A stretch of DNA of 64,000 bases from the NCBI GenBank assembly GCA_944376825.1, contig CALWDY010000012.1, positions 522-64,521 of the forward strand, read 5' to 3'. Of this stretch, positions 1 through 64,000 are shown piece after piece (position 1 is the first letter of the stretch; the number at the start of each line of letters is the position of its first letter). The stretch comes from an uncultured Clostridia bacterium. Lineage in GTDB: Bacteria; Bacillota; Clostridia; Christensenellales; UBA1242. A program made the translations under genes and the position numbers. The notes below the pieces were generated by a model, which worked only from the letters and a program-made list of their open reading frames with translations, had not been told where the DNA came from and searched no databases.

Positions 1-495
1 CTGCTCTTTTTATTTTTCCCCACCTTCTGTTGTAAAACAACAGGCAATGTGAGATTTTTAAAAATAGGATTAACATCTGTTTATGTTTAATCGGTTTAGC
101 ATTAACTAACATTTTTCTATCAATAGCAATTCCATATGCAAAGCTCAATCATCACTTTACTTAAATTTCTCTATTCATGTTAATCATCTGGACTATAAAA
201 ATGAAAGAGATTTCACCATTGTCATCAATCATATTGCTATCAATTTTGACATTATCGCCAGTTGATGCAAAAATCTTTTGTTTTTGTTTTTTTTTATAAT
301 TTCCATATCATAAAAAGTAAGTTTAAATAAATCATCTAAAAAAGTTTGTAAAAGTTTATCTAATTTAGCATATAAAAATAAATCATTTTAGATAATAACA
401 AATATTACAAAGTAGTTTCATTACTAAATTTGCAATTGTTATTAGTTAATAAAAAGCGTATCTATAAAAAAATTAAGTGCCTTTAAGCACTCAAT

Positions 496-1185
496 TTAAT
501 TTTTATTATACAACTTAATTAATAAAGGAGTATACACTGCCTTAGGGAAAAATGTTTCAGGGTTAAATGTTTTTGCATATATATTTGATTCATATGAAGT
601 TTGTTTAATATTATTTAATTTTAAAGAGTTTGCATATCGCAAATCAAATTCATTAACCACATCATAAAAAACGTCTGAAATTTTTAAATTATACATTGAA
701 TTTAATTTTGCAATCATATATACAATTCAATTTTGTGACAAACCTAACAAATTTAGAATTTTATCATTTTTTGAATATGCTGTTGAAAGATAGAATAGCA
801 CAGCCGTTTTTTTCTTTTTTACAATCTGCGAGATCAATTTCTCCCATTGTAAAATAAGATATTTTTCCAGCTTTATATAATTCAAAAGATTCTTGCTTGA
901 GAAGAAACAAAAAATTGTATCCTATTACCATATTTTTTCAACGTCATAAAATATAAAACACAATTCACTATGCGACAATATCAACCTTTTTATTTTATCT
1001 CTATCATATATATATTTTAAATTAAAAAAATCATTATCTAATAAAAAACACTTTTCAATCATGTCCTCAGATATGTGTTCACCTTGAAAACAAATTACAT
1101 TCTTAGGGCATTCCTCAAAATGAAAACTGTTTAAAATTAAAAGATTAAGCCACACTTTAAATTTATTATTCTCTAATGTTACCAA
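496..1185 (-). pseudogene. Probable decayed gene. Three ORF fragments share one reading frame and are interrupted by TAA-TAG (922..927) and TGA (727..729). Weak resemblance to the neighbouring 1166..1930 product.
   Basis: Track ORFs 925..1185 and 496..717 and the start-less stretch between them are all in the same frame. Only nonsense codons separate them. A small hairpin plus T-run lies downstream at ~472..495. Confidence 0.35.
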
Positions 1186-1930
1186 TAGTATTATCTTTTT
1201 GCATTAAATTTGACACATCATCTCCTAGAAATTTTTGTCTATTACATTCTCGTGCAGCACAATATTCTTGACTAAGTTGAGGGTAGTTTTCAACCTTCTT
1301 AAAAACACTGAAATCAAATGGGGCGCCAAATATTACAAAGTCATTTTTTTTATCCTCATGTACTACTACATTATCAGTTAAATCCTTTCCTATTTTTTGC
1401 CCTTGTTCACTTACGCCTTCACAATAGATGCAATTAATGTTTGCACCCTGTTTTGTAACTTCAACAATAGACTTTGCAAAGTCTCCTATCATGTGCTTAT
1501 ACAACTTTTCCCCATGAAGCTCGCCGCCAAAGTCTTGAATTTCTTTGCCTCTATACTCCTTTGAAACACCTGTTGACCAAACATATAAACTAAGTGGTTT
1601 TTCTCCATCATAATCTAAAACATGAGAACTGTTCATATCCTTAAACGTTGCTTCACCTGCTATATATTTTGCCAAAAAGTTTTCTTCTAACGGAAAAGCC
1701 TGGAAATATCCTACCACCTTTTCTTCTTGCTTATCATATACTATTGATGTTGTTAGAATATTTTTTTGTAAAAATGACATTAAGGTGTCTCGTGGCATAG
1801 TAGTATCACCTTCATACTCGTCTGCGTCAGCTGAAAATATTTCTTCATCAAAATCTAAAATTTTAAAATATAAATCTTGTGGAATATCTCTGCCTGTCAT
1901 TGAAACAAATCGACCAGGACTATTATACAT
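1166..1930 (-). CDS. Hypothetical protein, possibly a GNAT-fold acyltransferase
   Basis: 254-aa ORF whose ATG is preceded by GGGAGGGG. VWSTGVSKEYRGKEI loosely resembles GNAT motif A. No firm family call is possible by eye. Confidence 0.4.
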   Translation of the reverse strand: MYNSPGRFVSMTGRDIPQDLYFKILDFDEEIFSADADEYEGDTTMPRDTLMSFLQKNILTTSIVYDKQEEKVVGYFQAFPLEENFLAKYIAGEATFKDMNSSHVLDYDGEKPLSLYVWSTGVSKEYRGKEIQDFGGELHGEKLYKHMIGDFAKSIVEVTKQGANINCIYCEGVSEQGQKIGKDLTDNVVVHEDKKNDFVIFGAPFDFSVFKKVENYPQLSQEYCAARECNRQKFLGDDVSNLMQKDNTIGNIRE

Positions 1931-2707
1931 ATTCCCCTCCCATTACTTAACAATATTATAACTTTATAATAATATTATAACTTCTTTATCTTTTTGTTAA
2001 ATTATATATTTTTTTTATAAAGTTTATAATTATTAGTACATTTCTTGTTTTTTAATTAAACATTTTTATCTTTTAATTTTTTATATGTTATAAAATAATT
2101 TTATGCTTTAAATTTTTGAAAATTATGCTTTGAATTGTTAATAATAAGAAAGGAATACATTTAAACTTAATCATACTTTACCTTATTACATACCAAAACT
2201 GGTGAGGTTGTTCCTAGCACCTGCTCGCTCACGGTTAATGCTTGTATTGTTCTAAAAAATGAAGTTGTCGATTTGCCGAATTATTACAAGAAAGAAATAT
2301 ATGTTTACATAAATTCCTTAAAAATAGTTGTATTGCAGGTCAACTATTGTAAATATTATGAAATGAAATTCTAAATGTTTTAAGTTGGCGATTATTTATC
2401 AGGTTGCTGATGGTTTTGGTATATCTATATTAGAATTTTTAGATAATGAAAAAATAATTTATTTTAAAACATTTAATGCATAGAGTAAATGGTCGATATT
2501 CTTTACTATATAAACTATAAAATTTTCATTTGAAGTAATCATAAATACAATTGTTGTTTTTAATATCTTTGCAAACTTATATATTTGCATTTTTTCGCCT
2601 TTTATATTATGCCAACAAATATCTATGAATAATATCCCAAACTTTATAACAATTACACAACTTAAAAATATAAAATAATAAAATTTTTAAAAATTTGTTA
2701 TTTTCAT

Positions 2708-2736
2708 TTGCATATTATTTTTATATTTGCTATTAT
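2708..2736 (+). promoter_or_regulatory. Sigma-70-type promoter of the peroxiredoxin/Fur-like operon
   Basis: TTGCAT (2708..2713), a 17-nt spacer ending in TGc (extended -10), then TATTAT (2731..2736). Confidence 0.55.
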
Positions 2737-2761
2737 CTTATTGGAAATGATTTTCAATAAG
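2737..2761 (+). promoter_or_regulatory. Candidate Fur/PerR-type operator (25-bp near-perfect palindrome)
   Basis: CTTATTGGAAATGATTTTCAATAAG has 7-bp perfect outer arms plus AAAT/ATTT inner arms. It lies immediately after the -10 and before the Shine-Dalgarno at 2783. A Fur-family regulator is encoded in the same operon. Confidence 0.45.
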
Positions 2762-2794
2762 GCAACATTTCAACAAACTTTAAGGAGGTTTATT

Positions 2795-3484
2795 ATGGAA
2801 AACAATAATTTAGAAATTAAAAAAATGCCTTTAATTGGTGACGAAGCACCAAGTTTTGTGGCAACTACAACTCAAGGACAAATCAATTTCCCTGCTGATT
2901 ACAAAGGTAAATGGGTTATCTTATTTTCACACCCTGCAGATTTTACACCAGTCTGCACAACAGAATTTATGACTTTTGGTTCAATGATGAAAGAATTTCA
3001 AGAACTAAATACTGAACTTATTGGGTTATCTGTTGATTCATTATACTCACATATTGCATGGCTTAGAAAAATTCAAGAACTTGAATGGAAAGACAAAAAA
3101 CACATTGAAGTTAAATTCCCACTTATTGAAGATATTAGAATGGAAGTGGCAAATAAATATGGTATGATTCAACCAAATTCTTCAAATACTCAAGCTGTTA
3201 GAGCTGTGTTTATCATTGACCCTAAAGGAATTATTAGAACTATATTATACTACCCTCTTTCAACAGGCAGGAATTTCGATGAAATAAAAAGAATTATTCT
3301 TGCACTACAAAAAGCTGATAAAGACAATGTTGCAACTCCTGCCGATTGGAGACCGGGAGATGATGTTATAATTCCTACTGCAGGTTCTTGTGGGACTGCA
3401 AAGGAAAGGGTGGAAAATCAAACTGACGAACAATATTGCCTTGATTGGTTTATGTGTTTCAAAAAAGAAAAAGGACAAAAATAG
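2795..3484 (+). CDS. Peroxiredoxin (AhpC/TSA family, Prx6/1-Cys-like)
   Basis: FSHPADFTPVCTTE peroxidatic-Cys motif. AAGGAGG Shine-Dalgarno at 2782..2788, 6 nt before ATG 2795. The track ORF start at 2708 is an upstream in-frame artefact. Confidence 0.85.
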   Translation: MENNNLEIKKMPLIGDEAPSFVATTTQGQINFPADYKGKWVILFSHPADFTPVCTTEFMTFGSMMKEFQELNTELIGLSVDSLYSHIAWLRKIQELEWKDKKHIEVKFPLIEDIRMEVANKYGMIQPNSSNTQAVRAVFIIDPKGIIRTILYYPLSTGRNFDEIKRIILALQKADKDNVATPADWRPGDDVIIPTAGSCGTAKERVENQTDEQYCLDWFMCFKKEKGQK

Positions 3485-3492
3485 TAATAGTA

Positions 3493-3888
3493 ATGGTTAA
3501 TAGAAATACCAAACAAAAAGAATTTGTTCTTAATAACCTAAAAAATAGATTTGATCATCCAACATCTCAAAAAATATATGATGACGCACAAAAACAAGGA
3601 ATCAAAATTGGACAAGTTAGCATATATAGAATATTAAACAATTTAGTAAAAGAAGGACTAGTTTGCAAAATTGTCACAAAAGATAATGTTGCTCATTTTG
3701 ATTTTGTAAGAAAAAATCACATTCATTTAGTTTGTAATAATTGTAATCAGATTTTTGATAAAAATTTGAGTAATGACGACAATTTAACAGAACTAATTAA
3801 AGAGTTCAATATATCAATGCAAGATGTCATTTTATATGGCATTTGCAAAAATTGCAAAAATAATAATATTAAAAAAACAATAAAATAA
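3493..3888 (+). CDS. Fur-family metalloregulator (PerR-like by context)
   Basis: Winged-helix stretch QVSIYRILNNLVKEGLV, HFDF, and paired CxxC motifs (CNNC...CKNC). Sits directly downstream of the peroxiredoxin. ATG 3493 chosen over the overlapping upstream start. Confidence 0.7.
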   Translation: MVNRNTKQKEFVLNNLKNRFDHPTSQKIYDDAQKQGIKIGQVSIYRILNNLVKEGLVCKIVTKDNVAHFDFVRKNHIHLVCNNCNQIFDKNLSNDDNLTELIKEFNISMQDVILYGICKNCKNNNIKKTIK

Positions 3889-3898
3889 TATGTTATAA

Positions 3899-3936
3899 AA
3901 AGATAATACATAATTTGATTGTATTATCTTTTATTA
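3899..3936 (+). terminator. Rho-independent terminator of the prx/Fur-like operon
   Basis: 12-bp stem AAAGATAATACA / TGTATTATCTTT with a 9-nt loop, followed by a T-rich tract. Confidence 0.6.
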
Positions 3937-4001
3937 TTGGTTAAAATTTAAATAACTAAAATGCATTTTAATAAAATATATATTTATAAATTGGATATTT
4001 T

Positions 4002-4752
4002 TTATAAATTTTTTCCTTTTTCTTCGAGATAAGCTGAATAATTACAATTATATAATGACATTTCCCTATCATCAATTTCTAATATTTTTTCTGGTATTTT
4101 ATCTAAAAAATATAAATCGTGAAACACTTTAATCTTTGCCACATAAAAAGTTTTAATATAATTTTTTAACCATTCTATTCTTTCTATGTCAAAATTATTT
4201 GTGGATTCATCTAGCAACATTAAATTTGGTCTGGTTATCAAAATTATTGCAGTTTTTTACCCACCACTTAAATTATTATAAAACATAAATAAAGTGTTTT
4301 TACTATATTTTAACCCATCCACAACTGCATTAATATTAACATTTATATAACAGCATTTGAAAAAATCTTTCAGTAATATTGCAAAATTTTTCTAATGTTT
4401 TATTATTCTTTTTAGGTAAACTTTCATTTAATAGGTTTTGCAAAGAATTTAATATTACTTCCTTTTATTAAGGTATTTAAACGCATCTTTTAATATATCA
4501 TAAATACATCTAATTCTCCTTTTACTTAAACTAACTTGATTAAGATATACTACTTTTGCATTCTTTTTATTTTTATGCTTCTTGAATCATATTTTTCTAA
4601 ACATATAATCATTATAAGAAAAGTTGATTTTTAAATATTCATTAGGTCTAACTATTTACAGAACCTCTTCTTCATTTTAAAAAAAATGAGTCATCTTTAT
4701 AAAGCTGTTTAGATCCAAAATCTTTTCAAACCTATCAACTTTAAAAAATCAT
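4002..4752 (-). pseudogene. Decayed partial copy of an ABC-F ATPase (first nucleotide-binding domain only)
   Basis: Conceptual translation across several frames matches the intact ABC-F at 15565..17205. Examples are DFGSKQLYKDDSFFLK vs DFGYGKLFENVSFSLN, IYDILKDAF vs VYDILKDSF, and NNLSGG*KT vs NKLSGGEKT. The Walker A is destroyed (DLMNI*KST). Multiple stops and frameshifts; truncated after NBD1. Confidence 0.85.
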
Positions 4753-4814
4753 TATCCAAATTTCATTTGTATAATAGTTTACATATGCTTTTTAATTTAG
4801 TAAACCCAATAAAT

Positions 4815-6200
4815 TTATTTGGCTAAGATTTTTGTAACCAATTTCCTCATATTATATATCCCATTTATTAGATCTTTTTCAGATACTGCAAAATTAATTC
4901 TTGCAACCAACTGTTCTTTTTGGGGCCACATAATAGATTGACCACACAATACTTTAATTAAAGCATCATTGTAAAAAATATCAAATAATTCATAATCGTT
5001 GGTTATTTTTTTATCACCAATGGTTTTCCCTTTTATCATACTAAAATCAAGGACAGCGAAAAAACCAGACTGAACATATTGTGGTTCTACCGCAAATTGA
5101 ATATCAAGAGTATTATAAAGTAAATCCTTGTATTTTGTAGGACCTAATATTTTATAGACTTTCCTTTTTGTTCTAGTATTATATGTTCTATTCAGTAGCG
5201 CTATTAATAACTCAAGTCTATTTTTGTATAATTTATTTAATTTTGTAAAATATTTTTCATAATATTTTTTATTTTTAACAGAAAAAGCCCCTGTAAGTGA
5301 AGATATTGTTAATAAAGAAACAGAATCTAAAGTATGAAAAATAATATCTCTCATTTTTTTTATTACATCATTATTTGCAATCAAAATACCACTTCTTAAT
5401 GCAGCCAAACCAAAACATTTAGATAAACCTAATAATGAAATTATATTATTGGACTCAAAATTTGCCATAGGAATAGGATTGTAATTAGAAAAACAAATAT
5501 CCCTATATATTAAATCATCTATTATAAAAAAATTATATTTTTTAGCTAATTGAGCTAAATTTTTCAACACATCAATTTCTTGCACCCCCAAAACTTTTCC
5601 TGTTGGATTATGTGGATTGCAATTATAAAAAAATTTAACTCTCCCTTGTTTGCCTTGCGACTGCATAGATGAATTATACTTTTTTATTAATTTCTCTATT
5701 TCTTCTATATTAAATATCCAATTTTCTTTTTGTTCTAAATTTATTGTTAAAACTGTAAAACCATGTCTTTCAGGTGTAAAATCAAAAAAACCATAATTAG
5801 GACATGGGATAATTATTGCATCTCCGCATTGACCTAATGCATCAAAAACAAGGTTATACCCGTGCGTCGTTGAATAAGTAAAAACAATATTATTGTCTGC
5901 CACATTGTTATTGTAACCGATAGACTTTAAATATTTTTTTATTATAGCTTTATCATTTAAAGAACCACAAGTCCCCATGTATTGATATAAATCTTTTCTT
6001 TTTAAACATTTTTTAATCTCTTTTACACTAAACTTATAAGGTTTAAACTTGATTGGATCACCGGTCATTAAATTATATTCTTTGCGATTTAACATATATT
6101 TTTTTTGACACATGAAATCATACATAGTTGAAACCAACTTTAATTTTTCATTTTTACAATTTTCTATACTTAAAACCGGAACATCGTTGTTAATTTCCAT
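4815..6200 (-). CDS. PLP-dependent class I/II aminotransferase-fold enzyme (aminotransferase or C-S lyase); last gene of the RiPP-like operon
   Basis: NCNPHNPTG motif and LSKCFGLAALRSG (PLP-lysine region). ATG 6200 is preceded by TAGGTG at 6-nt spacing. An in-frame GTG at 6209 abuts the stop of the upstream gene. Confidence 0.75.
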   Translation of the reverse strand: MEINNDVPVLSIENCKNEKLKLVSTMYDFMCQKKYMLNRKEYNLMTGDPIKFKPYKFSVKEIKKCLKRKDLYQYMGTCGSLNDKAIIKKYLKSIGYNNNVADNNIVFTYSTTHGYNLVFDALGQCGDAIIIPCPNYGFFDFTPERHGFTVLTINLEQKENWIFNIEEIEKLIKKYNSSMQSQGKQGRVKFFYNCNPHNPTGKVLGVQEIDVLKNLAQLAKKYNFFIIDDLIYRDICFSNYNPIPMANFESNNIISLLGLSKCFGLAALRSGILIANNDVIKKMRDIIFHTLDSVSLLTISSLTGAFSVKNKKYYEKYFTKLNKLYKNRLELLIALLNRTYNTRTKRKVYKILGPTKYKDLLYNTLDIQFAVEPQYVQSGFFAVLDFSMIKGKTIGDKKITNDYELFDIFYNDALIKVLCGQSIMWPQKEQLVARINFAVSEKDLINGIYNMRKLVTKILAK

Positions 6201-6209
6201 ACTAAACAC

Positions 6210-7463
6210 CTATAAATCATAATAATTTAATTTTTTTAATTCAAAGTTATTAAGGACATCGCTTTTTAAATAAATATTTTTTAATTTTAATAAAGGTAAA
6301 ATTTTATTTTGTTGGGATTGCATTCTACACAGCTTTAATAAGTATTTTCTATTTCCTGAGCTTTCATATAATTGCGATACATTTCTATATTCCTTACCAA
6401 AAACCAGTTTAAAATATTTAGAAGTGTAAAATATCCCATTTGAATTGCCACCCACATAATTAATTTCCAAATTTATGTCATTATCGTTAGGCTCTGCCAA
6501 CCTGCAACTATGCAATTTTACAACATATCCAAACTTTTCTAATTGTTTTTTTATTTGTAATGCTATAATTTTGTTTGGGTAAAACTCACAATATCCCATT
6601 TTAATTGAACTATTAAAAATTTTCTTCTGCATATTATTATGTTTGTCTGTTTTTTTTGAAGATTTCTGTAAGAGAAAATTGTCTTTTATTTCATAAATGT
6701 AATTTACTTTTTCCAATATTTTAATTTTATCTATACAACCAAAAATGTTTTTTCTCCACATGTCAAATTTATCATCAAAATATTTCTTATTAAATTTTAA
6801 AACAAAAAACAAATTACTGTCATTTATCGATACATTATAATTATTAATTTTGTATAACGGAAAAGTTGTGGGATTGGTCATATCTATTTTACCAGAAACA
6901 AAATCTTTTATTTCTTTTCTAGTGCTTTTTGAAACATTAAATATAATTATGTCATTATTGATATTTTTTAATTTTTTACGATAATATGTATTGCGTTTCA
7001 ATGTAATTTCTTTACGTGTACTTTTTTGTATATAATATGGACCACTTGTCAATCTATTCTTAAAGGGAGAAACATACATTAATGTTAATTTTTCCAAAAA
7101 AAACACATCTTTATTAAACAATTCAATTTGCAATTTATCGTTTATACAAGAAACATTCTTAATGTTTTCAAACAAAAATTTTGCATAACATCTATTATTT
7201 AATATATAATTTAAAGCTTCACAATAATCTTTAGCACTAACCTTTTGACCATCTTGAAAATATAAATCACTTCGTAAAACAAATTCAAAAAACAAATCTT
7301 TTTTATTAATAAATGTCTTACAAGCGTTTGGTATAATTCGGTTCCGTTTATCAAATTTGACCAAAGGATCCATTATCGCTGAATATATCAACACTCCGCT
7401 GTAATCATTTACTAAAAAAGGATTATTAGATAATGGTAATGAATCAACACATATTTTACTCAT
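6210..7463 (-). CDS. Family-5 solute-binding-protein (OppA/DppA/NikA-type) homolog lacking any signal peptide or lipobox
   Basis: SBP_bac_5-like pattern: YSAIMDPLVKFDKRNRIIPNACKTF, LRSDLYFQDGQKVSAKDY, TSGPYYIQ...ITLKRNTYY, VSGKIDMT. The N-terminus MSKICVDSLPLSNNPF has no hydrophobic h-region. Start overlaps the upstream stop (ATGA). Confidence 0.6.
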   Translation of the reverse strand: MSKICVDSLPLSNNPFLVNDYSGVLIYSAIMDPLVKFDKRNRIIPNACKTFINKKDLFFEFVLRSDLYFQDGQKVSAKDYCEALNYILNNRCYAKFLFENIKNVSCINDKLQIELFNKDVFFLEKLTLMYVSPFKNRLTSGPYYIQKSTRKEITLKRNTYYRKKLKNINNDIIIFNVSKSTRKEIKDFVSGKIDMTNPTTFPLYKINNYNVSINDSNLFFVLKFNKKYFDDKFDMWRKNIFGCIDKIKILEKVNYIYEIKDNFLLQKSSKKTDKHNNMQKKIFNSSIKMGYCEFYPNKIIALQIKKQLEKFGYVVKLHSCRLAEPNDNDINLEINYVGGNSNGIFYTSKYFKLVFGKEYRNVSQLYESSGNRKYLLKLCRMQSQQNKILPLLKLKNIYLKSDVLNNFELKKLNYYDL

Positions 7464-8413
7464 CTTTCGTTTTCCTTAAACTTAACAATCAATTCTCTAT
7501 TTAAAGACTTTACACTTTCAAATCTATCCAATAAAAAAAATATAATATCCCAAGCCATATATGTTGCTATTAAAGTATTGGTTACTCCAAAAGAACTTTT
7601 GCAAGGAAATATGTATTTAATTTTGCTTAAAGCTCTATCTAGTTTAGTTATGTAATTATTTTTATCATTGTTGTTATTAAACAGTGGACCATAATGTCCT
7701 TCAAAAACACCAACACCCCCGAAAATTACTGGTGTATTGTACTTTTTAGATGCTTTTAATATTATTTTTTGTATAAATAATGGTGGAGTATCTGCAGCAT
7801 TAACAATTATGTCTATATGATTTTTATCAAGTATTTCAATCAAATCTTCTTCTTTTGATATAAATTTGTTATAACACATAACGCTTGCCTCATTTGAAAC
7901 AGATTTTATGTATTTTTTTAATACTTTTGTCTTTAACTGTCCTATTTCCTTCATTTTGTATACAAATTGCCTATTTAAATTAGAAATACTTATCTTATCA
8001 AAATCTATAATTACATATTTTTTAATGCCAACAGCAAGAAGTTGATTTATTATCTCCGAACAAATCCCCCCAGCACCAACAAAAAGAACTGTTTTTTCTT
8101 GCAATAATGATATATTATTAATATTATCAAAATTATGCATAAACAATTCAGTTCGTTCTGTACTGGTTTGAAACGATTTTATTATATTTTCTGGCGCCTC
8201 TTCCAACACTTCATTATTTACCAAAAACTCAAATGTTTTTTGAGAAAAATCTTTATCATCAATGATAGAAAAAGATTTTGAAAGATTGACCAACAGATTA
8301 TAATCTTTTTCAGGTAAACAATGCCTAATTGTTACTTGATTGTTTTCAAATAAAATTGTATTATCGCCCATAAATAACATCTTTTTTGCATCATTAAAAA
8401 TATATTTACTCAT
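7460..8413 (-). CDS. E1/ThiF/MoeB-like adenylyltransferase with a ~100-aa N-terminal extension (peptide-clamp/RRE-like)
   Basis: VLFVGAGGICSEIINQLLAVGIKKYVIIDFDKISISNLNRQF is the Rossmann GxGGxG plus NLNRQ signature, and NAADTP is present. The N-terminal part is predicted beta-rich (TILFENNQVTIRH). 8-nt overlap with the upstream gene. Confidence 0.75.
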   Translation of the reverse strand: MSKYIFNDAKKMLFMGDNTILFENNQVTIRHCLPEKDYNLLVNLSKSFSIIDDKDFSQKTFEFLVNNEVLEEAPENIIKSFQTSTERTELFMHNFDNINNISLLQEKTVLFVGAGGICSEIINQLLAVGIKKYVIIDFDKISISNLNRQFVYKMKEIGQLKTKVLKKYIKSVSNEASVMCYNKFISKEEDLIEILDKNHIDIIVNAADTPPLFIQKIILKASKKYNTPVIFGGVGVFEGHYGPLFNNNNDKNNYITKLDRALSKIKYIFPCKSSFGVTNTLIATYMAWDIIFFLLDRFESVKSLNRELIVKFKENER

Positions 8414-9674
8414 TGCTAACCACCCTAAGCATATTATCTTTTACAAGTAGAATAAAAATTTCTTTAATAGATTTTAGTTCACTAAAATCATATTTTAAAA
8501 GATTTTGTTCAAATGTTTTGTCAAATGATATTTTTTTTATAAGATTATAGGCTTCTTGGTCGATGATAACATTTTTACATCCTATTAAAACATATTTATC
8601 CTTGTTTTTAACTATTTTTGCAATGCCTGTTTTAAAATGAAATTTTTTTATTTTGTCCCAACTTTCTTCAATTAATTCATTTACCAAAACATCATTGCAA
8701 CCAGATGCAGTTTTTCCTATTTCGCACTTACATCCACCAATACATCTTACAAATTTTGCACAATTTTTACATATAAGTGAGCAATTTCTTATATGAGATT
8801 TTAAAATTTCGTTATTATTTTCCCATATCTCTTGCAACGAAGAAGAATATAAATTGCCCAATATATCAGTAGAATTTCCACAAATTGTCACATCACCATT
8901 TGTTTCAATCGCACAAGATTCTATACCTGCGTTACAGGGAACAACATCATCTAAATCGATATTATTGCTATAACAGCCAACGGAACAATGTCCAAAATTA
9001 ATATAACTTTTTTCACTTCGCAATTTTTTTAAAAGCGTCAAAAGTTTGACTGCCAATTGTTTGGAATCTTTTGTTTGACCTTTTCCAATTTGAAAAACTC
9101 TTGTAACATTAAGTTTTATCCCCAAGCTTTTACAAATATTCGCTACAGATTGTAAATCCTTATAATTAGTGTTAAAATCAGTAGCAGTATAACAAATATC
9201 AATATAGATATTGGGATATGCGTTTCTCAAATATTTTATATTACTTATAACTCTTTCATAACAAGATGATTTGGTTATTGCGTTGTGAGTTTTTTCTCTA
9301 CCATGAAGAGAAATAGATATACCATTTACATAATTAAGACATTCTTTAAGATGAGGACTAGATAGCAAACAACCATTTGTTACAACACATTGGTATAAAC
9401 TTAGAGTTTTGCCGTATTTTAACAGGTCTAAAAAATTAGAATACATAAAAGGTTCTCCACCAGTATAAAAAACTCTAATTATTCCAAAATTTTTTAATTG
9501 TAATAAAAGGTCTTTTGCAAATTTAAAGTCCATTTCAATATGCTTGCTTTCACCTTGAGAACAAAATGAACAATTTAACATACAATTGTTTGTTATTTTA
9601 ACAAATACTGAAAAAGGATGTTCATTTAACAAATACTCATAATGGTTAGATAATATATTATTGTTATAAAGCAT
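8406..9674 (-). CDS. Radical SAM enzyme with a SPASM domain and a C-terminal PqqD-like (RRE-like) extension; putative peptide maturase
   Basis: CMLNCSFC (Cx3Cx2C) at residues ~31-38 and GGEPF. SPASM cysteines are CAIETNGDVTIC and CKNCAKFVRCIGGC (Cx2Cx5Cx3C). About 100 aa follow SPASM (KIVKNKDKYVLIGCKNVIIDQEAYNLIKKI). Confidence 0.85.
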   Translation of the reverse strand: MLYNNNILSNHYEYLLNEHPFSVFVKITNNCMLNCSFCSQGESKHIEMDFKFAKDLLLQLKNFGIIRVFYTGGEPFMYSNFLDLLKYGKTLSLYQCVVTNGCLLSSPHLKECLNYVNGISISLHGREKTHNAITKSSCYERVISNIKYLRNAYPNIYIDICYTATDFNTNYKDLQSVANICKSLGIKLNVTRVFQIGKGQTKDSKQLAVKLLTLLKKLRSEKSYINFGHCSVGCYSNNIDLDDVVPCNAGIESCAIETNGDVTICGNSTDILGNLYSSSLQEIWENNNEILKSHIRNCSLICKNCAKFVRCIGGCKCEIGKTASGCNDVLVNELIEESWDKIKKFHFKTGIAKIVKNKDKYVLIGCKNVIIDQEAYNLIKKISFDKTFEQNLLKYDFSELKSIKEIFILLVKDNMLRVVSNE

Positions 9675-9677
9675 AAG

Positions 9678-11585
9678 CTATCCTTTTAAAATTATATTAA
9701 GCTTTTCTATTTCTTCCCCCAAAAACACATCATAGAAAATATCTACTACATTCTCATTTTTATAATTAATATTTCTTATTTTTAACAACTCGGCAATTTC
9801 ACCATCTCTTTTTTCAAAATAATCAGGGTCCATTGCCCCCATATCCCATATTATTTGATAAGTACTATTTTTAATTTCACTTAAACACTCTAAAAACTCA
9901 CATGTCTTTTTAAGCTTTTTGCTTTTAACTTGAATTTGTTTGTTTAACAAATCATTAAAACTGATATTTTCCTTTTCCAATAATTGAATTGACTGGTTGT
10001 AACTTTCTAATAGAGTTTGGCCAAATGGAATAACTCCAACTAATAATTCATTAATTGCTGCACAATATTCTTTAATAAAAATTTTTAATAATTCATCATC
10101 GCAACTATCTAATGCCTTTACTAGTTTTTTAACAATTAAAAGAAGTTGATCTTTTATTGTTTTTAAAAAATCAGCATCTAAGTTTTTCCCCGCTTGATTG
10201 ATTTGACTATAAAATTGTAAAAATAGAGGTAATTTTTTAAACCTTTCAATTTCCATTATCCACAAATACTTGTTATTGTCTTCACTATATTTTGGACACA
10301 TTCCAAAATGCAGTCTTACAAACAACTCCAATTCTGCTCTATTATCTCCATCCAATTTTTCATTTGAATGAATTATAATCCCCTCATATGTAAGCTCTAT
10401 AAATACTTTTTGATCCCTTAATGAATATGCAAAATAATTTTCAAAACAATCCAAATCACTATAATTAAAATGAAATTTTTTGTTTAAATAAATATCATTA
10501 TTGTTAATTTTAATAATTCCGTGGATTGTATCAAGTTCAATTTTATCTCCCGTTTTAACTTTTTTTGTAATATCTTTGCAAGCAACAACACAAGGTATAT
10601 TTAATTCCCTAGCCAAAATTGCAGCATGACATAAAACAGAACCCGACTCCGTGATAATAGCCGATGCTTTTTTCATTGCTGGCAAAAAATATGTTTCAGT
10701 TGCCTGAGATATTAAAATGCTACCTTCTGGGAATTTATTAATTAATTTAACCATATCCTCATAAGGTAGATCAAAGTCTATGAAATAAGCGTCCCCATTG
10801 ACATTTCCATTTGTTATGATTATTCCTTGCCCTTCACTGTTAGAATATTCTTTATTAATATAAATTGGCTTTGTTATTGGCCTCATTTGAGTAATAAATG
10901 TACGATTTTCATTATCCACGCACCACTCAATATCAACGCCCTTAGGATAAGTATTGTTAATTTTGTTTATAATTGTAATAAGTTGTTGAATATTTTCCAA
11001 ATTTATAAAATTTCCGCTATACTCACAATAATTTTCTTCAAATTTACCATTTATAAATGGGACAACCATTTTAAAAGAATTATAAATTCCTGAAACTAAT
11101 TTATCTCCCTCCCCCTCAACAATTTCAATCATAGCAGCCCGTTGCCCATTGACATTTAGAGCATTTGTAAAACACACACCAGAATATACTGGTTCAATCA
11201 TTTCCTGAATAATAATACTCATTTCAACTTTATTATTAGTATATGATTTAACGACTTCTGAAGTGGAACTTTTAAGTACAAACAAAATTGCTTCCTTAAT
11301 TTTAAAATAATCATTGTCAACATTTAGCATTGTTTTAAATATACCCGCAAAAGAATTTAATTCGCCGTCTTCAACATCTGCAGAAGATCTAACTGCAAAT
11401 TTTTGTGATTTTGAAAAATGAGAAATAAAATCTTTTATTGCAATCTCATCCACCTTTTCATTTTTAAAACTTTTTACAATTATTCCTTTAGGAATTCTAA
11501 TATTCATTTTTGAAAGCAAGCTTAACCCATAAGCCTTACCACCGCACAAATTCGAACAAGTATCATATGTATATATCACAAGCAC
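9678..11585 (-). CDS. PPDK/PEP-synthase-like phosphotransferase: ATP-grasp PPDK_N, then a phosphohistidine swivel domain, then an unknown ~270-aa helical C-terminal domain
   Basis: CGGKAYGLSLL, FAVRSSADVEDGELNSFAGIF, IIQEMIEPVYSGVCFT and TQMRPIT (PPDK_N-like). ITESGSVLCHAAILARELNIPCVV is the PEP-utilizer mobile-domain His motif. The start is uncertain: GTG at 11585 or GTG at 11579, the latter better spaced from AGAGGTG. Confidence 0.75.
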   Translation of the reverse strand: MLVIYTYDTCSNLCGGKAYGLSLLSKMNIRIPKGIIVKSFKNEKVDEIAIKDFISHFSKSQKFAVRSSADVEDGELNSFAGIFKTMLNVDNDYFKIKEAILFVLKSSTSEVVKSYTNNKVEMSIIIQEMIEPVYSGVCFTNALNVNGQRAAMIEIVEGEGDKLVSGIYNSFKMVVPFINGKFEENYCEYSGNFINLENIQQLITIINKINNTYPKGVDIEWCVDNENRTFITQMRPITKPIYINKEYSNSEGQGIIITNGNVNGDAYFIDFDLPYEDMVKLINKFPEGSILISQATETYFLPAMKKASAIITESGSVLCHAAILARELNIPCVVACKDITKKVKTGDKIELDTIHGIIKINNNDIYLNKKFHFNYSDLDCFENYFAYSLRDQKVFIELTYEGIIIHSNEKLDGDNRAELELFVRLHFGMCPKYSEDNNKYLWIMEIERFKKLPLFLQFYSQINQAGKNLDADFLKTIKDQLLLIVKKLVKALDSCDDELLKIFIKEYCAAINELLVGVIPFGQTLLESYNQSIQLLEKENISFNDLLNKQIQVKSKKLKKTCEFLECLSEIKNSTYQIIWDMGAMDPDYFEKRDGEIAELLKIRNINYKNENVVDIFYDVFLGEEIEKLNIILKG

Positions 11586-11617
11586 ACCTCTTTATATATT
11601 TAAATTTTAATGTAAAT

Positions 11618-11646
11618 AATACCAAGCACAAAAAGTGCTTGGTATT
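11618..11646 (-). terminator. Strong intercistronic hairpin between the precursor ORF and the first enzyme gene (partial terminator, attenuator or mRNA-stabilising stem)
   Basis: Perfect 12-bp stem AATACCAAGCAC / GTGCTTGGTATT with a 5-nt loop. It starts 10 nt after the peptide stop codon. The downstream tract AUUUACAUU is only moderately U-rich. Confidence 0.55.
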
Positions 11647-11655
11647 ATACTTTTA

Positions 11656-11718
11656 TTAGCTTCTGTGAACACAGCATTCCGCTAATAATTCTTCGTCGGT
11701 CATTTCTACTTCTTTCAT
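11656..11718 (-). CDS. Unannotated 20-aa ORF, candidate RiPP precursor peptide MKEVEMTDEELLAECCVHRS
   Basis: ATG 11718 lies 7 nt downstream of a perfect AGGAGG (11726..11731); TAA stop at 11656..11658. It has its own promoter, is followed by a hairpin, and sits directly upstream of and co-directional with the rSAM/E1-like operon. Acidic N-terminal part and Cys-Cys-Val-His-Arg-Ser C-terminus. Confidence 0.7.
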   Translation of the reverse strand: MKEVEMTDEELLAECCVHRS

Positions 11719-11737
11719 AAACATGCCTCCTATGTAG

Positions 11738-11766
11738 AGTATGCAACAAATTCATTTAAATGTCAA
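11738..11766 (-). promoter_or_regulatory. Sigma-70-type promoter driving the precursor ORF and operon
   Basis: On the minus strand: TTGACA (11761..11766), a 17-nt spacer, then CATACT (11738..11743). The predicted TSS is a few nt upstream of the Shine-Dalgarno, giving a very short leader. Confidence 0.5.
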
Positions 11767-12092
11767 TAAAAAACAATTAAAAGCCATAATGGTAACTAGC
11801 ACATCATCAAACTCATTCATTCAAATAAAATGAGCGTAAAAATTACTCTTATTTTTTTATTCTAAAAACAGTTATGCGCCTTATAAATAGTTATAGCATT
11901 TTTAATTAAGCAACATTTTCAAGTTGTTTGTTATCGGTATCTTAAAAGTTTTTTCAAAACAGACATAGATAAATTAACGCCAATTGACTCTTTTGTTTTA
12001 ATATAAAATGCTATAACAATGTACCTTTAATCAAATTTTCTTTATCAACCATGCACTAAAAAATAAGAAACTCAATTCATCAATATAAAATT

Positions 12093-12311
12093 TTAATAGT
12101 TCTTTATATTTTTTGATACGGCAACAACACGTAAGTTTTTGCAGTCTTGCTTTTTTGCAAAATTCTCAATATGTTTAACAAGCAATTTCCCATAACCCCT
12201 ATCTCTGTAAATGCGACTCACATAAATCTCATCTATGTTAAAAGATTTTTCACCTTTTTCTATATATGCTTTATCTTTTGCTTCAATTTCAAAACATCCA
12301 AATGCGTATAA
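12093..12311 (-). pseudogene. GNAT acetyltransferase C-terminal remnant (no start codon)
   Basis: 72-codon stop-to-stop frame reading ...IDEIYVSRIYRDRGYGKLLVKHIENFAKKQDCKNLRVVAV..., which is GNAT motif A (R-x-x-G-x-G). The N-terminal half and the start are missing. Confidence 0.55.
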
Positions 12312-12392
12312 TTATGCAATTTTAATTTCAAAATTATTTTGCTAATATTTTTTATATTTTAAAAAATATTTTATGTTTTTTCTAATATTTCT

Positions 12393-13685
12393 TTATTTTT
12401 TTATAATTTTATTAAAATCTTTAACAATTTTCAACATACGCTCGTCTAAATACTTTAATCCTTGTTTTTCAATTTCTTTTGGAACACCATAGTAAGCGCC
12501 TGCTATTGCTCCCGTTATTGCCCCCATTGTGTCTGTATCTCCACCCCAAGAAATAACTTTTCTTATTGCATCTTCATATGAATTTGATACCAAAAACGCA
12601 AAAATGCTTTGCGGAACAGACTGTTGACACGAGCCCTCAAATTTGTAATTTTCAAACAAATCGTTTTCATCATAGTTCATTGGATAATAATTTTCGTCAA
12701 TATACTTTCCAATTTCTTCTTTACTACATCCGTTTAATGCCATCCACTCAGCCACCGCTGTTGCTTCTGCTCCTTTAATTCCTTCTGGATGATTGTGTGT
12801 TATCTCAGTTACTTTTCTTGATAACTCTTTTACTTCTTCTAAATTTTTTGCAACATAAGAGATTGCACTTATTCTCATTGCACTCCCATTACCAAAAGAA
12901 TTATAAGGTTTAGTGCTACCCGAAATTAACCACTTATAAAACATTCCACCATAACCTGCTGTGTTATAATAATTTTTACCTATTTCATGCATATTCACAA
13001 TTGTTATTTTGTCAAGATTTGTGTAATCTCCCTTGCAGTCAATTAAACTTTGTGCTATTGCACAAGTCATAACAGTGTCATCAGTAAAACGACAATAATT
13101 ATTGAATAATGGAAAATCTTTTAATTTTAAATTCATAAATTCATAAGGAGAGCCAACTATATCTCCAATTATGGTACCCATAAGCACCAATCTATTATCT
13201 TTAAGAACAAATTCTTCTGGTTTGGCTTCGTCAATACTCAATAAATTTGCTTCTGTAACATTTTTTGTTGCTATGTAGTTGTTTATATGTTCCAAATCTA
13301 TTTTTGATGAAAACCCACAATTCTCGTGAAATAATCTTGAACCTAAATTATAAATTCTAATATGGCAACTTATTGAGTTAAAACCTTTTAAATATTTAAA
13401 AATATATTCATAAATTTTTGTTCCTACGCCTTCTCTTTGGTAATTTGTATTTACAGCAATTTGTGCAATATACAAATCACCAATTCGATATAAATCTTTT
13501 TTTAAATAAGCATAACCAATTATATTTTTATTTAATCGTGCAACAACAAGATAATCGTATGGCAAAATGCCCTCATTTTCAAGTGTTCCCCCATTTTTTG
13601 CTAAATTTTCATTATTTATTTTTAATATTTGATTTTTGTCATTTTCATTTAAACTTTTTAATGTTTCAATTATATATTTTTCCAT
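12393..13685 (-). CDS. Fusion protein: N-terminal GNAT acetyltransferase domain plus C-terminal ADP-ribosylglycohydrolase (ARH/DraG-family) domain
   Basis: GNAT part: LYIAQIAVNTNYQREGVGTKIYEYI. ARH part: GDIVGSPYEF, FTDDTVMT, GNGSAMRISA, GGDTDTMGAITGAIAGAYYG. ATG 13685 (MEKYII) preferred over the upstream start at 13748. Confidence 0.7.
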   Translation of the reverse strand: MEKYIIETLKSLNENDKNQILKINNENLAKNGGTLENEGILPYDYLVVARLNKNIIGYAYLKKDLYRIGDLYIAQIAVNTNYQREGVGTKIYEYIFKYLKGFNSISCHIRIYNLGSRLFHENCGFSSKIDLEHINNYIATKNVTEANLLSIDEAKPEEFVLKDNRLVLMGTIIGDIVGSPYEFMNLKLKDFPLFNNYCRFTDDTVMTCAIAQSLIDCKGDYTNLDKITIVNMHEIGKNYYNTAGYGGMFYKWLISGSTKPYNSFGNGSAMRISAISYVAKNLEEVKELSRKVTEITHNHPEGIKGAEATAVAEWMALNGCSKEEIGKYIDENYYPMNYDENDLFENYKFEGSCQQSVPQSIFAFLVSNSYEDAIRKVISWGGDTDTMGAITGAIAGAYYGVPKEIEKQGLKYLDERMLKIVKDFNKIIKK

Positions 13686-14073
13686 ATTTTTCCTTTTATT
13701 TTTTTGTTTGCAAACATACAATGGTAAATTGAAATATATTAGATACAAATGTTAATTTTTTTGTTTATAAATATTTTTATTATTGTTATCTTTTACTATT
13801 AAAAATTTTATTTATGTATAATTCTGTTGCAAATTTATAATAAAATTTTTACTGTAACTAGATCTACATTCAACGATATTATCTACCAATATGATAGTGT
13901 ACCATACTTATACATTTTGAGGATGAACACACTGAGATGTCTTCCATTTTCAAACAGCAAACAGTTGCATTTTTTATAAATTCATTTAATAAATTTTCTT
14001 TTAAATTACAAAAACTTGATTTCCCTAAAACATATTTAATAATGTATTTCATAAACAAAGCCTCTAATATCAT

Positions 14074-14107
14074 ATAAAAAACAAAGAGTAGTAAGTGTCT
14101 ACTCTTT
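14074..14107 (-). terminator. Rho-independent terminator after 14124..14603
   Basis: 9-bp stem AAAGAGTAG / CTACTCTTT with a 7-nt loop, followed by a T-run on the minus strand. Confidence 0.6.
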
Positions 14108-14123
14108 GCAGTAAAATTATTTA

Positions 14124-14603
14124 TTAGTAAAACATTTTGTCAAGAAACTTTTGCAAAAAATCAATCTCATTTGCCTCGTGGTCAGCCCAAACAATATTAG
14201 GAACTGTGTAATAATTTGCAACAACATTTTTAGTCATTTCAACTATGTTGTTTATTTTCAACGAGTATATCGTCTTTACCGTGTAAATATCAAATTTAGT
14301 ATCGCAAATATAACTGCTAAATACTTTATATCGGTCAGCAAGATCGTCAAAATTTACCACAACAGAATCTTTTGTAATGGCATTTTGATAAGAATCCCCA
14401 TCAAAATCAAAAGGTGCATTGAAGCAAACTTCTGTGCTTTCTAGTCTATATATTTTGTTGTTTTCAGCAACGGCAACTATTTTTGCAAAAGTCCTATTTT
14501 CACTGTTTTGAACTGTTTGCATCATATCATTTGCTGTATAATAAAATGTTGCAGTCCAATTGGTTAAATCTTCGTTTTGAGAAACAATTTGCAATTTACG
14601 CAC
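14124..14603 (-). CDS. Hypothetical protein
   Basis: 159-aa ORF tightly following 14613..15068, with a terminator downstream. No recognisable motifs. Confidence 0.5.
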   Translation of the reverse strand: MRKLQIVSQNEDLTNWTATFYYTANDMMQTVQNSENRTFAKIVAVAENNKIYRLESTEVCFNAPFDFDGDSYQNAITKDSVVVNFDDLADRYKVFSSYICDTKFDIYTVKTIYSLKINNIVEMTKNVVANYYTVPNIVWADHEANEIDFLQKFLDKMFY

Positions 14604-14612
14604 AGCCTCAGC

Positions 14613-15068
14613 TTATTCTATTTGCACCACCATATTTGCCGTATTTTCATCAATTTCAAAATAGAAATGTGCAGTTTGATAAACGCCATATAAAGTACCT
14701 TTACTTTCATAATATGTTTCTTCACTAAGTTCTGGCTCTTCGATTGCCATCTTGTATAACTCCATCATAAAAACAATGTTATCGTTGTTTGTATAAGGTC
14801 CAGACCCATTATATTCAACTGTGCCAGACAAATAATCGTGAGTTCCTTCTTGAAGTTCCTTATTTGCCATAAGCGAAATCTCACTGTTTGGGCTTGCAGG
14901 ATCATTTGTTATTGCTTGATAACAATTCCCAACCAATGTTTTTAAATCTGTTGTTGTTAAACTTTTGTTTGAATTTTCTCGTCCAAAAAACAAAACCCCA
15001 AAATAAATGGCAACAACTGTTACTACTGTAGCATATAAAGCAAGAATTACTGTTCCAAATTTTTTCAT
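14613..15068 (-). CDS. Hypothetical N-terminally membrane-anchored or secreted protein
   Basis: 151-aa ORF with N-terminal MKKFGTVILALYATVVTVVAIYFGVLFF (signal anchor). Confidence 0.55.
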   Translation of the reverse strand: MKKFGTVILALYATVVTVVAIYFGVLFFGRENSNKSLTTTDLKTLVGNCYQAITNDPASPNSEISLMANKELQEGTHDYLSGTVEYNGSGPYTNNDNIVFMMELYKMAIEEPELSEETYYESKGTLYGVYQTAHFYFEIDENTANMVVQIE

Positions 15069-15564
15069 GTTAAACTCCTATTACACTGATTATGATAAAG
15101 TAAATATGCAGTTTTATAAAGTCCATTTATTGTTGTATATAATATGTAAATAGTATAGATGTATAAAAAAATTTTATATTTTACAAACAAAAAAAGTATT
15201 GCATTTTACATAAATAAGTTTTCTTTTTTTTATAAAAATAAAAAACCATAAAATTATTGATCTCAATACACCTAATTTGTTGCAAATGTTTATTAAATTA
15301 AAATATATAAATCCCAAAAACAAAGCATTTTACTTTTGGTATGTATTTTTATCACCCTATATCTTATTGCACAGAGATTTTACTAAAAATGTAATTGACA
15401 AAAAAAATTTTTTATTATAACATATAAAATATGAGGTATCATACAGTTATCATGAACTAAAAACATTAAGCAGTTGCACTGTAACTTGTGCAACAGTTTC
15501 TTGATGTTTTATATTATGATGAGTATGATTTTTTTATTTCATACTCCCAATTAAGGAGTATACA

Positions 15565-17205
15565 ATGATTATATTAGATGTAAATAAATTAAGTAAAGAT
15601 TTTGGATATGGAAAACTTTTTGAAAATGTTTCTTTCTCACTTAACGAAGGAGAATCTATTTCTATTGTAGGGCCAAATGGCTGTGGAAAGTCCACTTTGT
15701 TAAAAATGATTGCGGGAATTGAAAAAATAGACAACGGAACGGTAAGCATAAAAAAAGATGCAAAAGTCGCATATCTTGACCAGGTCGGTTCAAGTTATGA
15801 AGATGATAGATGTGTTTATGATATTTTAAAAGATTCTTTTGTTGAATTAAACGAAATGGAAAAGCGATTAAACATGTTACAAGAACAATTAAGTCAACAA
15901 AGTTTAAGCAACGATTATGACACAATTCTTAAGAAATATTGCAACTTGATAGAAAAATTTTCTATGCTTGGCGGTTATGATATTGACACAAATATTAACA
16001 TGGTTGCCGAAGGGTTAAAAATTAATAAAACAATATTAAATCAAAGTTATAACAAATTAAGTGGCGGTGAAAAAACTTTGGTGCAACTTGCAAAATCACT
16101 TTTGATAAGACCTGATTTGCTTTTGCTTGATGAACCAACAAACCACTTAGATATAGAAAGAATAGAATGGTTGGAAAAGTATATAAAGTCGTTTAAAGGT
16201 GCAACAGTTATTATTTCTCACGATAGATATTTTTTAGATAAAATGTCCAACAAAATATTGTCATTAGAGTTTGGCACTCCAAAGGTTTATTGCACCAATT
16301 ACACTGGGTATTTAAAAGAAAAAGAATTGGAATTTGAAAAACAATTAACAGCTTATAAAAATCAACAGCAACAAATAGAGAGATTTGAAAAACAAATTAA
16401 ATATTTTGCTCAAATTGGAATGGCAAAGAACAGTTCTGCCATGTGTGATAGAGCCCACACCCTGCAAACTCAATTAGATAGATTGAAAAAAAATGCAATA
16501 AAAAAACCAAAGCAAACAGCAAACATAAATGTTGCATTTGATGAAGTTAAAAAATCAAGTCAAGTGATAATTGATGCAAAAAATTTAAAAACACAAACTC
16601 CAAGTAAAAATATAATTTTAGACAACATAAATATAAAAATTTGTTCAAAAGAAAGAGTCGCCATTATTGGAAATAACGGAAGTGGCAAATCTACTTTTAT
16701 TAAAATAGTTCTTAAAGCAAACGAACTGCCATTTGAAGGAGAAATTGTTGTTGGTCCAAGTGTAAAGATTGGATACTTACCTCAAATAATAAAATTTACA
16801 AACGAAAACTTTACTCTTTTAGAATATTTTAAAAATTCATTAGGTGTAGACGAACAAAAAGCTCGACAAATTTTAGCAAGTTTCCATTTTTACAAAGAAG
16901 ATGTCAATAAAAAGGTTAAAAACCTATCAGGTGGTGAAAAAATTAAGGTAAAATTAGCAGAACTTTTACAACAAAAAATAAACACCTTGATATTTGATGA
17001 ACCAACAAACCACATCGACATTCCAACAAAAGAAGTTTTGGAAAATGCACTTGATGAATTTAAAGGTACTTTGATATTTGTTAGTCATGATAGATATTTT
17101 ATTAACAAGTTTGCAGATAAAACAATAGAGTTTAAAAACGGCAAAACAACAACATATGTTGGAAACTATGATTTTTATAAACAAGAAAAAAACAAAAAAC
17201 TATAA
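15565..17205 (+). CDS. ABC-F family ATPase (two ABC domains, no transmembrane domain; translation-factor or antibiotic-resistance type)
   Basis: Two Walker A motifs (GPNGCGKST, GNNGSGKST), two signatures (LSGGEKT, LSGGEKI), two Walker B motifs (LLLLDEPTNHLD, TLIFDEPTNHID) and a Q/K-rich interdomain linker. AAGGAG lies 6 nt before the ATG. Confidence 0.9.
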   Translation: MIILDVNKLSKDFGYGKLFENVSFSLNEGESISIVGPNGCGKSTLLKMIAGIEKIDNGTVSIKKDAKVAYLDQVGSSYEDDRCVYDILKDSFVELNEMEKRLNMLQEQLSQQSLSNDYDTILKKYCNLIEKFSMLGGYDIDTNINMVAEGLKINKTILNQSYNKLSGGEKTLVQLAKSLLIRPDLLLLDEPTNHLDIERIEWLEKYIKSFKGATVIISHDRYFLDKMSNKILSLEFGTPKVYCTNYTGYLKEKELEFEKQLTAYKNQQQQIERFEKQIKYFAQIGMAKNSSAMCDRAHTLQTQLDRLKKNAIKKPKQTANINVAFDEVKKSSQVIIDAKNLKTQTPSKNIILDNINIKICSKERVAIIGNNGSGKSTFIKIVLKANELPFEGEIVVGPSVKIGYLPQIIKFTNENFTLLEYFKNSLGVDEQKARQILASFHFYKEDVNKKVKNLSGGEKIKVKLAELLQQKINTLIFDEPTNHIDIPTKEVLENALDEFKGTLIFVSHDRYFINKFADKTIEFKNGKTTTYVGNYDFYKQEKNKKL

Positions 17206-17211
17206 TAAAGA

Positions 17212-17417
17212 AGAACGCATTGCGTTCTCAGCGTGTAGACAAATAAATCCAGACTGCCGAAAAACAAGTGAGGCGAGGCTCGCAAAATGCCCAAAAGCAG
17301 GAGTTTAGTTACCTAAATGACTGTTTTTGGGCGTTTTGCAGTAAACAAAGCAAGAAAAATTTTTCATAATTTTTCGGTCACGCAGTTTTTCGACAGCCTG
17401 AGAACGCTTTGCGTTCT
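17212..17417 (+). other. GC-rich ~206-nt imperfect long hairpin: a structured 3'-UTR/sRNA candidate or a MITE-like palindromic insert
   Basis: Terminal inverted repeats AAGAACGCATTGCGTTCTCAG and CTGAGAACGCTTTGCGTTCTT. Inner pairings are CCGAAAAA/TTTTTCGG and a 19-bp stem 17282..17300 with 17321..17339, whose only two non-Watson-Crick pairs are G-U on the plus strand. Markedly GC-richer than the flanks. Confidence 0.5.
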
Positions 17418-17423
17418 TTTTTA
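17401..17423 (+). terminator. Rho-independent terminator (right end of the palindromic element)
   Basis: AGAACGC-TTT-GCGTTCT stem-loop followed by TTTTTT. Confidence 0.6.
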
Positions 17424-17426
17424 TTC

Positions 17427-17822
17427 TTACTTTAAAATATTTTGTAATCTATCAAACTTTTCTTGCCAAAACTCATCTAAAAACCGAGATGAATTTTTGG
17501 AAAATTCATTAGATAGATATTTTAAAACAATTATATTTAATATAAAACTTCTTGAACCATTATGTAAAAAATATTTAAACTCATCCTCCCTTTCTTTAAT
17601 ATTTAAGTCTTTAAGATTTTTGGAAGCAATCACATCATTAACAATAGACAAAAATTTTTCGTCATTAAGAAAGTTTTTAGATATAAAATTATATAGCTTT
17701 TTTTGATTTAAGGTGTTTAAATAATCACCATAAACATCAAATATTTCATGCTGTTTCAGCATACTTTCATCTGTTATATTTTGAAATTGATTTTTATTTT
17801 TTAAACTTGTATCTTTTTTCAT
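17427..17822 (-). CDS. Hypothetical protein
   Basis: 131-aa ORF with no recognisable motifs. The overlapping plus-strand ORF 17317..17706 is judged spurious. Confidence 0.4.
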   Translation of the reverse strand: MKKDTSLKNKNQFQNITDESMLKQHEIFDVYGDYLNTLNQKKLYNFISKNFLNDEKFLSIVNDVIASKNLKDLNIKEREDEFKYFLHNGSRSFILNIIVLKYLSNEFSKNSSRFLDEFWQEKFDRLQNILK

Positions 17823-17953
17823 AATATTTTTCTTTTTATTTAAATTTTAAAAGTAACACTTTATTATAAATTATATTTATTTATTGTGCAACTTTTAAAT
17901 ATAATAAATTTATCATAAGCATTTTTATAACACAAAGTTATATGGAATATTTT

Positions 17954-18634
17954 TTATAAGTTTTCTTTTTCTATAAATGGTATTAAAATTCTAGGAGAAG
18001 CGATTCCTGTGCATGAGATTGTGTGCAAATCACCTTTTATGTTTAATCTTTTAACTTGTTCATCTTTAAAATATGTGCAACTGTGAGTTTCCATCCAGCC
18101 GTATTTTTTTGTTTTTACCTCTATATCAAATTTCTTAAAATGATATCCAGCATCTTCTTTTGTTTTATCAACCACTCTGTATTCAATTGAATAATTTTCC
18201 AAAAAAAATGTTGCGTTTTTTAAAAACTCATAAAAATATTTGTCGGCATTTTCTGGCTTACAAAAACAATATTGTTCAAATTTTTTAAACTCTTTTAATC
18301 TTATAAATCCCTCTAAATTTAATTCCTTTCTAAAACATTCGTTAAATGAAAAATAACATTGTTCTTCTTCTACGCTCTTATTCATAAAGTATTCTAAAAA
18401 GCCTTGTTCTGCACTGCCAAAAAGCGCATGCGTCTCATCAATTCCCAAACTTTGGTCTGTTCTTACTGCTTCTTGTTTTTCAACAACCTCCCATTTCCCA
18501 GCACTTGGCAACGATAAGTATTTGTAACCCTTTTTTAAAAGCATATCTTCAAAATCTCTAAATAGTTTTCTTTCTAGTTCGCTTAACTTATTGTCAAGAT
18601 AATACAATCCGTTTTCAACATAATAATTATTCAT
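17954..18634 (-). CDS. Seryl-tRNA-synthetase-like class II catalytic core only (no tRNA-binding coiled-coil arm); possibly an amino acid:carrier/ligase-type paralog
   Basis: SerRS-like motif 2 is ECFRKELNLEGFIRLKEFKKFEQYCFCKPE. FDIEVKTKKYGWMETHSCTYFKDEQVKRLNI corresponds to DLEvW...E.SSCSN..DFQARR. Motif 3 is HTISCTGIASPRILIPFIE. Only 226 aa. 8-nt overlap with the upstream gene. Confidence 0.6.
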   Translation of the reverse strand: MNNYYVENGLYYLDNKLSELERKLFRDFEDMLLKKGYKYLSLPSAGKWEVVEKQEAVRTDQSLGIDETHALFGSAEQGFLEYFMNKSVEEEQCYFSFNECFRKELNLEGFIRLKEFKKFEQYCFCKPENADKYFYEFLKNATFFLENYSIEYRVVDKTKEDAGYHFKKFDIEVKTKKYGWMETHSCTYFKDEQVKRLNIKGDLHTISCTGIASPRILIPFIEKENL

Positions 18635-19617
18635 ATTTTTTACTTTCCTTAACTTTATTTGAAAATTTTATTAAATCATGTATAGTTAAACCATAATTTT
18701 CTGCAATTTTTTCAACTGCTCCAATGATATCTGAAAGTTCAATAAGATACATTAAATGGTTTTGTTGTTGCAATGCATCTTTTGCCTCTTCAACTTCTTC
18801 TTCTACTTTTGAAAATTCACCATAAACACCTTTTTTTATGTTTTTTTCGTGAAAACTAAATTTTTGATTTACATTTATTTCATCATAAGTGTTTTTTGTT
18901 GAAAAATGAATTGTCAAAGGTTTGTTGTTTTTTGTTTCAAAAATAAATCTTTTGTGTAAAAAAGTTTTAAGTTTATTTGTTGTAATTATATTGTTTATAA
19001 CATTGTCTATCTCTGAAATAGCAAGCGCATTATTCTTAATCCAAAGACTTTGTTTTGTTCCATTGTTTGAATTATCCAAAAATTTTAATGCAATTGTTTC
19101 AACATTTTGAATGTTTGAATAATGGTCTATGTAGCGATTAATAAATTTAACATTGTTGTTTAAAAGAACAATATTTACCCTTACTCTCTTTGCATTTAAA
19201 AAACTTGAAAGTTCCAAATAGTTTTGATTTTAACCAAAAAACTTTTTATCCTCTAATGCGTTAGATGATACAACAGTAATTTCCTTTAACCAACCACTAA
19301 ATAGGTTTAATTTTTCTTGTTCACAAAACAAATTACCAGAGGTTTGAATTCGATAATCTTTAAATATTTTTGAATTTTCCACTATTGTTTTTATTTCTTC
19401 AAGTTTTTTTAAATCATACAACGAAGTTTCGCCATTGCCCGACAAAATAAAATGCTCAAAACTTATTTTTTTTGTTTTTGTAATAACTAATTTTGTCTTT
19501 TAAGCTTTTTATTTCTTCTTCAAATGAACTTGTATTTTTGTTATTCATTTTAGCAATACAATAAGGACAATTCTTATTACACTTGTAATCGTTTAGTATA
19601 AAAACAAAATCTTTCAT
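18627..19617 (-). pseudogene. Disrupted radical-SAM enzyme fused to a C-terminal HisE/MazG-like all-alpha NTP pyrophosphohydrolase domain
   Basis: The N-terminus MKDFVFILNDYKCNKNCPYCIAK (Cx3Cx2C) follows an AGGAG Shine-Dalgarno. A +1 frameshift sits in the A8 run (19466..19473), after which the frame continues FEHFILSGNGETSLY. An in-frame TAA lies at 19230..19232. The C-terminus EFSKVEEEVEEAKDAL...LIELSDIIGAVEKIAENYGL carries the EExxE...ExxD pattern. Confidence 0.6.
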
Positions 19618-19931
19618 ATTTTCTCCTATATTTTTAGCTTTTTTTAAAATAATTTTTATTGGTTTGCCATGTTTATACTTTAAAAAAGTTTAAATAAGTT
19701 ATTATAATTTTCAAACATATAAAAGTAAGTTTAAAACCCACTTTATTTGCTTATGTTATAATATTACGCCAAGAGTTAATATAAGTAAAATACATGTTTT
19801 TTATATAACCCATAATTGTTGGTTATATCTAGTAGGAAAAATAAAAAAAACACAAAACATAAAAATTCAATATGTTTGTGTTTTTTAATGTATTTTTATT
19901 ATATTATAAACAATGCAACATAGATTAAAAA

Positions 19932-20711
19932 CTATGTTCCTGTACCTTGATATTTTTTTAAACTTAAATTAAAAAATGCAAAACATGGAACGGCAAACAA
20001 CATTCCAAAAATTGGTGAAATTGCATAAAGCCACGAAGGCAAATTTCCAACATCCATTAAATATGATAATGGAAGGTAGTTGAAACAAGCAACTGGCAAT
20101 ACAAATGTAAAAAATCTTGTTATCCATTTTGTATAAATATTTATAGGATAATTGGCTAGTTCTTTGCTTCCATTTGTTATAATGTTTAAAAATTCCATTT
20201 TTTCTATTGTAAAAACGCTTATACCCGCACTTAAAACAAATACCCCTAAAAAAAAGCAAATAGCACAAAGATAAGAAGCAATTAACACTAAAATTTTTGC
20301 AAATGTAAAAGTTATGTTTAAATTTAAAAGCGCAATTACACTTGCTATTATACCAACAAAAACCCTGCCTATTTTTGAAAATTCTATTTTTGAACCCAGT
20401 ATTTGATAATGAATATTTACCGGTCTAACAAGCAATCTGTCAAGTTCGCCAAATTTAACAAGCAGTGAAAAATTATCATATCCTCTAAAAAAACATTCCA
20501 CAATTGGATAGGCAGTCATGAGTATTCCAAACATAAGCAAGCATTCATAAAAGCCCCAAGGACCAACACTTTCAAAAGTTTGAAACATAAAATACAAAGC
20601 CAAAAGTTCTCCCACAGTGATAAGCGATTGACTGACTCCAACAAAAATTGTGTTTAATCTATATTCAAAAGATGATTTTAAGTGCATTTTTAAATATTTT
20701 TTATAAAGCAT
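19932..20711 (-). CDS. ABC-2-type transporter permease (six-TM, DUF990-like)
   Basis: 259-aa polytopic membrane protein, third gene after the ABC ATPase and a paralogous permease. Confidence 0.6.
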   Translation of the reverse strand: MLYKKYLKMHLKSSFEYRLNTIFVGVSQSLITVGELLALYFMFQTFESVGPWGFYECLLMFGILMTAYPIVECFFRGYDNFSLLVKFGELDRLLVRPVNIHYQILGSKIEFSKIGRVFVGIIASVIALLNLNITFTFAKILVLIASYLCAICFFLGVFVLSAGISVFTIEKMEFLNIITNGSKELANYPINIYTKWITRFFTFVLPVACFNYLPLSYLMDVGNLPSWLYAISPIFGMLFAVPCFAFFNLSLKKYQGTGT

Positions 20712-20712
20712 T

Positions 20713-21510
20713 TTAACCCCCTTGAACTATAGTTTTCTTTAACGCAAAATGCATTAACAACTTGACCACAAAAATTAGCGCAAAAAGCCATGCCAAAGAA
20801 ATGGCAATTTGTATTATTGATGTTGATATGTCTAAACTGCCAGAATATATCCTAAAAGGTAAATCTGATACATATCTAAACGGAAGATAATTTAACACAT
20901 TTTGGATGCTTTGAGGCATAAAAGGCAAAGGTATATAAAAACCACCCAATAACCCCGATATCACATTAACAATATCCAAAGCCCCCTTAGGCATTAAAGT
21001 TTTAATTGTAAGGTATACTGCAACCATGCCCAGTGTTACACTTAAAAATAAACTTATTATTAAACTTGTTAAAAACAATATAAAATGCACCCAACTTGTT
21101 GGAGCTGACAATGTTAACGGAGATGGCAAAATTAATGCAATTATAATTATTGGAAAGCATCTTAATAATATATTTGCCAGTTTTTCTCCAAAACTTTCAA
21201 AAAACCATTGATTATACAAATTTAACGGTCTTATAAATTTATAGCAAACATCACCCTTAACAATTTCTTGCTCAGAATTTTTAGGTAAACTTATAAAAGA
21301 TACAGCAAAAAACGCTTGTCCCAGCCAAATATAACTTACCATTTGAGAAGTTGTAAAACCATCAACTGCTTGATTTATCATAAAAGCCAAGTACAAATAT
21401 ATTTTAAAAAGCCCCCAAAAAAATTGTGTAGTAAGCCCAGAAATTGCCTTTGCCCTATATTGCAATTGACCTTTAAACTGCATTTTAAAAATTCCAAAGT
21501 AAGACTTCAT
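20713..21510 (-). CDS. ABC-2-type transporter permease
   Basis: Polytopic membrane protein. ATG 21510 (MKSYFGIF) is preceded by AGGGGG. The track start at 21567 would overlap the ATPase gene by 47 nt. Confidence 0.6.
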   Translation of the reverse strand: MKSYFGIFKMQFKGQLQYRAKAISGLTTQFFWGLFKIYLYLAFMINQAVDGFTTSQMVSYIWLGQAFFAVSFISLPKNSEQEIVKGDVCYKFIRPLNLYNQWFFESFGEKLANILLRCFPIIIIALILPSPLTLSAPTSWVHFILFLTSLIISLFLSVTLGMVAVYLTIKTLMPKGALDIVNVISGLLGGFYIPLPFMPQSIQNVLNYLPFRYVSDLPFRIYSGSLDISTSIIQIAISLAWLFALIFVVKLLMHFALKKTIVQGG

Positions 21511-21520
21511 TTTTGCCCCC

Positions 21521-22510
21521 TTATAAATTAAATTCCTTATAAAGTTTAGCAAGCACTTCATCAACACTTATTGTGTTTACCGAAAAGTCTACAATTTCAT
21601 ATTTTTGTGTTATTGTTTGCAAAAATTTTTGTGTGTTAAAAATTGTTTGTGGGAAATTTTTTAACACTGCAACGTTTTTATCATGCGAGACAACATTATA
21701 CCCTTCCACTTCAATCTTGTCATATTCTTTTAAAAATTCAACAGTTATTGTTTTTTCATTTGCATATTTATTTTTTAAATATTCAAAGCTTCCATTATAT
21801 AAAATTTTGCCTTTTCCAATTAAGATAACTTTGTTTGTAAGTGCATCGATGTCGGTCATATCGTGTGTTGTTAAAATAACCGTCGTTTTCCATTCTTTGT
21901 TTATGTATTTAACAAAATCTCTTACTGCAAGTTTTGTTACAGCATCAAGTCCAATTGTTGGTTCATCTAAAAATAAAATTTTTGGCTTATGTAACAATGC
22001 TCCTGCAAGTTCACATTTCATTTTTTGACCAAGTGAAAGTTGTCTAAGAGGCCTATCTAAAAGTTCGCCAATCTTTAAAATATCAATGAGGATATCAAGA
22101 GTTTTTTGATATTCTTCTGTTGGAATGTTGTAAATATCTTTAAGCAGTTCAAAACTATCTCTAACTGGCACATCCCACCACAGTTGGGACCTTTGTCCAA
22201 AGACAACACCTATGCTTTTAACATACTTTTTTCTATCTTTCCATGGAATATATCCGTTTATTTTGCATTGTCCAGAAGTTGGAGTCAAAATGCCACTCAT
22301 AATTTTTATGGTTGTGCTCTTCCCTGCACCATTAGGTCCTATATAACCAACAATGTCGCCTTCTTGAATTTCAAAACAAACATTGTTTAGTGCTTTTATT
22401 AGTTTATGCTTGCGCTTAAATAAACCTTTAATTGCACCCCAAAGTCCCTTGTCTCTTAAGAAAATTTTAAATTCTTTGTTAATATTATTAAACTCAATTA
22501 TATTTGACAT
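21521..22510 (-). CDS. ABC transporter ATP-binding protein (partner of the two ABC-2 permeases)
   Basis: GPNGAGKST Walker A, LSLGQKMKCELAGAL signature and ILFLDEPTIGLD Walker B. Confidence 0.85.
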   Translation of the reverse strand: MSNIIEFNNINKEFKIFLRDKGLWGAIKGLFKRKHKLIKALNNVCFEIQEGDIVGYIGPNGAGKSTTIKIMSGILTPTSGQCKINGYIPWKDRKKYVKSIGVVFGQRSQLWWDVPVRDSFELLKDIYNIPTEEYQKTLDILIDILKIGELLDRPLRQLSLGQKMKCELAGALLHKPKILFLDEPTIGLDAVTKLAVRDFVKYINKEWKTTVILTTHDMTDIDALTNKVILIGKGKILYNGSFEYLKNKYANEKTITVEFLKEYDKIEVEGYNVVSHDKNVAVLKNFPQTIFNTQKFLQTITQKYEIVDFSVNTISVDEVLAKLYKEFNL

Positions 22511-23278
22511 ACTTTTCCTTTTTTAATGGTATAAAGTTTCAAATTTCAGCAACATAACATGAGTCTATTTTGCATAATTATTAATTATACAACTTTTGCA
22601 CAAAAACCGCAAGTGTTTTATATGAGTTTTCGCAAAAGAAAATGTTTTACCAAAATTTTTTAAATTTTATACAACTTTGTTTTTCCGCTGTATATTCTTG
22701 CATTAAATACCTAAGTCTTTCATCAAAATTTGAGACAAATACAAAACTAACTTTTTGATCTTTAATTTCTATAACAGAAATATTTATATCTTCTTTAACA
22801 TTTTCAAAATTAAATTTACCAACTTGAACAGTATTCCTTAAAATTTTTTGGTATTTATTACTGCTATAAGTATTTGTAAAAAACTCATAATTTTTTTAAT
22901 TAAATGATACTTTCATTTCAGTGTAATCCTATACACAAAGCAACTAAACTTGGACAAAAATTTTAAAAATCACTTAACTTGCAATTGGCATTTTCGAAAC
23001 TAAACAAATCTGCATAATATTATTAATTGTTTGTTTGATAATGTGATTTTGTAATCTTTTTTCCGTAAGCAAAAAGCAAACTTAAACACGGAATCACCAA
23101 TAAAAATGTCTAAATTGCAAAAGCAATTTTTCTTTTCATAAAATCTCCCTAAAAATTATGTTTGCTAAAGGGGATAAACATTTAAAAATTATACACTAAG
23201 TTTTGATACCATAAATTATAAAATAATGAAATGTTTGTAAATACTTAGAATAAAAACATCAGCATTTTGCTGATGTTT

Positions 23279-25042
23279 TTATTCTGTTATTTTTATATGA
23301 ACTTCTTTTAATTGTTTTTCTGTTACTTCGCTTGGCGCATTCATTAAAATATCTTGTGCTTTTTTATTCATTGGGAATGCAATTATTTCTCTTATACTTT
23401 CTTCGCCAAGAAGTAGCATAACCATTCTATCCACTCCCGGAGCAATTCCTGCATGTGGTGGTGGTCCATATGAAAATGCGTTGTAAAGTGCTGGAAATTT
23501 TGATTGAACAACATCTTCGCCAAGCCCAACAATTTCAAATGCTTTAAGCATCATTTCCGGATCATGATTTCTTACTGCCCCTGATGATAGTTCAACTCCA
23601 TTGCATACCAAATCGTATTGATATGCTTTTAAACTAAGTGCAAAATTTTTGTCTTGTTTCGCCTTTTCAAGAGCTTGCATTCCACCTTGTGGCATTGAAA
23701 ATGGATTATGACAAAACTCAATTTCACCAGATTCATCACCTATTTCGTACATAGGGAAATCTACAATCCAACAAAATTCATAACATTCTTTATTTATGTG
23801 ATTATTTGTTGCGTACCCTGCTTTTTTAATTATAACACCTGCTGATTTTTGAGCCGTTTTTTTGTCGCCAGCAGTTACAAAGATTATTGTGTTTGGTTTT
23901 AACTGTAATCTTTCTAGCAAATCTGTTTTAATATCTTGCATAAATTTTGCAATTCCGCCAACAAGTTCATTGTTTTCATCAACTTTAAACCAATATACTT
24001 TGTTTTGTGCTTGAACTTCCATATCAGCAACAAGACTGTCAATAAATTTTCTTGACTCTGTAAAATTATCCACAACAACACATTTTACTGTCTTATTTAT
24101 TAAAGCTTCAAAAGTTGACTTTTGCATTAAATCTGTAACATCATTAACTACAAGGTCAATTCTAAGGTCTGGTTTATCCGAGCCATATTTTTCCATTGCT
24201 TCATTATATGGTATCCTTACAAAAGGAGCAGAAGATGCCTTTTTATATTTACCATATTTCTCAAAAACAGGTGGAAGTACTTTTTCTATTACAGTAAATA
24301 CATCTTCTTGATTTGCAAATGCCATTTCCATATCTAATTGATAAAACTCACCTGGTGAACGGTCTTGTCTTGCATCTTCATCTCTAAAACATGGTGCAAT
24401 TTGGAAATACCTATCAAATCCCGATGTCATTAAAAGTTGTTTAAACTGTTGTGGAGCTTGTGGAAGTGCATAAAATTTCCCTGGATAGTTTCTTGAAGGA
24501 ACCAGATAGTCTCTCGCACCTTCTGGTGAAGAACTTGTCAGTATTGGTGTTGTTATTTCCAAAAAGTTTTCTTCTATCATTCTTTGTCTTAATTCTGCAA
24601 CTATTTTACTTCTTAAAACAATTTTACTTTTAACTTCTGGATTTCTTAAATCAAGATATCTATATTTTAATCTAATATTTTCATCTACTTCTGTAGAATG
24701 ATTTACTTCAAATGGAAGTTCGTTATATTTACACTTGCCCAAAACTTCAAGTTTTTCACAAACAATTTCAATGTCTCCTGTTTGCATTTTAGGGTTTTTT
24801 GAAATTCTTTCTCTTACACACCCTTCAACTAATATAGTTGATTCGCAATTGATAGAATTTACTTGTTCAATAATTTCTTGATTGTCTGCAACAATTTGAG
24901 TTTTTCCGTAAAAATCTCTTAAAACCAAAAACATTAAGTTTTTGCTCACGCTTCTAACATTTTCAAGCCAACCAACAAGTTTAACTTTTTGACCTACATT
25001 ACCTAGCCTTAACTCGCCAGCGTTATGTGTTCTATTTTGCAT
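23279..25042 (-). CDS. aspS: Aspartyl-tRNA synthetase
   Basis: 587 aa with an N-terminal OB-fold, class II motifs FQIAPCFRDEDARQDRSPGEFYQLDMEM and GIAPGVDRMVMLL, and the bacterial insertion domain. Confidence 0.95.
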   Translation of the reverse strand: MQNRTHNAGELRLGNVGQKVKLVGWLENVRSVSKNLMFLVLRDFYGKTQIVADNQEIIEQVNSINCESTILVEGCVRERISKNPKMQTGDIEIVCEKLEVLGKCKYNELPFEVNHSTEVDENIRLKYRYLDLRNPEVKSKIVLRSKIVAELRQRMIEENFLEITTPILTSSSPEGARDYLVPSRNYPGKFYALPQAPQQFKQLLMTSGFDRYFQIAPCFRDEDARQDRSPGEFYQLDMEMAFANQEDVFTVIEKVLPPVFEKYGKYKKASSAPFVRIPYNEAMEKYGSDKPDLRIDLVVNDVTDLMQKSTFEALINKTVKCVVVDNFTESRKFIDSLVADMEVQAQNKVYWFKVDENNELVGGIAKFMQDIKTDLLERLQLKPNTIIFVTAGDKKTAQKSAGVIIKKAGYATNNHINKECYEFCWIVDFPMYEIGDESGEIEFCHNPFSMPQGGMQALEKAKQDKNFALSLKAYQYDLVCNGVELSSGAVRNHDPEMMLKAFEIVGLGEDVVQSKFPALYNAFSYGPPPHAGIAPGVDRMVMLLLGEESIREIIAFPMNKKAQDILMNAPSEVTEKQLKEVHIKITE

Positions 25043-25258
25043 TTTTTTTCTCCTCGCTAATTTTCAATGTAAAGTATAACAACATGCACATTAAAAAGCA
25101 AATATAAAATTGTATTTTGTTGTTGTTGGTTTGAATTTACTTGACTTTAACGTTTTGATAAACAACTAGCATTAAAAAATTTTTAATTTATAATCCTAGA
25201 CAATAAATAATTTAAAAAATAATTAAATAATTTATCTGTTAAAAACAATTAAAAAATA

Positions 25259-25287
25259 TTGACAAAAAAAATATTTTATGCTATGTT
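25259..25287 (+). promoter_or_regulatory. Promoter of tRNA-His
   Basis: TTGACA (25259..25264), a 17-nt spacer ending in TGc, then TATGTT (25282..25287). The tRNA starts ~15 nt downstream. Confidence 0.55.
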
Positions 25288-25301
25288 TTATTGCATGATG
25301 T

Positions 25302-25379
25302 GGTGGTTGTAGCGTAGATGGTTATCGCGCCAGATTGTGGCTCTGGAGATCATGGGTTCGAATCCCATCAATCACCCCA
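25302..25379 (+). tRNA. tRNA-His (anticodon GTG) with a genomically encoded G-1 and CCA end
   Basis: Cloverleaf read by eye. Acceptor GTGGTTG/CAATCAC, anticodon loop TTGTGGC (GTG at 25337..25339), T-arm ATGGG-TTCGAAT-CCCAT. An extra 5' G opposes discriminator C73. Terminal CCA present. Confidence 0.9.
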
Positions 25380-25385
25380 TAAACA

Positions 25386-25412
25386 AATCACGGTTTGATT
25401 CCGTGATTTTTA
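25386..25412 (+). terminator. Rho-independent terminator after tRNA-His
   Basis: AATCACGG-TTTGATT-CCGTGATT followed by a T-run. Confidence 0.7.
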
Positions 25413-25531
25413 TTTTATGCTTTTAATAAAAATCATTTAAATAACAATCTTAAATTTAACAACAAAAAAAGATAGTATAAATTTATTAAAACTATCTTTT
25501 TTTACATTTTATCTAATAATTATTTGCAAAA

Positions 25532-26026
25532 TTATTTTTTATTGCTTGCAAGCATTCCAAAAATACTAAATACAAGTCCACCAACAACCATCATAATTGC
25601 ACCTATTTGTGGTAAAATTGTTGAAGTTACTTTTATGTATTCGCTAGTTGATGTATTGCTAAAAACAAATGTCAAAAGTGTTGCAACGCTTGCTATTGTA
25701 AGAATTAAAACCAACACTGCCAACAATTTTTTAATTTTATCTAGAGTAGCAACTTTTCCAATATTAGCAAGTTGCAAAACAAACAAAATTACATATACAG
25801 CTGATAGACAAAGCATAACAACTGCTAAAACATCTGTTATTGTTGCAAATGCAACACCATCTGGTTGCAAAAGTCCCCAATCGCCAAAAATGTTAATTGA
25901 AGCAATTTTTGTTGTTTCATTTGCTGCAATAACTGTTGGCGCATACATTGCCAAAAACATAGGCAATATTAAAAGAACCATGCCAACTGCTGCAATTAAA
26001 TTTAAAATTAGTTTTTTTGTTTTCAT
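25532..26026 (-). CDS. Hypothetical polytopic membrane protein
   Basis: About 5 hydrophobic helices. ATG 26026 (MKTKKLIL) is preceded by AGGGGGAAG. Confidence 0.55.
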   Translation of the reverse strand: MKTKKLILNLIAAVGMVLLILPMFLAMYAPTVIAANETTKIASINIFGDWGLLQPDGVAFATITDVLAVVMLCLSAVYVILFVLQLANIGKVATLDKIKKLLAVLVLILTIASVATLLTFVFSNTSTSEYIKVTSTILPQIGAIMMVVGGLVFSIFGMLASNKK

Positions 26027-26106
26027 ATCTTCCCCCTTAGTTTTATGATACAATATATATTCTTTTGTGTCAAATAAATATTTATATCATTTTTTATAAT
26101 AAAAAA

Positions 26107-26134
26107 ATACTAGAATTTTATCTAGTATTTTTGT
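26107..26134 (-). terminator. Rho-independent (bidirectional) terminator after rplL
   Basis: ATACTAGA-ATTTTA-TCTAGTAT flanked by an A-run and a T-run. Confidence 0.65.
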
Positions 26135-26158
26135 TACATACAAATCTTATATGTTAAA

Positions 26159-26530
26159 TTATTTAAGTTCAACTGTTGCGCCAGCTTCTTTAAGTTTTGC
26201 TTCCATTGCTTTTGCTTCTTCTGCTGGAACATTTTCTTTAACAGTTTTTGGAGCACCGTCAACAAGAGCTTTTGCTTCTCCAAGTCCAAGACCTGTAATT
26301 TCTCTAACTGCTTTAATAACAGCAATTTTGTTTGCACCAGCTTCTTTTAATACAACTGTAAATTCTGTTTTTTCTTCTGCTTGAGCTGCTGCTCCACCTT
26401 GTGCACCACCAGCAACAACTGCTGCAGCTGCACTAACACCAAATTCTTCTTCTAACATTTTAACAAGGTCGTTAAGTTCAACAACGCTAAGACCTTTAAC
26501 TTCTTCAACAAACTTATTTAAATCTGCCAT
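26159..26530 (-). CDS. rplL: 50S ribosomal protein L7/L12
   Basis: 123 aa with an Ala/Gly-rich hinge and the C-terminal [29 protein letters not shown]. Confidence 0.97.
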
Positions 26531-26558
26531 TTTTTTTACTTCCTTTTATAATAATTTT

Positions 26559-27044
26559 TTAATTTTTATCTGCAATAGCCTTTAAGCATACCGCCAATCC
26601 CCTCATAGGTGACGATAACATACCAACAAGTTGAGCAAGTAAAACTTCTCTTGTAGGAATGCTTGCAAGTTTTTTAATTTCATTTGCATCTACAATGTTG
26701 TTGTTGTAAATACCAAATTTAACATTAAATGCGCACTTGTCTGATTTAACACCAGCAACAATTCTTGCAGGCGCAAGTTCATCTTCATAACCAAACGCAA
26801 CAGCATTTGTGCCTTCTAGATAACTTTCGCAACCTGTGTAACCAAGTTCATTTAATGCCCTTAAAACTAACCTGTTTTTGTAAACTTTGTATTCGGAACC
26901 ACTTTTTCTAAAATCCACACGAAGTTTTGTATCTTGTTCAACTGTAAGTCCACGATAATCCACAAAAACAACGGTTTTGGCTTTTTGAAGTTTTTCCTTA
27001 ATTTCTTCAACAAGTTTTTGTTTTGCTTCTAAATTTGCACTCAT
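26559..27044 (-). CDS. rplJ: 50S ribosomal protein L10
   Basis: 161 aa immediately upstream of rplL. VVFVDYRGLTVEQDTKLR is typical of L10. AAGGAGG Shine-Dalgarno. Confidence 0.95.
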   Translation of the reverse strand: MSANLEAKQKLVEEIKEKLQKAKTVVFVDYRGLTVEQDTKLRVDFRKSGSEYKVYKNRLVLRALNELGYTGCESYLEGTNAVAFGYEDELAPARIVAGVKSDKCAFNVKFGIYNNNIVDANEIKKLASIPTREVLLAQLVGMLSSPMRGLAVCLKAIADKN

Positions 27045-27200
27045 TTTGCCTCCTTTTTAGATTTGTATGTTTTAATTAAAAAATCCTTTGGCCAAAGTAA
27101 AGCCGAAAGGATTTAATACCAATCTAAACTTCGCCTCGGCAAGCACAATAAATTGTTTACGAAAAATCACTTGCTGTCTTTGGAAAAGGACAATATTTAA
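27045..27200 (-). promoter_or_regulatory. Probable L10 (rplJ) autoregulatory leader RNA
   Basis: GC-enriched, stem-rich 5' region. Examples are AAATCCTTTCGGC...GCCAAAGGATTT and CAGCAAGTG...CTTGCCGAGGCGAAG. It sits directly upstream of rplJ, as in Firmicutes L10 leaders. The family assignment is not verifiable by eye. Confidence 0.4.
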
Positions 27201-27249
27201 TTAACGGACTGATAATATCACAAATTTTTTAACATGTCAACGCTTTTGT

Positions 27250-28779
27250 TTAAAATTCAAAAAAATCACAATATTTTTCTTTGTTTAAATTTTTTTTGTT
27301 TTTGTTTTTACAAGATTTCTTTTTTGTTGTATTTTTGATTGATGATTTTTTAGAATATTTGCCAGATGATTTTTTGTTGTTTTTTTGTTTGTAGTAAACT
27401 TCATGCATATCTTCGTAGTAATCATTTTCAACATCAATATTTTCAAAATTATCTAAGCTTGAAAAGTCAAAATTTGTGCTTTTTGGAGTGTTTTCTTTTT
27501 CTTTAAATGTTTTTGATTGTTTTTTAATATCATAAAACTTATTAAATTCTTTCATATCCATATCATCAATTAAATTTATAATATTTTTTATTTCAACCAA
27601 ATTTAGTTCGCCTTTTAATATGTTTTCGCATTTAAAAGACTGTTTGCACTCTAACTCCATTGCATTGCTTTTATTTAACATGTAGTCAACAAAAGCAAGA
27701 CCTGTAATTTTGTTTTTTATTTTATTTTTGTAATCTTCCCTATCATCAGCATCCAGCGAACAATATTCAAACCTTTTTGAAAAACATTTGCTAAGCATAT
27801 TATTTGGGTGCAAAACACCACCATGGAAATCTGAGCCACAAGTTACAAATAAATTATATTTTTTTGCTATTTCATACATTTTATCAAATGCTCTCGGAAC
27901 AGTGTTCTCATTGTGGAACAACTCAACAAAATCTAAACCATTATTTGAAGCTTTTTGCACAATATCTATAAACCTATCAAACATTTCCATTTTTATATTT
28001 GGATTTGTTTTATCTGCAAATATTTCTTTTTGTTCAAATTTTATCGTGTTTCCGTGAGCAATGCCAACCTTGCCACCAGCAGACTTTATCATATTTATTA
28101 TATCAAAAATATCTTGCTTGCTTGAACCATCTGCAATCTCGTTGTATTTTGGCTCGGCGTAATAGATATCTTTGATAATTTCTTCCACCTCGTTTTCAGT
28201 TAAATTTAAAAATATTGATGAAACAAGTATAAAATTTTTTCTTATTTCGTTATGAGAATCTAAATTTGCACACTGTTCGTAAATATTAAATGGTATTTTT
28301 GTTTTAAATAATGTTTCTAAATATTTTTTAGCACAAATAATTTGCTTGCCCGTGTTAATTTGTTTTCTTATCACACCCTTTTTTGTGCTAACATCGGCAA
28401 AAACTTTTTTGTGTGAAAGTTTTGAGTATGTTATAAGATTTCTGTCCATTAAATTATATCCATACCCAAGCATGTGGCATCTTGAATATATAGAATGTCC
28501 ACTTTCGTTTAACCCAACAGATTTTAAACTTGCATTAAGTTCTATTCCTGGTATAAAATGCAACCTTTTATATTCATCAGGTCGACATTTTAACAATTTC
28601 GCCGCTTCTATACAACCCAATATACTTTCATGATCGGTTATTGAGAAACATATATTTTTGTTTTCTTTTTCTGCCATTGCATTCAGCATATCCAAAAGTT
28701 TTTGCACAGTTATATCAACCCCATCTTCATATGAGTGGACAGTATGTATGTGCAAATCTACAAAAGCGTAACTTTTCAT
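27250..28779 (-). CDS. PHP-domain metal-dependent phosphoesterase with a long Lys-rich C-terminal tail
   Basis: FVDLHIHTVHSYEDG and FSITDHESI are PHP motifs. The C-terminal ~60 aa are K/N-rich low complexity. Confidence 0.6.
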   Translation of the reverse strand: MKSYAFVDLHIHTVHSYEDGVDITVQKLLDMLNAMAEKENKNICFSITDHESILGCIEAAKLLKCRPDEYKRLHFIPGIELNASLKSVGLNESGHSIYSRCHMLGYGYNLMDRNLITYSKLSHKKVFADVSTKKGVIRKQINTGKQIICAKKYLETLFKTKIPFNIYEQCANLDSHNEIRKNFILVSSIFLNLTENEVEEIIKDIYYAEPKYNEIADGSSKQDIFDIINMIKSAGGKVGIAHGNTIKFEQKEIFADKTNPNIKMEMFDRFIDIVQKASNNGLDFVELFHNENTVPRAFDKMYEIAKKYNLFVTCGSDFHGGVLHPNNMLSKCFSKRFEYCSLDADDREDYKNKIKNKITGLAFVDYMLNKSNAMELECKQSFKCENILKGELNLVEIKNIINLIDDMDMKEFNKFYDIKKQSKTFKEKENTPKSTNFDFSSLDNFENIDVENDYYEDMHEVYYKQKNNKKSSGKYSKKSSIKNTTKKKSCKNKNKKNLNKEKYCDFFEF

Positions 28780-28792
28780 GCTTTCTCCTTTG

Positions 28793-29473
28793 TTAGTACA
28801 AATTGTTAATATAATTTATTATATCTTGTGGCAAATTGTTTTTTATTTCATCTAGTTTTTTATTAGCTTTATCTTCTAAATTTAATTTTTTTAAACATTC
28901 TATATACATTATATTTGCATAAATATTGCCTTTAATAAATTTATATATGTTTAATATTTTAAAAAGATTTTGTTTGATACTTTTTTTTAACCTTATGTTT
29001 AATTCATCATATAATTTTATTTCTATTTCTGTTAAATCTTCGAAATCTTCCCGTTTTTGCTGAGTGTATCTTTTAATTAAAGTTTCTTTTAACAGTACTG
29101 CCTTAAAATATCCCTTAATTGCATTTTCATATTCTTTTACATGTTCTTTCAAAATTGCAAAACACTCATATAAATTTGCAGGATAACTATTTAAAAAATT
29201 ATCATTTAATTTATTTGAAACATCATCTAAATAAGAATAAGTTAAACTTTCATTGTATTTTTCACTGTTTATTACACTTTCTAATTCATTACTATAACCT
29301 TGTTCAACATCAGTTGAAATATAACCACAATAAGGGCAAACTTCTAGGTCAAAGTTGACATAATTTTTATAATTTTCAAGTGTAATCGTGCTTAAATTTG
29401 GCTTGTCAAAAACAAGATAATCATCACTTTTTTTGCACCTTGCACATGTTTTTTTATAATATTTACAACTCAT
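28793..29473 (-). CDS. Zinc-ribbon plus helical-repeat protein (DUF2225-like)
   Basis: CARCKK...CPYCGY N-terminal zinc ribbon followed by an alpha-helical region. Family call is from memory only. Confidence 0.4.
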   Translation of the reverse strand: MSCKYYKKTCARCKKSDDYLVFDKPNLSTITLENYKNYVNFDLEVCPYCGYISTDVEQGYSNELESVINSEKYNESLTYSYLDDVSNKLNDNFLNSYPANLYECFAILKEHVKEYENAIKGYFKAVLLKETLIKRYTQQKREDFEDLTEIEIKLYDELNIRLKKSIKQNLFKILNIYKFIKGNIYANIMYIECLKKLNLEDKANKKLDEIKNNLPQDIINYINNLY

Positions 29474-29611
29474 AAAACTCTCCTTAATATTATGGTTTTA
29501 TTTTGTGAATACTATTACTTCTATTTTTAGTGTATCACAAAAAAAATCACTTTTCAATAGTAGTTTAAAAAAAACGCAAAACTCTCTAAGTAAGAGTTTT
29601 GCATAATTTAT

Positions 29612-30070
29612 TTAATTTTCTTTTTTATCTTCTAGTTGTGGTTTGTTTTCATCTTGTGCTAATTCGTTACTATTTTCATCATTATTTTTTGCAGGTTCTC
29701 TTTTATAGTTGTTTTCGCTTATCATTGCTGGCATAAAGCATAACAAAAACAGTACAAAAACAATAAATTGTGGAACAAAAACCCAAACAAATTCAACATT
29801 AAAGAACATGAAAATTGTGCCCATAACGAATTCTATAACAAAATACATAACCGTCATAGTGGTAACAGGCAAGCCTACAACCTGCTTTTTGCGTTTTTCG
29901 TTTGAAACAAAAAAGAACGCAATTGTCATAAACAAAAAACTAAGCACAACAAAAATTAGTGATACCCAAAAAGATGTGTGCAAATTGTTTGCAACCAAAA
30001 ATAAAACAATTAAATATGCAACAAAGAAAACACCAAAGCCAAGTCCGAGTTGAAGTTTTTTTCTATCCAT
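29612..30070 (-). CDS. Hypothetical membrane protein (4 TM) with an acidic C-terminal tail
   Basis: 152-aa ORF with an AAAGGAGAG Shine-Dalgarno and four hydrophobic segments. Confidence 0.55.
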   Translation of the reverse strand: MDRKKLQLGLGFGVFFVAYLIVLFLVANNLHTSFWVSLIFVVLSFLFMTIAFFFVSNEKRKKQVVGLPVTTMTVMYFVIEFVMGTIFMFFNVEFVWVFVPQFIVFVLFLLCFMPAMISENNYKREPAKNNDENSNELAQDENKPQLEDKKEN

Positions 30071-30292
30071 AACTCTCTCCTTTAATTCTAATATAACAAA
30101 ATGTTCTGTTTTTTCCTAATAATTTTTGATTATAATTATTATTACTTAATAATATTTATTAAAGTATTTAAACATAATTGACAAAAAATAAAAAAAGTTA
30201 TACATTATGTTAGAAAAAAAGATAGTTGTTAAACAAAAAAATTATATATATATAGTGTGATACAAATATCAAAAAATATTTAGGAGAAAGAT

Positions 30293-31681
30293 ATGGACAA
30301 CAATGTAACAATGGACAAAATTGTAAGTTTGTGTAAAAATCGTGGAATAATTTTTCAAGGCAGTGAAATTTATGGTGGAATGGGAAACACTTGGGACTAT
30401 GGTCCTGTTGGTGTTGAAATAAAAAACAATATTAAACGTGCTTGGTGGAAAAAATTTGTTCAAGAAAGCGAAAACTCTTTTGGTGTTGATGCTGCTATTT
30501 TAATGAATTCAAAAGTTTGGGATGCAAGCGGACACACAACATCTTTTAGCGATCCAAAAATGGATTGCAAGGAATGCAAAACTCGTCATCGTGCTGATAA
30601 CTTAATTGAAAATTATTGCTGTAAACACAAAATTGATGGCGTTGTACCTGACAATATGACCAACGAAGAAATGGAGAATTTTATTGAAGAGCACAAAATT
30701 GCCTGCCCTGTTTGTGGAAAACATAACTTTACACCAATAAGACAATTTAAACTTATGTTTGAAACAAGTCGTGGAGTAACCGAAGACAACACCGACAAAA
30801 TTTATTTAAGACCAGAAACAGCACAAGGTGAATTTGTAAACTTTTTGAATGTTCAAAGAAGTATGCGTGCAAAAGTACCTTTTGGAATTGCGCAAATTGG
30901 CAAAGCATTTAGAAACGAAATTACTCCCGGGAACTTTATTTTTAGAACAATAGAATTTGAACAAATGGAACATCAACTATTTTGCAAAGAATGTGATGAT
31001 GAAAAATTTTATAACTTATACAAACAAAAAGCATGGAACTTTTTGGTAAGTCTTGGAATTGACGAAACAAAATTAAGATTTAAAGACCATGACAAACTTG
31101 CACACTACGCAAAAAATGCTTGTGATATTCAATACAACTTCCCTATCGGTTGGAGTGAACTTAATGGAATACACAACAGAACAAACTATGATCTTTCTCG
31201 TCATCAAGAATATTCGGGTAAAAACATGATGTATTTGGACCCAATAACAAATGAAAAATATATTCCATATGTTGTTGAATATTCTATCGGTGCTGACAGA
31301 CTTATGCTTACAGTACTATGTGATGCATATCGTGAAGAAAAACTTGAAGACGGAGAAACAAGAGTTGTGTTAAAACTTGCTCCATTTATTGCACCATATA
31401 AGGCATGTGTTTTGCCACTTATGAAGAAAAATCACAGTCAAAAAGCACAAGAATTACACACTATGCTTGCAAAATACTTTATGTGCGATTATGACGAAAG
31501 TGGAAGCATTGGAAAAAGATACCGTAGACAAGACGAAATTGGCACTCCATACTGTATTACTGTTGACGATGAAACACTTAATAATGGTACTGTTACAATT
31601 AGAGATAGAGATACAATGAAGCAAGACATTGTTAAAATTGAAGATGTAAAAAATTATATACAATCAAGATGTGAATATTAA
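30293..31681 (+). CDS. glyQS: Glycyl-tRNA synthetase (single-chain alpha2 type)
   Basis: IVSLCKNRGIIFQGSEIYGGMGNTWDYGPVG, YLRPETAQG and FRNEITPGNFIFRTIEFEQME (class II motif 2). C-terminal anticodon-binding domain. Confidence 0.95.
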   Translation: MDNNVTMDKIVSLCKNRGIIFQGSEIYGGMGNTWDYGPVGVEIKNNIKRAWWKKFVQESENSFGVDAAILMNSKVWDASGHTTSFSDPKMDCKECKTRHRADNLIENYCCKHKIDGVVPDNMTNEEMENFIEEHKIACPVCGKHNFTPIRQFKLMFETSRGVTEDNTDKIYLRPETAQGEFVNFLNVQRSMRAKVPFGIAQIGKAFRNEITPGNFIFRTIEFEQMEHQLFCKECDDEKFYNLYKQKAWNFLVSLGIDETKLRFKDHDKLAHYAKNACDIQYNFPIGWSELNGIHNRTNYDLSRHQEYSGKNMMYLDPITNEKYIPYVVEYSIGADRLMLTVLCDAYREEKLEDGETRVVLKLAPFIAPYKACVLPLMKKNHSQKAQELHTMLAKYFMCDYDESGSIGKRYRRQDEIGTPYCITVDDETLNNGTVTIRDRDTMKQDIVKIEDVKNYIQSRCEY

Positions 31682-31720
31682 AAAACGAAAATAAAAATTG
31701 GAATTTGTAAAATAAACATA

Positions 31721-31752
31721 AAAAAACACTTTGGAAACCAAAGCGTTTTTTT
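31721..31752 (+). terminator. Bidirectional rho-independent terminator between glyQS and 31774..32337
   Basis: CACTTTGG-AAA-CCAAAGCG stem flanked by an A-run and a T-run. Confidence 0.6.
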
Positions 31753-31773
31753 ATCGCCATATTTTTTAATATA

Positions 31774-32337
31774 TTATTTTCCTGCTTTTAATGCAAGACT
31801 TAAATTTAATGTTCCTGCTAATTCTTTTGTTATATCATTTAAATAAACAGTAATTGTTAATTTGTAAACTTCACCACTATTTAAAGTTACAACATTTGAT
31901 CCTGTTAAATTTTCAACAGGTGCTGGTGCATTTTGTTTACCTTCTGTAATTGTAACATCCAATGTGTCAGATTTATACATAGAACTTGCAGTTGCTGAAA
32001 CTTTTACAGGATCAGTACCATTGTTTGTACATGTAAATGTGTAGGTTATTGTTCTTTGTGCTGTTTGTGTGCCAAATGCAATTTCTCCAATTTCCCATGT
32101 ATCATCACCTTGACCACCTGTTTCATCAGCTGTTACTTGATATGTATCATCTTTTGCTGCTGCAAGAGATCCACCTGTAACATTACCTGTCCATGTTACT
32201 GCTACTTGTGATTCAAATGAAACACTACCTGTTACGTTGTAAGTAACTTGTGTTGCTGCGTAAACGCCGAATGCCATAAGTGCTACTGCAAGGCAAAGTG
32301 ATGCGATTGACGCAAAAATTTTTACTTTTCTTTTCAT
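31774..32337 (-). CDS. Secreted or cell-surface protein (T/G/A-rich, beta-rich) with an N-terminal signal anchor
   Basis: MKRKVKIFASIASLCLAVALMAFGVYAATQVTYNVTGSV. The FGVYAA-x-V-x-Y-x-V-x-G-x-V module recurs at the N-terminus of the LRR pseudogene at 45.4 kb. Noticeably GC-richer than its neighbours. Confidence 0.6.
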   Translation of the reverse strand: MKRKVKIFASIASLCLAVALMAFGVYAATQVTYNVTGSVSFESQVAVTWTGNVTGGSLAAAKDDTYQVTADETGGQGDDTWEIGEIAFGTQTAQRTITYTFTCTNNGTDPVKVSATASSMYKSDTLDVTITEGKQNAPAPVENLTGSNVVTLNSGEVYKLTITVYLNDITKELAGTLNLSLALKAGK

Positions 32338-32539
32338 AAATATCTCTCCTTAATTATATTTTTATATATAAATGTAAATAATTAAGTGGCGAACCTAATT
32401 ATTACAGATATACCAAAACCTAAGGCAATAAAAGAATACCGAAAAAACCTTGTTAAAGATAAAGGGAGATTTAATTGGATTATGATTAACTGCCGTTTTG
32501 TTAATCCTCTTTTATTGCCGTTTTGGGCTTAATCAAGCC

Positions 32540-32570
32540 TTGATTTGATAGCAATTTGCTATCAAATCAA
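32540..32570. promoter_or_regulatory. Perfect 31-bp palindrome, candidate operator for the adjacent XRE regulator
   Basis: TTGATTTGATAGCAATTTGCTATCAAATCAA is centred at 32555. Its right arm abuts or overlaps the predicted -35 region of an extended -10 promoter (TGaTAAAAT, 32587..32595) for 32611..32817. Confidence 0.5.
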
Positions 32571-32610
32571 TAACAATATAGCAAACTGATAAAATTAAGT
32601 CAAGGAAACA

Positions 32611-32817
32611 ATGGAGATTTTTTGTAAAAGATTGATTGAATTAAGAAAAATTTTTGGGTATACCCAAAGGGACATGGCAAGCATGCTCCATATCAGTCAA
32701 CCGTCATATATTAGGTATGAACTTGGAACAAGCGAACCAACTCAACAAAACTTGGTAAACATTGCCAATATTTTTGATGTTAGTTTAGACTATTTGCTAG
32801 GCAGAGTTGATTTATGA
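32611..32817 (+). CDS. XRE-family helix-turn-helix transcriptional regulator
   Basis: 68 aa. LRKIFGYTQRDMASMLHISQPSYIRYELGTSEPTQQNLVNIANIFDVSLDYLLG is a canonical HTH_3 pattern. Confidence 0.85.
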   Translation: MEIFCKRLIELRKIFGYTQRDMASMLHISQPSYIRYELGTSEPTQQNLVNIANIFDVSLDYLLGRVDL

Positions 32818-32953
32818 ACTTCAAAAAAATATGCTCATTTTTAAATTAAATAACAAAAAACACACAAAAATTTAAATTTTGTGTGTTTTTTATTTGTTTT
32901 TATGCTACATAATTTTTAAATTTTTCGCTCCCCCATTTTTTGCCAGCGTGACT

Positions 32954-34285
32954 TTAAATATTTTCAACTTTTAATTGATATATTCGTTTTGTTTTGTCAT
33001 CAACTTTAAGTTTGTTTGAAATTTCCATTCCACCAATTATATAAACTTCGTTATCACATGCAAGCACAGGAAGATTATCTCGTAATCTTTTTGGATATTT
33101 TTGGTCGATTAAATAACTTTTAAGTTTCTTTGTTCCCCCACCGAACTTTTCAAAAATATCTCCATTTTGTCTAAATCTCCAAACTGCATCTTTTGGCAAC
33201 TTATCTATATCATAAAAAAGTGCATTTTCGTTTGTTATTGCACTAACCTTTTTTGTTGTTATTTTGCCAAAATTTGGAACGGTTATTGTTCCTATTTTGT
33301 TTTTTTCATTAAAATATATTTCTTTTTTCTGTTTGTTTGTAAGTGTTATATAATCGTATTCTTTATACACACCAACTTTAAGGGGCAGTTCAATTCGTTT
33401 GCCATTTTCACTGTTTTTAACAAAATCTTTTATTATTTCAATATGTTTACTTTCTATATCTTTATTTATGCCAATCATATGCAGTGCTTTGTATATCATT
33501 CTGCTTGTTATTGGATTTGGGTATACAAAATAAGAAAGTGGAATTTTTACTTCTTTATCATTAACAATAAAAGCGTCTGTTGGAACTTGACTGTTTATGT
33601 ATTCATCATCTTCACTTGCAAGATTACTAAAATTTATTATTGCATTTATTGCATTTGGCCATCTTTTTAAAATTACAGGCAAAATTTCATTTCTAATTAA
33701 ATTTCTTGAAAATTCATTGTCTTGATTTGTTTCGTCTTCCACTGTTGGAATATCGTTATCTAAAATATAGTGCCAAATCTCTTTTTCGTTTGTTTCTAGC
33801 ATTGGTCTAATAAAAATGTTATCTCTAATTAGACTCATACCTTTTAGACCTGTTATGCCACTACCCCTAAAAAGATGCATAAGCACTGTTTCTGCTTGGT
33901 CGCTTTGGTGATGTGCAAGTGCAATTTTGTCTACTATGTTTTTATCTATCATAGATTTAAAAACATTAAATCTGCCCTCTCTTGCTGCACTTTCTAGTGA
34001 TAGAGATTTTTCTTTGGCAAGCTGTGGTGCATCTATTTTAAATTTATATGCTCTAATTCTATTTTGCCTGCAATAGTCCATAACAAACAAAGCATCATGA
34101 ACGCCATTTTCTCTTATGCCGTGGTCGATTGTTATTGCAACAACTTCAAAATCAAGTTCACGGGAAAGCTTGTTTAAATAGTGAAGCAGTGCCATACTAT
34201 CTTTTCCACCACTTACACCAACACCTACAACATCACCCATGTTTATTAAATTGTTCTCTAAAATTAATCTTTTGACATTTTCCAT
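32954..34285 (-). CDS. tilS: tRNA(Ile)-lysidine synthase
   Basis: PP-loop VGVSGGKDSMAL, AHHQSDQAETVLMHLFRGSG, and a C-terminal TilS substrate domain. Confidence 0.9.
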   Translation of the reverse strand: MENVKRLILENNLINMGDVVGVGVSGGKDSMALLHYLNKLSRELDFEVVAITIDHGIRENGVHDALFVMDYCRQNRIRAYKFKIDAPQLAKEKSLSLESAAREGRFNVFKSMIDKNIVDKIALAHHQSDQAETVLMHLFRGSGITGLKGMSLIRDNIFIRPMLETNEKEIWHYILDNDIPTVEDETNQDNEFSRNLIRNEILPVILKRWPNAINAIINFSNLASEDDEYINSQVPTDAFIVNDKEVKIPLSYFVYPNPITSRMIYKALHMIGINKDIESKHIEIIKDFVKNSENGKRIELPLKVGVYKEYDYITLTNKQKKEIYFNEKNKIGTITVPNFGKITTKKVSAITNENALFYDIDKLPKDAVWRFRQNGDIFEKFGGGTKKLKSYLIDQKYPKRLRDNLPVLACDNEVYIIGGMEISNKLKVDDKTKRIYQLKVENI

Positions 34286-34507
34286 AGTTTTATCCTTGTT
34301 TTTATTATAACTATATTATGATATATTTTCAATGTAAAACAAATGATATTTTTAATTATTTATTGAATTTTTTGTTATTTTTTACTTTTTTTTACATTTT
34401 TTTGTGATTTTTTACTTTTTTGTTTTATTTTTTATAACAATAAACTTTAATAATTTATTTTTAAAACATTTTAACATAAAAAAAACAGCACCCGTTTATG
34501 CTGTTTT

Positions 34508-34756
34508 TTATTTATTTTTATCATTATCATATTTTGTTGTGTTTGTTGTTGAATGTTGCCAAGCAATAACTATTCCAAGCCCAACACCTCCAAGCAAAAA
34601 CACGCCCACAAAAGCAATTATGCTAAAAATATATTTTGCTGTACTTAATGTTTTTGCAATGTTTAATGCACTATAAATTATCATTATAACTGCAAATATC
34701 ATTACCAAAACACAAGTTGTTATTAAAATACTGTAAATAGATTTATTTAATTTCAT
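34508..34756 (-). CDS. Small 2-TM membrane protein
   Basis: 82 aa with two hydrophobic helices. Overlaps a similar upstream ORF by 14 nt. Confidence 0.5.
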   Translation of the reverse strand: MKLNKSIYSILITTCVLVMIFAVIMIIYSALNIAKTLSTAKYIFSIIAFVGVFLLGGVGLGIVIAWQHSTTNTTKYDNDKNK

Positions 34757-35000
34757 TATCGTTTATTGTATTTGTTTGCATCTTTTGTATTTTATTTGCT
34801 TTATATAATGTTGCTGTTACACCAACAAGTGCAGAGCAAATTACAAAAGCAACACTAAGTGCAACCAACCCCCATATTTTTGTTTGATTTGTTCCATTTA
34901 AAAACATGCTATTTGCAAGAACAATAATAAAAATTACGCTTGCAACAGCACCAATTGACGATAGCACTGTTATCAGTAGATTCCAATTAACTTTTTTCAT
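34743..35000 (-). CDS. Small 2-TM membrane protein (same architecture as 34508..34756)
   Basis: 85 aa with two hydrophobic helices. AAAGGAG Shine-Dalgarno upstream. Confidence 0.5.
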   Translation of the reverse strand: MKKVNWNLLITVLSSIGAVASVIFIIVLANSMFLNGTNQTKIWGLVALSVAFVICSALVGVTATLYKANKIQKMQTNTINDNEIK

Positions 35001-35058
35001 AATATCTCCTTTTACATAAATAAGAATAATATTATTTTGCTCAATTTGTCAAATTTTA

Positions 35059-37572
35059 TTAGTTGTTATTTTTCTCGATATTTTCTTCAATTACAGTTTC
35101 AATTTGATTTTCTTCTTCTTCATGCTCGCTTGTTGCAATACAAACAACATTTGCACCTTCTTTAAGTTTCATAATTTTTACGCCCTGTGTATTTCTAGAA
35201 ATTAAACTTATGTCTTTTACCGGTGTTCTAATTATAACTCCATTGTCGGCAATTATCATTAAATCTTCGTCTAATGTTACTTGTTTAAGTCCAACAAGTT
35301 TTCCTGTTTTTTCGTTAAATGTTCCTGCCTTAACGCCTTTTGCACCACGGCTTGTCAACCTATAATCATCAACACTATTTCGCTTTCCATATCCATTTTG
35401 AGATATTGTTACAATTTGAGCATCTTTTTCGCCTTTTTTAATTACTGTCATGCTTACAACATTTTCGCCATCGCTTAAATTAATTGATTTAACACCTTGT
35501 GCAGTTCTTCCCATTGCTCTTACTTTATCTTCGTTAAATCTTACACATTTTCCATCGCTTGAAGCCACTAAAATTTCATCATCACCAGACGATTGCATAA
35601 CATCAATAAGTTCATCATCTTCGGCAAGAGATATTGCAATTTTACCATTTTTTCTTATATTTGCAAATTCTATTAATTTTGTCTTTTTAATTAAACCATT
35701 TTTGGTTGCCATAACCAAATTGCCTGTTGTGTCGCTACTTGTTGGAATAATTGTGTTGACCTTTTCGCCGGAGTCTAGTGGCAACAAGTTTATCATTGCT
35801 CTACCCTTTGCCTGTCTCTGCGCTTCTGGAATTTCATAGGCTTTTAGCGTGTAAACTTTACCAAAGTTTGTAAAGAACATTAAGTCATCATGAGTTGAAG
35901 CAACAAATAGATGTTCAACAAAATCTTCTTCTTTTGTTTTATGGGCGCTTATTCCCACTCCACCGCGTTTTTGTGCTTTGTACTCACTCATGCTCATTCT
36001 CTTTATATAACCCTGATGTGTTTTTGAAACAACAACATCTTCTTTTTCAATTAAATCAGCAATGTTTATGTCGCCAAGGTCGTGGCTTATTTCAGTTTTT
36101 CTTTCATCGCCATATTGCTCTTTTATTTTTTCAAGATTGTTTTTTATAATATCTAAAACTTTTTGTTCGGAACTTAAAATGCTGTTTAATTCTTCTATGA
36201 GTTTTTCAAGTTCTTTATATTCTTCATTTAACTTTTCAACTTCCAAACTTGTAAGCTTTGAAAGTTTCATATCTAAAATTGCATTTGCTTGAATGTCATC
36301 AAGTTCAAAATTTTGTGTAAGCTTTTCTCTTGCATCTTCTTTGTCATCTGCTTCTTTAATAATTTTTATTACTTCATCAATATTGGCAAGTGCAATTACT
36401 AAACCTTTAACAATGTGCATTCTTTCTTCGGCTTTTTTAAGGTCGAATTGTGTTTTGCGTTTAAGCACATCTTTTTGATGTTCTAGATAGTAATAGAGCA
36501 TTTCTTTAAGATTTAAAACTTTTGGCTTATCTTCAACAAGTGCAAGCATAATTATTCCTTCACTTTGTTGAAGCATTGTTTTTTTGTAGAGCATATTTAA
36601 CACAACCTGAGCATTTGCATCTTTTTTAATGTCTACAACAACTCTAAGCCCATCACGGTCGGATTCTTCTTTTATGTCAGATATACCTTCAAGTTTTTTG
36701 TTTTTTACCATGTCTGCCATTTGCATGATAAATCTTGCTTTGTTAACACCATAAGGAAGTTCTGTTATAACAATTTTAAATCTTCCTGACGCTGTTTCTT
36801 CTATTTCTGCTCTACCTCTTACAATTATTCCGCCTCTGCCTGTTTTATATGCAAGTTTAACAGCGTTTTTACCCATTATTATTCCACCTGTTGGAAAATC
36901 TGGGGCTTTAATATATTCCATTAGTTCATCTATTTCAATATCAGGATTATCTATAAGCGCTTGCACACCGTTTATAACCTCTGTTAAATTGTGTGGAGGT
37001 ATATTTGTTGCCATACCAACTGCAATTCCGTCTGCGCCATTTACAAGCAAATTTGGGAAAAGTGCAGGAAGAACCCTTGGTTGCATTAAAGTATCATCAA
37101 AGTTTGGATAAAAATCCACCGTTTCTTTGTCTATATCTTCAAGCATAAGCGAAGCAATCTTGCTTAGTCTTGCTTCGGTATATCTCATTGCGGCTGCACT
37201 ATCGCCGTCCACTGAACCAAAGTTGCCATGACCATCAACAAGCGGATATCTTATTGAAAAGTCTTGTGCAAGTCTAACAAGTGCATCATAAACCGAACTA
37301 TCGCCATGTGGGTGATATTTACCCATTACTTCACCGACAATTCTTGCACATTTTTTATATGGTTTATCGTTAAAATTGTTTAGTTCGCCCATAGAATACA
37401 AAATTCTTCTATGCACAGGTTTAAGTCCATCTCTAACATCTGGAATTGCTCTTGAAACATTTACTGCCATTGCATATGAAATAAATGATTTTTTTAATTC
37501 ATCCGTTGCTTCTACCTGTTTTATTTTTGTGTTTTCAAACAGTTCGTGCAACTCTTTTTTCTTTTCTTCCAT
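35059..37572 (-). CDS. gyrA: DNA gyrase subunit A
   Basis: AMAVNVSRAIPDVRDGLKPVHRRILY, the GKYHPHGDSSVYDALVR (QRDR) region, and a C-terminal beta-pinwheel. Confidence 0.97.
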   Translation of the reverse strand: MEEKKKELHELFENTKIKQVEATDELKKSFISYAMAVNVSRAIPDVRDGLKPVHRRILYSMGELNNFNDKPYKKCARIVGEVMGKYHPHGDSSVYDALVRLAQDFSIRYPLVDGHGNFGSVDGDSAAAMRYTEARLSKIASLMLEDIDKETVDFYPNFDDTLMQPRVLPALFPNLLVNGADGIAVGMATNIPPHNLTEVINGVQALIDNPDIEIDELMEYIKAPDFPTGGIIMGKNAVKLAYKTGRGGIIVRGRAEIEETASGRFKIVITELPYGVNKARFIMQMADMVKNKKLEGISDIKEESDRDGLRVVVDIKKDANAQVVLNMLYKKTMLQQSEGIIMLALVEDKPKVLNLKEMLYYYLEHQKDVLKRKTQFDLKKAEERMHIVKGLVIALANIDEVIKIIKEADDKEDAREKLTQNFELDDIQANAILDMKLSKLTSLEVEKLNEEYKELEKLIEELNSILSSEQKVLDIIKNNLEKIKEQYGDERKTEISHDLGDINIADLIEKEDVVVSKTHQGYIKRMSMSEYKAQKRGGVGISAHKTKEEDFVEHLFVASTHDDLMFFTNFGKVYTLKAYEIPEAQRQAKGRAMINLLPLDSGEKVNTIIPTSSDTTGNLVMATKNGLIKKTKLIEFANIRKNGKIAISLAEDDELIDVMQSSGDDEILVASSDGKCVRFNEDKVRAMGRTAQGVKSINLSDGENVVSMTVIKKGEKDAQIVTISQNGYGKRNSVDDYRLTSRGAKGVKAGTFNEKTGKLVGLKQVTLDEDLMIIADNGVIIRTPVKDISLISRNTQGVKIMKLKEGANVVCIATSEHEEEENQIETVIEENIEKNNN

Positions 37573-37587
37573 TTTTCTTTCCTTTTA

Positions 37588-39537
<1,950 letters not shown>

Positions 39538-39629
39538 TTATTATATATTTATATATATTATATACTAATAGTATTATATCATAGTATAGTATATAAATAA
39601 AGTCTTTTTTTAAAATATCCATATGCGCA

Positions 39630-39660
39630 CAACAAAAAACGCATGCTAGCACATGCGTTT
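39630..39660 (-). terminator. Rho-independent terminator after 39683..40216, upstream of gyrB
   Basis: AAACGCATG-CTAGCA-CATGCGTTT followed by a T-run on the minus strand. Confidence 0.6.
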
Positions 39661-39682
39661 GACAATTTGATATAACTAATCT

Positions 39683-40216
39683 TTACATATTTAAATCGAT
39701 TTCTTTTAATTTCATGTTATTATTTAAAATTTTCACAATAGATGATACAATTTGTCTTTCTTGTTTAATTTCCAAAGATTTGCCAAAATGAACATAATCT
39801 TGCAAAATATCAATAACATTTATAATTTCTTTTTTTATATTTTCATATTTAATTAAAGTATCTTCAAATTTTATTTGGATATTTGTTAAATCTTTCAATC
39901 TTTCTTCACTTTTGGAAAGAAACTCTTTGACCTTTTTTTCTTTTTTAGACAAGAATATCCATTCACCAACAAAACATGGCAACAAAACAAACAATATTGG
40001 CGCGAAAAAGAAAGATAGCAACACTCCAAAAGAAGATAAACAAAAAAACAATTTCCAGTTTGGGTTTTTAACTTTTTGAATATCAGTTTTCACCTTGTTT
40101 TTTAAAAGCCTTGCGCGAATAATGGCATTGTTACTTTTTTGTATTGCAATGTCAACTTCAATCAAAATGTTTTTATACTTTTGCAACATTTGGTACATTT
40201 TTAATTTGTCTACCAC
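39683..40216 (-). CDS. Coiled-coil / TM-hairpin / coiled-coil membrane protein (paralog of 40308..40850)
   Basis: 177 aa with a GTG start behind GGGAG. Central WKLFFCLSSFGVLLSFFFAPILFVLLPCFVGEWIFL is flanked by charged helical regions. Confidence 0.5.
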   Translation of the reverse strand: MVDKLKMYQMLQKYKNILIEVDIAIQKSNNAIIRARLLKNKVKTDIQKVKNPNWKLFFCLSSFGVLLSFFFAPILFVLLPCFVGEWIFLSKKEKKVKEFLSKSEERLKDLTNIQIKFEDTLIKYENIKKEIINVIDILQDYVHFGKSLEIKQERQIVSSIVKILNNNMKLKEIDLNM

Positions 40217-40307
40217 TTTAAACTCCCTAACATATTTTACAAAAAAATATTAAACATTTCAATATTAATTTTTAAAAAAATCCAAACCAATGGTTTGGAC
40301 ATGTTTT

Positions 40308-40850
40308 TTATCTTTCAAGATCCTTTTCAAGATCGTTTAAAAAATTAAGATTTCTTTGTGATAATGAAATTTTATTTCCTTTTTCTTTTGTTATTTCATC
40401 TTTTGTATAAATTATATCATGCAAGCAATCTATGTTAGAAACCAAAAATTTTCTTTTGTCTTGTAGCCTTTCCAATTCGTTATTAGACTCTAAAATAGTA
40501 TCGTTTGTTTTGTTTAAAAGATGTTTATTTATTTTTAGATCGGCATTTAAAGAAAGTGCTTTCATTGCGCTAAAATAAAAACCCAGCCCAACGAAAACAA
40601 TAACTGGCAAAAAAAATATTGCAGGATTTGATATTGTCAAGCCAATAGAAACAATTAGCCCAGCAAAAAAAGCAAATGACCATTTTTTGCTTGGATTTTT
40701 ATATGTATTAATTTTATGCTTTAAATCATCTACCGTTTCATATAATTGTTTTATTGTTTGTTTTTTTAGGTCTATGTCTTTATCAATAGCATTTAATTTT
40801 TTCTTATATTCACTTATTGTTTTAAATGCTTGAGTTTTTTTGTCGTCCAT
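40308..40850 (-). CDS. Coiled-coil / TM-hairpin / coiled-coil membrane protein
   Basis: ATG 40850 (MDDKKTQ) follows AAGGAG. Central KWSFAFFAGLIVSIGLTISNPAIFFLPVIVFVGLGFYF. Same layout as 39683..40216. Confidence 0.5.
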   Translation of the reverse strand: MDDKKTQAFKTISEYKKKLNAIDKDIDLKKQTIKQLYETVDDLKHKINTYKNPSKKWSFAFFAGLIVSIGLTISNPAIFFLPVIVFVGLGFYFSAMKALSLNADLKINKHLLNKTNDTILESNNELERLQDKRKFLVSNIDCLHDIIYTKDEITKEKGNKISLSQRNLNFLNDLEKDLER

Positions 40851-40915
40851 TTTATTCTCCTTAAAGCATTTTATCATAAGAAATGCATTTTTTCAATACC
40901 CAATTCAATTTAATT

Positions 40916-41965
40916 TTAAAGTGCAAAAAAAGCAATTGCTATTGCTGTAAATATTGCCAAAATAAACAAAACAAAAAAAGTAATTTTTATTGCAGATTTT
41001 GGATATCCACTTCCAACCTTTCCCGTTTGTCCGTTCATAAACGTTGTGTAGTTTTTGTTTTTATATTTATAATTTACTTGATATGTTGGAACTATATAGT
41101 AAGAATATTTTTCTTGGCTAAAAACTGTATCTTGATTAAAATAATCTATAAAATCATAAGAATATTTTGATAATATAAGTTTTTTGATTCTATCTTTAAT
41201 CATGTCATCAGCAATTGTTTTACAATGTTCTAACTTTTGATTATAATGCTCCAAACTGTATCCCAATATAAACGCCGAATTAAAATTTACAACATCTGCC
41301 ATGTTAAATGGATTTATGGAATTAAATGTTGCTTGGTCAAGTTTTGTGCTTGTTTCAACAAGCACATTGCTGTGCTGTGAATTGTATGTTCCACTTATTG
41401 TTTTGTAACTTGTGTGAGTTTCGCCTTGGGAGTTTGTTCTTTGTGTTCCTAACCTTCCACTATATTTTGTAAATGCTTTTGCATCAAAAGAAAAAGTTGG
41501 AACATAAACACCTTTCATTTCATCTATTGGAGGCTTTTTCTTGAATATGTTTGGAATAAACCATTTTTTTCTTATTCCTTTTTTATACAAATCTCTTGCT
41601 TTTTCTCTTCCAAACTTAAAAGGAATTATTCCATCAGGTTTAATCCCTATTTTTTCATTTTCATCAATAACGCACGGACTTGAACAATAAGGACAAACCT
41701 TACTTACTTCAAGTGTGTTTAAAACAATGTTGCTTCCACAACTATAACATTTAAAAACTTTGTTTTGTTTTACAAACTCATTATACTCTTTTGTTGTTTG
41801 TTCTTGCACGCCATAATCGTGTTTTTTAACATTTTTACTATAATCAATTTTTTCAATGCTTGAACACGAACCACATTTAAGTGCCCCATCATCTGGTGAA
41901 AATCGCAATATCCCACCACAAGTTTGGCATTTGTCTTGATTTGAATCAATTTTTGTTTTATTCAT
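40916..41965 (-). CDS. Double zinc-ribbon protein with a C-terminal TM anchor (YdjG-like)
   Basis: CQTCGG...CGSC and CYSCGS...CPYC ribbons, with C-terminal ITFFVLFILAIFTAIAIAFFAL. Sits immediately downstream of an SPFH gene, as in the Bacillus subtilis ydjGHI arrangement (recalled from memory). Confidence 0.45.
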   Translation of the reverse strand: MNKTKIDSNQDKCQTCGGILRFSPDDGALKCGSCSSIEKIDYSKNVKKHDYGVQEQTTKEYNEFVKQNKVFKCYSCGSNIVLNTLEVSKVCPYCSSPCVIDENEKIGIKPDGIIPFKFGREKARDLYKKGIRKKWFIPNIFKKKPPIDEMKGVYVPTFSFDAKAFTKYSGRLGTQRTNSQGETHTSYKTISGTYNSQHSNVLVETSTKLDQATFNSINPFNMADVVNFNSAFILGYSLEHYNQKLEHCKTIADDMIKDRIKKLILSKYSYDFIDYFNQDTVFSQEKYSYYIVPTYQVNYKYKNKNYTTFMNGQTGKVGSGYPKSAIKITFFVLFILAIFTAIAIAFFAL

Positions 41966-41967
41966 TA

Positions 41968-43092
41968 TTATTCAACCTTTGTTCCGCACTCTGGACAAAA
42001 TTTTGCACCTTTTTTTAAAGTTGCATTACAATTTTTGCATTTTTTTTCTTGCTTTAAATTTGCCCCACATTCTGGACAAAATTTGGCATTTTTTGAAACA
42101 GCTTTATGACAAACTGGGCATTCCACTCCCTGACTCGCTCCACATTCTGCACAAAATTTGGCACCTTCTTTAATTTGAGCACCACACTTTATGCAAGTTG
42201 TTGTTTTTAATTTTGGTTTGTTTTGTGTTGTTATGTTATCTGCAAAAACACCACCAATTGTTGTTCCTGCACCAAGGCCAACCCCCAACCCTGCAAGATT
42301 TCCGCCACTTGTGTTTTGGGCAGCATCACGAATGGCTTGCGCTGCTTGATATTGAGTAAATGTTCCCATTTTATCTTCAAGCACGCCAAGTTTTGTTCTT
42401 TCATCAAGAGTCTTTTCAACTTCTTCTGGAAGCGATAAGTTTTCTATTACAACAGAGCAAAGTTTTAAGCCATACTTAGCAAATTCTTTTGTTGAAACTG
42501 TTAAAACTTCATTAGAAAACTCACGATAGTTTGCAGCAAGGTCGAGTGCCGAAATTTTGCTTTCTGCAATTGCATCTGTAAGTGCTTGAATAAGCATAGG
42601 TCTTATTTGCAAACCAACATCTTCAACTTTATAAACTTCATTTGTTCCAAAAAGTTCTTGCATAAAAATTTTTGCGTCTTCCACTTTAAAAGAATATACA
42701 CCAAATCCGCGAAGCCTTATTGTTCCAAATTCGTTATCACGCATCATTATTGGATTTTGTGTCCCCCATTTAAGCCCCACGAATTGTTTTGTGTTTACAT
42801 AATAAACTTCGGCTTTGATTGGAGATTCAAAACCTGTTGGAAGCGACAATATTTTTGTTAAAAATGGTATGTTTTCCGTTGTTAGTTTATATGTTCCCGG
42901 CATAAAAACATCTGCAATTTTACCTTTATGTACAAACAGTGCAACTTGCGATTCTCTAACAACAAGTGTTGAGCTTGTCATAATCTCATCCCTGTCCGTA
43001 AGTGGAAATCTATATACAATTGTATCTTTTGAAGAATCTTTCCATTCTATAACTTTTAAAAGTTGCTTTTTAAAAAAACTAAATAATCCCAT
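41968..43092 (-). CDS. SPFH/Band-7-type protein (YdjI-like, so-called virion-core-protein-like) with three C-terminal zinc-ribbon repeats
   Basis: MGLFSFFKKQLLKVIEWKD...LVVRESQVALFVHKGKIADVF is typical of this family. C-terminal repeats are CIKCGAQIKEGAKFCAECGA, CPVCHKAVSKNAKFCPECGA and CKNCNATLKKGAKFCPECG. Confidence 0.6.
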   Translation of the reverse strand: MGLFSFFKKQLLKVIEWKDSSKDTIVYRFPLTDRDEIMTSSTLVVRESQVALFVHKGKIADVFMPGTYKLTTENIPFLTKILSLPTGFESPIKAEVYYVNTKQFVGLKWGTQNPIMMRDNEFGTIRLRGFGVYSFKVEDAKIFMQELFGTNEVYKVEDVGLQIRPMLIQALTDAIAESKISALDLAANYREFSNEVLTVSTKEFAKYGLKLCSVVIENLSLPEEVEKTLDERTKLGVLEDKMGTFTQYQAAQAIRDAAQNTSGGNLAGLGVGLGAGTTIGGVFADNITTQNKPKLKTTTCIKCGAQIKEGAKFCAECGASQGVECPVCHKAVSKNAKFCPECGANLKQEKKCKNCNATLKKGAKFCPECGTKVE

Positions 43093-43226
43093 AATTTTTC
43101 TCCTTATTTTATGTTGTTAGTCTATAATATATATGGTTTAATGTCAAATATTTTGCAACTATAACCAATTGCATAAAAATATTTCGCTTTACATTTTGAT
43201 GATTTTATTATAAACTTTTTATACAT

Positions 43227-44063
43227 ATGCAAAAGAGAATATATCCTGATAAAAATATTGTTGTTATGCCTTGTTCATTTGATGATAAGGTCCTTTTTAA
43301 TAAAACTAAAAAGAAAAAAATTAAAGTTGATGAACATTACAAATATAACAAAAATATATTTTACAAGATTTGGCAATTTGTTTTGTATTATTTTATAGCA
43401 CGACCTGTGTTTTTGGTGTATGGCAAGATGTTTCTTGGAATAAAAGTTTATGGCAAAGAAAAAATAAAACACATAAAAACTGGTGCAATAACCGTTTCAA
43501 ACCATGTACACTATTTAGATTTTTTCATTTCCACGCATTTTATTGCAGGAAATAAGCGTTCACATATAATTTCAAACAAGGAAAATTTTGATGTTCCAAT
43601 TGCCGGCAAATTGTTGTCTGGATATGGAGTTATGCCACTGCCCGAAACAACAAAAGCACATATAAATTTTTATAAGCAAGTAAATGCTTACTTAAAAAAT
43701 AAAAGATTTATTCACTTGTTCCCCGAAGCAAGCATGTGGCCATATTATAATAAACTTAGACCACTAAAATCAGGGGCATTTCACTTTGCCTGCAAAAACA
43801 ATTTGCCTGTTATTCCTTATGTTTTGGTGTTTAGAGAAAGTAAAGGAATTGAAAAATTTTTAAGAACAAGACCAAGAATAAGTGTTTATATTTGCGACCC
43901 AATTTATCCAAACATAGACCTTAAAGGAAAAGAACAAAATTTAGACATATTAAACAAAACACAACAATCAATGCAGAAAATTTTAGACGAGCATAATAGT
44001 TTTGAATATTGGCATTACATAACCGAAGAAGAATTCAACCAAAAATATAAAAACACTTTTTAA
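43227..44063 (+). CDS. plsC: 1-acyl-sn-glycerol-3-phosphate acyltransferase family protein
   Basis: NHVHYLD (HX4D acyltransferase motif) and FPEASMW (FPEGT-like). One N-terminal hydrophobic helix. Confidence 0.65.
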   Translation: MQKRIYPDKNIVVMPCSFDDKVLFNKTKKKKIKVDEHYKYNKNIFYKIWQFVLYYFIARPVFLVYGKMFLGIKVYGKEKIKHIKTGAITVSNHVHYLDFFISTHFIAGNKRSHIISNKENFDVPIAGKLLSGYGVMPLPETTKAHINFYKQVNAYLKNKRFIHLFPEASMWPYYNKLRPLKSGAFHFACKNNLPVIPYVLVFRESKGIEKFLRTRPRISVYICDPIYPNIDLKGKEQNLDILNKTQQSMQKILDEHNSFEYWHYITEEEFNQKYKNTF

Positions 44064-44080
44064 TCAAAAAGTGTTTTTTT
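44049..44080 (+). terminator. Rho-independent terminator overlapping the plsC-like stop codon
   Basis: AAAAACACTTTTT-AATC-AAAAAGTGTTTTT. Confidence 0.6.
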
Positions 44081-44149
44081 AATTATATAAATTGTGTTTT
44101 AATTTTTTATATAAACATCAAAACTTGCTCCATTTATTGTTTCGGTGCC

Positions 44150-45526
44150 CTATTTTGTGAAACTGCTTGTCATATGTGAATTGCAATTAGCACCTTGTGG
44201 AACTTTTATTGTTGTTGCATAATTTAAAAGATTTCCGTGGCTTGTTTGTGTTACATTTTCACATATTGTTTCATTGTCTATTATAACTGTTTTTAAATTT
44301 GGACACAAATTAAATGTGTCTGTTAATATATTTGAAATATTTTCTGAAATGTAAAACTCTGTCAAATTTGAACAAGAATAAAAAGCTTCTTCGCCTATTG
44401 TTTGCAGTTGCGTATTTAACATATCAATATTAAAAATTATTAAATTGGCACAATATGTAAAAGCCCAATCCCCAATTTTTGTTACTTTGTTTGATATATT
44501 AACTTCTGTTAATGATGTACAGTTTATAAACGCATGCGCGTCTATTATTCCATTTGGAATACTTATAGATTTTAATGCCTAGCAACTCGCAAAAGCATAC
44601 ATAGAAATATTCTCAACCTCATCCGGAATGTTGATTTTTGTTAAAGATGTACACCCGTTAAATGCTTCCATGCCCAATTTCCTTATAGTTTTTGGAATGT
44701 AAACACTTGTAATTTTTGTAGCATTTCTAAAAGAATAACCTTCAATTTCTGTTACAGGTTTACCATTATACGTTTCAGGAATAACAACCGCACCAGAAAT
44801 TGTTGTATAATTTATTGCTTTTACAGAATACTCTTCGCCATTATTTATTGGGGTAAAAGCAAGTTCTTGTGTTGTTTCTTTCGTTAAAAATATTGGCACA
44901 TCAAAAACCACACTTGAAACGCTTGAATATGGATCTTTAAGTGACATTGCGATAACTATATTTGTTTGTGAATAAGAATTTTCTCCCTTACCCTCTATAT
45001 CCGTTGAAGAACTTATGTAAACATAACTATTAGTTGATGTGCGATTTATATTGTCAGTTAATACAGCATGAGCCGTTTCCGAGCCGTAGTTTTTTATATT
45101 TAAAACAATGTAGTAAGCAAAACCTTTTGGAGTTGAAATGTTGTTGTTGTATGAACCATATGTTATGCCAATCACCTTTGACTGTGTTGGGTCAGGGTTT
45201 AGAATTTGTCCCGTTGTGGGATCGTATGATTTAAAACTATCCGCATATTTTGTTTTTGTTGTTTTTGTTAAAGTTGTTGCACTTTCACCATTTTGCTCAA
45301 ACAATTTTGCATTGTTTATAAGTGTTTCTTGATTTGTTAAAATAGATTGATTTGAAACATACACCGAAGCATCCACTGTTACAAAAACATCTTGAACTTG
45401 ATATGTAACCGTTCCCCCTACAACATAGTTAACATTTAATGCTGCATAAACACCAAAAAAAGCACAGAAACCATTATGCATAAACATGATATACTTAAAA
45501 ATAATTTGATTTTCTTTTTCATACAA
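44150..45526 (-). pseudogene. BspA-type leucine-rich-repeat surface protein interrupted by one in-frame TAG (44579..44581) and with a degenerate N-terminal signal region
   Basis: Track ORFs 44579..45526 and 44150..44422 are in the same frame. The 156 nt between them also read as LRR (ALKSISIPNGIIDAHAFINCTSLTEVNISNKVTKIGDWAFTYCANL). Repeats fit the F.gC.sLt.i.IP pattern. Only a TTG start without a Shine-Dalgarno is available. Confidence 0.6.
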
Positions 45527-45693
45527 TCTCCAAAAGGCGTAAACAATACATATAGTGCATATATATTTTTTTCTTTTTTGTCAAATATATTTGTATTTTA
45601 ACAACATTTTGAAAACAATATAAAATTAAAATCAAATTCCTTTTTTTACATTTTTAATTAAATAAATATATAACAATAAAATAAAATGGTAAG

Positions 45694-46764
45694 TTATTTT
45701 ATTATTGTTCCATTGCTTACTTTTATTTTTTTGCATTTAACATCAAAATCAAACTCTGTGCAAGTAATTAGCGTTTGTGTGTTTTTACAAAATTCTAAAA
45801 GTCTTTTCTTACGGTTGTCGTCAAGTTCGCTTAAAACATCATCTAACAGCAAAACAGGTTTTGTTTTTGTTACATTTTCCAAGATGTTTAATTCAGCAAG
45901 TTTAAGTGAAAGTGCACAAGTCCTTTGTTGACCTTGCGAACCAAATGTTCTAACATCAACATTGTTTATACTTACTTTAATATCATCTCTATGTGGTCCA
46001 TATGTTGTATATCCAAGAGAAAGGTCCTTATCTAAATTTTTTTCAAGTACATCTATTATTTCTTGCTTTGTTTGTTCTTTTATTCCAACATATTCTACGC
46101 TTAAATCTTCTTTGTTGTCAGTTAGATAGTTATGTGCAATTTTTGCATATGGAGAAAGGGTAAAAACAAAATTTTGTCTAAACTTTGCAATTTTTAAAGC
46201 ACAATCGGCAAGTTGTTCGTTCCAAATTTTCATTATATTTTTTACATCGGTTAAACTAATTTTAGATTTTAGTTGTTTGTTTCTGTTTTGCAAAATTTCA
46301 TTATATCTTGATAATAAATAAAAATATTGTCTGCTTGTTTGAGATATGTCTATGTCCATAAATCTGCGCCTGTCTTCTGGACTTTCTTTTATAAGTTTAA
46401 GTTCATCCGGCGAAAAGAAAACACCATTAAATTCGCCAAGCAGTTCGCTTATTTTTTTAATTGGTATGCCATTTATTTTTATTGTCTTTTTTTGTTTTTT
46501 GGAAAATATAATTTCAACAGTGCTTTCTCCTATGTCCTTTTTTATAAACACTTTTATTTTTGCAATATCACTGTTTAAATTTATTACTTCTTTTTCTCGT
46601 GATGCCCTAAAACTTTTTCCTACAACACAAAAATACACCGCTTCAAGAAGATTTGTTTTTCCTTGTGCATTTTCGCCACAAATTACATTTAATCCATCAT
46701 CAAAATTTACCTCACAAGATAGGTAATTTCGATATGAATAAAGTTGTAATTTTGTTATCTCCAT
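45694..46764 (-). CDS. recF: DNA replication and repair protein RecF
   Basis: GENAQGKTNLLEA Walker A, the SQGQQRT signature and LLLDDVLSELD Walker B. Confidence 0.93.
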   Translation of the reverse strand: MEITKLQLYSYRNYLSCEVNFDDGLNVICGENAQGKTNLLEAVYFCVVGKSFRASREKEVINLNSDIAKIKVFIKKDIGESTVEIIFSKKQKKTIKINGIPIKKISELLGEFNGVFFSPDELKLIKESPEDRRRFMDIDISQTSRQYFYLLSRYNEILQNRNKQLKSKISLTDVKNIMKIWNEQLADCALKIAKFRQNFVFTLSPYAKIAHNYLTDNKEDLSVEYVGIKEQTKQEIIDVLEKNLDKDLSLGYTTYGPHRDDIKVSINNVDVRTFGSQGQQRTCALSLKLAELNILENVTKTKPVLLLDDVLSELDDNRKKRLLEFCKNTQTLITCTEFDFDVKCKKIKVSNGTIIK

Positions 46765-47459
46765 TTATATATTCCTAATATTTGTTTTATAACTTCTATT
46801 AACTTAAAATTGTTTCCATGAACAATGTAAATCACTTTACCAACTATATTATCATATTTCATTGGCCCATAATCTATACAATCATCGCTGTTTAATCTAT
46901 TGTCGCCCGCATAAAAAATTTCATCTTCTTCTATATGCAAATACATGTTGCCATTTTCATCTGTAACAAAATTTTTATTGCTTGTGTTGTCAAAATAAAA
47001 TTGATAATATTGGCTTTTGTATGATGATTTGTCTTGCACATAATCTTCCACAAGTTCAACAAACTCACCCTGTCCGCCATATTGAATATATATTGCATAA
47101 TAATTGTTTGCAGAGTTTTCTTCTTTTCTGCCAGTGTCTTTTATCATTATGTTGTCACCGGACATTGCAATTACTCTTTTTATAACAAGCACATCATTAG
47201 TTTTTTTATATATAACCACATCTCCATAAGACAAGTCACTTATGTTTGTTGTTATATAAACATGATCTTCATCTTTGCCACTAGCATTTAAAAGTGGTTG
47301 CATGCTTGTTCCAGAAATTGGATAATACTCCAAAAACGCATTGCAATAAAACATAACTCCCATAGCAAAAACTATGGGAATACATATTACTGTAAATATA
47401 ATCCTCAAAATTATATTAATTTTTTTATTTGTTGTTTTTTTATATGGTGAATATTGCAT
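46755..47459 (-). CDS. lepB: Signal peptidase I (S26 family)
   Basis: ISGTSMQPLL (catalytic Ser), VIKRVIAMSGD (catalytic Lys box) and GDNRLNSDDCIDYGP. ATG 47459 overlaps the queH stop (TAATG). Confidence 0.85.
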   Translation of the reverse strand: MQYSPYKKTTNKKINIILRIIFTVICIPIVFAMGVMFYCNAFLEYYPISGTSMQPLLNASGKDEDHVYITTNISDLSYGDVVIYKKTNDVLVIKRVIAMSGDNIMIKDTGRKEENSANNYYAIYIQYGGQGEFVELVEDYVQDKSSYKSQYYQFYFDNTSNKNFVTDENGNMYLHIEEDEIFYAGDNRLNSDDCIDYGPMKYDNIVGKVIYIVHGNNFKLIEVIKQILGIYKWR

Positions 47460-48064
47460 TAAACTTCCTTTTTTATTGAAAATCTGCAACCGCAATAGTT
47501 TTGTCTATATAGATCTATTTGTTTTGAAAGATCAATACTTCTTTTGTACCCATCGTGTTTTTTAAAATCGGAAAATAAAAATTCAACTTTTGTTTCTTCA
47601 CTTATTTCTTTGCCTATTTTGTTTATAATTTGTTCATTTTTATGAGAACTTACAGTGAGCGTTGTGCCAAAATATTCATATCCGTGTAATTTTGCATAAA
47701 GTGCCGTTTCTCTTAACCTTAACTTGAAGCACTCTTCACATCTTTTTCCGCCTTCTTTTTCACCTTCAAGCCCTTTTACTGTTTTTAAATAAATTTCTTC
47801 TTCGTATGTTGGCGAAACGATTTTTACATCACTAAAATAGTTTATAACTTTTTGCTGATTATACAACCTTTTTTCAAACTCTTCTTTTGGATAAATATTG
47901 GGATTATAATAAAATATTGTAACATCAAAAAACTGCTTTAATCTTTCTATGCATGCAGTTGAACAAGGTCCACAACAACTATGCAAAAGCAAAGTTTTTT
48001 TTGTGTCAAATTTATTGATTTGTTCTTGCATTAATTTATCATAATTAATTTTTTGAAATTGCAT
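47459..48064 (-). CDS. queH: Epoxyqueuosine reductase QueH (DUF208)
   Basis: LLLHSCCGPCST and YRQNYCGC are the conserved Cys clusters of the QueH family. Confidence 0.8.
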   Translation of the reverse strand: MQFQKINYDKLMQEQINKFDTKKTLLLHSCCGPCSTACIERLKQFFDVTIFYYNPNIYPKEEFEKRLYNQQKVINYFSDVKIVSPTYEEEIYLKTVKGLEGEKEGGKRCEECFKLRLRETALYAKLHGYEYFGTTLTVSSHKNEQIINKIGKEISEETKVEFLFSDFKKHDGYKRSIDLSKQIDLYRQNYCGCRFSIKKEV

Positions 48065-48518
48065 TATAGCAGTATCCTATATGCGAATATTTTTCACACA
48101 AATCTTCTAATGTTAAGTTTTTTTCATCTTTGTTTATGTTAAAATGAAAACTATAAAGTTTATTATTTTCAACAAAAAACAAATCAACCATATTTAAAAC
48201 AGGATTATAAACTGGTTTAAGAACACTTATGAACAAATCATCCTTTTTTTCCCAATAAAGTGGAAAAACCCCACATTCATCTTGTTCTTTTAAACTTAGT
48301 TGCAACTCTTGATAATCATTTTCCATTTCATCAATTTGACCATCATCATCGCCGTAACAATAAAGAGTTACTGCATTAAAAGCATTTTTTTCATTTGCTA
48401 TCAAAAAAGCCTCTTCAACCTTAGCATCTGGAAAATCTGCAATTCCATAAATTGAAAAATCTTTTTTATTTATTTCTGTCCATTCTTTTGGTGCTATAAA
48501 ATTAAATTCTTTACTCAT
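48045..48518 (-). CDS. Hypothetical protein
   Basis: 157-aa ORF, acidic, no recognisable motif. Confidence 0.45.
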   Translation of the reverse strand: MSKEFNFIAPKEWTEINKKDFSIYGIADFPDAKVEEAFLIANEKNAFNAVTLYCYGDDDGQIDEMENDYQELQLSLKEQDECGVFPLYWEKKDDLFISVLKPVYNPVLNMVDLFFVENNKLYSFHFNINKDEKNLTLEDLCEKYSHIGYCYNAISKN

Positions 48519-48635
48519 ATCTTTTGTTCCTTTTTTTTATTATAATAGAATTGTTAAAAAAAAACAAGCAAAACAAAAAAAAACACACCTAATTGTTTTC
48601 TTGATAAATATATTTGTATGTGTTAAACTAAAAAC

Positions 48636-49751
48636 ATGAAAAAGAAAAATATTAAAGCGAAAAATATAAAAAAACCATTCTTTTTGGCTTTTTTGCTTGT
48701 GTTATCATTTTGTTTAAGTGGTTGTTACTCCCCAGACAATCCAAGTGAAAATGTAAAGGGATATGATATATCCTCTTTTCAGGTTGTTTACAAAAATGAA
48801 ACAAATGAACAAGGCTTTCTTTTAGAAAATTTTGCAACAAATGTTTCTACCAAAATAAAAGAACAATTTAACAGCGAAAATATTGTTGTAAGCGACAATA
48901 TAACAGAAATTTTAAAAATTGTAACATACGAATTGGCTCTAAACAAAAATACAAGTGATTTTACAGTTTTAAACAACAATGAAAATTTAACAAATTATTT
49001 AACTTTACTTCAAGAAGAATACAAAAATAATGCGTTATATGTTGGACTTTCGCTTGAAAGCAAAAACACATTTTCTGCCTATGTGTTTGATAACATTATT
49101 ATAGACTCACAAAACAAACAAACAGACAAAGAAAAAATAGAAGCCATTGTCGATGAAGAATACACAAACAAACTTGAACCATGTTTAAATTCTACAATTG
49201 TTGGCACAAGCAACACAAATAGAAACATGTTTTTACTTTCCAACTCACAAGGTTTTTCTACAATACAAGAACAGCAATATCAATCAATTATTATTAACCC
49301 TAACAAATTTGGAAATTTTGTAACTCTGGTTTTTTCGTTACAGTGCAACTTTGATTTACAGTTAGAAGTTAAAATTGCATATCACAACTTAAAAAACAAT
49401 ACAAGCGAATATGATAGCAAGGTGTATAACATAAACAAAAGCACATCAACAAGTAGCATCATGACATATTATGAAACAAAAGAAGTTTCAAAATTGTCCA
49501 CTTTAAACAGCAATTTTGACAATGATATATTTAACAACAAAACAAATATAACAAACAACCAAAACAACACCAATTACTCGCTTGCAGATTATTATCCAAT
49601 TAACAATCAAGCAAACAATGTTTTATCAACATCATTAAACACTTCTATTTTGTCAACTGATTTTTGCCAAGAAGGGTTTATTGAGATAACATTTATACCC
49701 AACAAAAATGTACCTTTTAAATTTGGAATATCTGCTTTCGTTGTAGATTAA
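48636..49751 (+). CDS. Lipoprotein, N/T-rich, function unknown
   Basis: Signal peptide with lipobox FCLSGC (Cys at residue ~30). Confidence 0.7.
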   Translation: MKKKNIKAKNIKKPFFLAFLLVLSFCLSGCYSPDNPSENVKGYDISSFQVVYKNETNEQGFLLENFATNVSTKIKEQFNSENIVVSDNITEILKIVTYELALNKNTSDFTVLNNNENLTNYLTLLQEEYKNNALYVGLSLESKNTFSAYVFDNIIIDSQNKQTDKEKIEAIVDEEYTNKLEPCLNSTIVGTSNTNRNMFLLSNSQGFSTIQEQQYQSIIINPNKFGNFVTLVFSLQCNFDLQLEVKIAYHNLKNNTSEYDSKVYNINKSTSTSSIMTYYETKEVSKLSTLNSNFDNDIFNNKTNITNNQNNTNYSLADYYPINNQANNVLSTSLNTSILSTDFCQEGFIEITFIPNKNVPFKFGISAFVVD

Positions 49752-49806
49752 AATTAAATAATTTAAATTAAAAAAATTCAAGATATTTTAATCTTGAATT
49801 TTTTTA

Positions 49807-50388
49807 TTAATATGACTCTAACAAATCATATAATCCATCAAAATTGCATTGAACGGTTTGTTTATAATATGTTGTTCTGTTTATATTTGAACTATCAACG
49901 TATTTATAAACATAATAAACATAATTAACACCAAAACCATTGTCATTTGCAACATCAACATAAATTTCTTCATACTCTATAGTTTGTGAAGAGTTTGTTG
50001 GTGGATTGTATTCTTTGCCATTAAGCACGATTGTTTGTTTTGTGGCAAAAGATAGTTTTAAAGTGTATCCACTAAAAGATGGAAGACTTTGTGATGATTC
50101 TATTCTTGACTTACCAAACAATCTCCCTGAAAACAACGAAGACAACACGCTTTCTTCAAATGAACTATTAAACTCCTCTAAAACTTCGTTATATCTTTCT
50201 GTGTTGTGATCTTTGTCACAAGCAATATAAGAATCTGCATTTCCTGAAATTTGAGCTGTAAAGGCATATGGATTTTCTATTTCAGGACGATAACTTGTTT
50301 TAACAAAACAACAAACAATTGTTGACAGTACAAGCACCGCTACTAAACAATATGTTAATATAAGCCATCCTTTATTCTTTTTTGCCAT
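49807..50388 (-). CDS. Hypothetical N-terminally anchored extracytoplasmic protein
   Basis: [28 protein letters not shown] signal anchor. Overlaps the ftsH stop by 17 nt. Confidence 0.5.
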   Translation of the reverse strand: MAKKNKGWLILTYCLVAVLVLSTIVCCFVKTSYRPEIENPYAFTAQISGNADSYIACDKDHNTERYNEVLEEFNSSFEESVLSSLFSGRLFGKSRIESSQSLPSFSGYTLKLSFATKQTIVLNGKEYNPPTNSSQTIEYEEIYVDVANDNGFGVNYVYYVYKYVDSSNINRTTYYKQTVQCNFDGLYDLLESY

Positions 50389-52639
50389 CTTTTTTCTCCT
50401 TTTTTTCTTTTGCTACACTATTTTTTTGTTGTTTTAATTTTTTTTCTAATTGCTCGTTTTTTTCTTCGTCTTTTTCATCTTGAACATCACTTTGTTTTTT
50501 ATTTGGTTCTTCTTCTACTTTAAGTGATTTTATATCTTCTTCTTTTATATCGCTTGCATTGGACAAATCTTGATTTTCTTCTTCGTTTAGTTTTTTTATT
50601 GCCTTTTCTTTTTCTTTTAAAATTAAATCAAAATCTTTTTGAGATATTATGCCTTCTTTAAGATACATTTCCGCAGTTTTAACTCGCACTTCTATTTCTT
50701 TTATTTTTTTCTCTTTTTCGTTTGATTTGCGAATTTTTTCTTCTTCTTTTCTTCTTTTTTCCGTTTCTTCGTCCATATGCTTTATAATTTCTTCTTTGCT
50801 CTTGCCTTCCATAAGCATATCAACTTCTTCTTTATATATTGTATCTTTTTCAAGAAGCAACTCAGACATTTGTTTAACAAGTTCACTATTTTCCAACAAA
50901 ATTTTCTTTGCACGATTATAGTTATAATCTAAAATTTTCTTTACTTCCTTGTCTATTTCAAAAGCCGTTGTTTCGCTGTATTCATTTTTACTTTGATAGT
51001 TTCTTCCAACAAAAATTTCCTCTTCGCTGTTGAAACTCATAAAACCAAACTTGTCGCTCATTCCCCAAGTTGTAACCATTTTTCTTGCAAGTTCGGTTGC
51101 ACGCTTAATGTCATTTGACGCCCCCGTTGATATATCTTCCATAAAGAGTTCTTCGCTTAGTCTGCCACCCATCATCATTGCTATTGTGTCGTTCAATTTA
51201 AGTTTGCCCATATGATTATCATCGTTGTCTGGTCTGCTCATTGTGTATCCTGCTGCACCACCTCTTGGGATTATTGAAACTTCCTGAACTTCTTCGCAAT
51301 GCTCTAAAAGTTTTCCAATAATTGCATGACCACTTTCATGATATGCAGTAATTAATTTATCTTTTTCGGTTACAAGCAAACTCTTTTTTTGAGGTCCCAT
51401 TAAAACTTTGTTAATTCCTTCGGTTATGTCTTGCATAAGTATTTTTGGTCTATGGTTTCGTGCTGCAAGTATTGCCGCCTCATTTAACATGTTTTCAAGG
51501 TCTGCACCTGTGAATCCACTTGTAATTCTTGCAAGAGTTTGAAAGTCAACATCGCTTGATATAGGTTTGTTTTTTGCATGAATTCTTATAATACCTTCTC
51601 TACCCTTAACATCAGGAATATTAACATAGATTTGCCTATCAAATCTTCCCGGTCTAAGTAGTGCCGGATCAAGAACATCACTTCTATTTGTTGCAGCAAG
51701 CACAATTATTCCTTCATTTGCTTCAAACCCATCCATTTCAACAAGAAGTTGATTTAAAGTTTGTTCTCTTTCATCGTTGCCACCACCAAGACCAGCACCT
51801 CTTTGTCTACCAACTGCATCTATTTCATCTATAAACACAATGCATGGCTGTGCTTTCTTTGCTTGATCAAACAAATCTCTAACCCTACTTGCACCAACAC
51901 CAACAAACATTTCAACAAAATCACTTCCGCTTATTGACAAGAATGGCACATTACTTTCACCAGCAACTGCTCTTGCAAGAAGAGTTTTTCCCGTTCCCGG
52001 ATTTCCAACAAGGAGTACTCCTTTTGGTATTCTTGCCCCAAGTTCAGTAAACTTTTGTGGATTTTTTAAAAATTCAACAATTTCTTGAAGTTCTTCTTTT
52101 TCCTCTTCTGCGCCTGCAATATCGGAAAATCTAACTTTTATATTGCTTGTTATTCTAGCCTTATTCTTACCAAATTGCATTGCATTGGAATTTGATTTTG
52201 TAAACATCCTAAAAATCAAATAAATAGAAAGCAAGCCAAGTCCAATATATAAAAATGGCATAATTGTTTCAAACCAACTTGCCTCAACTGGTGGATTTGA
52301 CCATTTTATTTGAAGATCTTCGGCCTTGTCTTCGTTATATTTTTGAATTTCCAACAAAATTTGTTCCCAAGATTGTGATGTATATTTAAAGTATGCATCA
52401 GCCATGCTAGGAAACTTTGTTTTATCTTCCACAGCAGAATCTTTTAAAAGAACTCTTGCCTCGCCATTGTAAGCATATATTTCTTCAACTTTCCCCTCTT
52501 TTATCCATGTTATTGCTGTAGATGGTTCTATTTGCTCAATGCCCTTATTTATATCTACCATAGCAAACATAACAAACACAAACACAAGCATAATTAAAAA
52601 TAGATAAAATAGATTAAAGCCCTTTTTCTTTGTATTCAA
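50372..52639 (-). CDS. ftsH: ATP-dependent zinc metalloprotease FtsH with an extended K/E-rich C-terminal tail
   Basis: Two N-terminal TM helices, [11 protein letters not shown] Walker [10 protein letters not shown], the second region of homology and the HESGHAI zinc site. TTG start behind GGAGGTG. Confidence 0.95.
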
Positions 52640-52855
52640 ATTTTACACCTCCGATTTATTGTGCAATCACATATTATATTAACATAAACATAAAATATTT
52701 TGCAACTAACTGTTTACAATATTTATGTGAAATTATGAACATAATTATAATTATAAAATAATTAATTATTTGTGCAACAATAATATTATATAAATATTTT
52801 AAAAAAACAAGGCATAAAACCTTGTATTTTTTTATAGTTTTTTGAATGTTTTTAT

Positions 52856-53737
52856 TTAATTTAATTTTTCAGCCACAAAAACACCATTTTTGACAATTAT
52901 CGATTTATTAAATTTTTTGTTTTTTATTTCGTTTACACACATACTCGCAAATTTTTTTGCATAAAGTTTTTCAATTTTTGTTGGCATTCCACCTCGTTGA
53001 AAATATCCAACAATACAAGTTCGAACATCCAAATCGAGTTTTTTTTCAATTTCTTGCTTTAAATATTTAATATCAATTAAATTTTCTCTTATAATTACAA
53101 TTGGAGCATCTTTTGTTTTAATTGTTTTTCTTAATGTTTCAACGCAACTATCCACACTGCAATTATTTGAAACATACAAATAATCTGCATTAACCATGTT
53201 TCCAACTGTAATAGCAATAGAAGGACATTTTCTTCCCATTGCTTCATAAATGCAAGTTCTATTAAAGGATTTCATTGTATCGTTTACTTGTTTTATAAAA
53301 TTTGCACAATTGTTGCATGCAGTATCAAATCCAATACAATATTCACTGTTTAAAACATCATTGTCAATGGTGCAAGGAATAAACATTATATTTATATTTC
53401 GTTTAAGAAGTTCTTTGGCGCCTTTTAAAGAACCATTTCCTCCCATAACTATTAAAACATCAATATTATTTTTTGATAAATTTTTAATTGCTTTTTCTAA
53501 ACCACCTGGTGTTTGAAACTGGGGACATCTTGAAGTTTTTATCATTATGCCCCCATCGTTTTTGTGATTTTTTATATATTTAAAGTCATAATTTAAAATA
53601 TCATTATTTATAAGTCCCATATAACCACGATTAAACAAAAACACATTGTTGTTTCTATAAATTTTTTTATAAATATTATACAAACAATAATTCATCCCAG
53701 CGCCATCTCCGCCACTTGCCAAAATCCCTATGTTCAT
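52856..53737 (-). CDS. pfkA: ATP-dependent 6-phosphofructokinase (short form)
   Basis: GILASGGDGAGMN, VMGGNGSLKGA, PCTIDNDV and GYFQRGG. Confidence 0.8.
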   Translation of the reverse strand: MNIGILASGGDGAGMNYCLYNIYKKIYRNNNVFLFNRGYMGLINNDILNYDFKYIKNHKNDGGIMIKTSRCPQFQTPGGLEKAIKNLSKNNIDVLIVMGGNGSLKGAKELLKRNINIMFIPCTIDNDVLNSEYCIGFDTACNNCANFIKQVNDTMKSFNRTCIYEAMGRKCPSIAITVGNMVNADYLYVSNNCSVDSCVETLRKTIKTKDAPIVIIRENLIDIKYLKQEIEKKLDLDVRTCIVGYFQRGGMPTKIEKLYAKKFASMCVNEIKNKKFNKSIIVKNGVFVAEKLN

Positions 53738-53745
53738 ACATTCTC

Positions 53746-56700
53746 CTAAATTAATATTACATTTCCTTCACCTAAAAGTCCAATAAGTTCGTTGATTAGG
53801 TGATTATTTCCATTTACTCTTTTAGAAAGTTTATATGCTTTGTTGTCGCTTGTACATCTTACACAAACAGGATAATTTCCTTTATATAAAGACAAAATTA
53901 AAATGACTTTATCGTTAAGTTTTTTATCTTTGGAATTATATTTTAAATATAAAGTTCTATCTTTATTTTCTTCTTGCTCTTGTTGTTCTTTCATTACAGA
54001 TATTCTCTCTACCATTATAATTGGTTCTCTTCCAACTCTATAAGAAAATTTACCATTAATCATTACAATGTTATCTTCTTCCAAAATGCTTTTATACTTA
54101 TCGTAAACATTAGGCGTAATCATGCAACTAAATGTTCCATACAAATCTTCAACATCAATAATAGCCATACTTTTGTTTGATGCTTTTGATATTATTCGCT
54201 TAAAGTTTGTAATAATTCCACCACATGTTACACGCATGCCATCAGTTAAGCCCTCATATACAACATCTTCAACGGCTTCTTCATCGCCATCTTCACCAAT
54301 GCCATCTTCGTCATTCTTTACAATCATATCCGCTCTAAAATTAAAATCGTTCCACATATTTGCAAAGTTTTGAAGTGGATGCCCAGACATATACACGCCA
54401 GTTATGTCTTTTTCAAATTTTAATTTTGTTTGTTTATTATACTCTTTAATTTTTGGATAATCTATTTTGTCTATGTCCTCAACTTCACTTTTAAAATTGT
54501 CAAAAAGAGAGAACTGCCCCGACTCTTTATTTTTTAAATCTCTGCTTACTTTTTCAATTGCTTGTTCATAAACAGCCATGAGTTGAGACCTATAAACATT
54601 AAAGCAATCAAACGCACCACTAAGTATTAAACTTTCCAAACTTTTTTTGTTTACAACACCCGTGTTATACAATCTTGATATAAAATCAAAAATGTCTTTA
54701 TATTCACCGTTTTTTTCTCGTTCCTTTATCATGGTGTCAATAGCACCAACACCTACACCTTTAAGCCCACTTAAACCATATCTTATTTTGCCATTTTCCA
54801 CGCTAAAATATGTTTTACTTTTGTTTATTGATGGTGGAAGAACTTCTATGTTTTCTTGTCTTGCATATGCCACATACTTTTTTATTTCATCGGCGTTTGT
54901 TATTCTGTTATTTATAATTGCCGTTAAAAATTCCACTTCATAATAACATTTAAGATATGCCGTTTGATATGTAAGCATTGCATATGCAGTTGCGTGAGAT
55001 TTGTTAAAAGCATATGAAGCAAAACTTTCCATATCGGCAAAAACTCTTTCTGCCACTTCTTTTGGCACACCAAGTTTAACGGCACCTGGAATTGAGTTTT
55101 TCCCTTTGGGATCTTTCCATCCATTTATAAATTTTTCTTTTTCGTATGCCATTTTGTCAACTTTCTTTTTGCCCATAATTCTTCTAACATTGTCCGCTTG
55201 TCCCAAATTATATCCGCCCATAATTTGAAAAACCTGCATAACTTGTTCTTGATAGACAATACAGCCATAAGTAACTTTTAATATGTCTTTAATACATTCA
55301 TGTGGGTATTCTACTTTATCAGGATTAAATTTGTTCCTAACATAAGTTGGAATGGAATCCATTGGTCCCGGACGATACAATGACACACCCGCTATAATAT
55401 CTTCAAGTCCCGATGGTTTTAATTCTTTCATAAATTTTTTAAATCCACCACTTTCCAATTGAAATATTGCTTCTGTATTTCCAGTTCCTATTAAATCATA
55501 AACATTTTTGTCATCATAACCAATTTTATCAAAGTCAATATTAACATTATAATCTTCTTTAACGTATTTTATTGCTTTATTTATATCTGTTAATGTTTTT
55601 AAACCTAAAAAGTCCATTTTTAAAAGTCCCAGCGATTCCAACTCCACCATATCGTATTGAGTTGTTATTTCTTCGCCGTTCCTAGATTGTGGAACAAACT
55701 CTTCAACCGGCTCGGGAGCAATTAAAACCCCGCATGCATGCATTGATGTGTTTCTTGGAAAACCTTCAAGTTTTATTGCTATGTCTATCACCCTTTTTAA
55801 ATCGGCATCTTGGTCATAAATTTCTTTTAATTCTGGAACTATATACTTATCATTTTCTTGCTTGCCAGTCTTGCCAAAATAATAAGCAAGAACAGGTGGT
55901 TTTTTTATTCCTTCCGGCAATCTTGATGGAATCAACTTTGTTATTTTATCAGTTTCGGCATAAGGAATTCTCAGCACCCTTCCAACATCTTTAATGGCAT
56001 TTTTGGCTTGCATTTTTCCAAAAGTTACTATATATGAAACATTTTCCGGATGATATTTTCTTTTAGCATATTCAATGACTTCTGTTCTTCTATCGAAATC
56101 AAAGTCTATGTCAAAGTCTGGCATCGAAACCCTTTCCTTGTTTATAAACCTTTCAAAAAACAGTGCATATTTAAGAGGATCAACTTTTGTTATTCCCATA
56201 AGATAGGCAACAATACTTCCAGCACCACTGCCTCTTCCGGGACCAACCGGGATGGAGTTGTTTTTTGCCCAATTTATATAATCCCACACAACCAAAAAGT
56301 ACTCAACAAATCCTTGGTCTTTTATGACTGATAATTCATATTCTATTCTATCCAACACCTCTTTGCTTGCATTGGGATATTTTTCATCCAAACTTCCGTA
56401 AGTAAGTTTTCGCATAAACTCATAAGCGGACAAACCATCAGGTGGCTCATATTTTGGTATAAAGTTTTCTGTTGCTGGCAAAACATATTTTTCTTCCAGC
56501 CCCATTTCGCCATGAACTTTTCTCCTTATTACAACATCACACTTGTCTGCAATTTCAAGCGTTGTTTTTAGTGCATCCTCATAGCCTACAAATGCCTCTT
56601 GCATTTCTTCGTATGTTTTATAATAAAATTCTTCTGTTGAAAATTTTAATCTATCTGGATCATCGAGCGTTTTTCCCATTTGAACGCACATTAAAACATC

Positions 56701-57345
56701 TTGAATTTCTGCATCTTCTTTTTTTATATAATGGCAGTCGTTTGTAGCCACCAGTTTAATGCCTGTTTCTTTGCTAATTTTATCTAGTCCAAGCAGAACT
56801 TCTTTTTCTTCTAAAATACCGTGATTTTGAATTTCCAAATAAAAGTCGCCGTCATCAAACATTGATTTTAATTTAAGTGCAAACTCTTTTGCATCTTCCA
56901 TTCGATGAGAAAGAATAAGTTTTGGCAAGTGCCCTGCAAGACATCCACTTAAACATATAAGCCCTTTGGAATGCTGGCTGAGCATTTTGTAATCTATTCT
57001 AGGCTTATAGTAATAACCATCAATAAAGGCAACAGAATTTAATTTTAGAAGATTTTTATAACCATCATTGTTTTTTGCAATAAGAATTAAATGTCCTATA
57101 TCTTGCTTCCCTTGTTTTAAATTCATGTCTTCGCACATATAAAACTCGCAACCAATAATTGGTTTTATACCTGCACCCAAACACGCCGTATAAAATTGCA
57201 GTGCACCATACATATTCCCATGGTCTGTTATTGCAACTGCTTTGTAGCCTCTATTTTTTGTTTCTTTTACAAGTTCTGTTATTTTTGCCGCCCCATCAAG
57301 CAAACTAAACTCTGTGTGATTATGTAAATGCACAAATTCTTCCAT
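53746..57345 (-). CDS. dnaE: DNA polymerase III alpha subunit (DnaE type)
   Basis: 1199 aa with N-terminal PHP FVHLHNHTEFSLLDGA, GPGRGSGAGS, the PDFDIDF catalytic aspartates, and a C-terminal OB-fold. Confidence 0.95.
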   Translation of the reverse strand: MEEFVHLHNHTEFSLLDGAAKITELVKETKNRGYKAVAITDHGNMYGALQFYTACLGAGIKPIIGCEFYMCEDMNLKQGKQDIGHLILIAKNNDGYKNLLKLNSVAFIDGYYYKPRIDYKMLSQHSKGLICLSGCLAGHLPKLILSHRMEDAKEFALKLKSMFDDGDFYLEIQNHGILEEKEVLLGLDKISKETGIKLVATNDCHYIKKEDAEIQDVLMCVQMGKTLDDPDRLKFSTEEFYYKTYEEMQEAFVGYEDALKTTLEIADKCDVVIRRKVHGEMGLEEKYVLPATENFIPKYEPPDGLSAYEFMRKLTYGSLDEKYPNASKEVLDRIEYELSVIKDQGFVEYFLVVWDYINWAKNNSIPVGPGRGSGAGSIVAYLMGITKVDPLKYALFFERFINKERVSMPDFDIDFDFDRRTEVIEYAKRKYHPENVSYIVTFGKMQAKNAIKDVGRVLRIPYAETDKITKLIPSRLPEGIKKPPVLAYYFGKTGKQENDKYIVPELKEIYDQDADLKRVIDIAIKLEGFPRNTSMHACGVLIAPEPVEEFVPQSRNGEEITTQYDMVELESLGLLKMDFLGLKTLTDINKAIKYVKEDYNVNIDFDKIGYDDKNVYDLIGTGNTEAIFQLESGGFKKFMKELKPSGLEDIIAGVSLYRPGPMDSIPTYVRNKFNPDKVEYPHECIKDILKVTYGCIVYQEQVMQVFQIMGGYNLGQADNVRRIMGKKKVDKMAYEKEKFINGWKDPKGKNSIPGAVKLGVPKEVAERVFADMESFASYAFNKSHATAYAMLTYQTAYLKCYYEVEFLTAIINNRITNADEIKKYVAYARQENIEVLPPSINKSKTYFSVENGKIRYGLSGLKGVGVGAIDTMIKEREKNGEYKDIFDFISRLYNTGVVNKKSLESLILSGAFDCFNVYRSQLMAVYEQAIEKVSRDLKNKESGQFSLFDNFKSEVEDIDKIDYPKIKEYNKQTKLKFEKDITGVYMSGHPLQNFANMWNDFNFRADMIVKNDEDGIGEDGDEEAVEDVVYEGLTDGMRVTCGGIITNFKRIISKASNKSMAIIDVEDLYGTFSCMITPNVYDKYKSILEEDNIVMINGKFSYRVGREPIIMVERISVMKEQQEQEENKDRTLYLKYNSKDKKLNDKVILILSLYKGNYPVCVRCTSDNKAYKLSKRVNGNNHLINELIGLLGEGNVILI

Positions 57346-57347
57346 TT

Positions 57348-58304
57348 TTACTCCTTTATTTTGTCTGCTATTTTTATAAGTTTATTAAGTCTATAATTTA
57401 AACCACTTTTTGTTATTGGAAAAGTTGCCAGTTTAACTAACTCATCCAAACTTTCTTCTGGATTTGCCATTCTAAGCAGTGCAACATTTTGCAAATCTTG
57501 CGAAAGACTTTCAAGCCCCATTTTAAAAACTATTAATGATATTGCATCATTTTGCTTTAAACTTGCATTTACTGTTTTGTTTATATTTGCATTAATACAA
57601 TTGGTTTGTCTATTAACTTTATTCCTTACTTCTCTAACCGCCATTTCGTTTTGAAGTGCCAAAACCCCATTATATGCACCAATTAGTGCCAAAATGTTGC
57701 TAACCTCGTTTGCATCTTTAACATATAAAATATACATTTTTTTACGATCTATTAATTTTGCATAGATTTCAAACTGCGTTAAAATTTGTTGTAGTCCAAT
57801 CAAAAAGTCTTTGTTTTTTGATGCAAATTCCAAATGATATCCTGTTGACATTCTGCTTTGATTGTTAATTTTTATGCTACTTGTGCCACAACCTATAAAC
57901 ACTCCCGACACAAAACTTTTTAAACAATGCTCTTCTTTTATCATATACTTATCAACAGTTAAGCATCTTATTAAATTTCCATTTTCAACTTTTGCACATC
58001 CAGTGTCAAGCAAAATTCTATCTGCAATATCTGTTGGAAAATTTATAACATAGTAGTCTTCTTTTTTTATTTGATATTTTTTGCAAAGTTTTGCATTTAC
58101 TTCTATTCCATAAAGATTTTTTATAATTGAATTTATAAAGCCAACAAGTTCAAACAAATCTGTATTTAAACTAATTTCAATTTTTCCATTTAAATTAATT
58201 TTCGCCGAAGAACTAAGTACTCCACTTAAAAAACTAAGGCCACAACAATCTTGTGTTATTGGCTTACTTAAAATTTCAATTTTTACATCTTTGGAAAAAC
58301 TCAA
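57348..58304 (-). CDS. whiA: DNA-binding protein WhiA
   Basis: MSFSKDVKIEILS N-terminus, degenerate LAGLIDADG-like middle region and a C-terminal HTH (SGLNYRLNKL). Confidence 0.85.
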   Translation of the reverse strand: MSFSKDVKIEILSKPITQDCCGLSFLSGVLSSSAKINLNGKIEISLNTDLFELVGFINSIIKNLYGIEVNAKLCKKYQIKKEDYYVINFPTDIADRILLDTGCAKVENGNLIRCLTVDKYMIKEEHCLKSFVSGVFIGCGTSSIKINNQSRMSTGYHLEFASKNKDFLIGLQQILTQFEIYAKLIDRKKMYILYVKDANEVSNILALIGAYNGVLALQNEMAVREVRNKVNRQTNCINANINKTVNASLKQNDAISLIVFKMGLESLSQDLQNVALLRMANPEESLDELVKLATFPITKSGLNYRLNKLIKIADKIKE

Positions 58305-59083
58305 CTTTCCAACTCCTTTTGTTGAATTTGACTTTTAAAATATATTTTTTTCCCCATATTTGCAATTTGTTCATAAGATATTGAATTCTTAATTGCAAAA
58401 TTTACAGGCTTGTTTATACTGCCAACTTTCTTAGCACTATGGGCATCAGAAGAAATTACAAATTTTGCATCGATTTTTTTAATATCTTCAATATCTTTGG
58501 CTTTGTAGGCAATTCTTTTGCCGTTTATTTCAAGCAATGTGCCTGTTTTTTTTGCATGACTTGCAACTTTATCAAAATATATAGGCATATTAACACCTGG
58601 ATGAGAAATTATATCAATTGGATACTTGTCCATTGCTTTTAAAAGTGCAAGCGTATTTCTTTGATAGTCTTTTTTTCTTTTAAAGCCTAATAGATTTGGC
58701 AAAAAAAACTTAAACCATTCTTTAATGGATTTTGCTTTTGCAAAACTATGAAAGCCCACAATAATTAAGTCGAATTGTTTTATATCTTCATCTGTCAAAT
58801 CAACATCCCCTTCGCTTGATATTATGTTTGCCTCTATTCCCAAAAGTATGTTTATGCCAGTTTTGATTTTTGCATCTTCAATTTCGGATAGCATTTTTTT
58901 TATGTTCTTTCTTTGAAGTCCATAAAGTTTATGAGAAAAACCATGATCTGTTATTGCAATCTCACTTAACCCTTTTTGTTTTGCATACATTGCATTTTCT
59001 AGTATTGTGCCAGTTGCATGCTTTCTTTTATGTTTTCCACTACTATATATTGTGTGAGTGTGATAATCACCATAAATTACCAT
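58301..59083 (-). CDS. PHP-family phosphoesterase (histidinol-phosphatase-like)
   Basis: GDYHTHTIYS, ITDHGF, the GFHS/ISHPG metal ligands and SSDAH. Confidence 0.7.
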   Translation of the reverse strand: MVIYGDYHTHTIYSSGKHKRKHATGTILENAMYAKQKGLSEIAITDHGFSHKLYGLQRKNIKKMLSEIEDAKIKTGINILLGIEANIISSEGDVDLTDEDIKQFDLIIVGFHSFAKAKSIKEWFKFFLPNLLGFKRKKDYQRNTLALLKAMDKYPIDIISHPGVNMPIYFDKVASHAKKTGTLLEINGKRIAYKAKDIEDIKKIDAKFVISSDAHSAKKVGSINKPVNFAIKNSISYEQIANMGKKIYFKSQIQQKELES

Positions 59084-59964
59084 TAATCTTCTCCTATAAA
59101 AATAACTTCTTCCTCAAGTTCTATATTGTTTTTTTCCTTTGCAACTTTTTTTATAATATTTATTAAATCTTGTATATCTTTTGCTTTTGCATTGCCTAAA
59201 TTTACAATAAAATTTGCATGAAGTTTTGATATTTGCGCTCCATTAACTATAACACCTTTAAGCCCCAGATTGTCAATCATTTTGCCGGCACTTAAATTAT
59301 TAATCTTTTTAAATATGCTACCACTATTAAACGTTTCTATTGGCTGGGATAATCGTCTTTTATTTAAATAGTTTATTTGCTTATTTTTTATATTTTCTTT
59401 CTCATCTTTTTTTAATTTTATCCAAATTTTCAACACTATATAATTTTTTTCCTTAACAATGCTATTTCGATATCCAAATTTTAGTTGGTCATTGTAAAGG
59501 ATTTTAATTTTTTTTCCATCAAAAACTTTTGCTTTTAAAACAACATCTTGCATTTGTCCGCCGTAAGCCCCAGCATTCATGCACAAAGCCCCACCACAAC
59601 TGCCAGGTATTCCATAACTCCACTCCATTCCGCCAAGACCACTGTCTTTTGCCATTTTATTTAAAACATACAAATTGGCACCACAATCTGCAATTAACAC
59701 ATCTTCCTTTATAGTTATGCTTGACATCTTTTTTGTGCAAATAACAACACCATCAAAGCCTTTGTCTTTAAATATCACATTGCTTCCATTTCCCAAAATA
59801 AAATATTTTATTTTTAATTTATTACATTGTTTAACAATTTCAACAAGTTGCGATGCTGTTAAAGGTTCAATATAATATTTTGCTTTTCCACCAACTCGCA
59901 TTGTGCAATGAGTGCTTAAATCTTCACATTGAAGCATGTTATATTTATTTAAAAAATTTATCAT
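59083..59964 (-). CDS. murB: UDP-N-acetylenolpyruvoylglucosamine reductase
   Basis: HCTMRVGGKAKYY, ILGNGSNV, GMEWSYGIPGSCGGA and SGSIFK. Confidence 0.9.
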   Translation of the reverse strand: MINFLNKYNMLQCEDLSTHCTMRVGGKAKYYIEPLTASQLVEIVKQCNKLKIKYFILGNGSNVIFKDKGFDGVVICTKKMSSITIKEDVLIADCGANLYVLNKMAKDSGLGGMEWSYGIPGSCGGALCMNAGAYGGQMQDVVLKAKVFDGKKIKILYNDQLKFGYRNSIVKEKNYIVLKIWIKLKKDEKENIKNKQINYLNKRRLSQPIETFNSGSIFKKINNLSAGKMIDNLGLKGVIVNGAQISKLHANFIVNLGNAKAKDIQDLINIIKKVAKEKNNIELEEEVIFIGED

Positions 59965-60021
59965 ATAATAATATATGTTTTTTGTAAAACTATGTTGAAA
60001 AAATAGCCCAAAAGGACTATT

Positions 60022-60657
60022 TTAACTAAATACAAAATTATACAAAGAATTTATCATCTCTTTAACTTTTTTATTGTTGTATGTTTTGTTTGTTTTTTGT
60101 GACAATTTAAAAATATATTGTTTTAACAGGGGTCTTAACGAATCGTAAATATGCTTACACTCAACTTCTTTGCTTGCCCCAACAGTTTCAATGATATCCC
60201 TGCTCACACGCCTTTCTCCACGACTACGCATTTCGCAAAGTATGTACTTTATAAACCTTGCCTTCCACGAATTCATCACAATATCAAGTTCATTTAATTT
60301 TTTGTTTACATTATCTTCGTAGTTGGATTGAGTTTTTTGATATATTAAATGTTTAAAAACATCACTTTCAAAAAAATCTTTATAAGTTTTAAATTCTGTT
60401 TTATTGTTATGGTCTGCAACAACTCCATTTTTTACATAATAAACTTTTTTTAAAATAACTTCACTTATATTTTCTTGCAAATTACCATACTTTTCAACAT
60501 TTTCAATAATTATTGCATTTGTGCCTTTGTTGTATTTTTCCAACATTTCAAAAATGCTTTTACAAGATGCAAGCTCAATGTCATATGTTTTTGCAATGTC
60601 TCTAAGTTCACATGCAAGAATCAAATTGTCCGACAGCAACACGCATATTTTTTTCAT
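60022..60657 (-). CDS. Pseudo-receiver plus Spo0A_C-like DNA-binding protein (paralog of 61946..62659)
   Basis: The N-terminal flavodoxin-like part lacks the acidic pocket (LLSDN, IIIENVE). The C-terminus aligns by eye with its paralog: NELDIVMNSWKARFIKYILCEM vs SELDNLSFRPKLIGVKYITDLI. Confidence 0.4.
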   Translation of the reverse strand: MKKICVLLSDNLILACELRDIAKTYDIELASCKSIFEMLEKYNKGTNAIIIENVEKYGNLQENISEVILKKVYYVKNGVVADHNNKTEFKTYKDFFESDVFKHLIYQKTQSNYEDNVNKKLNELDIVMNSWKARFIKYILCEMRSRGERRVSRDIIETVGASKEVECKHIYDSLRPLLKQYIFKLSQKTNKTYNNKKVKEMINSLYNFVFS

Positions 60658-61724
60658 AAGCTAAGTTCTTCATCTTTGCTATTTATAATATATCCACTAG
60701 AACTATTTGATTGATTGTTTTCTTGTTCTAAATTTTCAAAAGTCAATGGTATGTTTGCCTGTTCCATATCCTCAGCAAAATTAATTTCATCGCCCGTCAA
60801 TTCATGGCAGGATAATTCGTATAGATATCTGTCCTCGGCATTTTCCAATTTAGTTGTATAGTTTGTCTTTTCATTTGAACTTGTTTCTTTAATTACTGCA
60901 TTCATTATTGTATTTATGTATTTTACTTCGCTCCCTCTTGTTAATTTGTAAGTTGCGTAAATGTTAAATACTTTATTATCCTCTTCCAATTTCCCAACCT
61001 GTTGAGAAATAACTTCAAAGGAATACCCTTGTTCGCGATACTCTTCCATTTGACCAGCATATGAATTTGATTTAAGCAAACTGTTTGCCGCATCATAATT
61101 AGCTATTGGATATTTATCTAAAATTCTAACATATCCCCCTTTTTCATTCATAACCTCGCTTAATGATTGTACTTCAAAATCGTATTCCGTTGACAACTCA
61201 TAAACCTTATATTCACCGTCGCTTTCAAAAACTGCCGTTGTATAAACCTTGTCGCCTTCTAAACTGATATTGACTAGTTTTTTAAAATTAAACCCTCCGG
61301 GCAACATTGTTGACACAAATGAATTAACAGATGCGTACGACACCTCGTTTTCTGCAATTTGATATGTTACCGTATCAGACCACTCAGACGCCTTGTATTC
61401 ACCAGAAGAATCCACTGCCTGAACCTTAAATTCTGTTGTTTGCGTTGTTGGAACATAAAAGTAACTGTTATCTTCCACCGTTTGAGTTTCGCCGTTAATA
61501 TTTACATTATAGTAGTCCGCATTGGCGACTTCATCCCAAAATAGTTTATAGTATTCATCATTATATTCAACCGTCCTTACAATAGCCAATTGTGGAGTGT
61601 TGTCTTGAGCCCATATTTTGTTATAAATATCATCGGCATTTGTTGCAACTCCTACCACCGCAGCAACCAATGCACCAATTGCACCCAATGCTGCAAGAAT
61701 TTTTTTGCCTTTTTTCATTGCCAT
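60654..61724 (-). CDS. N-terminally anchored extracytoplasmic protein, function unknown
   Basis: MAMKKGKKILAALGAIGALVAAVVGVA signal anchor. ATG 61724 sits behind GAGGTG. Confidence 0.55.
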   Translation of the reverse strand: MAMKKGKKILAALGAIGALVAAVVGVATNADDIYNKIWAQDNTPQLAIVRTVEYNDEYYKLFWDEVANADYYNVNINGETQTVEDNSYFYVPTTQTTEFKVQAVDSSGEYKASEWSDTVTYQIAENEVSYASVNSFVSTMLPGGFNFKKLVNISLEGDKVYTTAVFESDGEYKVYELSTEYDFEVQSLSEVMNEKGGYVRILDKYPIANYDAANSLLKSNSYAGQMEEYREQGYSFEVISQQVGKLEEDNKVFNIYATYKLTRGSEVKYINTIMNAVIKETSSNEKTNYTTKLENAEDRYLYELSCHELTGDEINFAEDMEQANIPLTFENLEQENNQSNSSSGYIINSKDEELSL

Positions 61725-61886
61725 GTTTTCACCTCGCAAAGAGTATAACATACAAAACTCAACATTGCAATACCCAACTTTTGTGCTAAAAAAAACATGC
61801 TTTTACATTTAAGCACAAAATTAAGCGCTGACTTTTGTAAAAATTGCAACATTTTAAAATATTTTGTAAAAATGTTAGATTTTTTG

Positions 61887-61915
61887 TTGACTTGACATAT
61901 TTATGGTGTTACAAT
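61887..61915 (+). promoter_or_regulatory. Strong sigma-70-type promoter of 61946..62659
   Basis: TTGACT, a 17-nt spacer ending in TGt, then TACAAT. Confidence 0.6.
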
Positions 61916-61945
61916 CTAGACAAATAAAAGGCAAGGATAAAGATT

Positions 61946-62659
61946 ATGAATCAAAATTCAGTTGTGTTTTACCATAATAAATCGTATGATTTTAAAGAAG
62001 TATACGATATTTGTACAAAACTTAAATTGCATATATTTGAATGCGACAAGCTTGACATTCTTGCTTATATAATGGATAAAATTTCTCCACTTTATGTTAT
62101 ATTTGATAAAAATGTTGATTTAAGCCAAAACATTTTTAAAGATTTTGTTTTTCACAACAAGAAAAACCTTATATATTTTATTGGCGAAAAGTTTATGGAA
62201 TATAGTTGCAATCATGTTTTTATTGCAAACAACTACAACGAATTAGAAAGCGTCATTTCCAATCATTATAGATGTTTTTCAAAAGGTTTATGCACGGAAG
62301 ACAAAAATCAATCTCTATGCTATTCCATAATGCATAGTGAATTGGACAATTTGTCATTTAGACCAAAACTAATTGGCGTAAAGTATATCACCGATTTAAT
62401 TTACGAATTATACACAAACAGTTCAATCTCTCACGGCAAATGCAATGACACTTATAACAAACTTGCAATAAAATATAACACAACCTCATGTAGCATAGAA
62501 AAATCCATAAGATTTTGCATACTAAGAGCGTATGAAACATGTCAAAATAAAAGTTTGTTCTATAATATTTCAAAAACAGAAAAAGCACCATCCATAAAAG
62601 AAGTTGCAAATTACATTTTAGACAAGATTAATTTAAGAATAAGCCAAAAGATGTATTAA
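61946..62659 (+). CDS. Spo0A C-terminal-domain-like regulator with a degenerate receiver-like N-terminus
   Basis: YNKLAIKYNTTSCSIEKSIRFCILRAYE matches the Spo0A_C signature (...[23 protein letters not shown]...). The N-terminal part lacks the conserved DD pocket. Confidence 0.55.
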   Translation: MNQNSVVFYHNKSYDFKEVYDICTKLKLHIFECDKLDILAYIMDKISPLYVIFDKNVDLSQNIFKDFVFHNKKNLIYFIGEKFMEYSCNHVFIANNYNELESVISNHYRCFSKGLCTEDKNQSLCYSIMHSELDNLSFRPKLIGVKYITDLIYELYTNSSISHGKCNDTYNKLAIKYNTTSCSIEKSIRFCILRAYETCQNKSLFYNISKTEKAPSIKEVANYILDKINLRISQKMY

Positions 62660-62723
62660 TTTTGTTATTATATGCGGATGTAAATATTATCCCCTTTAAC
62701 AATTCTCATCCGCTGTAATATAT

Positions 62724-62756
62724 AAAAACCCACCAGTTTTATCTGGTGGGTTTTTG
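62724..62756. terminator. Bidirectional rho-independent terminator
   Basis: AAAAACCCACCAG-TTTTAT-CTGGTGGGTTTTT. It sits between the convergent 61946..62659 gene and tRNA-Trp. Confidence 0.8.
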
Positions 62757-62763
62757 TTTACAT

Positions 62764-62837
62764 TGGCAGGGGTGGAAGGAATCGAACCCTCCTCTGGAGT
62801 TTTGGAGACTCTCATTCTACCGATGAACTACACCCCT
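62764..62837 (-). tRNA. tRNA-Trp (anticodon CCA), CCA end encoded
   Basis: Acceptor AGGGGTG/CACCCCT and anticodon loop CTCCAAA (CCA = plus-strand TGG at 62803..62805). T-arm GAGGG-TTCGATT-CCTTC. Confidence 0.9.
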
Positions 62838-62908
62838 TCAAAGTTATTTTGCTTTGATATGTTATCAAAACAAATTAAACTTGTCAATAAATATTAAATA
62901 TTTTTGGT

Positions 62909-64000
62909 CTATAATATCACAATTTTAAAAGTATAACACACATTTTCGTAATGTTTTAATTCCAATGTAACAACAATTTCACCTTTGCCTTTTACATTAA
63001 AAACAATTGCATTTGAAAAGTTATCATAAGACACATATGTTTCTTGGCTACAAACATATTTTACATCACACTCAATATTCACCTCTAAAATACCATCAAT
63101 TACACAATAGTAACTCAATGGAATGATTGCGCTGTCACTTCCATTATTTATTGTTAAAACATCACTATTAAATGTTGCATTGTTTTCTGTTAAAAAAGAT
63201 TTATTAATTTCAATATAGAATGAATAAAACAGCTTTCTTTTTACAAGCACACTAAAAGTTTTTTCATAGTTAGATAAGTGGTCTTTTACAATAACATTAA
63301 ACTCACCCTCTTTTATTGCAGTTATCTTGTTGCCTTCAACATTAAAACCATCTTGGCAAAATAAGTACAAGTCGCAAAGCGCATATACTGGAAAATAATT
63401 AATAAGCACCTCTAAGGTTTCTCCAACATATATTTCATTAACATTTACATCAACAACAACATCTTGTACATTTATTGTAGATATTTTAACAATGTACTCT
63501 TCCATATAGTTTGATCCATCGTTTGCCATTATTTTTAAAGTGCCTACGCCTTGACTTTTAGCTATAATTTTATTGTTGCTTATTTTTGCAATGTTATCAC
63601 CTTCAAAAATAACAGCAAAATCATTTAGATTTTTATCTGTTACAGAAACATAAAAATTTGCAAATGAATAATAACCATCTTGGTTTGCCTGCTCATTATA
63701 AACAGAATTGTATAAAAACAATTGTATTTCATCATTTACTAAACTGTTTGAAAAATCCACTGAAAAATCATCAATATATTCATAGCACAAAACAGAACAA
63801 AAGCACGAATAATTTCTGTACAAAAACTCAAACTTTGTTTCTTCATAAAATTCAACATAAAAACTAAACAACAAAATATTATTTTCATAATTTATATATT
63901 GCAAATTATTAATGTTTTCACTTGTAAACAATGAATATTGTTGAGTTAAAGTTTGATTTGTTGTTATTTTTAAAAAGTAACTTTCTCCAACAAAAACCTT
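62909..64000 (-). CDS. Partial (5'-truncated by the window edge) large secreted or surface protein with an Ig-like (Big_2-like) segment
   Basis: The frame stays open from 63931 to the window end, so the track start (TTG) is artificial. KSQGVGTLKIMANDGSNYMEEYIVKI resembles bacterial Ig-like group 2 repeats. Confidence 0.45.
   Translation of the reverse strand, partial: KVFVGESYFLKITTNQTLTQQYSLFTSENINNLQYINYENNILLFSFYVEFYEETKFEFLYRNYSCFCSVLCYEYIDDFSVDFSNSLVNDEIQLFLYNSVYNEQANQDGYYSFANFYVSVTDKNLNDFAVIFEGDNIAKISNNKIIAKSQGVGTLKIMANDGSNYMEEYIVKISTINVQDVVVDVNVNEIYVGETLEVLINYFPVYALCDLYLFCQDGFNVEGNKITAIKEGEFNVIVKDHLSNYEKTFSVLVKRKLFYSFYIEINKSFLTENNATFNSDVLTINNGSDSAIIPLSYYCVIDGILEVNIECDVKYVCSQETYVSYDNFSNAIVFNVKGKGEIVVTLELKHYENVCYTFKIVIL

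What the first reader, a model, noticed from the sequence alone, without database searches (positions are those of the whole stretch)
11656..11718. Hidden 20-aa ORF MKEVEMTDEELLAECCVHRS with textbook expression signals
Seen in sequence: the ATG lies 7 nt after a perfect AGGAGG. A TTGACA-17-CATACT promoter lies just upstream, and a TAA stop is followed 10 nt later by a perfect 12-bp hairpin. The ORF is co-directional with and 70 nt upstream of the first enzyme gene. The peptide splits into an acidic, helix-prone N-terminal part (KEVEMTDEELLAE) and a C-terminal CCVHRS.

Inference: this is a leader/core layout. Adjacent cysteines are natural targets for rSAM-SPASM thioether chemistry. Ser20, Thr7 or His18 could be phospho-acceptors for the PPDK-like enzyme. 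The C-terminal carboxylate or the Glu/Asp side chains could be adenylated by the E1-like enzyme. Cys-Cys-x-His is also a plausible metal-binding motif.

The C-terminal His-Xaa-Ser recalls, from memory, the TIGRFAMs His-Xaa-Ser rSAM system. However, there is only one repeat and the gene set differs, so this may be coincidence.
Basis: partly seen in the sequence, partly recalled or inferred. Interest (0 to 1): 0.88.

Follow-up and report, generated by a model that had tools for sequence, protein, structure and literature searches.

The report
Hidden precursor peptide of unknown pathway
The 20-codon ORF is a real, conserved gene: it most likely encodes the substrate peptide of an undescribed peptide-modifying pathway in uncultured gut bacteria, which includes a PEP-synthase-type phosphotransferase, an enzyme type I found no report of in such pathways.

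Summary
On the minus strand, ATG 11718 to TAA 11656 encodes MKEVEMTDEELLAECCVHRS. It has AGGAGG 7 nt upstream, TTGACA-17-CATACT, and a perfect hairpin (14 bp, not 12). It lies 70 nt before the first enzyme gene.

It is not a chance ORF. A homologous small ORF sits directly upstream of the orthologous PEP-synthase-like gene in 12 of 13 related loci whose upstream DNA is held, where enzyme identity is only 37-51%. The conserved core is LL-x-x-C-[C/E]-x-[H/Q]-R-[S/T/C]-stop. Changes are biased towards synonymous ones, and the C-terminal Ser uses both codon families.

The cassette encodes:
- a dikinase-type phosphotransferase with a very rare C-terminal domain;
- a SPASM radical SAM enzyme;
- a ThiF enzyme whose model matches MccB and PaaA over its full length, including the peptide clamp;
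- a signal-less SBP_bac_5 homolog;
- an aminotransferase.

A sister family swaps ThiF for YcaO and has a GGNYC core, but shares the MxKFIKxxF leader. The window's peptide lacks that leader.

No curated family or searchable paper describes the system. Best reading: a precursor peptide of a new RiPP-like family. The chemistry is inferred only. The His-Xaa-Ser idea and Cys-Cys as the key target are not supported.

The parts
11738..11766 (-). Sigma-70-like promoter: TTGACA (11766-11761), 17-nt spacer, CATACT (11743-11738)
   Evidence: Conserved in L043. Not statistically significant by itself.
11726..11731 (-). Shine-Dalgarno AGGAGG, 7 nt before the ATG
   Evidence: GGAGG is present before 10 of 11 orthologous peptide ORFs and before the L136 ORF.
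11656..11718 (-). Precursor peptide gene, 20 codons plus TAA: MKEVEMTDEELLAECCVHRS. Short acidic leader (residues 1-10), invariant LL at positions 11-12 (-10/-9), and C-terminal segment xxC[C/E]x[H/Q]R[S/T/C] (residues 13-20).
   Evidence: Orthologs in L043, L136, L001, L004, L013, L093, L006, L101, L095, L100 and L096. pN/pS about 0.25 and a Ser codon-family switch.
11616..11648 (-). Perfect 14-bp stem with 5-nt loop between the peptide gene and the first enzyme gene. Likely a partial terminator or mRNA-stabilising element.
   Evidence: -20.5 kcal/mol, z = -6.8. A hairpin follows the stop codon in every orthologous locus although its sequence differs, mostly with a U-tract.
9678..11585 (-). 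PEP-synthase/PPDK-like phosphotransferase, 635 aa: ATP-grasp domain, swivelling phospho-His domain (His320 invariant), and a family-specific helical C-terminal domain (about 375-635)
   Evidence: Pfam PPDK_N and PEP-utilizers. Below all NCBIfam cut-offs. AF2 pLDDT 85.6. Foldseek matches PPDK, RPH and PEPS. The C-terminal domain has only 34 homologous representatives among 1.84 billion.
8406..9674 (-). Radical SAM/SPASM enzyme, 422 aa, with CxxxCxxC at residues 31-38, eight conserved SPASM cysteines and a roughly 100-aa C-terminal extension
   Evidence: Best solved relatives are SkfB (4e-27) and CteB (5e-19), with anSME at 1e-14. The extension has no significant RRE or PqqD hit.
7460..8413 (-). 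ThiF/E1-like adenylating enzyme, 317 aa, with an N-terminal peptide-clamp domain of about 100 aa (MccB/PaaA type)
   Evidence: Pfam ThiF. PDB sequence match to MccB over residues 18-307. AF2 pLDDT 92.6. Foldseek top hits are MccB (E = 3e-20, TM 0.68, full length) then PaaA. The ATP-binding motifs GxGGxG, NxNRQ and Asp208 are invariant.
6210..7463 (-). SBP_bac_5 (OppA/NikA-type) homolog, 417 aa, with no signal peptide or lipobox, so presumably cytoplasmic
   Evidence: N-termini of four orthologs inspected.
4815..6209 (-). PLP-dependent class I/II aminotransferase-fold enzyme, 464 aa
   Evidence: Present in all loci of the CC-core subtype whose 3' side is held, and a shorter relative occurs in the YcaO sister family.
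3996..4740 (-). Pseudogene remnant of the ABC-F ATPase that is intact and adjacent to the cassette in other loci
   Evidence: Stops and frameshifts relative to the L043 ortholog. Adjacency in L001, L004, L013, L093/L098, L043, L101 and L136. NF000355 passes its cut-off.

Best explanation
The ORF encodes the ribosomally made substrate (precursor) peptide of an uncharacterised RiPP-like pathway carried by the five genes downstream.

Shown:
- The gene is real, conserved at the protein level, and always placed directly 5' of the dikinase-like gene.
- The cassette is under purifying selection.
- The ThiF enzyme is of the MccB/PaaA type, with a peptide clamp and intact ATP-binding motifs.
- The dikinase keeps its catalytic His.

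Inferred mechanism:
1. The promoter and strong Shine-Dalgarno site drive high expression of the peptide. The hairpin after the stop codon acts as a partial terminator or stabiliser, so peptide mRNA exceeds enzyme mRNA.
2. The acidic helix and the invariant Leu-Leu, fixed at -10/-9 from the C-terminus, dock on the ThiF clamp and place the C-terminal carboxylate in the adenylation site. This is the only carboxylate common to all family members.
3. The acyl-adenylate is captured by an intramolecular nucleophile. The invariant Cys at -6 is my first choice, which would give a macrothiolactone.
4. The dikinase-type enzyme passes phosphate from ATP through His320 to a hydroxyl group. Most plausibly this is the side chain of the conserved C-terminal Ser/Thr/Cys residue.
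5. The SPASM radical SAM enzyme abstracts a hydrogen in the core, giving a thioether or an oxidation to a carbonyl.
6. The aminotransferase then acts on a carbonyl group of the modified peptide, as in daptide biosynthesis.
7. The cytoplasmic SBP homolog binds the peptide or the product.

The order of these steps and the final structure are unknown.
For: Conservation:
- Homologous ORFs lie immediately upstream of the orthologous dikinase gene in L043, L136, L001/L011/L097, L004/L005/L137-139, L013/L091, L093/L098, L006, L094/L101, L095, L100 and L096.
- The enzymes in these loci are only 37-51% identical to the window's.

Selection on the peptide:
- Within the CC subtype, pN is 0.10-0.25 against pS of 0.3-0.9.
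- Third codon positions are the least conserved.
- Ser(-1) is AGC/AGT in one subtype and TCA in the other.
- In close variants, substitutions cluster in the leader and the core is invariant apart from T/A at -4 and S/T at -1.

Selection on the enzymes: dN/dS is 0.11-0.15 for four cassette genes between the window and L043.

ThiF: the MccB alignment covers residues 18-307. The Foldseek ranking is MccB then PaaA, both full length.

Dikinase: the catalytic His320 and ATP-grasp residues are invariant. The C-terminal domain is exclusive to this family and is not shared with the YcaO-type sister enzymes, which align over only 51-56% of the query. That fits a role in binding the core.

Sister family: it has the same N-terminal leader motif (MxKFIKxxF) but a different core, and it places the peptide gene in mid-operon or at the 3' end.

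Expression signals: a GGAGG and a post-stop hairpin are found in essentially every locus.

Precedents:
- ThiF-like RiPP enzymes with an RRE that activate a peptide carboxylate, including GrcB acting alongside radical SAM enzymes (PMC12596934, PMC12250964).
- An aminotransferase acting on a modified peptide C-terminus (PMC12670281).
Against: - There is no experimental product, and no transcript or translation data.
- The cassette holds no exporter and no obvious leader protease. An M3 peptidase is present only in the CE subtype.
- The window's peptide lacks the N-terminal MxKFIKxxF motif that is conserved in both families, so recognition may differ here.
- Decay events occur in relatives. The radical SAM gene is deleted and S20C has arisen in L043. 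The peptide gene is replaced in L092.
- L100 holds only the peptide and the dikinase.
- The radical SAM C-terminal extension could not be shown to be an RRE.
- All chemical steps are inferences from family membership.
Confidence: 0.8

Rival explanations
1. The peptide is a disposable scaffold, and the real product is a small molecule or cofactor cut from its C-terminus. This is how PQQ and mycofactocin are made. The product would stay inside the cell.
For: - There is no exporter in the cassette, and all five enzymes lack signal peptides.
- The C-terminus is strictly conserved.
- The radical SAM enzyme gives sub-threshold hits to MftC and PqqE.
- An aminotransferase could deaminate a released fragment.
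- The hosts include a small-genome organism: one carrying contig is 1.19 Mb.
- An M3 peptidase is present in the CE subtype.
Against: - The MftC and PqqE matches are far below their cut-offs (71.7 vs 265 bits and 53 vs 381 bits).
- The cassette is sporadic and is lost or decayed in close relatives. That is unusual for an essential cofactor.
- The linked ABC-F gene hints at a bioactive product.
Confidence: 0.2
2. The ORF is a cis-regulatory leader peptide. Ribosome stalling at Cys, His, Arg or Ser codons would control the hairpin that follows, and so control read-through into the enzyme operon.
For: The ORF is followed 8 nt later by a stable hairpin, and it lies 5' of the operon. This geometry allows coupling between translation and hairpin formation.
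Against: - Conservation is at the amino-acid level, with synonymous changes and a Ser codon-family switch.
- There is no run of regulatory codons, and the second Cys is Glu in one subtype.
- In the sister family the homologous peptide gene lies inside or at the 3' end of the operon.
- No known RNA element was found in the region.
- A ThiF enzyme with a peptide clamp needs a peptide substrate.
Confidence: 0.05
3. In this particular lineage the peptide is a decaying remnant. The N-terminal leader has been lost and the cassette is on its way to inactivation.
For: - The window peptide lacks MxKFIKxxF.
- The adjacent ABC-F gene is a pseudogene.
- L043 has lost the radical SAM gene and carries S20C.
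- The window and L043 differ by only 2 synonymous and 2 non-synonymous changes in the ORF.
Against: - The short form (19-20 aa) is shared with L136, whose dikinase is only 51% identical. It is therefore old and stable.
- All five enzyme genes are intact in the window.
- dN/dS is 0.11-0.15.
- The promoter, Shine-Dalgarno site and hairpin are all preserved.
Confidence: 0.1
4. The ORF is a chance open frame in AT-rich intergenic DNA.
For: - ORFs of 20 codons are abundant in this DNA. One search lists 17 ORFs of at least 20 aa within 950 bp.
- Promoter-like sites occur at the shuffled-sequence rate.
Against: Positional and sequence conservation across 12 loci, selection at the protein level, and gene calls for orthologs in hundreds of contigs.
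Confidence: 0.01

Closest known systems
GRC-type RiPPs of Streptococcus (GrcA precursor; GrcB ThiF-like thiolactone synthase; GrcC and GrcD radical SAM enzymes)
   Same: - A short precursor with a conserved C-terminal motif containing His, Arg and a terminal nucleophilic residue.
- A ThiF-like enzyme with an N-terminal RRE or clamp, working together with radical SAM enzymes.
- ATP-dependent activation of a peptide carboxylate followed by intramolecular capture (PMC12596934, PMC12250964).
- In the CE[TA]HR[S/C] subtype, Glu(-5) and the residue at -1 have the same i, i+4 spacing as Glu35 and Cys39 of GrcA.
   Different: - The window's core has Cys, not Glu, at -5.
- No shp/rgg quorum-sensing genes, stand-alone RRE or transporter are present.
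- It adds a dikinase-type phosphotransferase, a cytoplasmic SBP homolog and an aminotransferase.
- No GrcB sequence was available for direct comparison.
Microcin C system (MccA heptapeptide and MccB)
   Same: - The ThiF enzyme is the closest structural and sequence relative of MccB over its full length, including the peptide clamp.
- The precursor is very short.
- The C-terminal residue is the conserved focus.
   Different: - MccB chemistry needs a C-terminal Asn (succinimide, then an N-P bond). Here the terminal residue is Ser, Thr or Cys.
- There are no MccC, MccD, MccE or MccF homologs.
- The Zn-binding CxxC pairs of MccB appear to be absent, judged by eye from the alignment.
Daptides (invariant C-terminal Thr; oxidative decarboxylation, transamination, methylation; some with YcaO)
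   Same: - An invariant beta-hydroxy amino acid at the C-terminus.
- A PLP aminotransferase in a RiPP cassette.
- A YcaO in the sister family (PMC12670281).
   Different: - The aminotransferase is class I/II (PF00155), not class III (PF00202).
- There is no NAD-dependent DapC or DapB, and no methyltransferase.
- The cassette has radical SAM, ThiF and dikinase enzymes instead.
Sactipeptide and ranthipeptide maturases (SkfB, CteB, PapB)
   Same: - The radical SAM/SPASM enzyme's best solved relatives are SkfB and CteB.
- The core has an invariant Cys.
   Different: - All NCBIfam maturase models score far below their cut-offs.
- There is no N-terminal RRE.
- Only a single Cys is conserved, and no acceptor residue can be identified.
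Dikinase-family small-molecule phosphotransferases (PEP synthase, rifampin phosphotransferase, PigC/RedH)
   Same: The ATP-grasp domain and swivelling His domain, with the catalytic His conserved. The mechanism presumably runs ATP to His-phosphate to an O-phosphorylated substrate.
   Different: The substrate domain is a helical C-terminal domain restricted to this family. The genetic partner is a peptide. I found no report of a dikinase-family enzyme in a RiPP pathway.

Membership tests
RiPP precursor peptide (generic definition) | A small ORF genetically linked to peptide-modifying enzymes | tested here: met
   Directly 5' of the dikinase, radical SAM and ThiF genes in 12 of 13 loci.
RiPP precursor peptide (generic definition) | A conserved core and a more variable leader | tested here: met
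   The core LLxxC[C/E]x[H/Q]R[S/T/C] is nearly invariant. Variation is concentrated in the N-terminal part, and the leader length runs from 9 to about 23 residues.
RiPP precursor peptide (generic definition) | An enzyme with a leader-recognition (RRE or peptide-clamp) domain | tested here: met
   The ThiF model aligns over its full length with MccB and PaaA, including their N-terminal clamp. The same test for the radical SAM C-terminal extension was inconclusive.
RiPP precursor peptide (generic definition) | A post-translationally modified product is detected | not testable with these tools
   Needs expression and mass spectrometry.
Microcin C-like peptide-nucleotide systems | An MccB-type ThiF enzyme with a peptide clamp | tested here: met
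Microcin C-like peptide-nucleotide systems | The precursor ends in Asn | tested here: not met
   The terminal residue is Ser, Thr or Cys in all 25+ variants.
Microcin C-like peptide-nucleotide systems | MccC, MccD, MccE or MccF-type export, tailoring or immunity genes | tested here: not met
   None appear in the Pfam or NCBIfam annotation of the cassette.
GRC-type ThiF/rSAM RiPPs | ThiF-like enzyme with an RRE, plus radical SAM enzyme(s), next to a short precursor | tested here: met
GRC-type ThiF/rSAM RiPPs | A C-terminal ...E-x-x-x-C (GRC) motif giving a Glu-Cys thiolactone | tested here: not met
   The window core is CCVHRS, with no Glu at -5. Only the CE subtype (L096, CEAQRC) has this spacing.
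GRC-type ThiF/rSAM RiPPs | Quorum-sensing regulator (shp/rgg) and a transporter in the cluster | tested here: not met
   Not present among the flanking genes.
His-Xaa-Ser radical SAM system (HxsA-D) | A precursor with tandem His-Xaa-Ser repeats | tested here: not met
   There is a single H-R-S at the C-terminus. One relative has Q-R-C.
His-Xaa-Ser radical SAM system (HxsA-D) | Paired HxsB and HxsC radical SAM proteins and HxsD | tested here: not met
   There is one radical SAM gene. No Hxs model is among the 25 best NCBIfam hits, and none of those reaches its cut-off.
Sactipeptide/ranthipeptide | A maturase that matches a curated sacti- or ranthipeptide maturase model | tested here: not met
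   StsB scores 46 bits against a cut-off of 625, SkfB model 42 against 300, and PapB 42 against 340. SkfB is nonetheless the best solved relative.
Sactipeptide/ranthipeptide | A Cys-to-carbon thioether in the product | not testable with these tools
   Needs MS/MS or NMR.
Mycofactocin / PQQ peptide-derived cofactors | An MftC or PqqE ortholog and the cognate C-terminal motif (GVY, or E...Y) | tested here: not met
   MftC scores 71.7 bits against 265 and PqqE 53 against 381. There is no Tyr in the peptide.
Daptides | Invariant C-terminal Thr, an NAD-dependent decarboxylating dehydrogenase with an RRE partner, and a class III aminotransferase | tested here: not met
   The C-terminal residue is Ser. 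The aminotransferase is PF00155. There is no DapB or DapC-like gene (PMC12670281).
Transcription-attenuation leader peptide | A run of codons for the sensed amino acid, with conservation at the codon or RNA level rather than the protein level | tested here: not met
   Selection is at the protein level with a Ser codon-family switch. The homolog lies in mid-operon or at the 3' end in the sister family.
Transcription-attenuation leader peptide | An alternative antiterminator structure | not tested
   Only the minimum-free-energy fold of the 60 nt after the stop codon was computed.
Anti-phage defence systems (PADLOC) | Cassette proteins match a defence-system model set | tested here: not met
   Only superfamily-level partial hits were found (viperin core, the E1 domain of Cap2). 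The other proteins gave none.

The most novel reading that the evidence does not exclude
This is the precursor of a new RiPP class whose class-defining enzyme is a PEP-synthase-type (swivelling phospho-histidine) phosphotransferase acting on a peptide. It works with an MccB-like adenylating enzyme, or with a YcaO in the sister branch, and with a radical SAM plus aminotransferase pair that would turn a Cys or Ser into a carbonyl and then an amine. The repeatedly linked ABC-F ribosome-protection-type gene would be self-immunity, which implies a translation-targeting product made by abundant uncultured gut bacteria.
Probability: 0.25. Interest if true: 0.9.

Novelty: new variant of a known kind. 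Interest (0 to 1): 0.72.

Why it matters
If this is right, a 19-33-aa peptide family defines an unstudied peptide-modification pathway. Gene callers often miss these peptides or label them hypothetical. The pathway is common in gut metagenomes: individual peptide variants were seen on 150-260 contigs, and a peptide of the YcaO sister family on at least 1000.

It would put a dikinase-family phosphotransferase and a cytoplasmic OppA/NikA-like protein into RiPP enzymology. It offers a near-leaderless natural substrate of 19-20 aa, which is convenient for in vitro reconstitution and engineering. The natural ThiF/YcaO swap and the C/E swap at position -5 give ready-made comparisons for working out the chemistry. 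The recurring ABC-F neighbour raises the testable possibility of a ribosome-directed product.

Tried and rejected
- Curated families: NCBIfam and Pfam scans of the peptides gave no hits. For the enzymes, every specific model scored below its cut-off.
- Literature: I searched for the motifs (CCVHRS, GGNYC and others) and for combinations of RiPP, radical SAM, ThiF, dikinase, YcaO and SBP_bac_5. No paper describes the system. PMC13381572 looked promising but concerns unrelated HPr-kinase-type phosphorylated peptides.
- RRE test for the radical SAM C-terminal extension: a Pfam scan at E up to 10, a member-by-member Pfam scan of the alignment, and a profile search against the PDB gave nothing significant.
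- anSME-like idea (the C-x-x-x-R spacing resembles the sulfatase CxPxR motif): anSME is a weaker relative (1e-14) than SkfB or CteB. I kept this only as a speculation.
I redid them with homologs from the protein searches.
- Flanking genes of the window (SerRS-like fragment, GNAT-ARH fusion, ABC-2 exporter) were tested for linkage to the cassette elsewhere. None was found.
- Defence-system and riboswitch explanations were checked and rejected.
- An exact look-up of the window's radical SAM protein found no record.
Full report
**1. The observation**

Everything lies on the minus strand.
- TTGACA at 11766-11761, a 17-nt spacer, then CATACT at 11743-11738.
- AGGAGG at 11731-11726, then 7 nt, then ATG at 11718.
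- The ORF ends with TAA at 11658-11656 and encodes MKEVEMTDEELLAECCVHRS.
- 70 nt separate the stop codon from the GTG (11585) of a 635-aa gene.

The hairpin is a perfect 14-bp stem with a 5-nt loop (11648-11616). It starts 8 nt after the stop and folds at -20.5 kcal/mol, z = -6.8. Its U-tract on the transcribed strand is weak.

An in-frame ATG at 11724 would give 22 aa. That codon is ATA in the close relative L043, and the L136 ortholog starts at the position equivalent to 11718.

Promoter-like hexamers are as common here as in shuffled sequence: 86 found against 78 expected. The signals alone prove nothing. Comparative evidence decides.

**2. The neighbourhood**

Five co-directional genes follow the ORF.
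- 9678-11585: PPDK_N plus PEP-utilizers domains with an unmatched C-terminal part.
- 8406-9674: a radical SAM/SPASM enzyme.
- 7460-8413: a ThiF enzyme with an N-terminal extension of about 100 aa.
- 6210-7463: an SBP_bac_5 homolog.
- 4815-6209: a class I/II aminotransferase.

No NCBIfam model reaches its cut-off for any of them. The SBP homologs start directly with the mature domain and have no signal peptide or lipobox.

**3. Conservation of the ORF**

Homologs of the radical SAM enzyme are rare: about 35 clusters among 5.8 billion. Their contexts came from several sources. These show the same cassette and a small ORF directly upstream of the dikinase-like gene.

| Locus | Peptide |
|---|---|
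| window | MKEVEMTDEELLAECCVHRS |
| L043 | MEEVEMTDEELLAECCVHRC |
| L136 | MKKEITDQELLEECCVHRS |
| L001/L011/L097 | MIKFFRRVFSKRSELTDKQLLTNCCIHRS |
| L004/L005/L137-139 | MLKFIKSIFNKENELEDRELLAKCCVHRS |
| L013/L091 | MVKFLKRVFRKKSDLTDKQLLASCCVHRS |
| L093/L098 | (V)LKFFKKLFCVGGDLEDKELLSKCCVHRS |
| L006 | MLKFIKSLFSKKSKRLDKTDLELLAICETHRS |
| L094/L101 | MLKFIKSLFSKKLDKNDLELLAICETHRS |
| L095 | MVKLIKSLFSKKLDENDLELLAICETHRS |
| L100 | MIKFVKSLFSKKLDKNDLELLAICEAHRS |
| L096 | MIKFIKWIINSRRTVSLDAIEKELLQLCEAQRC |

Sources for the table.

Conserved positions:
- Invariant: Leu-Leu at -10/-9, Cys at -6, Arg at -2.
- Nearly invariant: His at -3.
- Position -1 is Ser, rarely Thr (P0202, P0203) or Cys (L043, L096).
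- Position -5 is Cys in one subtype and Glu in the other.

Evidence for selection on the peptide:
- Within the CC subtype, pN is 0.10-0.25 against pS of 0.3-0.9.
- Third codon positions vary most.
- Ser(-1) is AGC/AGT in one subtype and TCA in the other. This requires selection for the amino acid itself.

A regex scan of six frames of 91 loci gave only two off-target hits. Orthologous peptides have been called as genes on hundreds of contigs, but always unnamed or 'hypothetical'. The window's own ORF is in no collection. The ORF is therefore a real gene.

**4. A wider family**

More distant radical SAM relatives (30-35% identity) sit in a sister cassette. It has a second SPASM enzyme, a shorter dikinase-like enzyme, a smaller aminotransferase, and YcaO in place of ThiF and SBP. 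Its peptides look like MIKFIKNLLKRNKV...LAELGGNYC[QS]D(xC).

They share the N-terminal MxKFIKxxF motif with the long Type A peptides, so the precursors are homologous. In the sister family the peptide gene lies between enzyme genes or at the 3' end of the operon. That argues against a pure 5' attenuator role.

The window, L043 and L136 peptides lack the N-terminal motif. L136's dikinase is only 51% identical to the window's, so the short form is an old, stable sub-lineage.

**5. Is the cassette alive?**

L043 is homologous to the window only across 3996-11922, at 92-94% nucleotide identity. Across that stretch dN/dS is 0.11-0.15 for the dikinase, ThiF, SBP and aminotransferase genes. All five window genes are intact.

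Decay events do exist.
- L043 has a 1115-bp deletion that leaves 43 codons of the radical SAM gene, and it carries S20C.
- In L092 the peptide gene and hairpin are replaced by unrelated DNA.
- L100 has only the peptide and the dikinase at that locus.

**6. The enzymes**

*ThiF.* MccB is the only solved protein that aligns across residues 18-307 by sequence. The AF2 model (pLDDT 92.6) matches MccB first (E = 3e-20, TM 0.68, about 335 aligned columns) and then PaaA. These are the RiPP-type ThiF enzymes that carry an N-terminal peptide clamp or RRE. The nucleotide-binding residues are invariant.

*Dikinase-like enzyme.* The catalytic His320 and ATP-grasp residues are invariant. The model (pLDDT 85.6) matches PPDK, rifampin phosphotransferase and PEP synthase. 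The helical C-terminal domain (about 375-635) has only 34 homologous representatives among 1.84 billion, always at the same position in proteins of 600-680 aa. It is not shared with the sister-family enzymes, which align over only 51-56% of the query. This fits a domain that binds the core.

*Radical SAM enzyme.* The best solved relatives are the sactisynthases SkfB (4e-27) and CteB (5e-19). SuiB, PqqE and anSME score near 1e-14 to 1e-15. The 100-aa C-terminal extension is conserved, but I could not show it to be an RRE.

**7. Expression architecture**

GGAGG precedes 10 of the 11 peptide ORFs tabulated, and also the L136 ORF. A stable hairpin follows the stop codon in every locus although its sequence differs, mostly with a canonical U-tract. 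This is the usual way for RiPP operons to make more precursor mRNA than enzyme mRNA. That last point is an inference.

**8. Mechanism**

*Shown:* a conserved, selected small gene is tightly linked to a dikinase-type enzyme, an MccB/PaaA-type ThiF with a peptide clamp, and a SPASM radical SAM enzyme.

*Inferred:*
- The acidic helix and the LL motif bind the clamp at a fixed distance from the C-terminus.
- ThiF adenylates the C-terminal carboxylate, the only carboxylate common to all members.
- An intramolecular nucleophile captures the adenylate. The invariant Cys(-6) is my first choice.
- The dikinase O-phosphorylates the side chain of the Ser/Thr/Cys residue at -1, or another oxygen.
- The radical SAM enzyme makes a thioether or oxidises a residue to a carbonyl.
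- The aminotransferase converts that carbonyl to an amine. Daptide biosynthesis is the precedent (PMC12670281).

An appealing idea, still untested, is that the ThiF/YcaO swap reflects two ways of activating a carbonyl for attack by such an amine. The C/E alternation at -5 together with S/C at -1 recalls the Glu35-Cys39 thiolactone made by GrcB (PMC12596934).

**9. Comparison with known systems**

The closest in logic are GRC-type RiPPs and microcin C. The closest for single steps are daptides, sactipeptides and small-molecule dikinases. Defining features of each were tested and at least one fails every time (see the membership table).

Neither curated libraries (Pfam 2025; NCBIfam release 20) nor the searchable literature describe the cassette or the peptides. 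The literature tool covers open-access papers and bioRxiv preprints only, so prior description elsewhere cannot be excluded.

**10. Verdict**

This is a genuine hidden precursor-peptide gene of a new RiPP-like family. The chemistry and the biological role are unknown. Interest is high for natural-product enzymology and moderate overall, because new RiPP families are found regularly.

Noticed in passing
window 3996-4740 (-), window 15565-17205 (+); L001 11849-13501, L043 9643-11292, L101 15409-17082, L136 6105-7760: An ABC-F ATPase passes NF000355 ('ribosomal protection-like ABC-F'). It lies next to the cassette in most loci, downstream and co-directional, or upstream and divergent in L136. In the window the adjacent copy is a pseudogene with stops and frameshifts, while an intact paralog lies 3.8 kb upstream of the peptide. 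It could be immunity or could be mere synteny.
   Followed up: partly
L043 5836-5964 and 3789-3851: In a relative with about 94% protein identity, 1115 bp of the radical SAM gene are deleted, leaving 43 codons, and the peptide ends in Cys instead of Ser. The other four enzymes remain under purifying selection.
   Followed up: yes
L092 4030-4390: The peptide gene and its hairpin are replaced by unrelated sequence. The breakpoint lies at the 3' arm of the hairpin, and the dikinase gene and its ribosome-binding site are kept. This is either a natural loss or a chimeric contig.
   Followed up: partly
L007-L010 and L014-L041 (e.g. L008 9463-9576, L009 13616-13738): A sister cassette holds two SPASM radical SAM enzymes, a dikinase-like enzyme, YcaO and an aminotransferase. 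Its peptides end in GGNYC[QS]D(xC) and share the MxKFIKxxF leader. One variant (P0208; Clostridium sp. CAG:245, CDA59116.1) occurs on at least 1000 contigs.
   Followed up: partly
L008 6882-6998; L009 6883-7020; L010 1774-1911: A second small ORF lies just upstream of the first radical SAM gene in the sister family. It carries a conserved ...(M/I)TQCR(I/M)I... motif and may be a second precursor.
   Followed up: no
L100 8812-10890: This locus has only the peptide and the dikinase-like gene, followed by an unknown 359-aa ORF and RNase HII. The peptide-dikinase pair is therefore the tightest association.
   Followed up: partly
window 17954-18634 (-) and 18627-19217 (-): A 226-aa protein matches only the catalytic core of seryl-tRNA synthetase (TIGR00414, 76.8 bits against a cut-off of 301; profile positions 165-399). 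It is preceded by an overlapping 196-aa ORF with no family match. It is not linked to the cassette in other loci.
   Followed up: partly
window 12393-13748 (-), 12093-12221 (-); L043 11297-11549: There is a GNAT/ADP-ribosylglycohydrolase fusion gene upstream, plus a GNAT fragment. The fragment's homolog lies downstream of the ABC-F gene in L043. The cassette flanks are therefore rearranged between two close relatives, whose homology covers only window 3996-11922.
   Followed up: partly
L006 205-1962; L012 9222-10817; L101 7149-8735, 11882-12943 and 12936-14141: The CE[TA]HRS subtype carries an M3-family peptidase in the cassette. In place of the aminotransferase, L101 has a weak PLP-decarboxylase-like ORF plus an unknown 401-aa ORF, and L006 has two unknown ORFs.
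   Followed up: partly
P0205, P0202, P0203 (protein collection): Natural peptide variants exist: a stop-loss form ending ...HRSKSKL and forms ending ...HRT.
   Followed up: no
window 19932-22510 (-): An ABC-2 type exporter (one ATPase and two permeases) lies 8 kb upstream of the peptide. It is not conserved near the cassette, apart from related genes in L020 and L021.
   Followed up: partly

Follow-up and report, generated by a model that had tools for sequence, protein, structure and literature searches.

The 64-kb stretch of DNA that we analyzed (hereafter the window) carries on its minus strand a recently broken copy of a module that pairs a small MazG-like protein (MazGl) with an arm-less, seryl-tRNA synthetase (SerRS)-type core (SerRSl). 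In the reading that we favor, with a probability of about 40%, this is a decaying copy of a phage-origin MazGl–SerRSl module for the ligation of serine to a nucleotide. The module is found mainly in large phages, and its conserved unit consists of MazGl (~80 residues) and the SerRS-type core, the radical-SAM (rSAM) domain being an interchangeable accessory.

The upstream gene of the window copy is an rSAM::MazG-like pseudogene (positions 18627–19617, minus strand, as are all parts of the module given below) that is split into three fragments. The first (19456–19617, 53 residues) contains the CxxxCxxC cluster motif CNKNCPYC and matches PF04055 as a fragment with an E-value of 0.0084. It is affected by a frameshift, one extra nucleotide in an A8 run (19466–19473, T8 on the plus strand), and shortening this run to A7 restores the frame. 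The second fragment (19230–19445, 71 residues) harbors the SAM-binding SGNGE motif (SGNGETSLY) and the conserved strand YRIQTSGNLF. Its end coincides with the second lesion, an in-frame TAA (19230–19232) that replaces a TAY codon for a tyrosine corresponding to Y131 of the intact orthologue P0092 and invariant across 47 homologues. The third fragment (18627–19217, 196 residues in whole) starts with the second, C-terminal half of the partial rSAM barrel (18852–19217, E-value of 4e-36 with an rSAM query) and proceeds into a 74-residue MazG/HisE-like domain of the all-α NTP pyrophosphohydrolase type (18630–18851), closing with ...SKVEEEVEEAKDA...IELSDIIGA..., an EExxE(x15)ExxD pattern. Removal of a single A yields a 329-residue protein that is colinear with the intact 331-residue orthologues and aligns to them without internal gaps; it shares 55–66% identity with P0092–P0136 and preserves 41 out of 42 alignment columns with a conservation of ≥90%. 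The initial annotation had described an rSAM N-terminus continuing, upon repair of two lesions, into a protein of about 330 residues, and our analysis recovered each of these elements.

The stops in the window are real stops since the genome uses code 11, as indicated by stop usage among 40 long ORFs (30 TAA, 7 TAG and 3 TGA) and by a tRNA-Trp with the anticodon CCA in the window. A Mollicutes-like alternative code, in which TGA would be read as tryptophan, was rejected as the first break is a frameshift and the second a TAA; the long code-11 ORFs, the prevalence of TAA and the tRNA-Trp(CCA) further counter it. Only one other contig (L001) holds the same copy and, because it is 100% identical over 12.7 kb, the lesions lack confirmation from an independent strain. 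The breaks could be assembly or sequencing errors in a gene that is really intact and functional, as one of them sits within an 8-nt homopolymer, the coverage of the matching contig is about 4x (according to its record name) and 41 of the 42 conserved columns are, the stop aside, unharmed. We nevertheless regard such errors as rather improbable, given that two independent lesions hit one gene within 240 nt, that the second is a substitution and not a homopolymer error, and that the two deposited contigs agree fully. With these lesions the rSAM is lost and, most likely, the MazGl step with it, and the window copy is therefore probably non-functional. The suggestion that the whole cassette is apparently inactivated thus holds for the upstream gene, which alone is disrupted, but not for the SerRS-like gene, which is intact.

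The latter gene (17954–18634) encodes a 226-residue SerRS-type class II catalytic core without a tRNA-binding arm, and its start overlaps the upstream stop by 8 nt (ATGAATAA, 18627–18634), which points to translational coupling. The encoded protein matches Pfam tRNA-synt_2b (E-value of 8e-15) and positions 165–399 of the 418 positions of the NCBIfam serS model TIGR00414 (E-value of 1.6e-21), scores that place the predicted homology far above chance. It begins at about SerRS residue 159, the sequence upstream coding for MazGl and not for an arm, and terminates directly after motif 3. SerRSl resembles canonical bacterial SerRS (TIGR00414) in its class II fold (TM 0.88, r.m.s.d. of ~2 Å) and in the presence of motif 1 (P43), motif 2 (FR102xE104) and motif 3 (R215), but it is devoid of the N-terminal coiled-coil arm of about 100 residues and of the C-terminal tail, has a shortened motif-2 loop, is always coupled to a MazG-like gene and reaches only 76.8 bits, below the TIGR00414 cutoff of 301.65. 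Upon alignment of the family profile to residues 159–396 of Thermus thermophilus SerRS, the serine- and ATP-binding residues are all kept, with equivalents of R256, E258, R271, F275, E279, E345, S348, T380 and R386 conserved and those of E279, E345, S348 and T380 invariant. The AF2 model (pLDDT 94) retrieved SerRS catalytic domains exclusively among its top 50 Foldseek matches (TM 0.83–0.89, r.m.s.d. mostly 2–3 Å); these are canonical SerRSs of the non-methanogen type and of bacterial, archaeal, eukaryotic or mitochondrial origin, without an amino acid:carrier protein ligase among them. In keeping with the bacterial SerRS type, the Cys/Glu/Cys zinc site is absent, the positions equivalent to the zinc ligands being presumably E76, E120 and T209, as in zinc-free SerRS. 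From its conserved residues, we infer that SerRSl uses ATP to convert L-serine into seryl-adenylate.

These data agree with the initial annotation regarding the three class II motifs, the missing arm and the 8-nt overlap, and they settle the points that it had raised about the substrate-binding residues and the zinc site. The possibility that the ORF is a fragment of a full-length serS gene was rejected, as SerRSl belongs to a family of stand-alone proteins of 220–240 residues with a conserved start. No canonical serS was found among those ORFs of the window that were annotated singly; the ORF at 30293–31681 encodes GlyRS.

MazGl is a protein of about 80 residues with three predicted helices, in which E22, E23, E26, E42 and D45 are invariant among 15 members and align with their counterparts in 1VMG and 2A7W, in line with the metal-binding motif of the superfamily, EExxE(x12–28)ExxD. 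A profile of the domain matched 1VMG with an E-value of 0.0066 and the PRA-PH structure 2A7W with an E-value of 0.18. PF01503 detected several members at E-values of 0.009–0.13 and at 13–17 bits, under its cutoff of 21.3, and this sub-threshold match recurs among independent members, some of which have a precomputed PF01503 hit. Furthermore, the PHROG phrog_6408 matches the MazGl of the intact orthologue (2e-22), and JGI labels members of the family as PRA-PH or MazG superfamily. The initial annotation had assigned the C-terminal domain on the basis of its EExxE...ExxD pattern, and the PF01503 and 1VMG matches support its predicted membership in the MazG/HisE superfamily. MazGl shares with HisE (PRA-PH) and MazG this motif and a small helical domain, but it is shorter, scores below the Pfam gathering threshold and has its own invariant N-terminal motif, H..I.KG.YGE.SK. 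As judged from its motif, it may be an active Mg-dependent NTP α-β pyrophosphohydrolase. Clustering at 90% identity divides the family into no fewer than 1092 clusters. We discarded a carrier-protein reading of MazGl, since a family-model search found no PP-binding or carrier-protein signature and the ELSD serine is not invariant, being replaced by alanine in 3 of the 15 members.

The rSAM domain possesses the expected hallmarks (C13, C17, C20 and SGNGE) and scores 23.9 bits against PF04055 in the repaired window copy and 29.7 bits in P0092, the cutoff being 29.5 bits. Its AF2 model (pLDDT 88) consists of alternating β-α units, and all Foldseek matches with E-values of at most 0.001 are radical-SAM enzymes. 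The nearest fold neighbors are two NTP-acting enzymes, MoaA and viperin, at a TM of only ~0.5, in agreement with the precedent of nucleotide-acting rSAM enzymes (viperin-like, QueE-like) put forward in the initial annotation. Fusions to cytidylate kinase among relatives of this rSAM are reminiscent of the way in which viperins associate with kinases. Unlike viperins and prokaryotic viperins, however, neither the repaired window protein nor P0092 is matched by the PADLOC pVip models, which detect P0139 weakly in its N-terminal half (1.5e-5), the sequence profile matches a viperin-like PDB entry with an E-value of only 0.032, and unlike MoaA the domain has no second MoaA-type cluster.

Related uncultured Bacilli MAGs contain intact orthologous pairs of 331 and ~229 residues. 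Adjacency of the two genes elsewhere had been proposed as a check on the pairing, and they are always adjacent in these orthologues (L002, L003 and L014–L017), with an identical 8-nt overlap in L002, L003 and L014–L016 and an 11-nt overlap in L017. Overlaps between the MazGl and SerRSl genes, from a few to about 25 nt, recur across loci. At all A1-type loci, MazGl is encoded directly upstream of SerRSl or within ~1.3 kb, and of the 57 IMG/VR loci that the MazGl profile detected, 48 have a class II core adjoining MazGl, in either order. P0134 is a triple rSAM–MazGl–SerRSl fusion, MazGl and rSAM are fused in both orders (P0139, P0143) and P0162 is a MazGl–CYTH fusion. Across loci, the rSAM is fused to MazGl on either side, encoded by a separate gene, replaced by CYTH or missing. 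In Bacillus sp. DJP31 and in L092, the pair is followed immediately by a gene for a dGTPase or HD protein.

Bacillus phage G, whose pair consists of gp286 and gp287, and BpSp are among the carriers of the module, and a shorter form of the synthetase core is present in 276 phage records, including E. coli Vequintavirinae, T4-like Acinetobacter phages, giant Caulobacter phages and Bacillus phage G; its annotations there do not go beyond "histidyl/seryl tRNA synthetase" or "hypothetical". A scan of GTDB species representatives returned only seven loci, two of them already known and another (L020) encoding a SerRS-like relative of full length, so that cellular genomes rarely contain the SerRS-type clade. 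Genes for RNR, ThyX, dUTPase and thymidylate kinase abound around the pair in phages; two further recurrent phage families (~238 and ~200 residues) received no informative names from Pfam or PHROGs. A 131-residue ORF downstream of the window copy (17427–17822) was rejected as a third cassette gene, as it has no family matches and is not recurrent, and it shows no similarity to the 132-residue neighbor in L002. Searching the cassette proteins for known defense systems with PADLOC returned nothing meaningful, and promoter and terminator scans of the region were uninformative.

We propose that MazGl and SerRSl constitute a serine-to-nucleotide ligation module with a nucleotide-derived acceptor. 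MazGl would convert an NTP to an NMP, after alteration or selection of the NTP by the rSAM, CYTH or HD accessory where one is present, and SerRSl, which has no arm for tRNA(Ser), would move serine from seryl-adenylate onto this NMP. The ribose 2'/3'-OH would be the most plausible serylation site because a 5'-NMP mimics A76 of tRNA, and the resulting seryl-nucleotide would serve in a phage–host conflict over nucleotides. The NTP theme of the accessories (an rSAM near MoaA and viperin, cytidylate kinase, CYTH and dGTPase/HD) favors this proposal; against it, some contexts indicate tRNA or RNA (UPEC06, L019, phage G, the GGQ fusion and tRNA genes), the MazG-like assignment is built on sub-threshold Pfam scores and the rSAM substrate is deduced from distant fold neighbors. 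A more specific version, in which the pair releases free 2'/3'-O-seryl-NMPs that mimic aminoacylated A76 in a puromycin-like manner, with viperin-type ribose modification where the rSAM takes part, appears doubtful to us.

Several known systems combine comparable elements. The amino acid:[carrier protein] ligases of Bradyrhizobium and Agrobacterium are truncated SerRS homologues of the methanogen type that depend on zinc and load a phosphopantetheinyl carrier. SerRSl is likewise a stand-alone core with no tRNA-binding domain and a small partner of ~80 residues alongside, but it is of the bacterial type without zinc ligands, and its partner bears the MazG metal motif and no carrier-protein serine. 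GluQRS (YadB) and EpmA (PoxA) are catalytic-core paralogues of aminoacyl-tRNA synthetases that aminoacylate non-standard acceptors, a modified nucleoside hydroxyl in the case of GluQRS. They share with SerRSl a truncated synthetase, adenylate chemistry and, for SerRSl as proposed here, an acceptor other than the tRNA 3' end, yet they derive from other lineages (the class I GluRS and LysRS), use macromolecular acceptors and have no MazG partner. In the Z-genome phage cluster, the MazG-like MazZ, PurZ and the HD protein DatZ act together: a MazG-type NTPase makes an NMP for an ATP-dependent, amino-acid-ligating enzyme, with an HD triphosphohydrolase alongside. The combination of MazGl, SerRSl and dGTPase/HD in L004 and L092 may be analogous to this cluster, but PurZ is an adenylosuccinate-synthetase homologue whereas the ligase here is a synthetase core, and the homology shown here is confined to the MazG superfamily.

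The contexts that indicate RNA suggest another target, the 3' end of tRNAs. The arm-less core could bind or charge the CCA of phage tRNAs or of tRNAs that host toxins have damaged, with MazGl removing or preventing a nucleotide or pyrophosphate block, to support translation or counter tRNA-targeting defenses. Consistent with this, the active site in which SerRS normally receives A76 shows full conservation, a CCA-adding enzyme and a nucleotidyltransferase are encoded 1–4 kb upstream in the E. coli Vequintavirinae phage UPEC06, L019 has a T4 Rnl1-type RNA ligase two genes upstream, KptA occurs in the phage G neighborhood, an RF-1/GGQ peptidyl-tRNA-hydrolase domain is joined to MazGl in L087/L088 and tRNA genes lie within 5–8 kb at 13 of 60 loci, a raw count. 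We consider a tRNA target unlikely, as the arm that recognizes tRNA(Ser) is missing and the motif-2 loop that contacts the acceptor stem is shortened; deletion of the arm from E. coli SerRS abolishes tRNA charging and spares serine activation. Moreover, MazG-family enzymes are not known to act on anything but free nucleotides, free NTPs better fit the links to rSAM, CYTH, dGTPase and cytidylate kinase, and the GGQ fusion is confined to two contigs with identical sequences.

The tight coupling and occasional fusion of the two genes, together with the resemblance of MazGl to HisE, recall the precedent of HisZ, which is a paralogue of the HisRS core and acts as a regulator of HisG. SerRSl could by analogy be a serine- and ATP-sensing subunit controlling the MazGl NTPase, and the rSAM where present, so that the module would be a metabolite-gated hydrolase of the nucleotide pool with no ligation product. 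HisZ has lost its catalytic residues, whereas the adenylate-forming catalytic residues, and not just those for binding, are invariant across the SerRSl family, which makes a purely regulatory role distinctly improbable. Class II synthetases can also form Ap4A from aminoacyl-adenylates, and an arm-less SerRSl might react Ser-AMP with ATP or another NTP to make Ap4N or related alarmones, whereupon MazGl would hydrolyze either what is formed or a competing alarmone; there are reports of MazG-type enzymes hydrolyzing unusual nucleotides, and the CYTH, HD and rSAM accessories all act on NTPs or polyphosphates. Such a side reaction would not need strict conservation of the serine-specific E279 and T380, and no known Ap4A-related genes recur near the loci examined, so that we rate the synthesis or trimming of dinucleoside polyphosphates as very unlikely. 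Finally, MazGl could be the acceptor and not an enzyme, serylated by SerRSl in the manner of EpmA and EF-P or of the amino acid:carrier protein ligases, at whose loci a helical partner of ~80 residues also sits beside the ligase. S18 and K19 of MazGl are invariant at a helix N-cap, but its invariant residues form the MazG metal-binding motif, the ELSD serine varies, a carrier-protein signature was not found and SerRSl is unlike the zinc-dependent, methanogen type of these ligases, making serylation of MazGl highly improbable.

The initial annotation did not recognize the pairing, and a full-text literature search likewise found no description of the MazGl–SerRSl or rSAM pairing; a comparative-genomics paper on jumbo phages (PMC7824862) does not describe the pair.

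With at least 1092 MazGl clusters and a shorter core in 276 phage records, the pair is no curiosity of a single MAG. A conserved serine-adenylate core that has lost tRNA recognition and is tied to a predicted NTP pyrophosphatase points to undescribed chemistry between amino acids and nucleotides in the conflict between phages and their hosts. If seryl-NMPs are indeed made, they would represent a new class of effectors or antimetabolites derived from nucleotides, by which large phages and some bacteria would manipulate translation or polymerases in infection. The pair is carried by cultured E. coli phages, and the question is therefore open to genetics and biochemistry. For annotation, genes of the SerRSl type should not be counted as translational aminoacyl-tRNA synthetase genes in huge phages.

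The downstream gene of the cassette (17954-18634, minus strand) is intact and encodes a 226-residue SerRS-like protein that matches Pfam tRNA-synt_2b (E = 8e-15) and positions 165-399 of the 418 in the NCBIfam serS model (E = 1.6e-21), with a score of 76.8 bits, below the cutoff of 301.65. Rather than a fragment of a full-length serS gene, it is a member of a family of stand-alone proteins of 220-240 residues (91 clusters at 90% identity). A search of 1.84 billion representatives, from a library clustered at 50% identity, returned about 45 clusters with E ≤ 1e-30 and, ranked below these, canonical SerRSs of ~420 residues. The family profile aligns with residues 159-396 of Thermus thermophilus SerRS (E = 4e-25) and, in the numbering taken from this alignment, retains the motif 1 proline, R256 and E258 of motif 2, R271, F275, E279, E345 and S348 (within an identical ETHSC string), T380 and R386 of motif 3. 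In SerRS-adenylate structures, these positions bind ATP and serine. The AF2 model (pLDDT 94) has SerRS catalytic domains as all of its best 50 PDB matches (TM 0.83-0.89, r.m.s.d. mostly 2-3 Å), with no amino acid:carrier-protein ligase among these 50. The N-terminal coiled-coil arm is missing, in line with the initial annotation of three class II motifs and no tRNA-binding arm, as are ~8 residues of the motif 2 loop and the C-terminal tail. A zinc site is not kept: the alignment places E, E and T at the presumed counterparts of the zinc ligands of methanogen-type SerRS and of ThrRS, like Zn-free bacterial SerRS. The protein is thus predicted to be a SerRS core of the bacterial type that activates serine but no longer recognises tRNA(Ser).

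The C-terminal ~75 residues of the protein encoded upstream form a MazG/HisE-like domain (MazGl) with invariant E22, E23, E26, E42 and D45 (EExxE x15 ExxD), which bears out the all-alpha NTP pyrophosphohydrolase pattern previously noted in its last ~70 residues. The MazGl profile matches MazG-like 1VMG (E = 0.0066) and the PRA-PH structure 2A7W (E = 0.18), and in both the acidic motifs line up. Matches to PF01503 are sub-threshold, yet recurrent across independent members; phrog_6408 is matched at about 1e-22, and JGI names members 'phosphoribosyl-ATP pyrophosphohydrolase' or 'MazG superfamily'. At two viral loci (L087 and L088, 4992-5546), the first two MazG-like helices form a fusion protein with an RF-1/GGQ peptidyl-tRNA-hydrolase domain (PF00472, 2.8e-14), with no class II core detected within three genes.

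At all loci that encode a member of the SerRS-type core family, MazGl is either the gene directly upstream of the core or no more than ~1.3 kb away. Intact radical SAM (rSAM)::MazGl fusions adjoin the core in uncultured Bacilli MAGs with differing housekeeping neighbourhoods (L002, L014-L017), overlapping it by the same 8 nt as in the window (11 nt in L017). Other loci carry MazGl, a separate 260-residue rSAM and the core (L006/L007 and viral contigs L022, L023 and L030; the rSAM is split in L025), a CYTH::MazGl fusion with the core (L008) or an N-terminal domain without known identity fused to MazGl (L021; protein P0191). MazGl stands alone beside the core in Bacillus sp. DJP31, a Chitinophagales MAG, Bacillus phages G (gp286/gp287) and BpSp (gp012/gp011), several IMG/VR contigs and huge-phage-like contigs of 170-470 kb. 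Proteins P0139 and P0143 have the reverse order, MazGl-linker-rSAM, and P0134 is an rSAM-MazGl-core triple fusion; a dGTPase (PADLOC, 6.6e-44) or other HD protein lies directly downstream at two loci.

Searching IMG/VR with the MazGl profile returned 57 viral loci, 48 of which have a shorter class II core (173-203 residues) adjoining MazGl in either order and retaining GS(A/G)EQ, FRxE, the E279-equivalent glutamate and a motif 3 with the T380-equivalent threonine. Those 48 loci are among L034-L090 (IMG/VR), and the shorter core also accompanies a MazG-like mini-protein in L094 (4445-5570) and L095 (4357-5546). It occurs in 276 phage records, from Escherichia (112, including E. coli Vequintavirinae) and Acinetobacter phages (61, including T4-like ones) to Caulobacter giants, Microcystis Ma-LMM01 and more; in UPEC06 and AbTZA1 the protein directly upstream of it carries an N-terminal MazGl domain. 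These architectures and the phage distribution indicate that the window cassette is one rSAM-bearing clade of a widespread large-phage pair (phrog_6408 and phrog_4806), to which rSAM is accessory, being gained, replaced and lost. Two further families, of ~238 (phrog_3668, 'hydrolase') and ~200 residues, recur upstream of the phage pair in 6-8 viral loci (for example, L048 2595-3311 and 3852-4466); neither matches Pfam, and two HxT/S motifs suggest that the latter is a 2H phosphoesterase.

The intact 331-residue rSAM::MazGl orthologue P0092 (L002) exceeds the Pfam Radical_SAM threshold (29.7 versus 29.5 bits), and its AF2 model (pLDDT 88) shows a partial TIM barrel that leads into three helices. 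Foldseek retrieved MoaA as the nearest solved structure (E = 3e-7), with numerous viperins and viperin-like enzymes ranking behind it from E = 4e-6 onwards; MoaA and viperin both act on nucleoside triphosphates, GTP and CTP, respectively. The family is remote at the sequence level: the top PDB profile match is a viperin-like enzyme (E = 0.032), and the PADLOC pVip models did not match P0092 and matched P0139 at 1.5e-5 only. Relatives of ~490 residues are fused to cytidylate kinase (P0173-P0188); at the loci examined for P0180 (L009 7001-9766; also L010 and L011), the genes after this fusion encode an MBL-fold Apyc1-like protein and a 191-residue protein with weak CYTH similarity. The arrangement appears to be a distinct nucleotide system, perhaps one of viperin type.

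In the window, the rSAM::MazGl gene (18627-19617, minus strand) is broken into fragments of 53 (19456-19617; CNKNCPYC), 71 (19230-19445; SGNGETSLY) and 196 residues (18627-19217; MazG-like motif at its end) by a frameshift within an A8 run (19466-19473; T8 on the plus strand) and an in-frame TAA nonsense codon (19230-19232). Once one A is deleted and the TAA is read through, the gene encodes a 329-residue protein, 55-66% identical to the intact 331-residue orthologues without internal gaps, consistent with the ~330-residue product initially proposed. The TAA replaces a tyrosine invariant across 47 homologues; that site aside, 41 of the 42 columns with at least 90% conservation are retained, which argues that inactivation was recent. 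The upstream stop overlaps the SerRS-like start by 8 nt, as had been described (ATGAATAA). Both lesions lie within the rSAM half, yet translation of the fused MazGl domain is severed too, and on direct reading only one in-frame start follows the TAA, a TTG at 19217 that lacks an obvious ribosome-binding site. The SerRS-like gene is undamaged, with every family-invariant residue present. An exact copy is known from one further contig only (100% identical across 12.7 kb), so that the lesions are reproduced in two deposits, though not in an independent strain; we consider it unlikely that they are assembly errors. The cassette has thus probably been functionally inactivated, and recently, in agreement with the initial annotation. 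Viral contig L025 (7202-7980) likewise has a disrupted rSAM next to an intact pair, the separate rSAM between MazGl and the SerRS-like gene being split into ORFs of 109 and 134 residues.

The window is bacterial chromosome (28.8% G+C) with ORFs of up to 1199 residues and is read with the standard bacterial code; 40 long ORFs end in TAA (30), TAG (7) or TGA (3), and a tRNA-Trp with anticodon CCA is present. A 462-residue class II synthetase (30293-31681, plus strand), weakly matched by the SerRS-like query, is GlyRS (PDB 8SLD, 1.4e-125), the product of ORF 23279-25042 matches AspRS-type domains (via L001, the other contig bearing the copy) and a tRNA-His gene is also near, placing the cassette among housekeeping translation genes, as in L002 (GluRS, HisRS). 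An ordinary ribosomal protein L10 leader (27069-27201, minus strand; Rfam, 61 bits) precedes the presumed rplJ operon. Immediately after the SerRS-like gene comes a 131-residue ORF (17427-17822, minus strand) that has no match in Pfam, NCBIfam, PADLOC or PHROGs, and no counterpart was found beside the cassette in other genomes. ADP-ribosylglycohydrolase genes lie 5-8 kb or less from the cassette at three unrelated loci (L006 303-1082, L019 15597-16496 and window 12393-13748, minus strand, the last a GNAT + ADP_ribosyl_GH fusion), and in phage G the pair lies just downstream of an NAD-synthesis gene block with KptA.

MazGl and the core are tightly coupled genetically and occasionally fused, both catalytic residue sets are conserved and the tRNA-recognition elements are lost. 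The accessories belong to superfamilies, or have nearest relatives, acting on NTPs or polyphosphates (rSAM near MoaA/viperin, CYTH, HD/dGTPase), and cytidylate kinase is found on rSAM relatives. The core is predicted to make seryl-adenylate, and MazGl to split an NTP into NMP and PPi. Beyond this, we tentatively favour a mechanism (probability roughly 0.4) in which the NMP released by MazGl would accept the serine, a 5'-NMP being the smallest mimic of tRNA A76, so that a seryl-nucleotide would form; rSAM, where present, would modify the NTP beforehand. The abundance of RNR, ThyX, dUTPase and thymidylate kinase genes in the phage neighbourhoods fits a role in the nucleotide pool. The nearest parallels, by analogy and not by membership, are the truncated aaRS GluQRS, which esterifies a modified nucleoside, and the MazZ-PurZ-DatZ cluster, in which a MazG-type NTPase feeds an amino-acid-ligating enzyme alongside an HD enzyme.

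The serious alternative, which we regard as unlikely, is that the pair acts on tRNA 3' ends. It draws on a CCA-adding enzyme close to the pair in UPEC06, an Rnl1-type RNA ligase in L019, the KptA of phage G, the MazGl::RF-1/GGQ fusion and tRNA genes within 5-8 kb at 13 of 60 loci (a raw count); the loss of tRNA-recognition elements accords with the seryl-nucleotide mechanism. Weaker candidates are regulation in the manner of HisZ, Ap4N/alarmone synthesis and a reading in which MazGl is the protein that accepts serine.

The core is labelled 'histidyl/seryl tRNA synthetase', 'histidyl tRNA synthetase' or 'hypothetical' in databases. The pairing had not been recognised by the initial annotation, and no description of it was found in full-text searches or in PMC7824862, where the MazG-like and CYTH triphosphatases of jumbo phages are mentioned in general terms only. 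We regard the pair as a novel form of kinds already known, namely aaRS-core ligases that stand alone and the MazG-linked nucleotide modules of phages; its interest lies in its being widespread and open to experiment.
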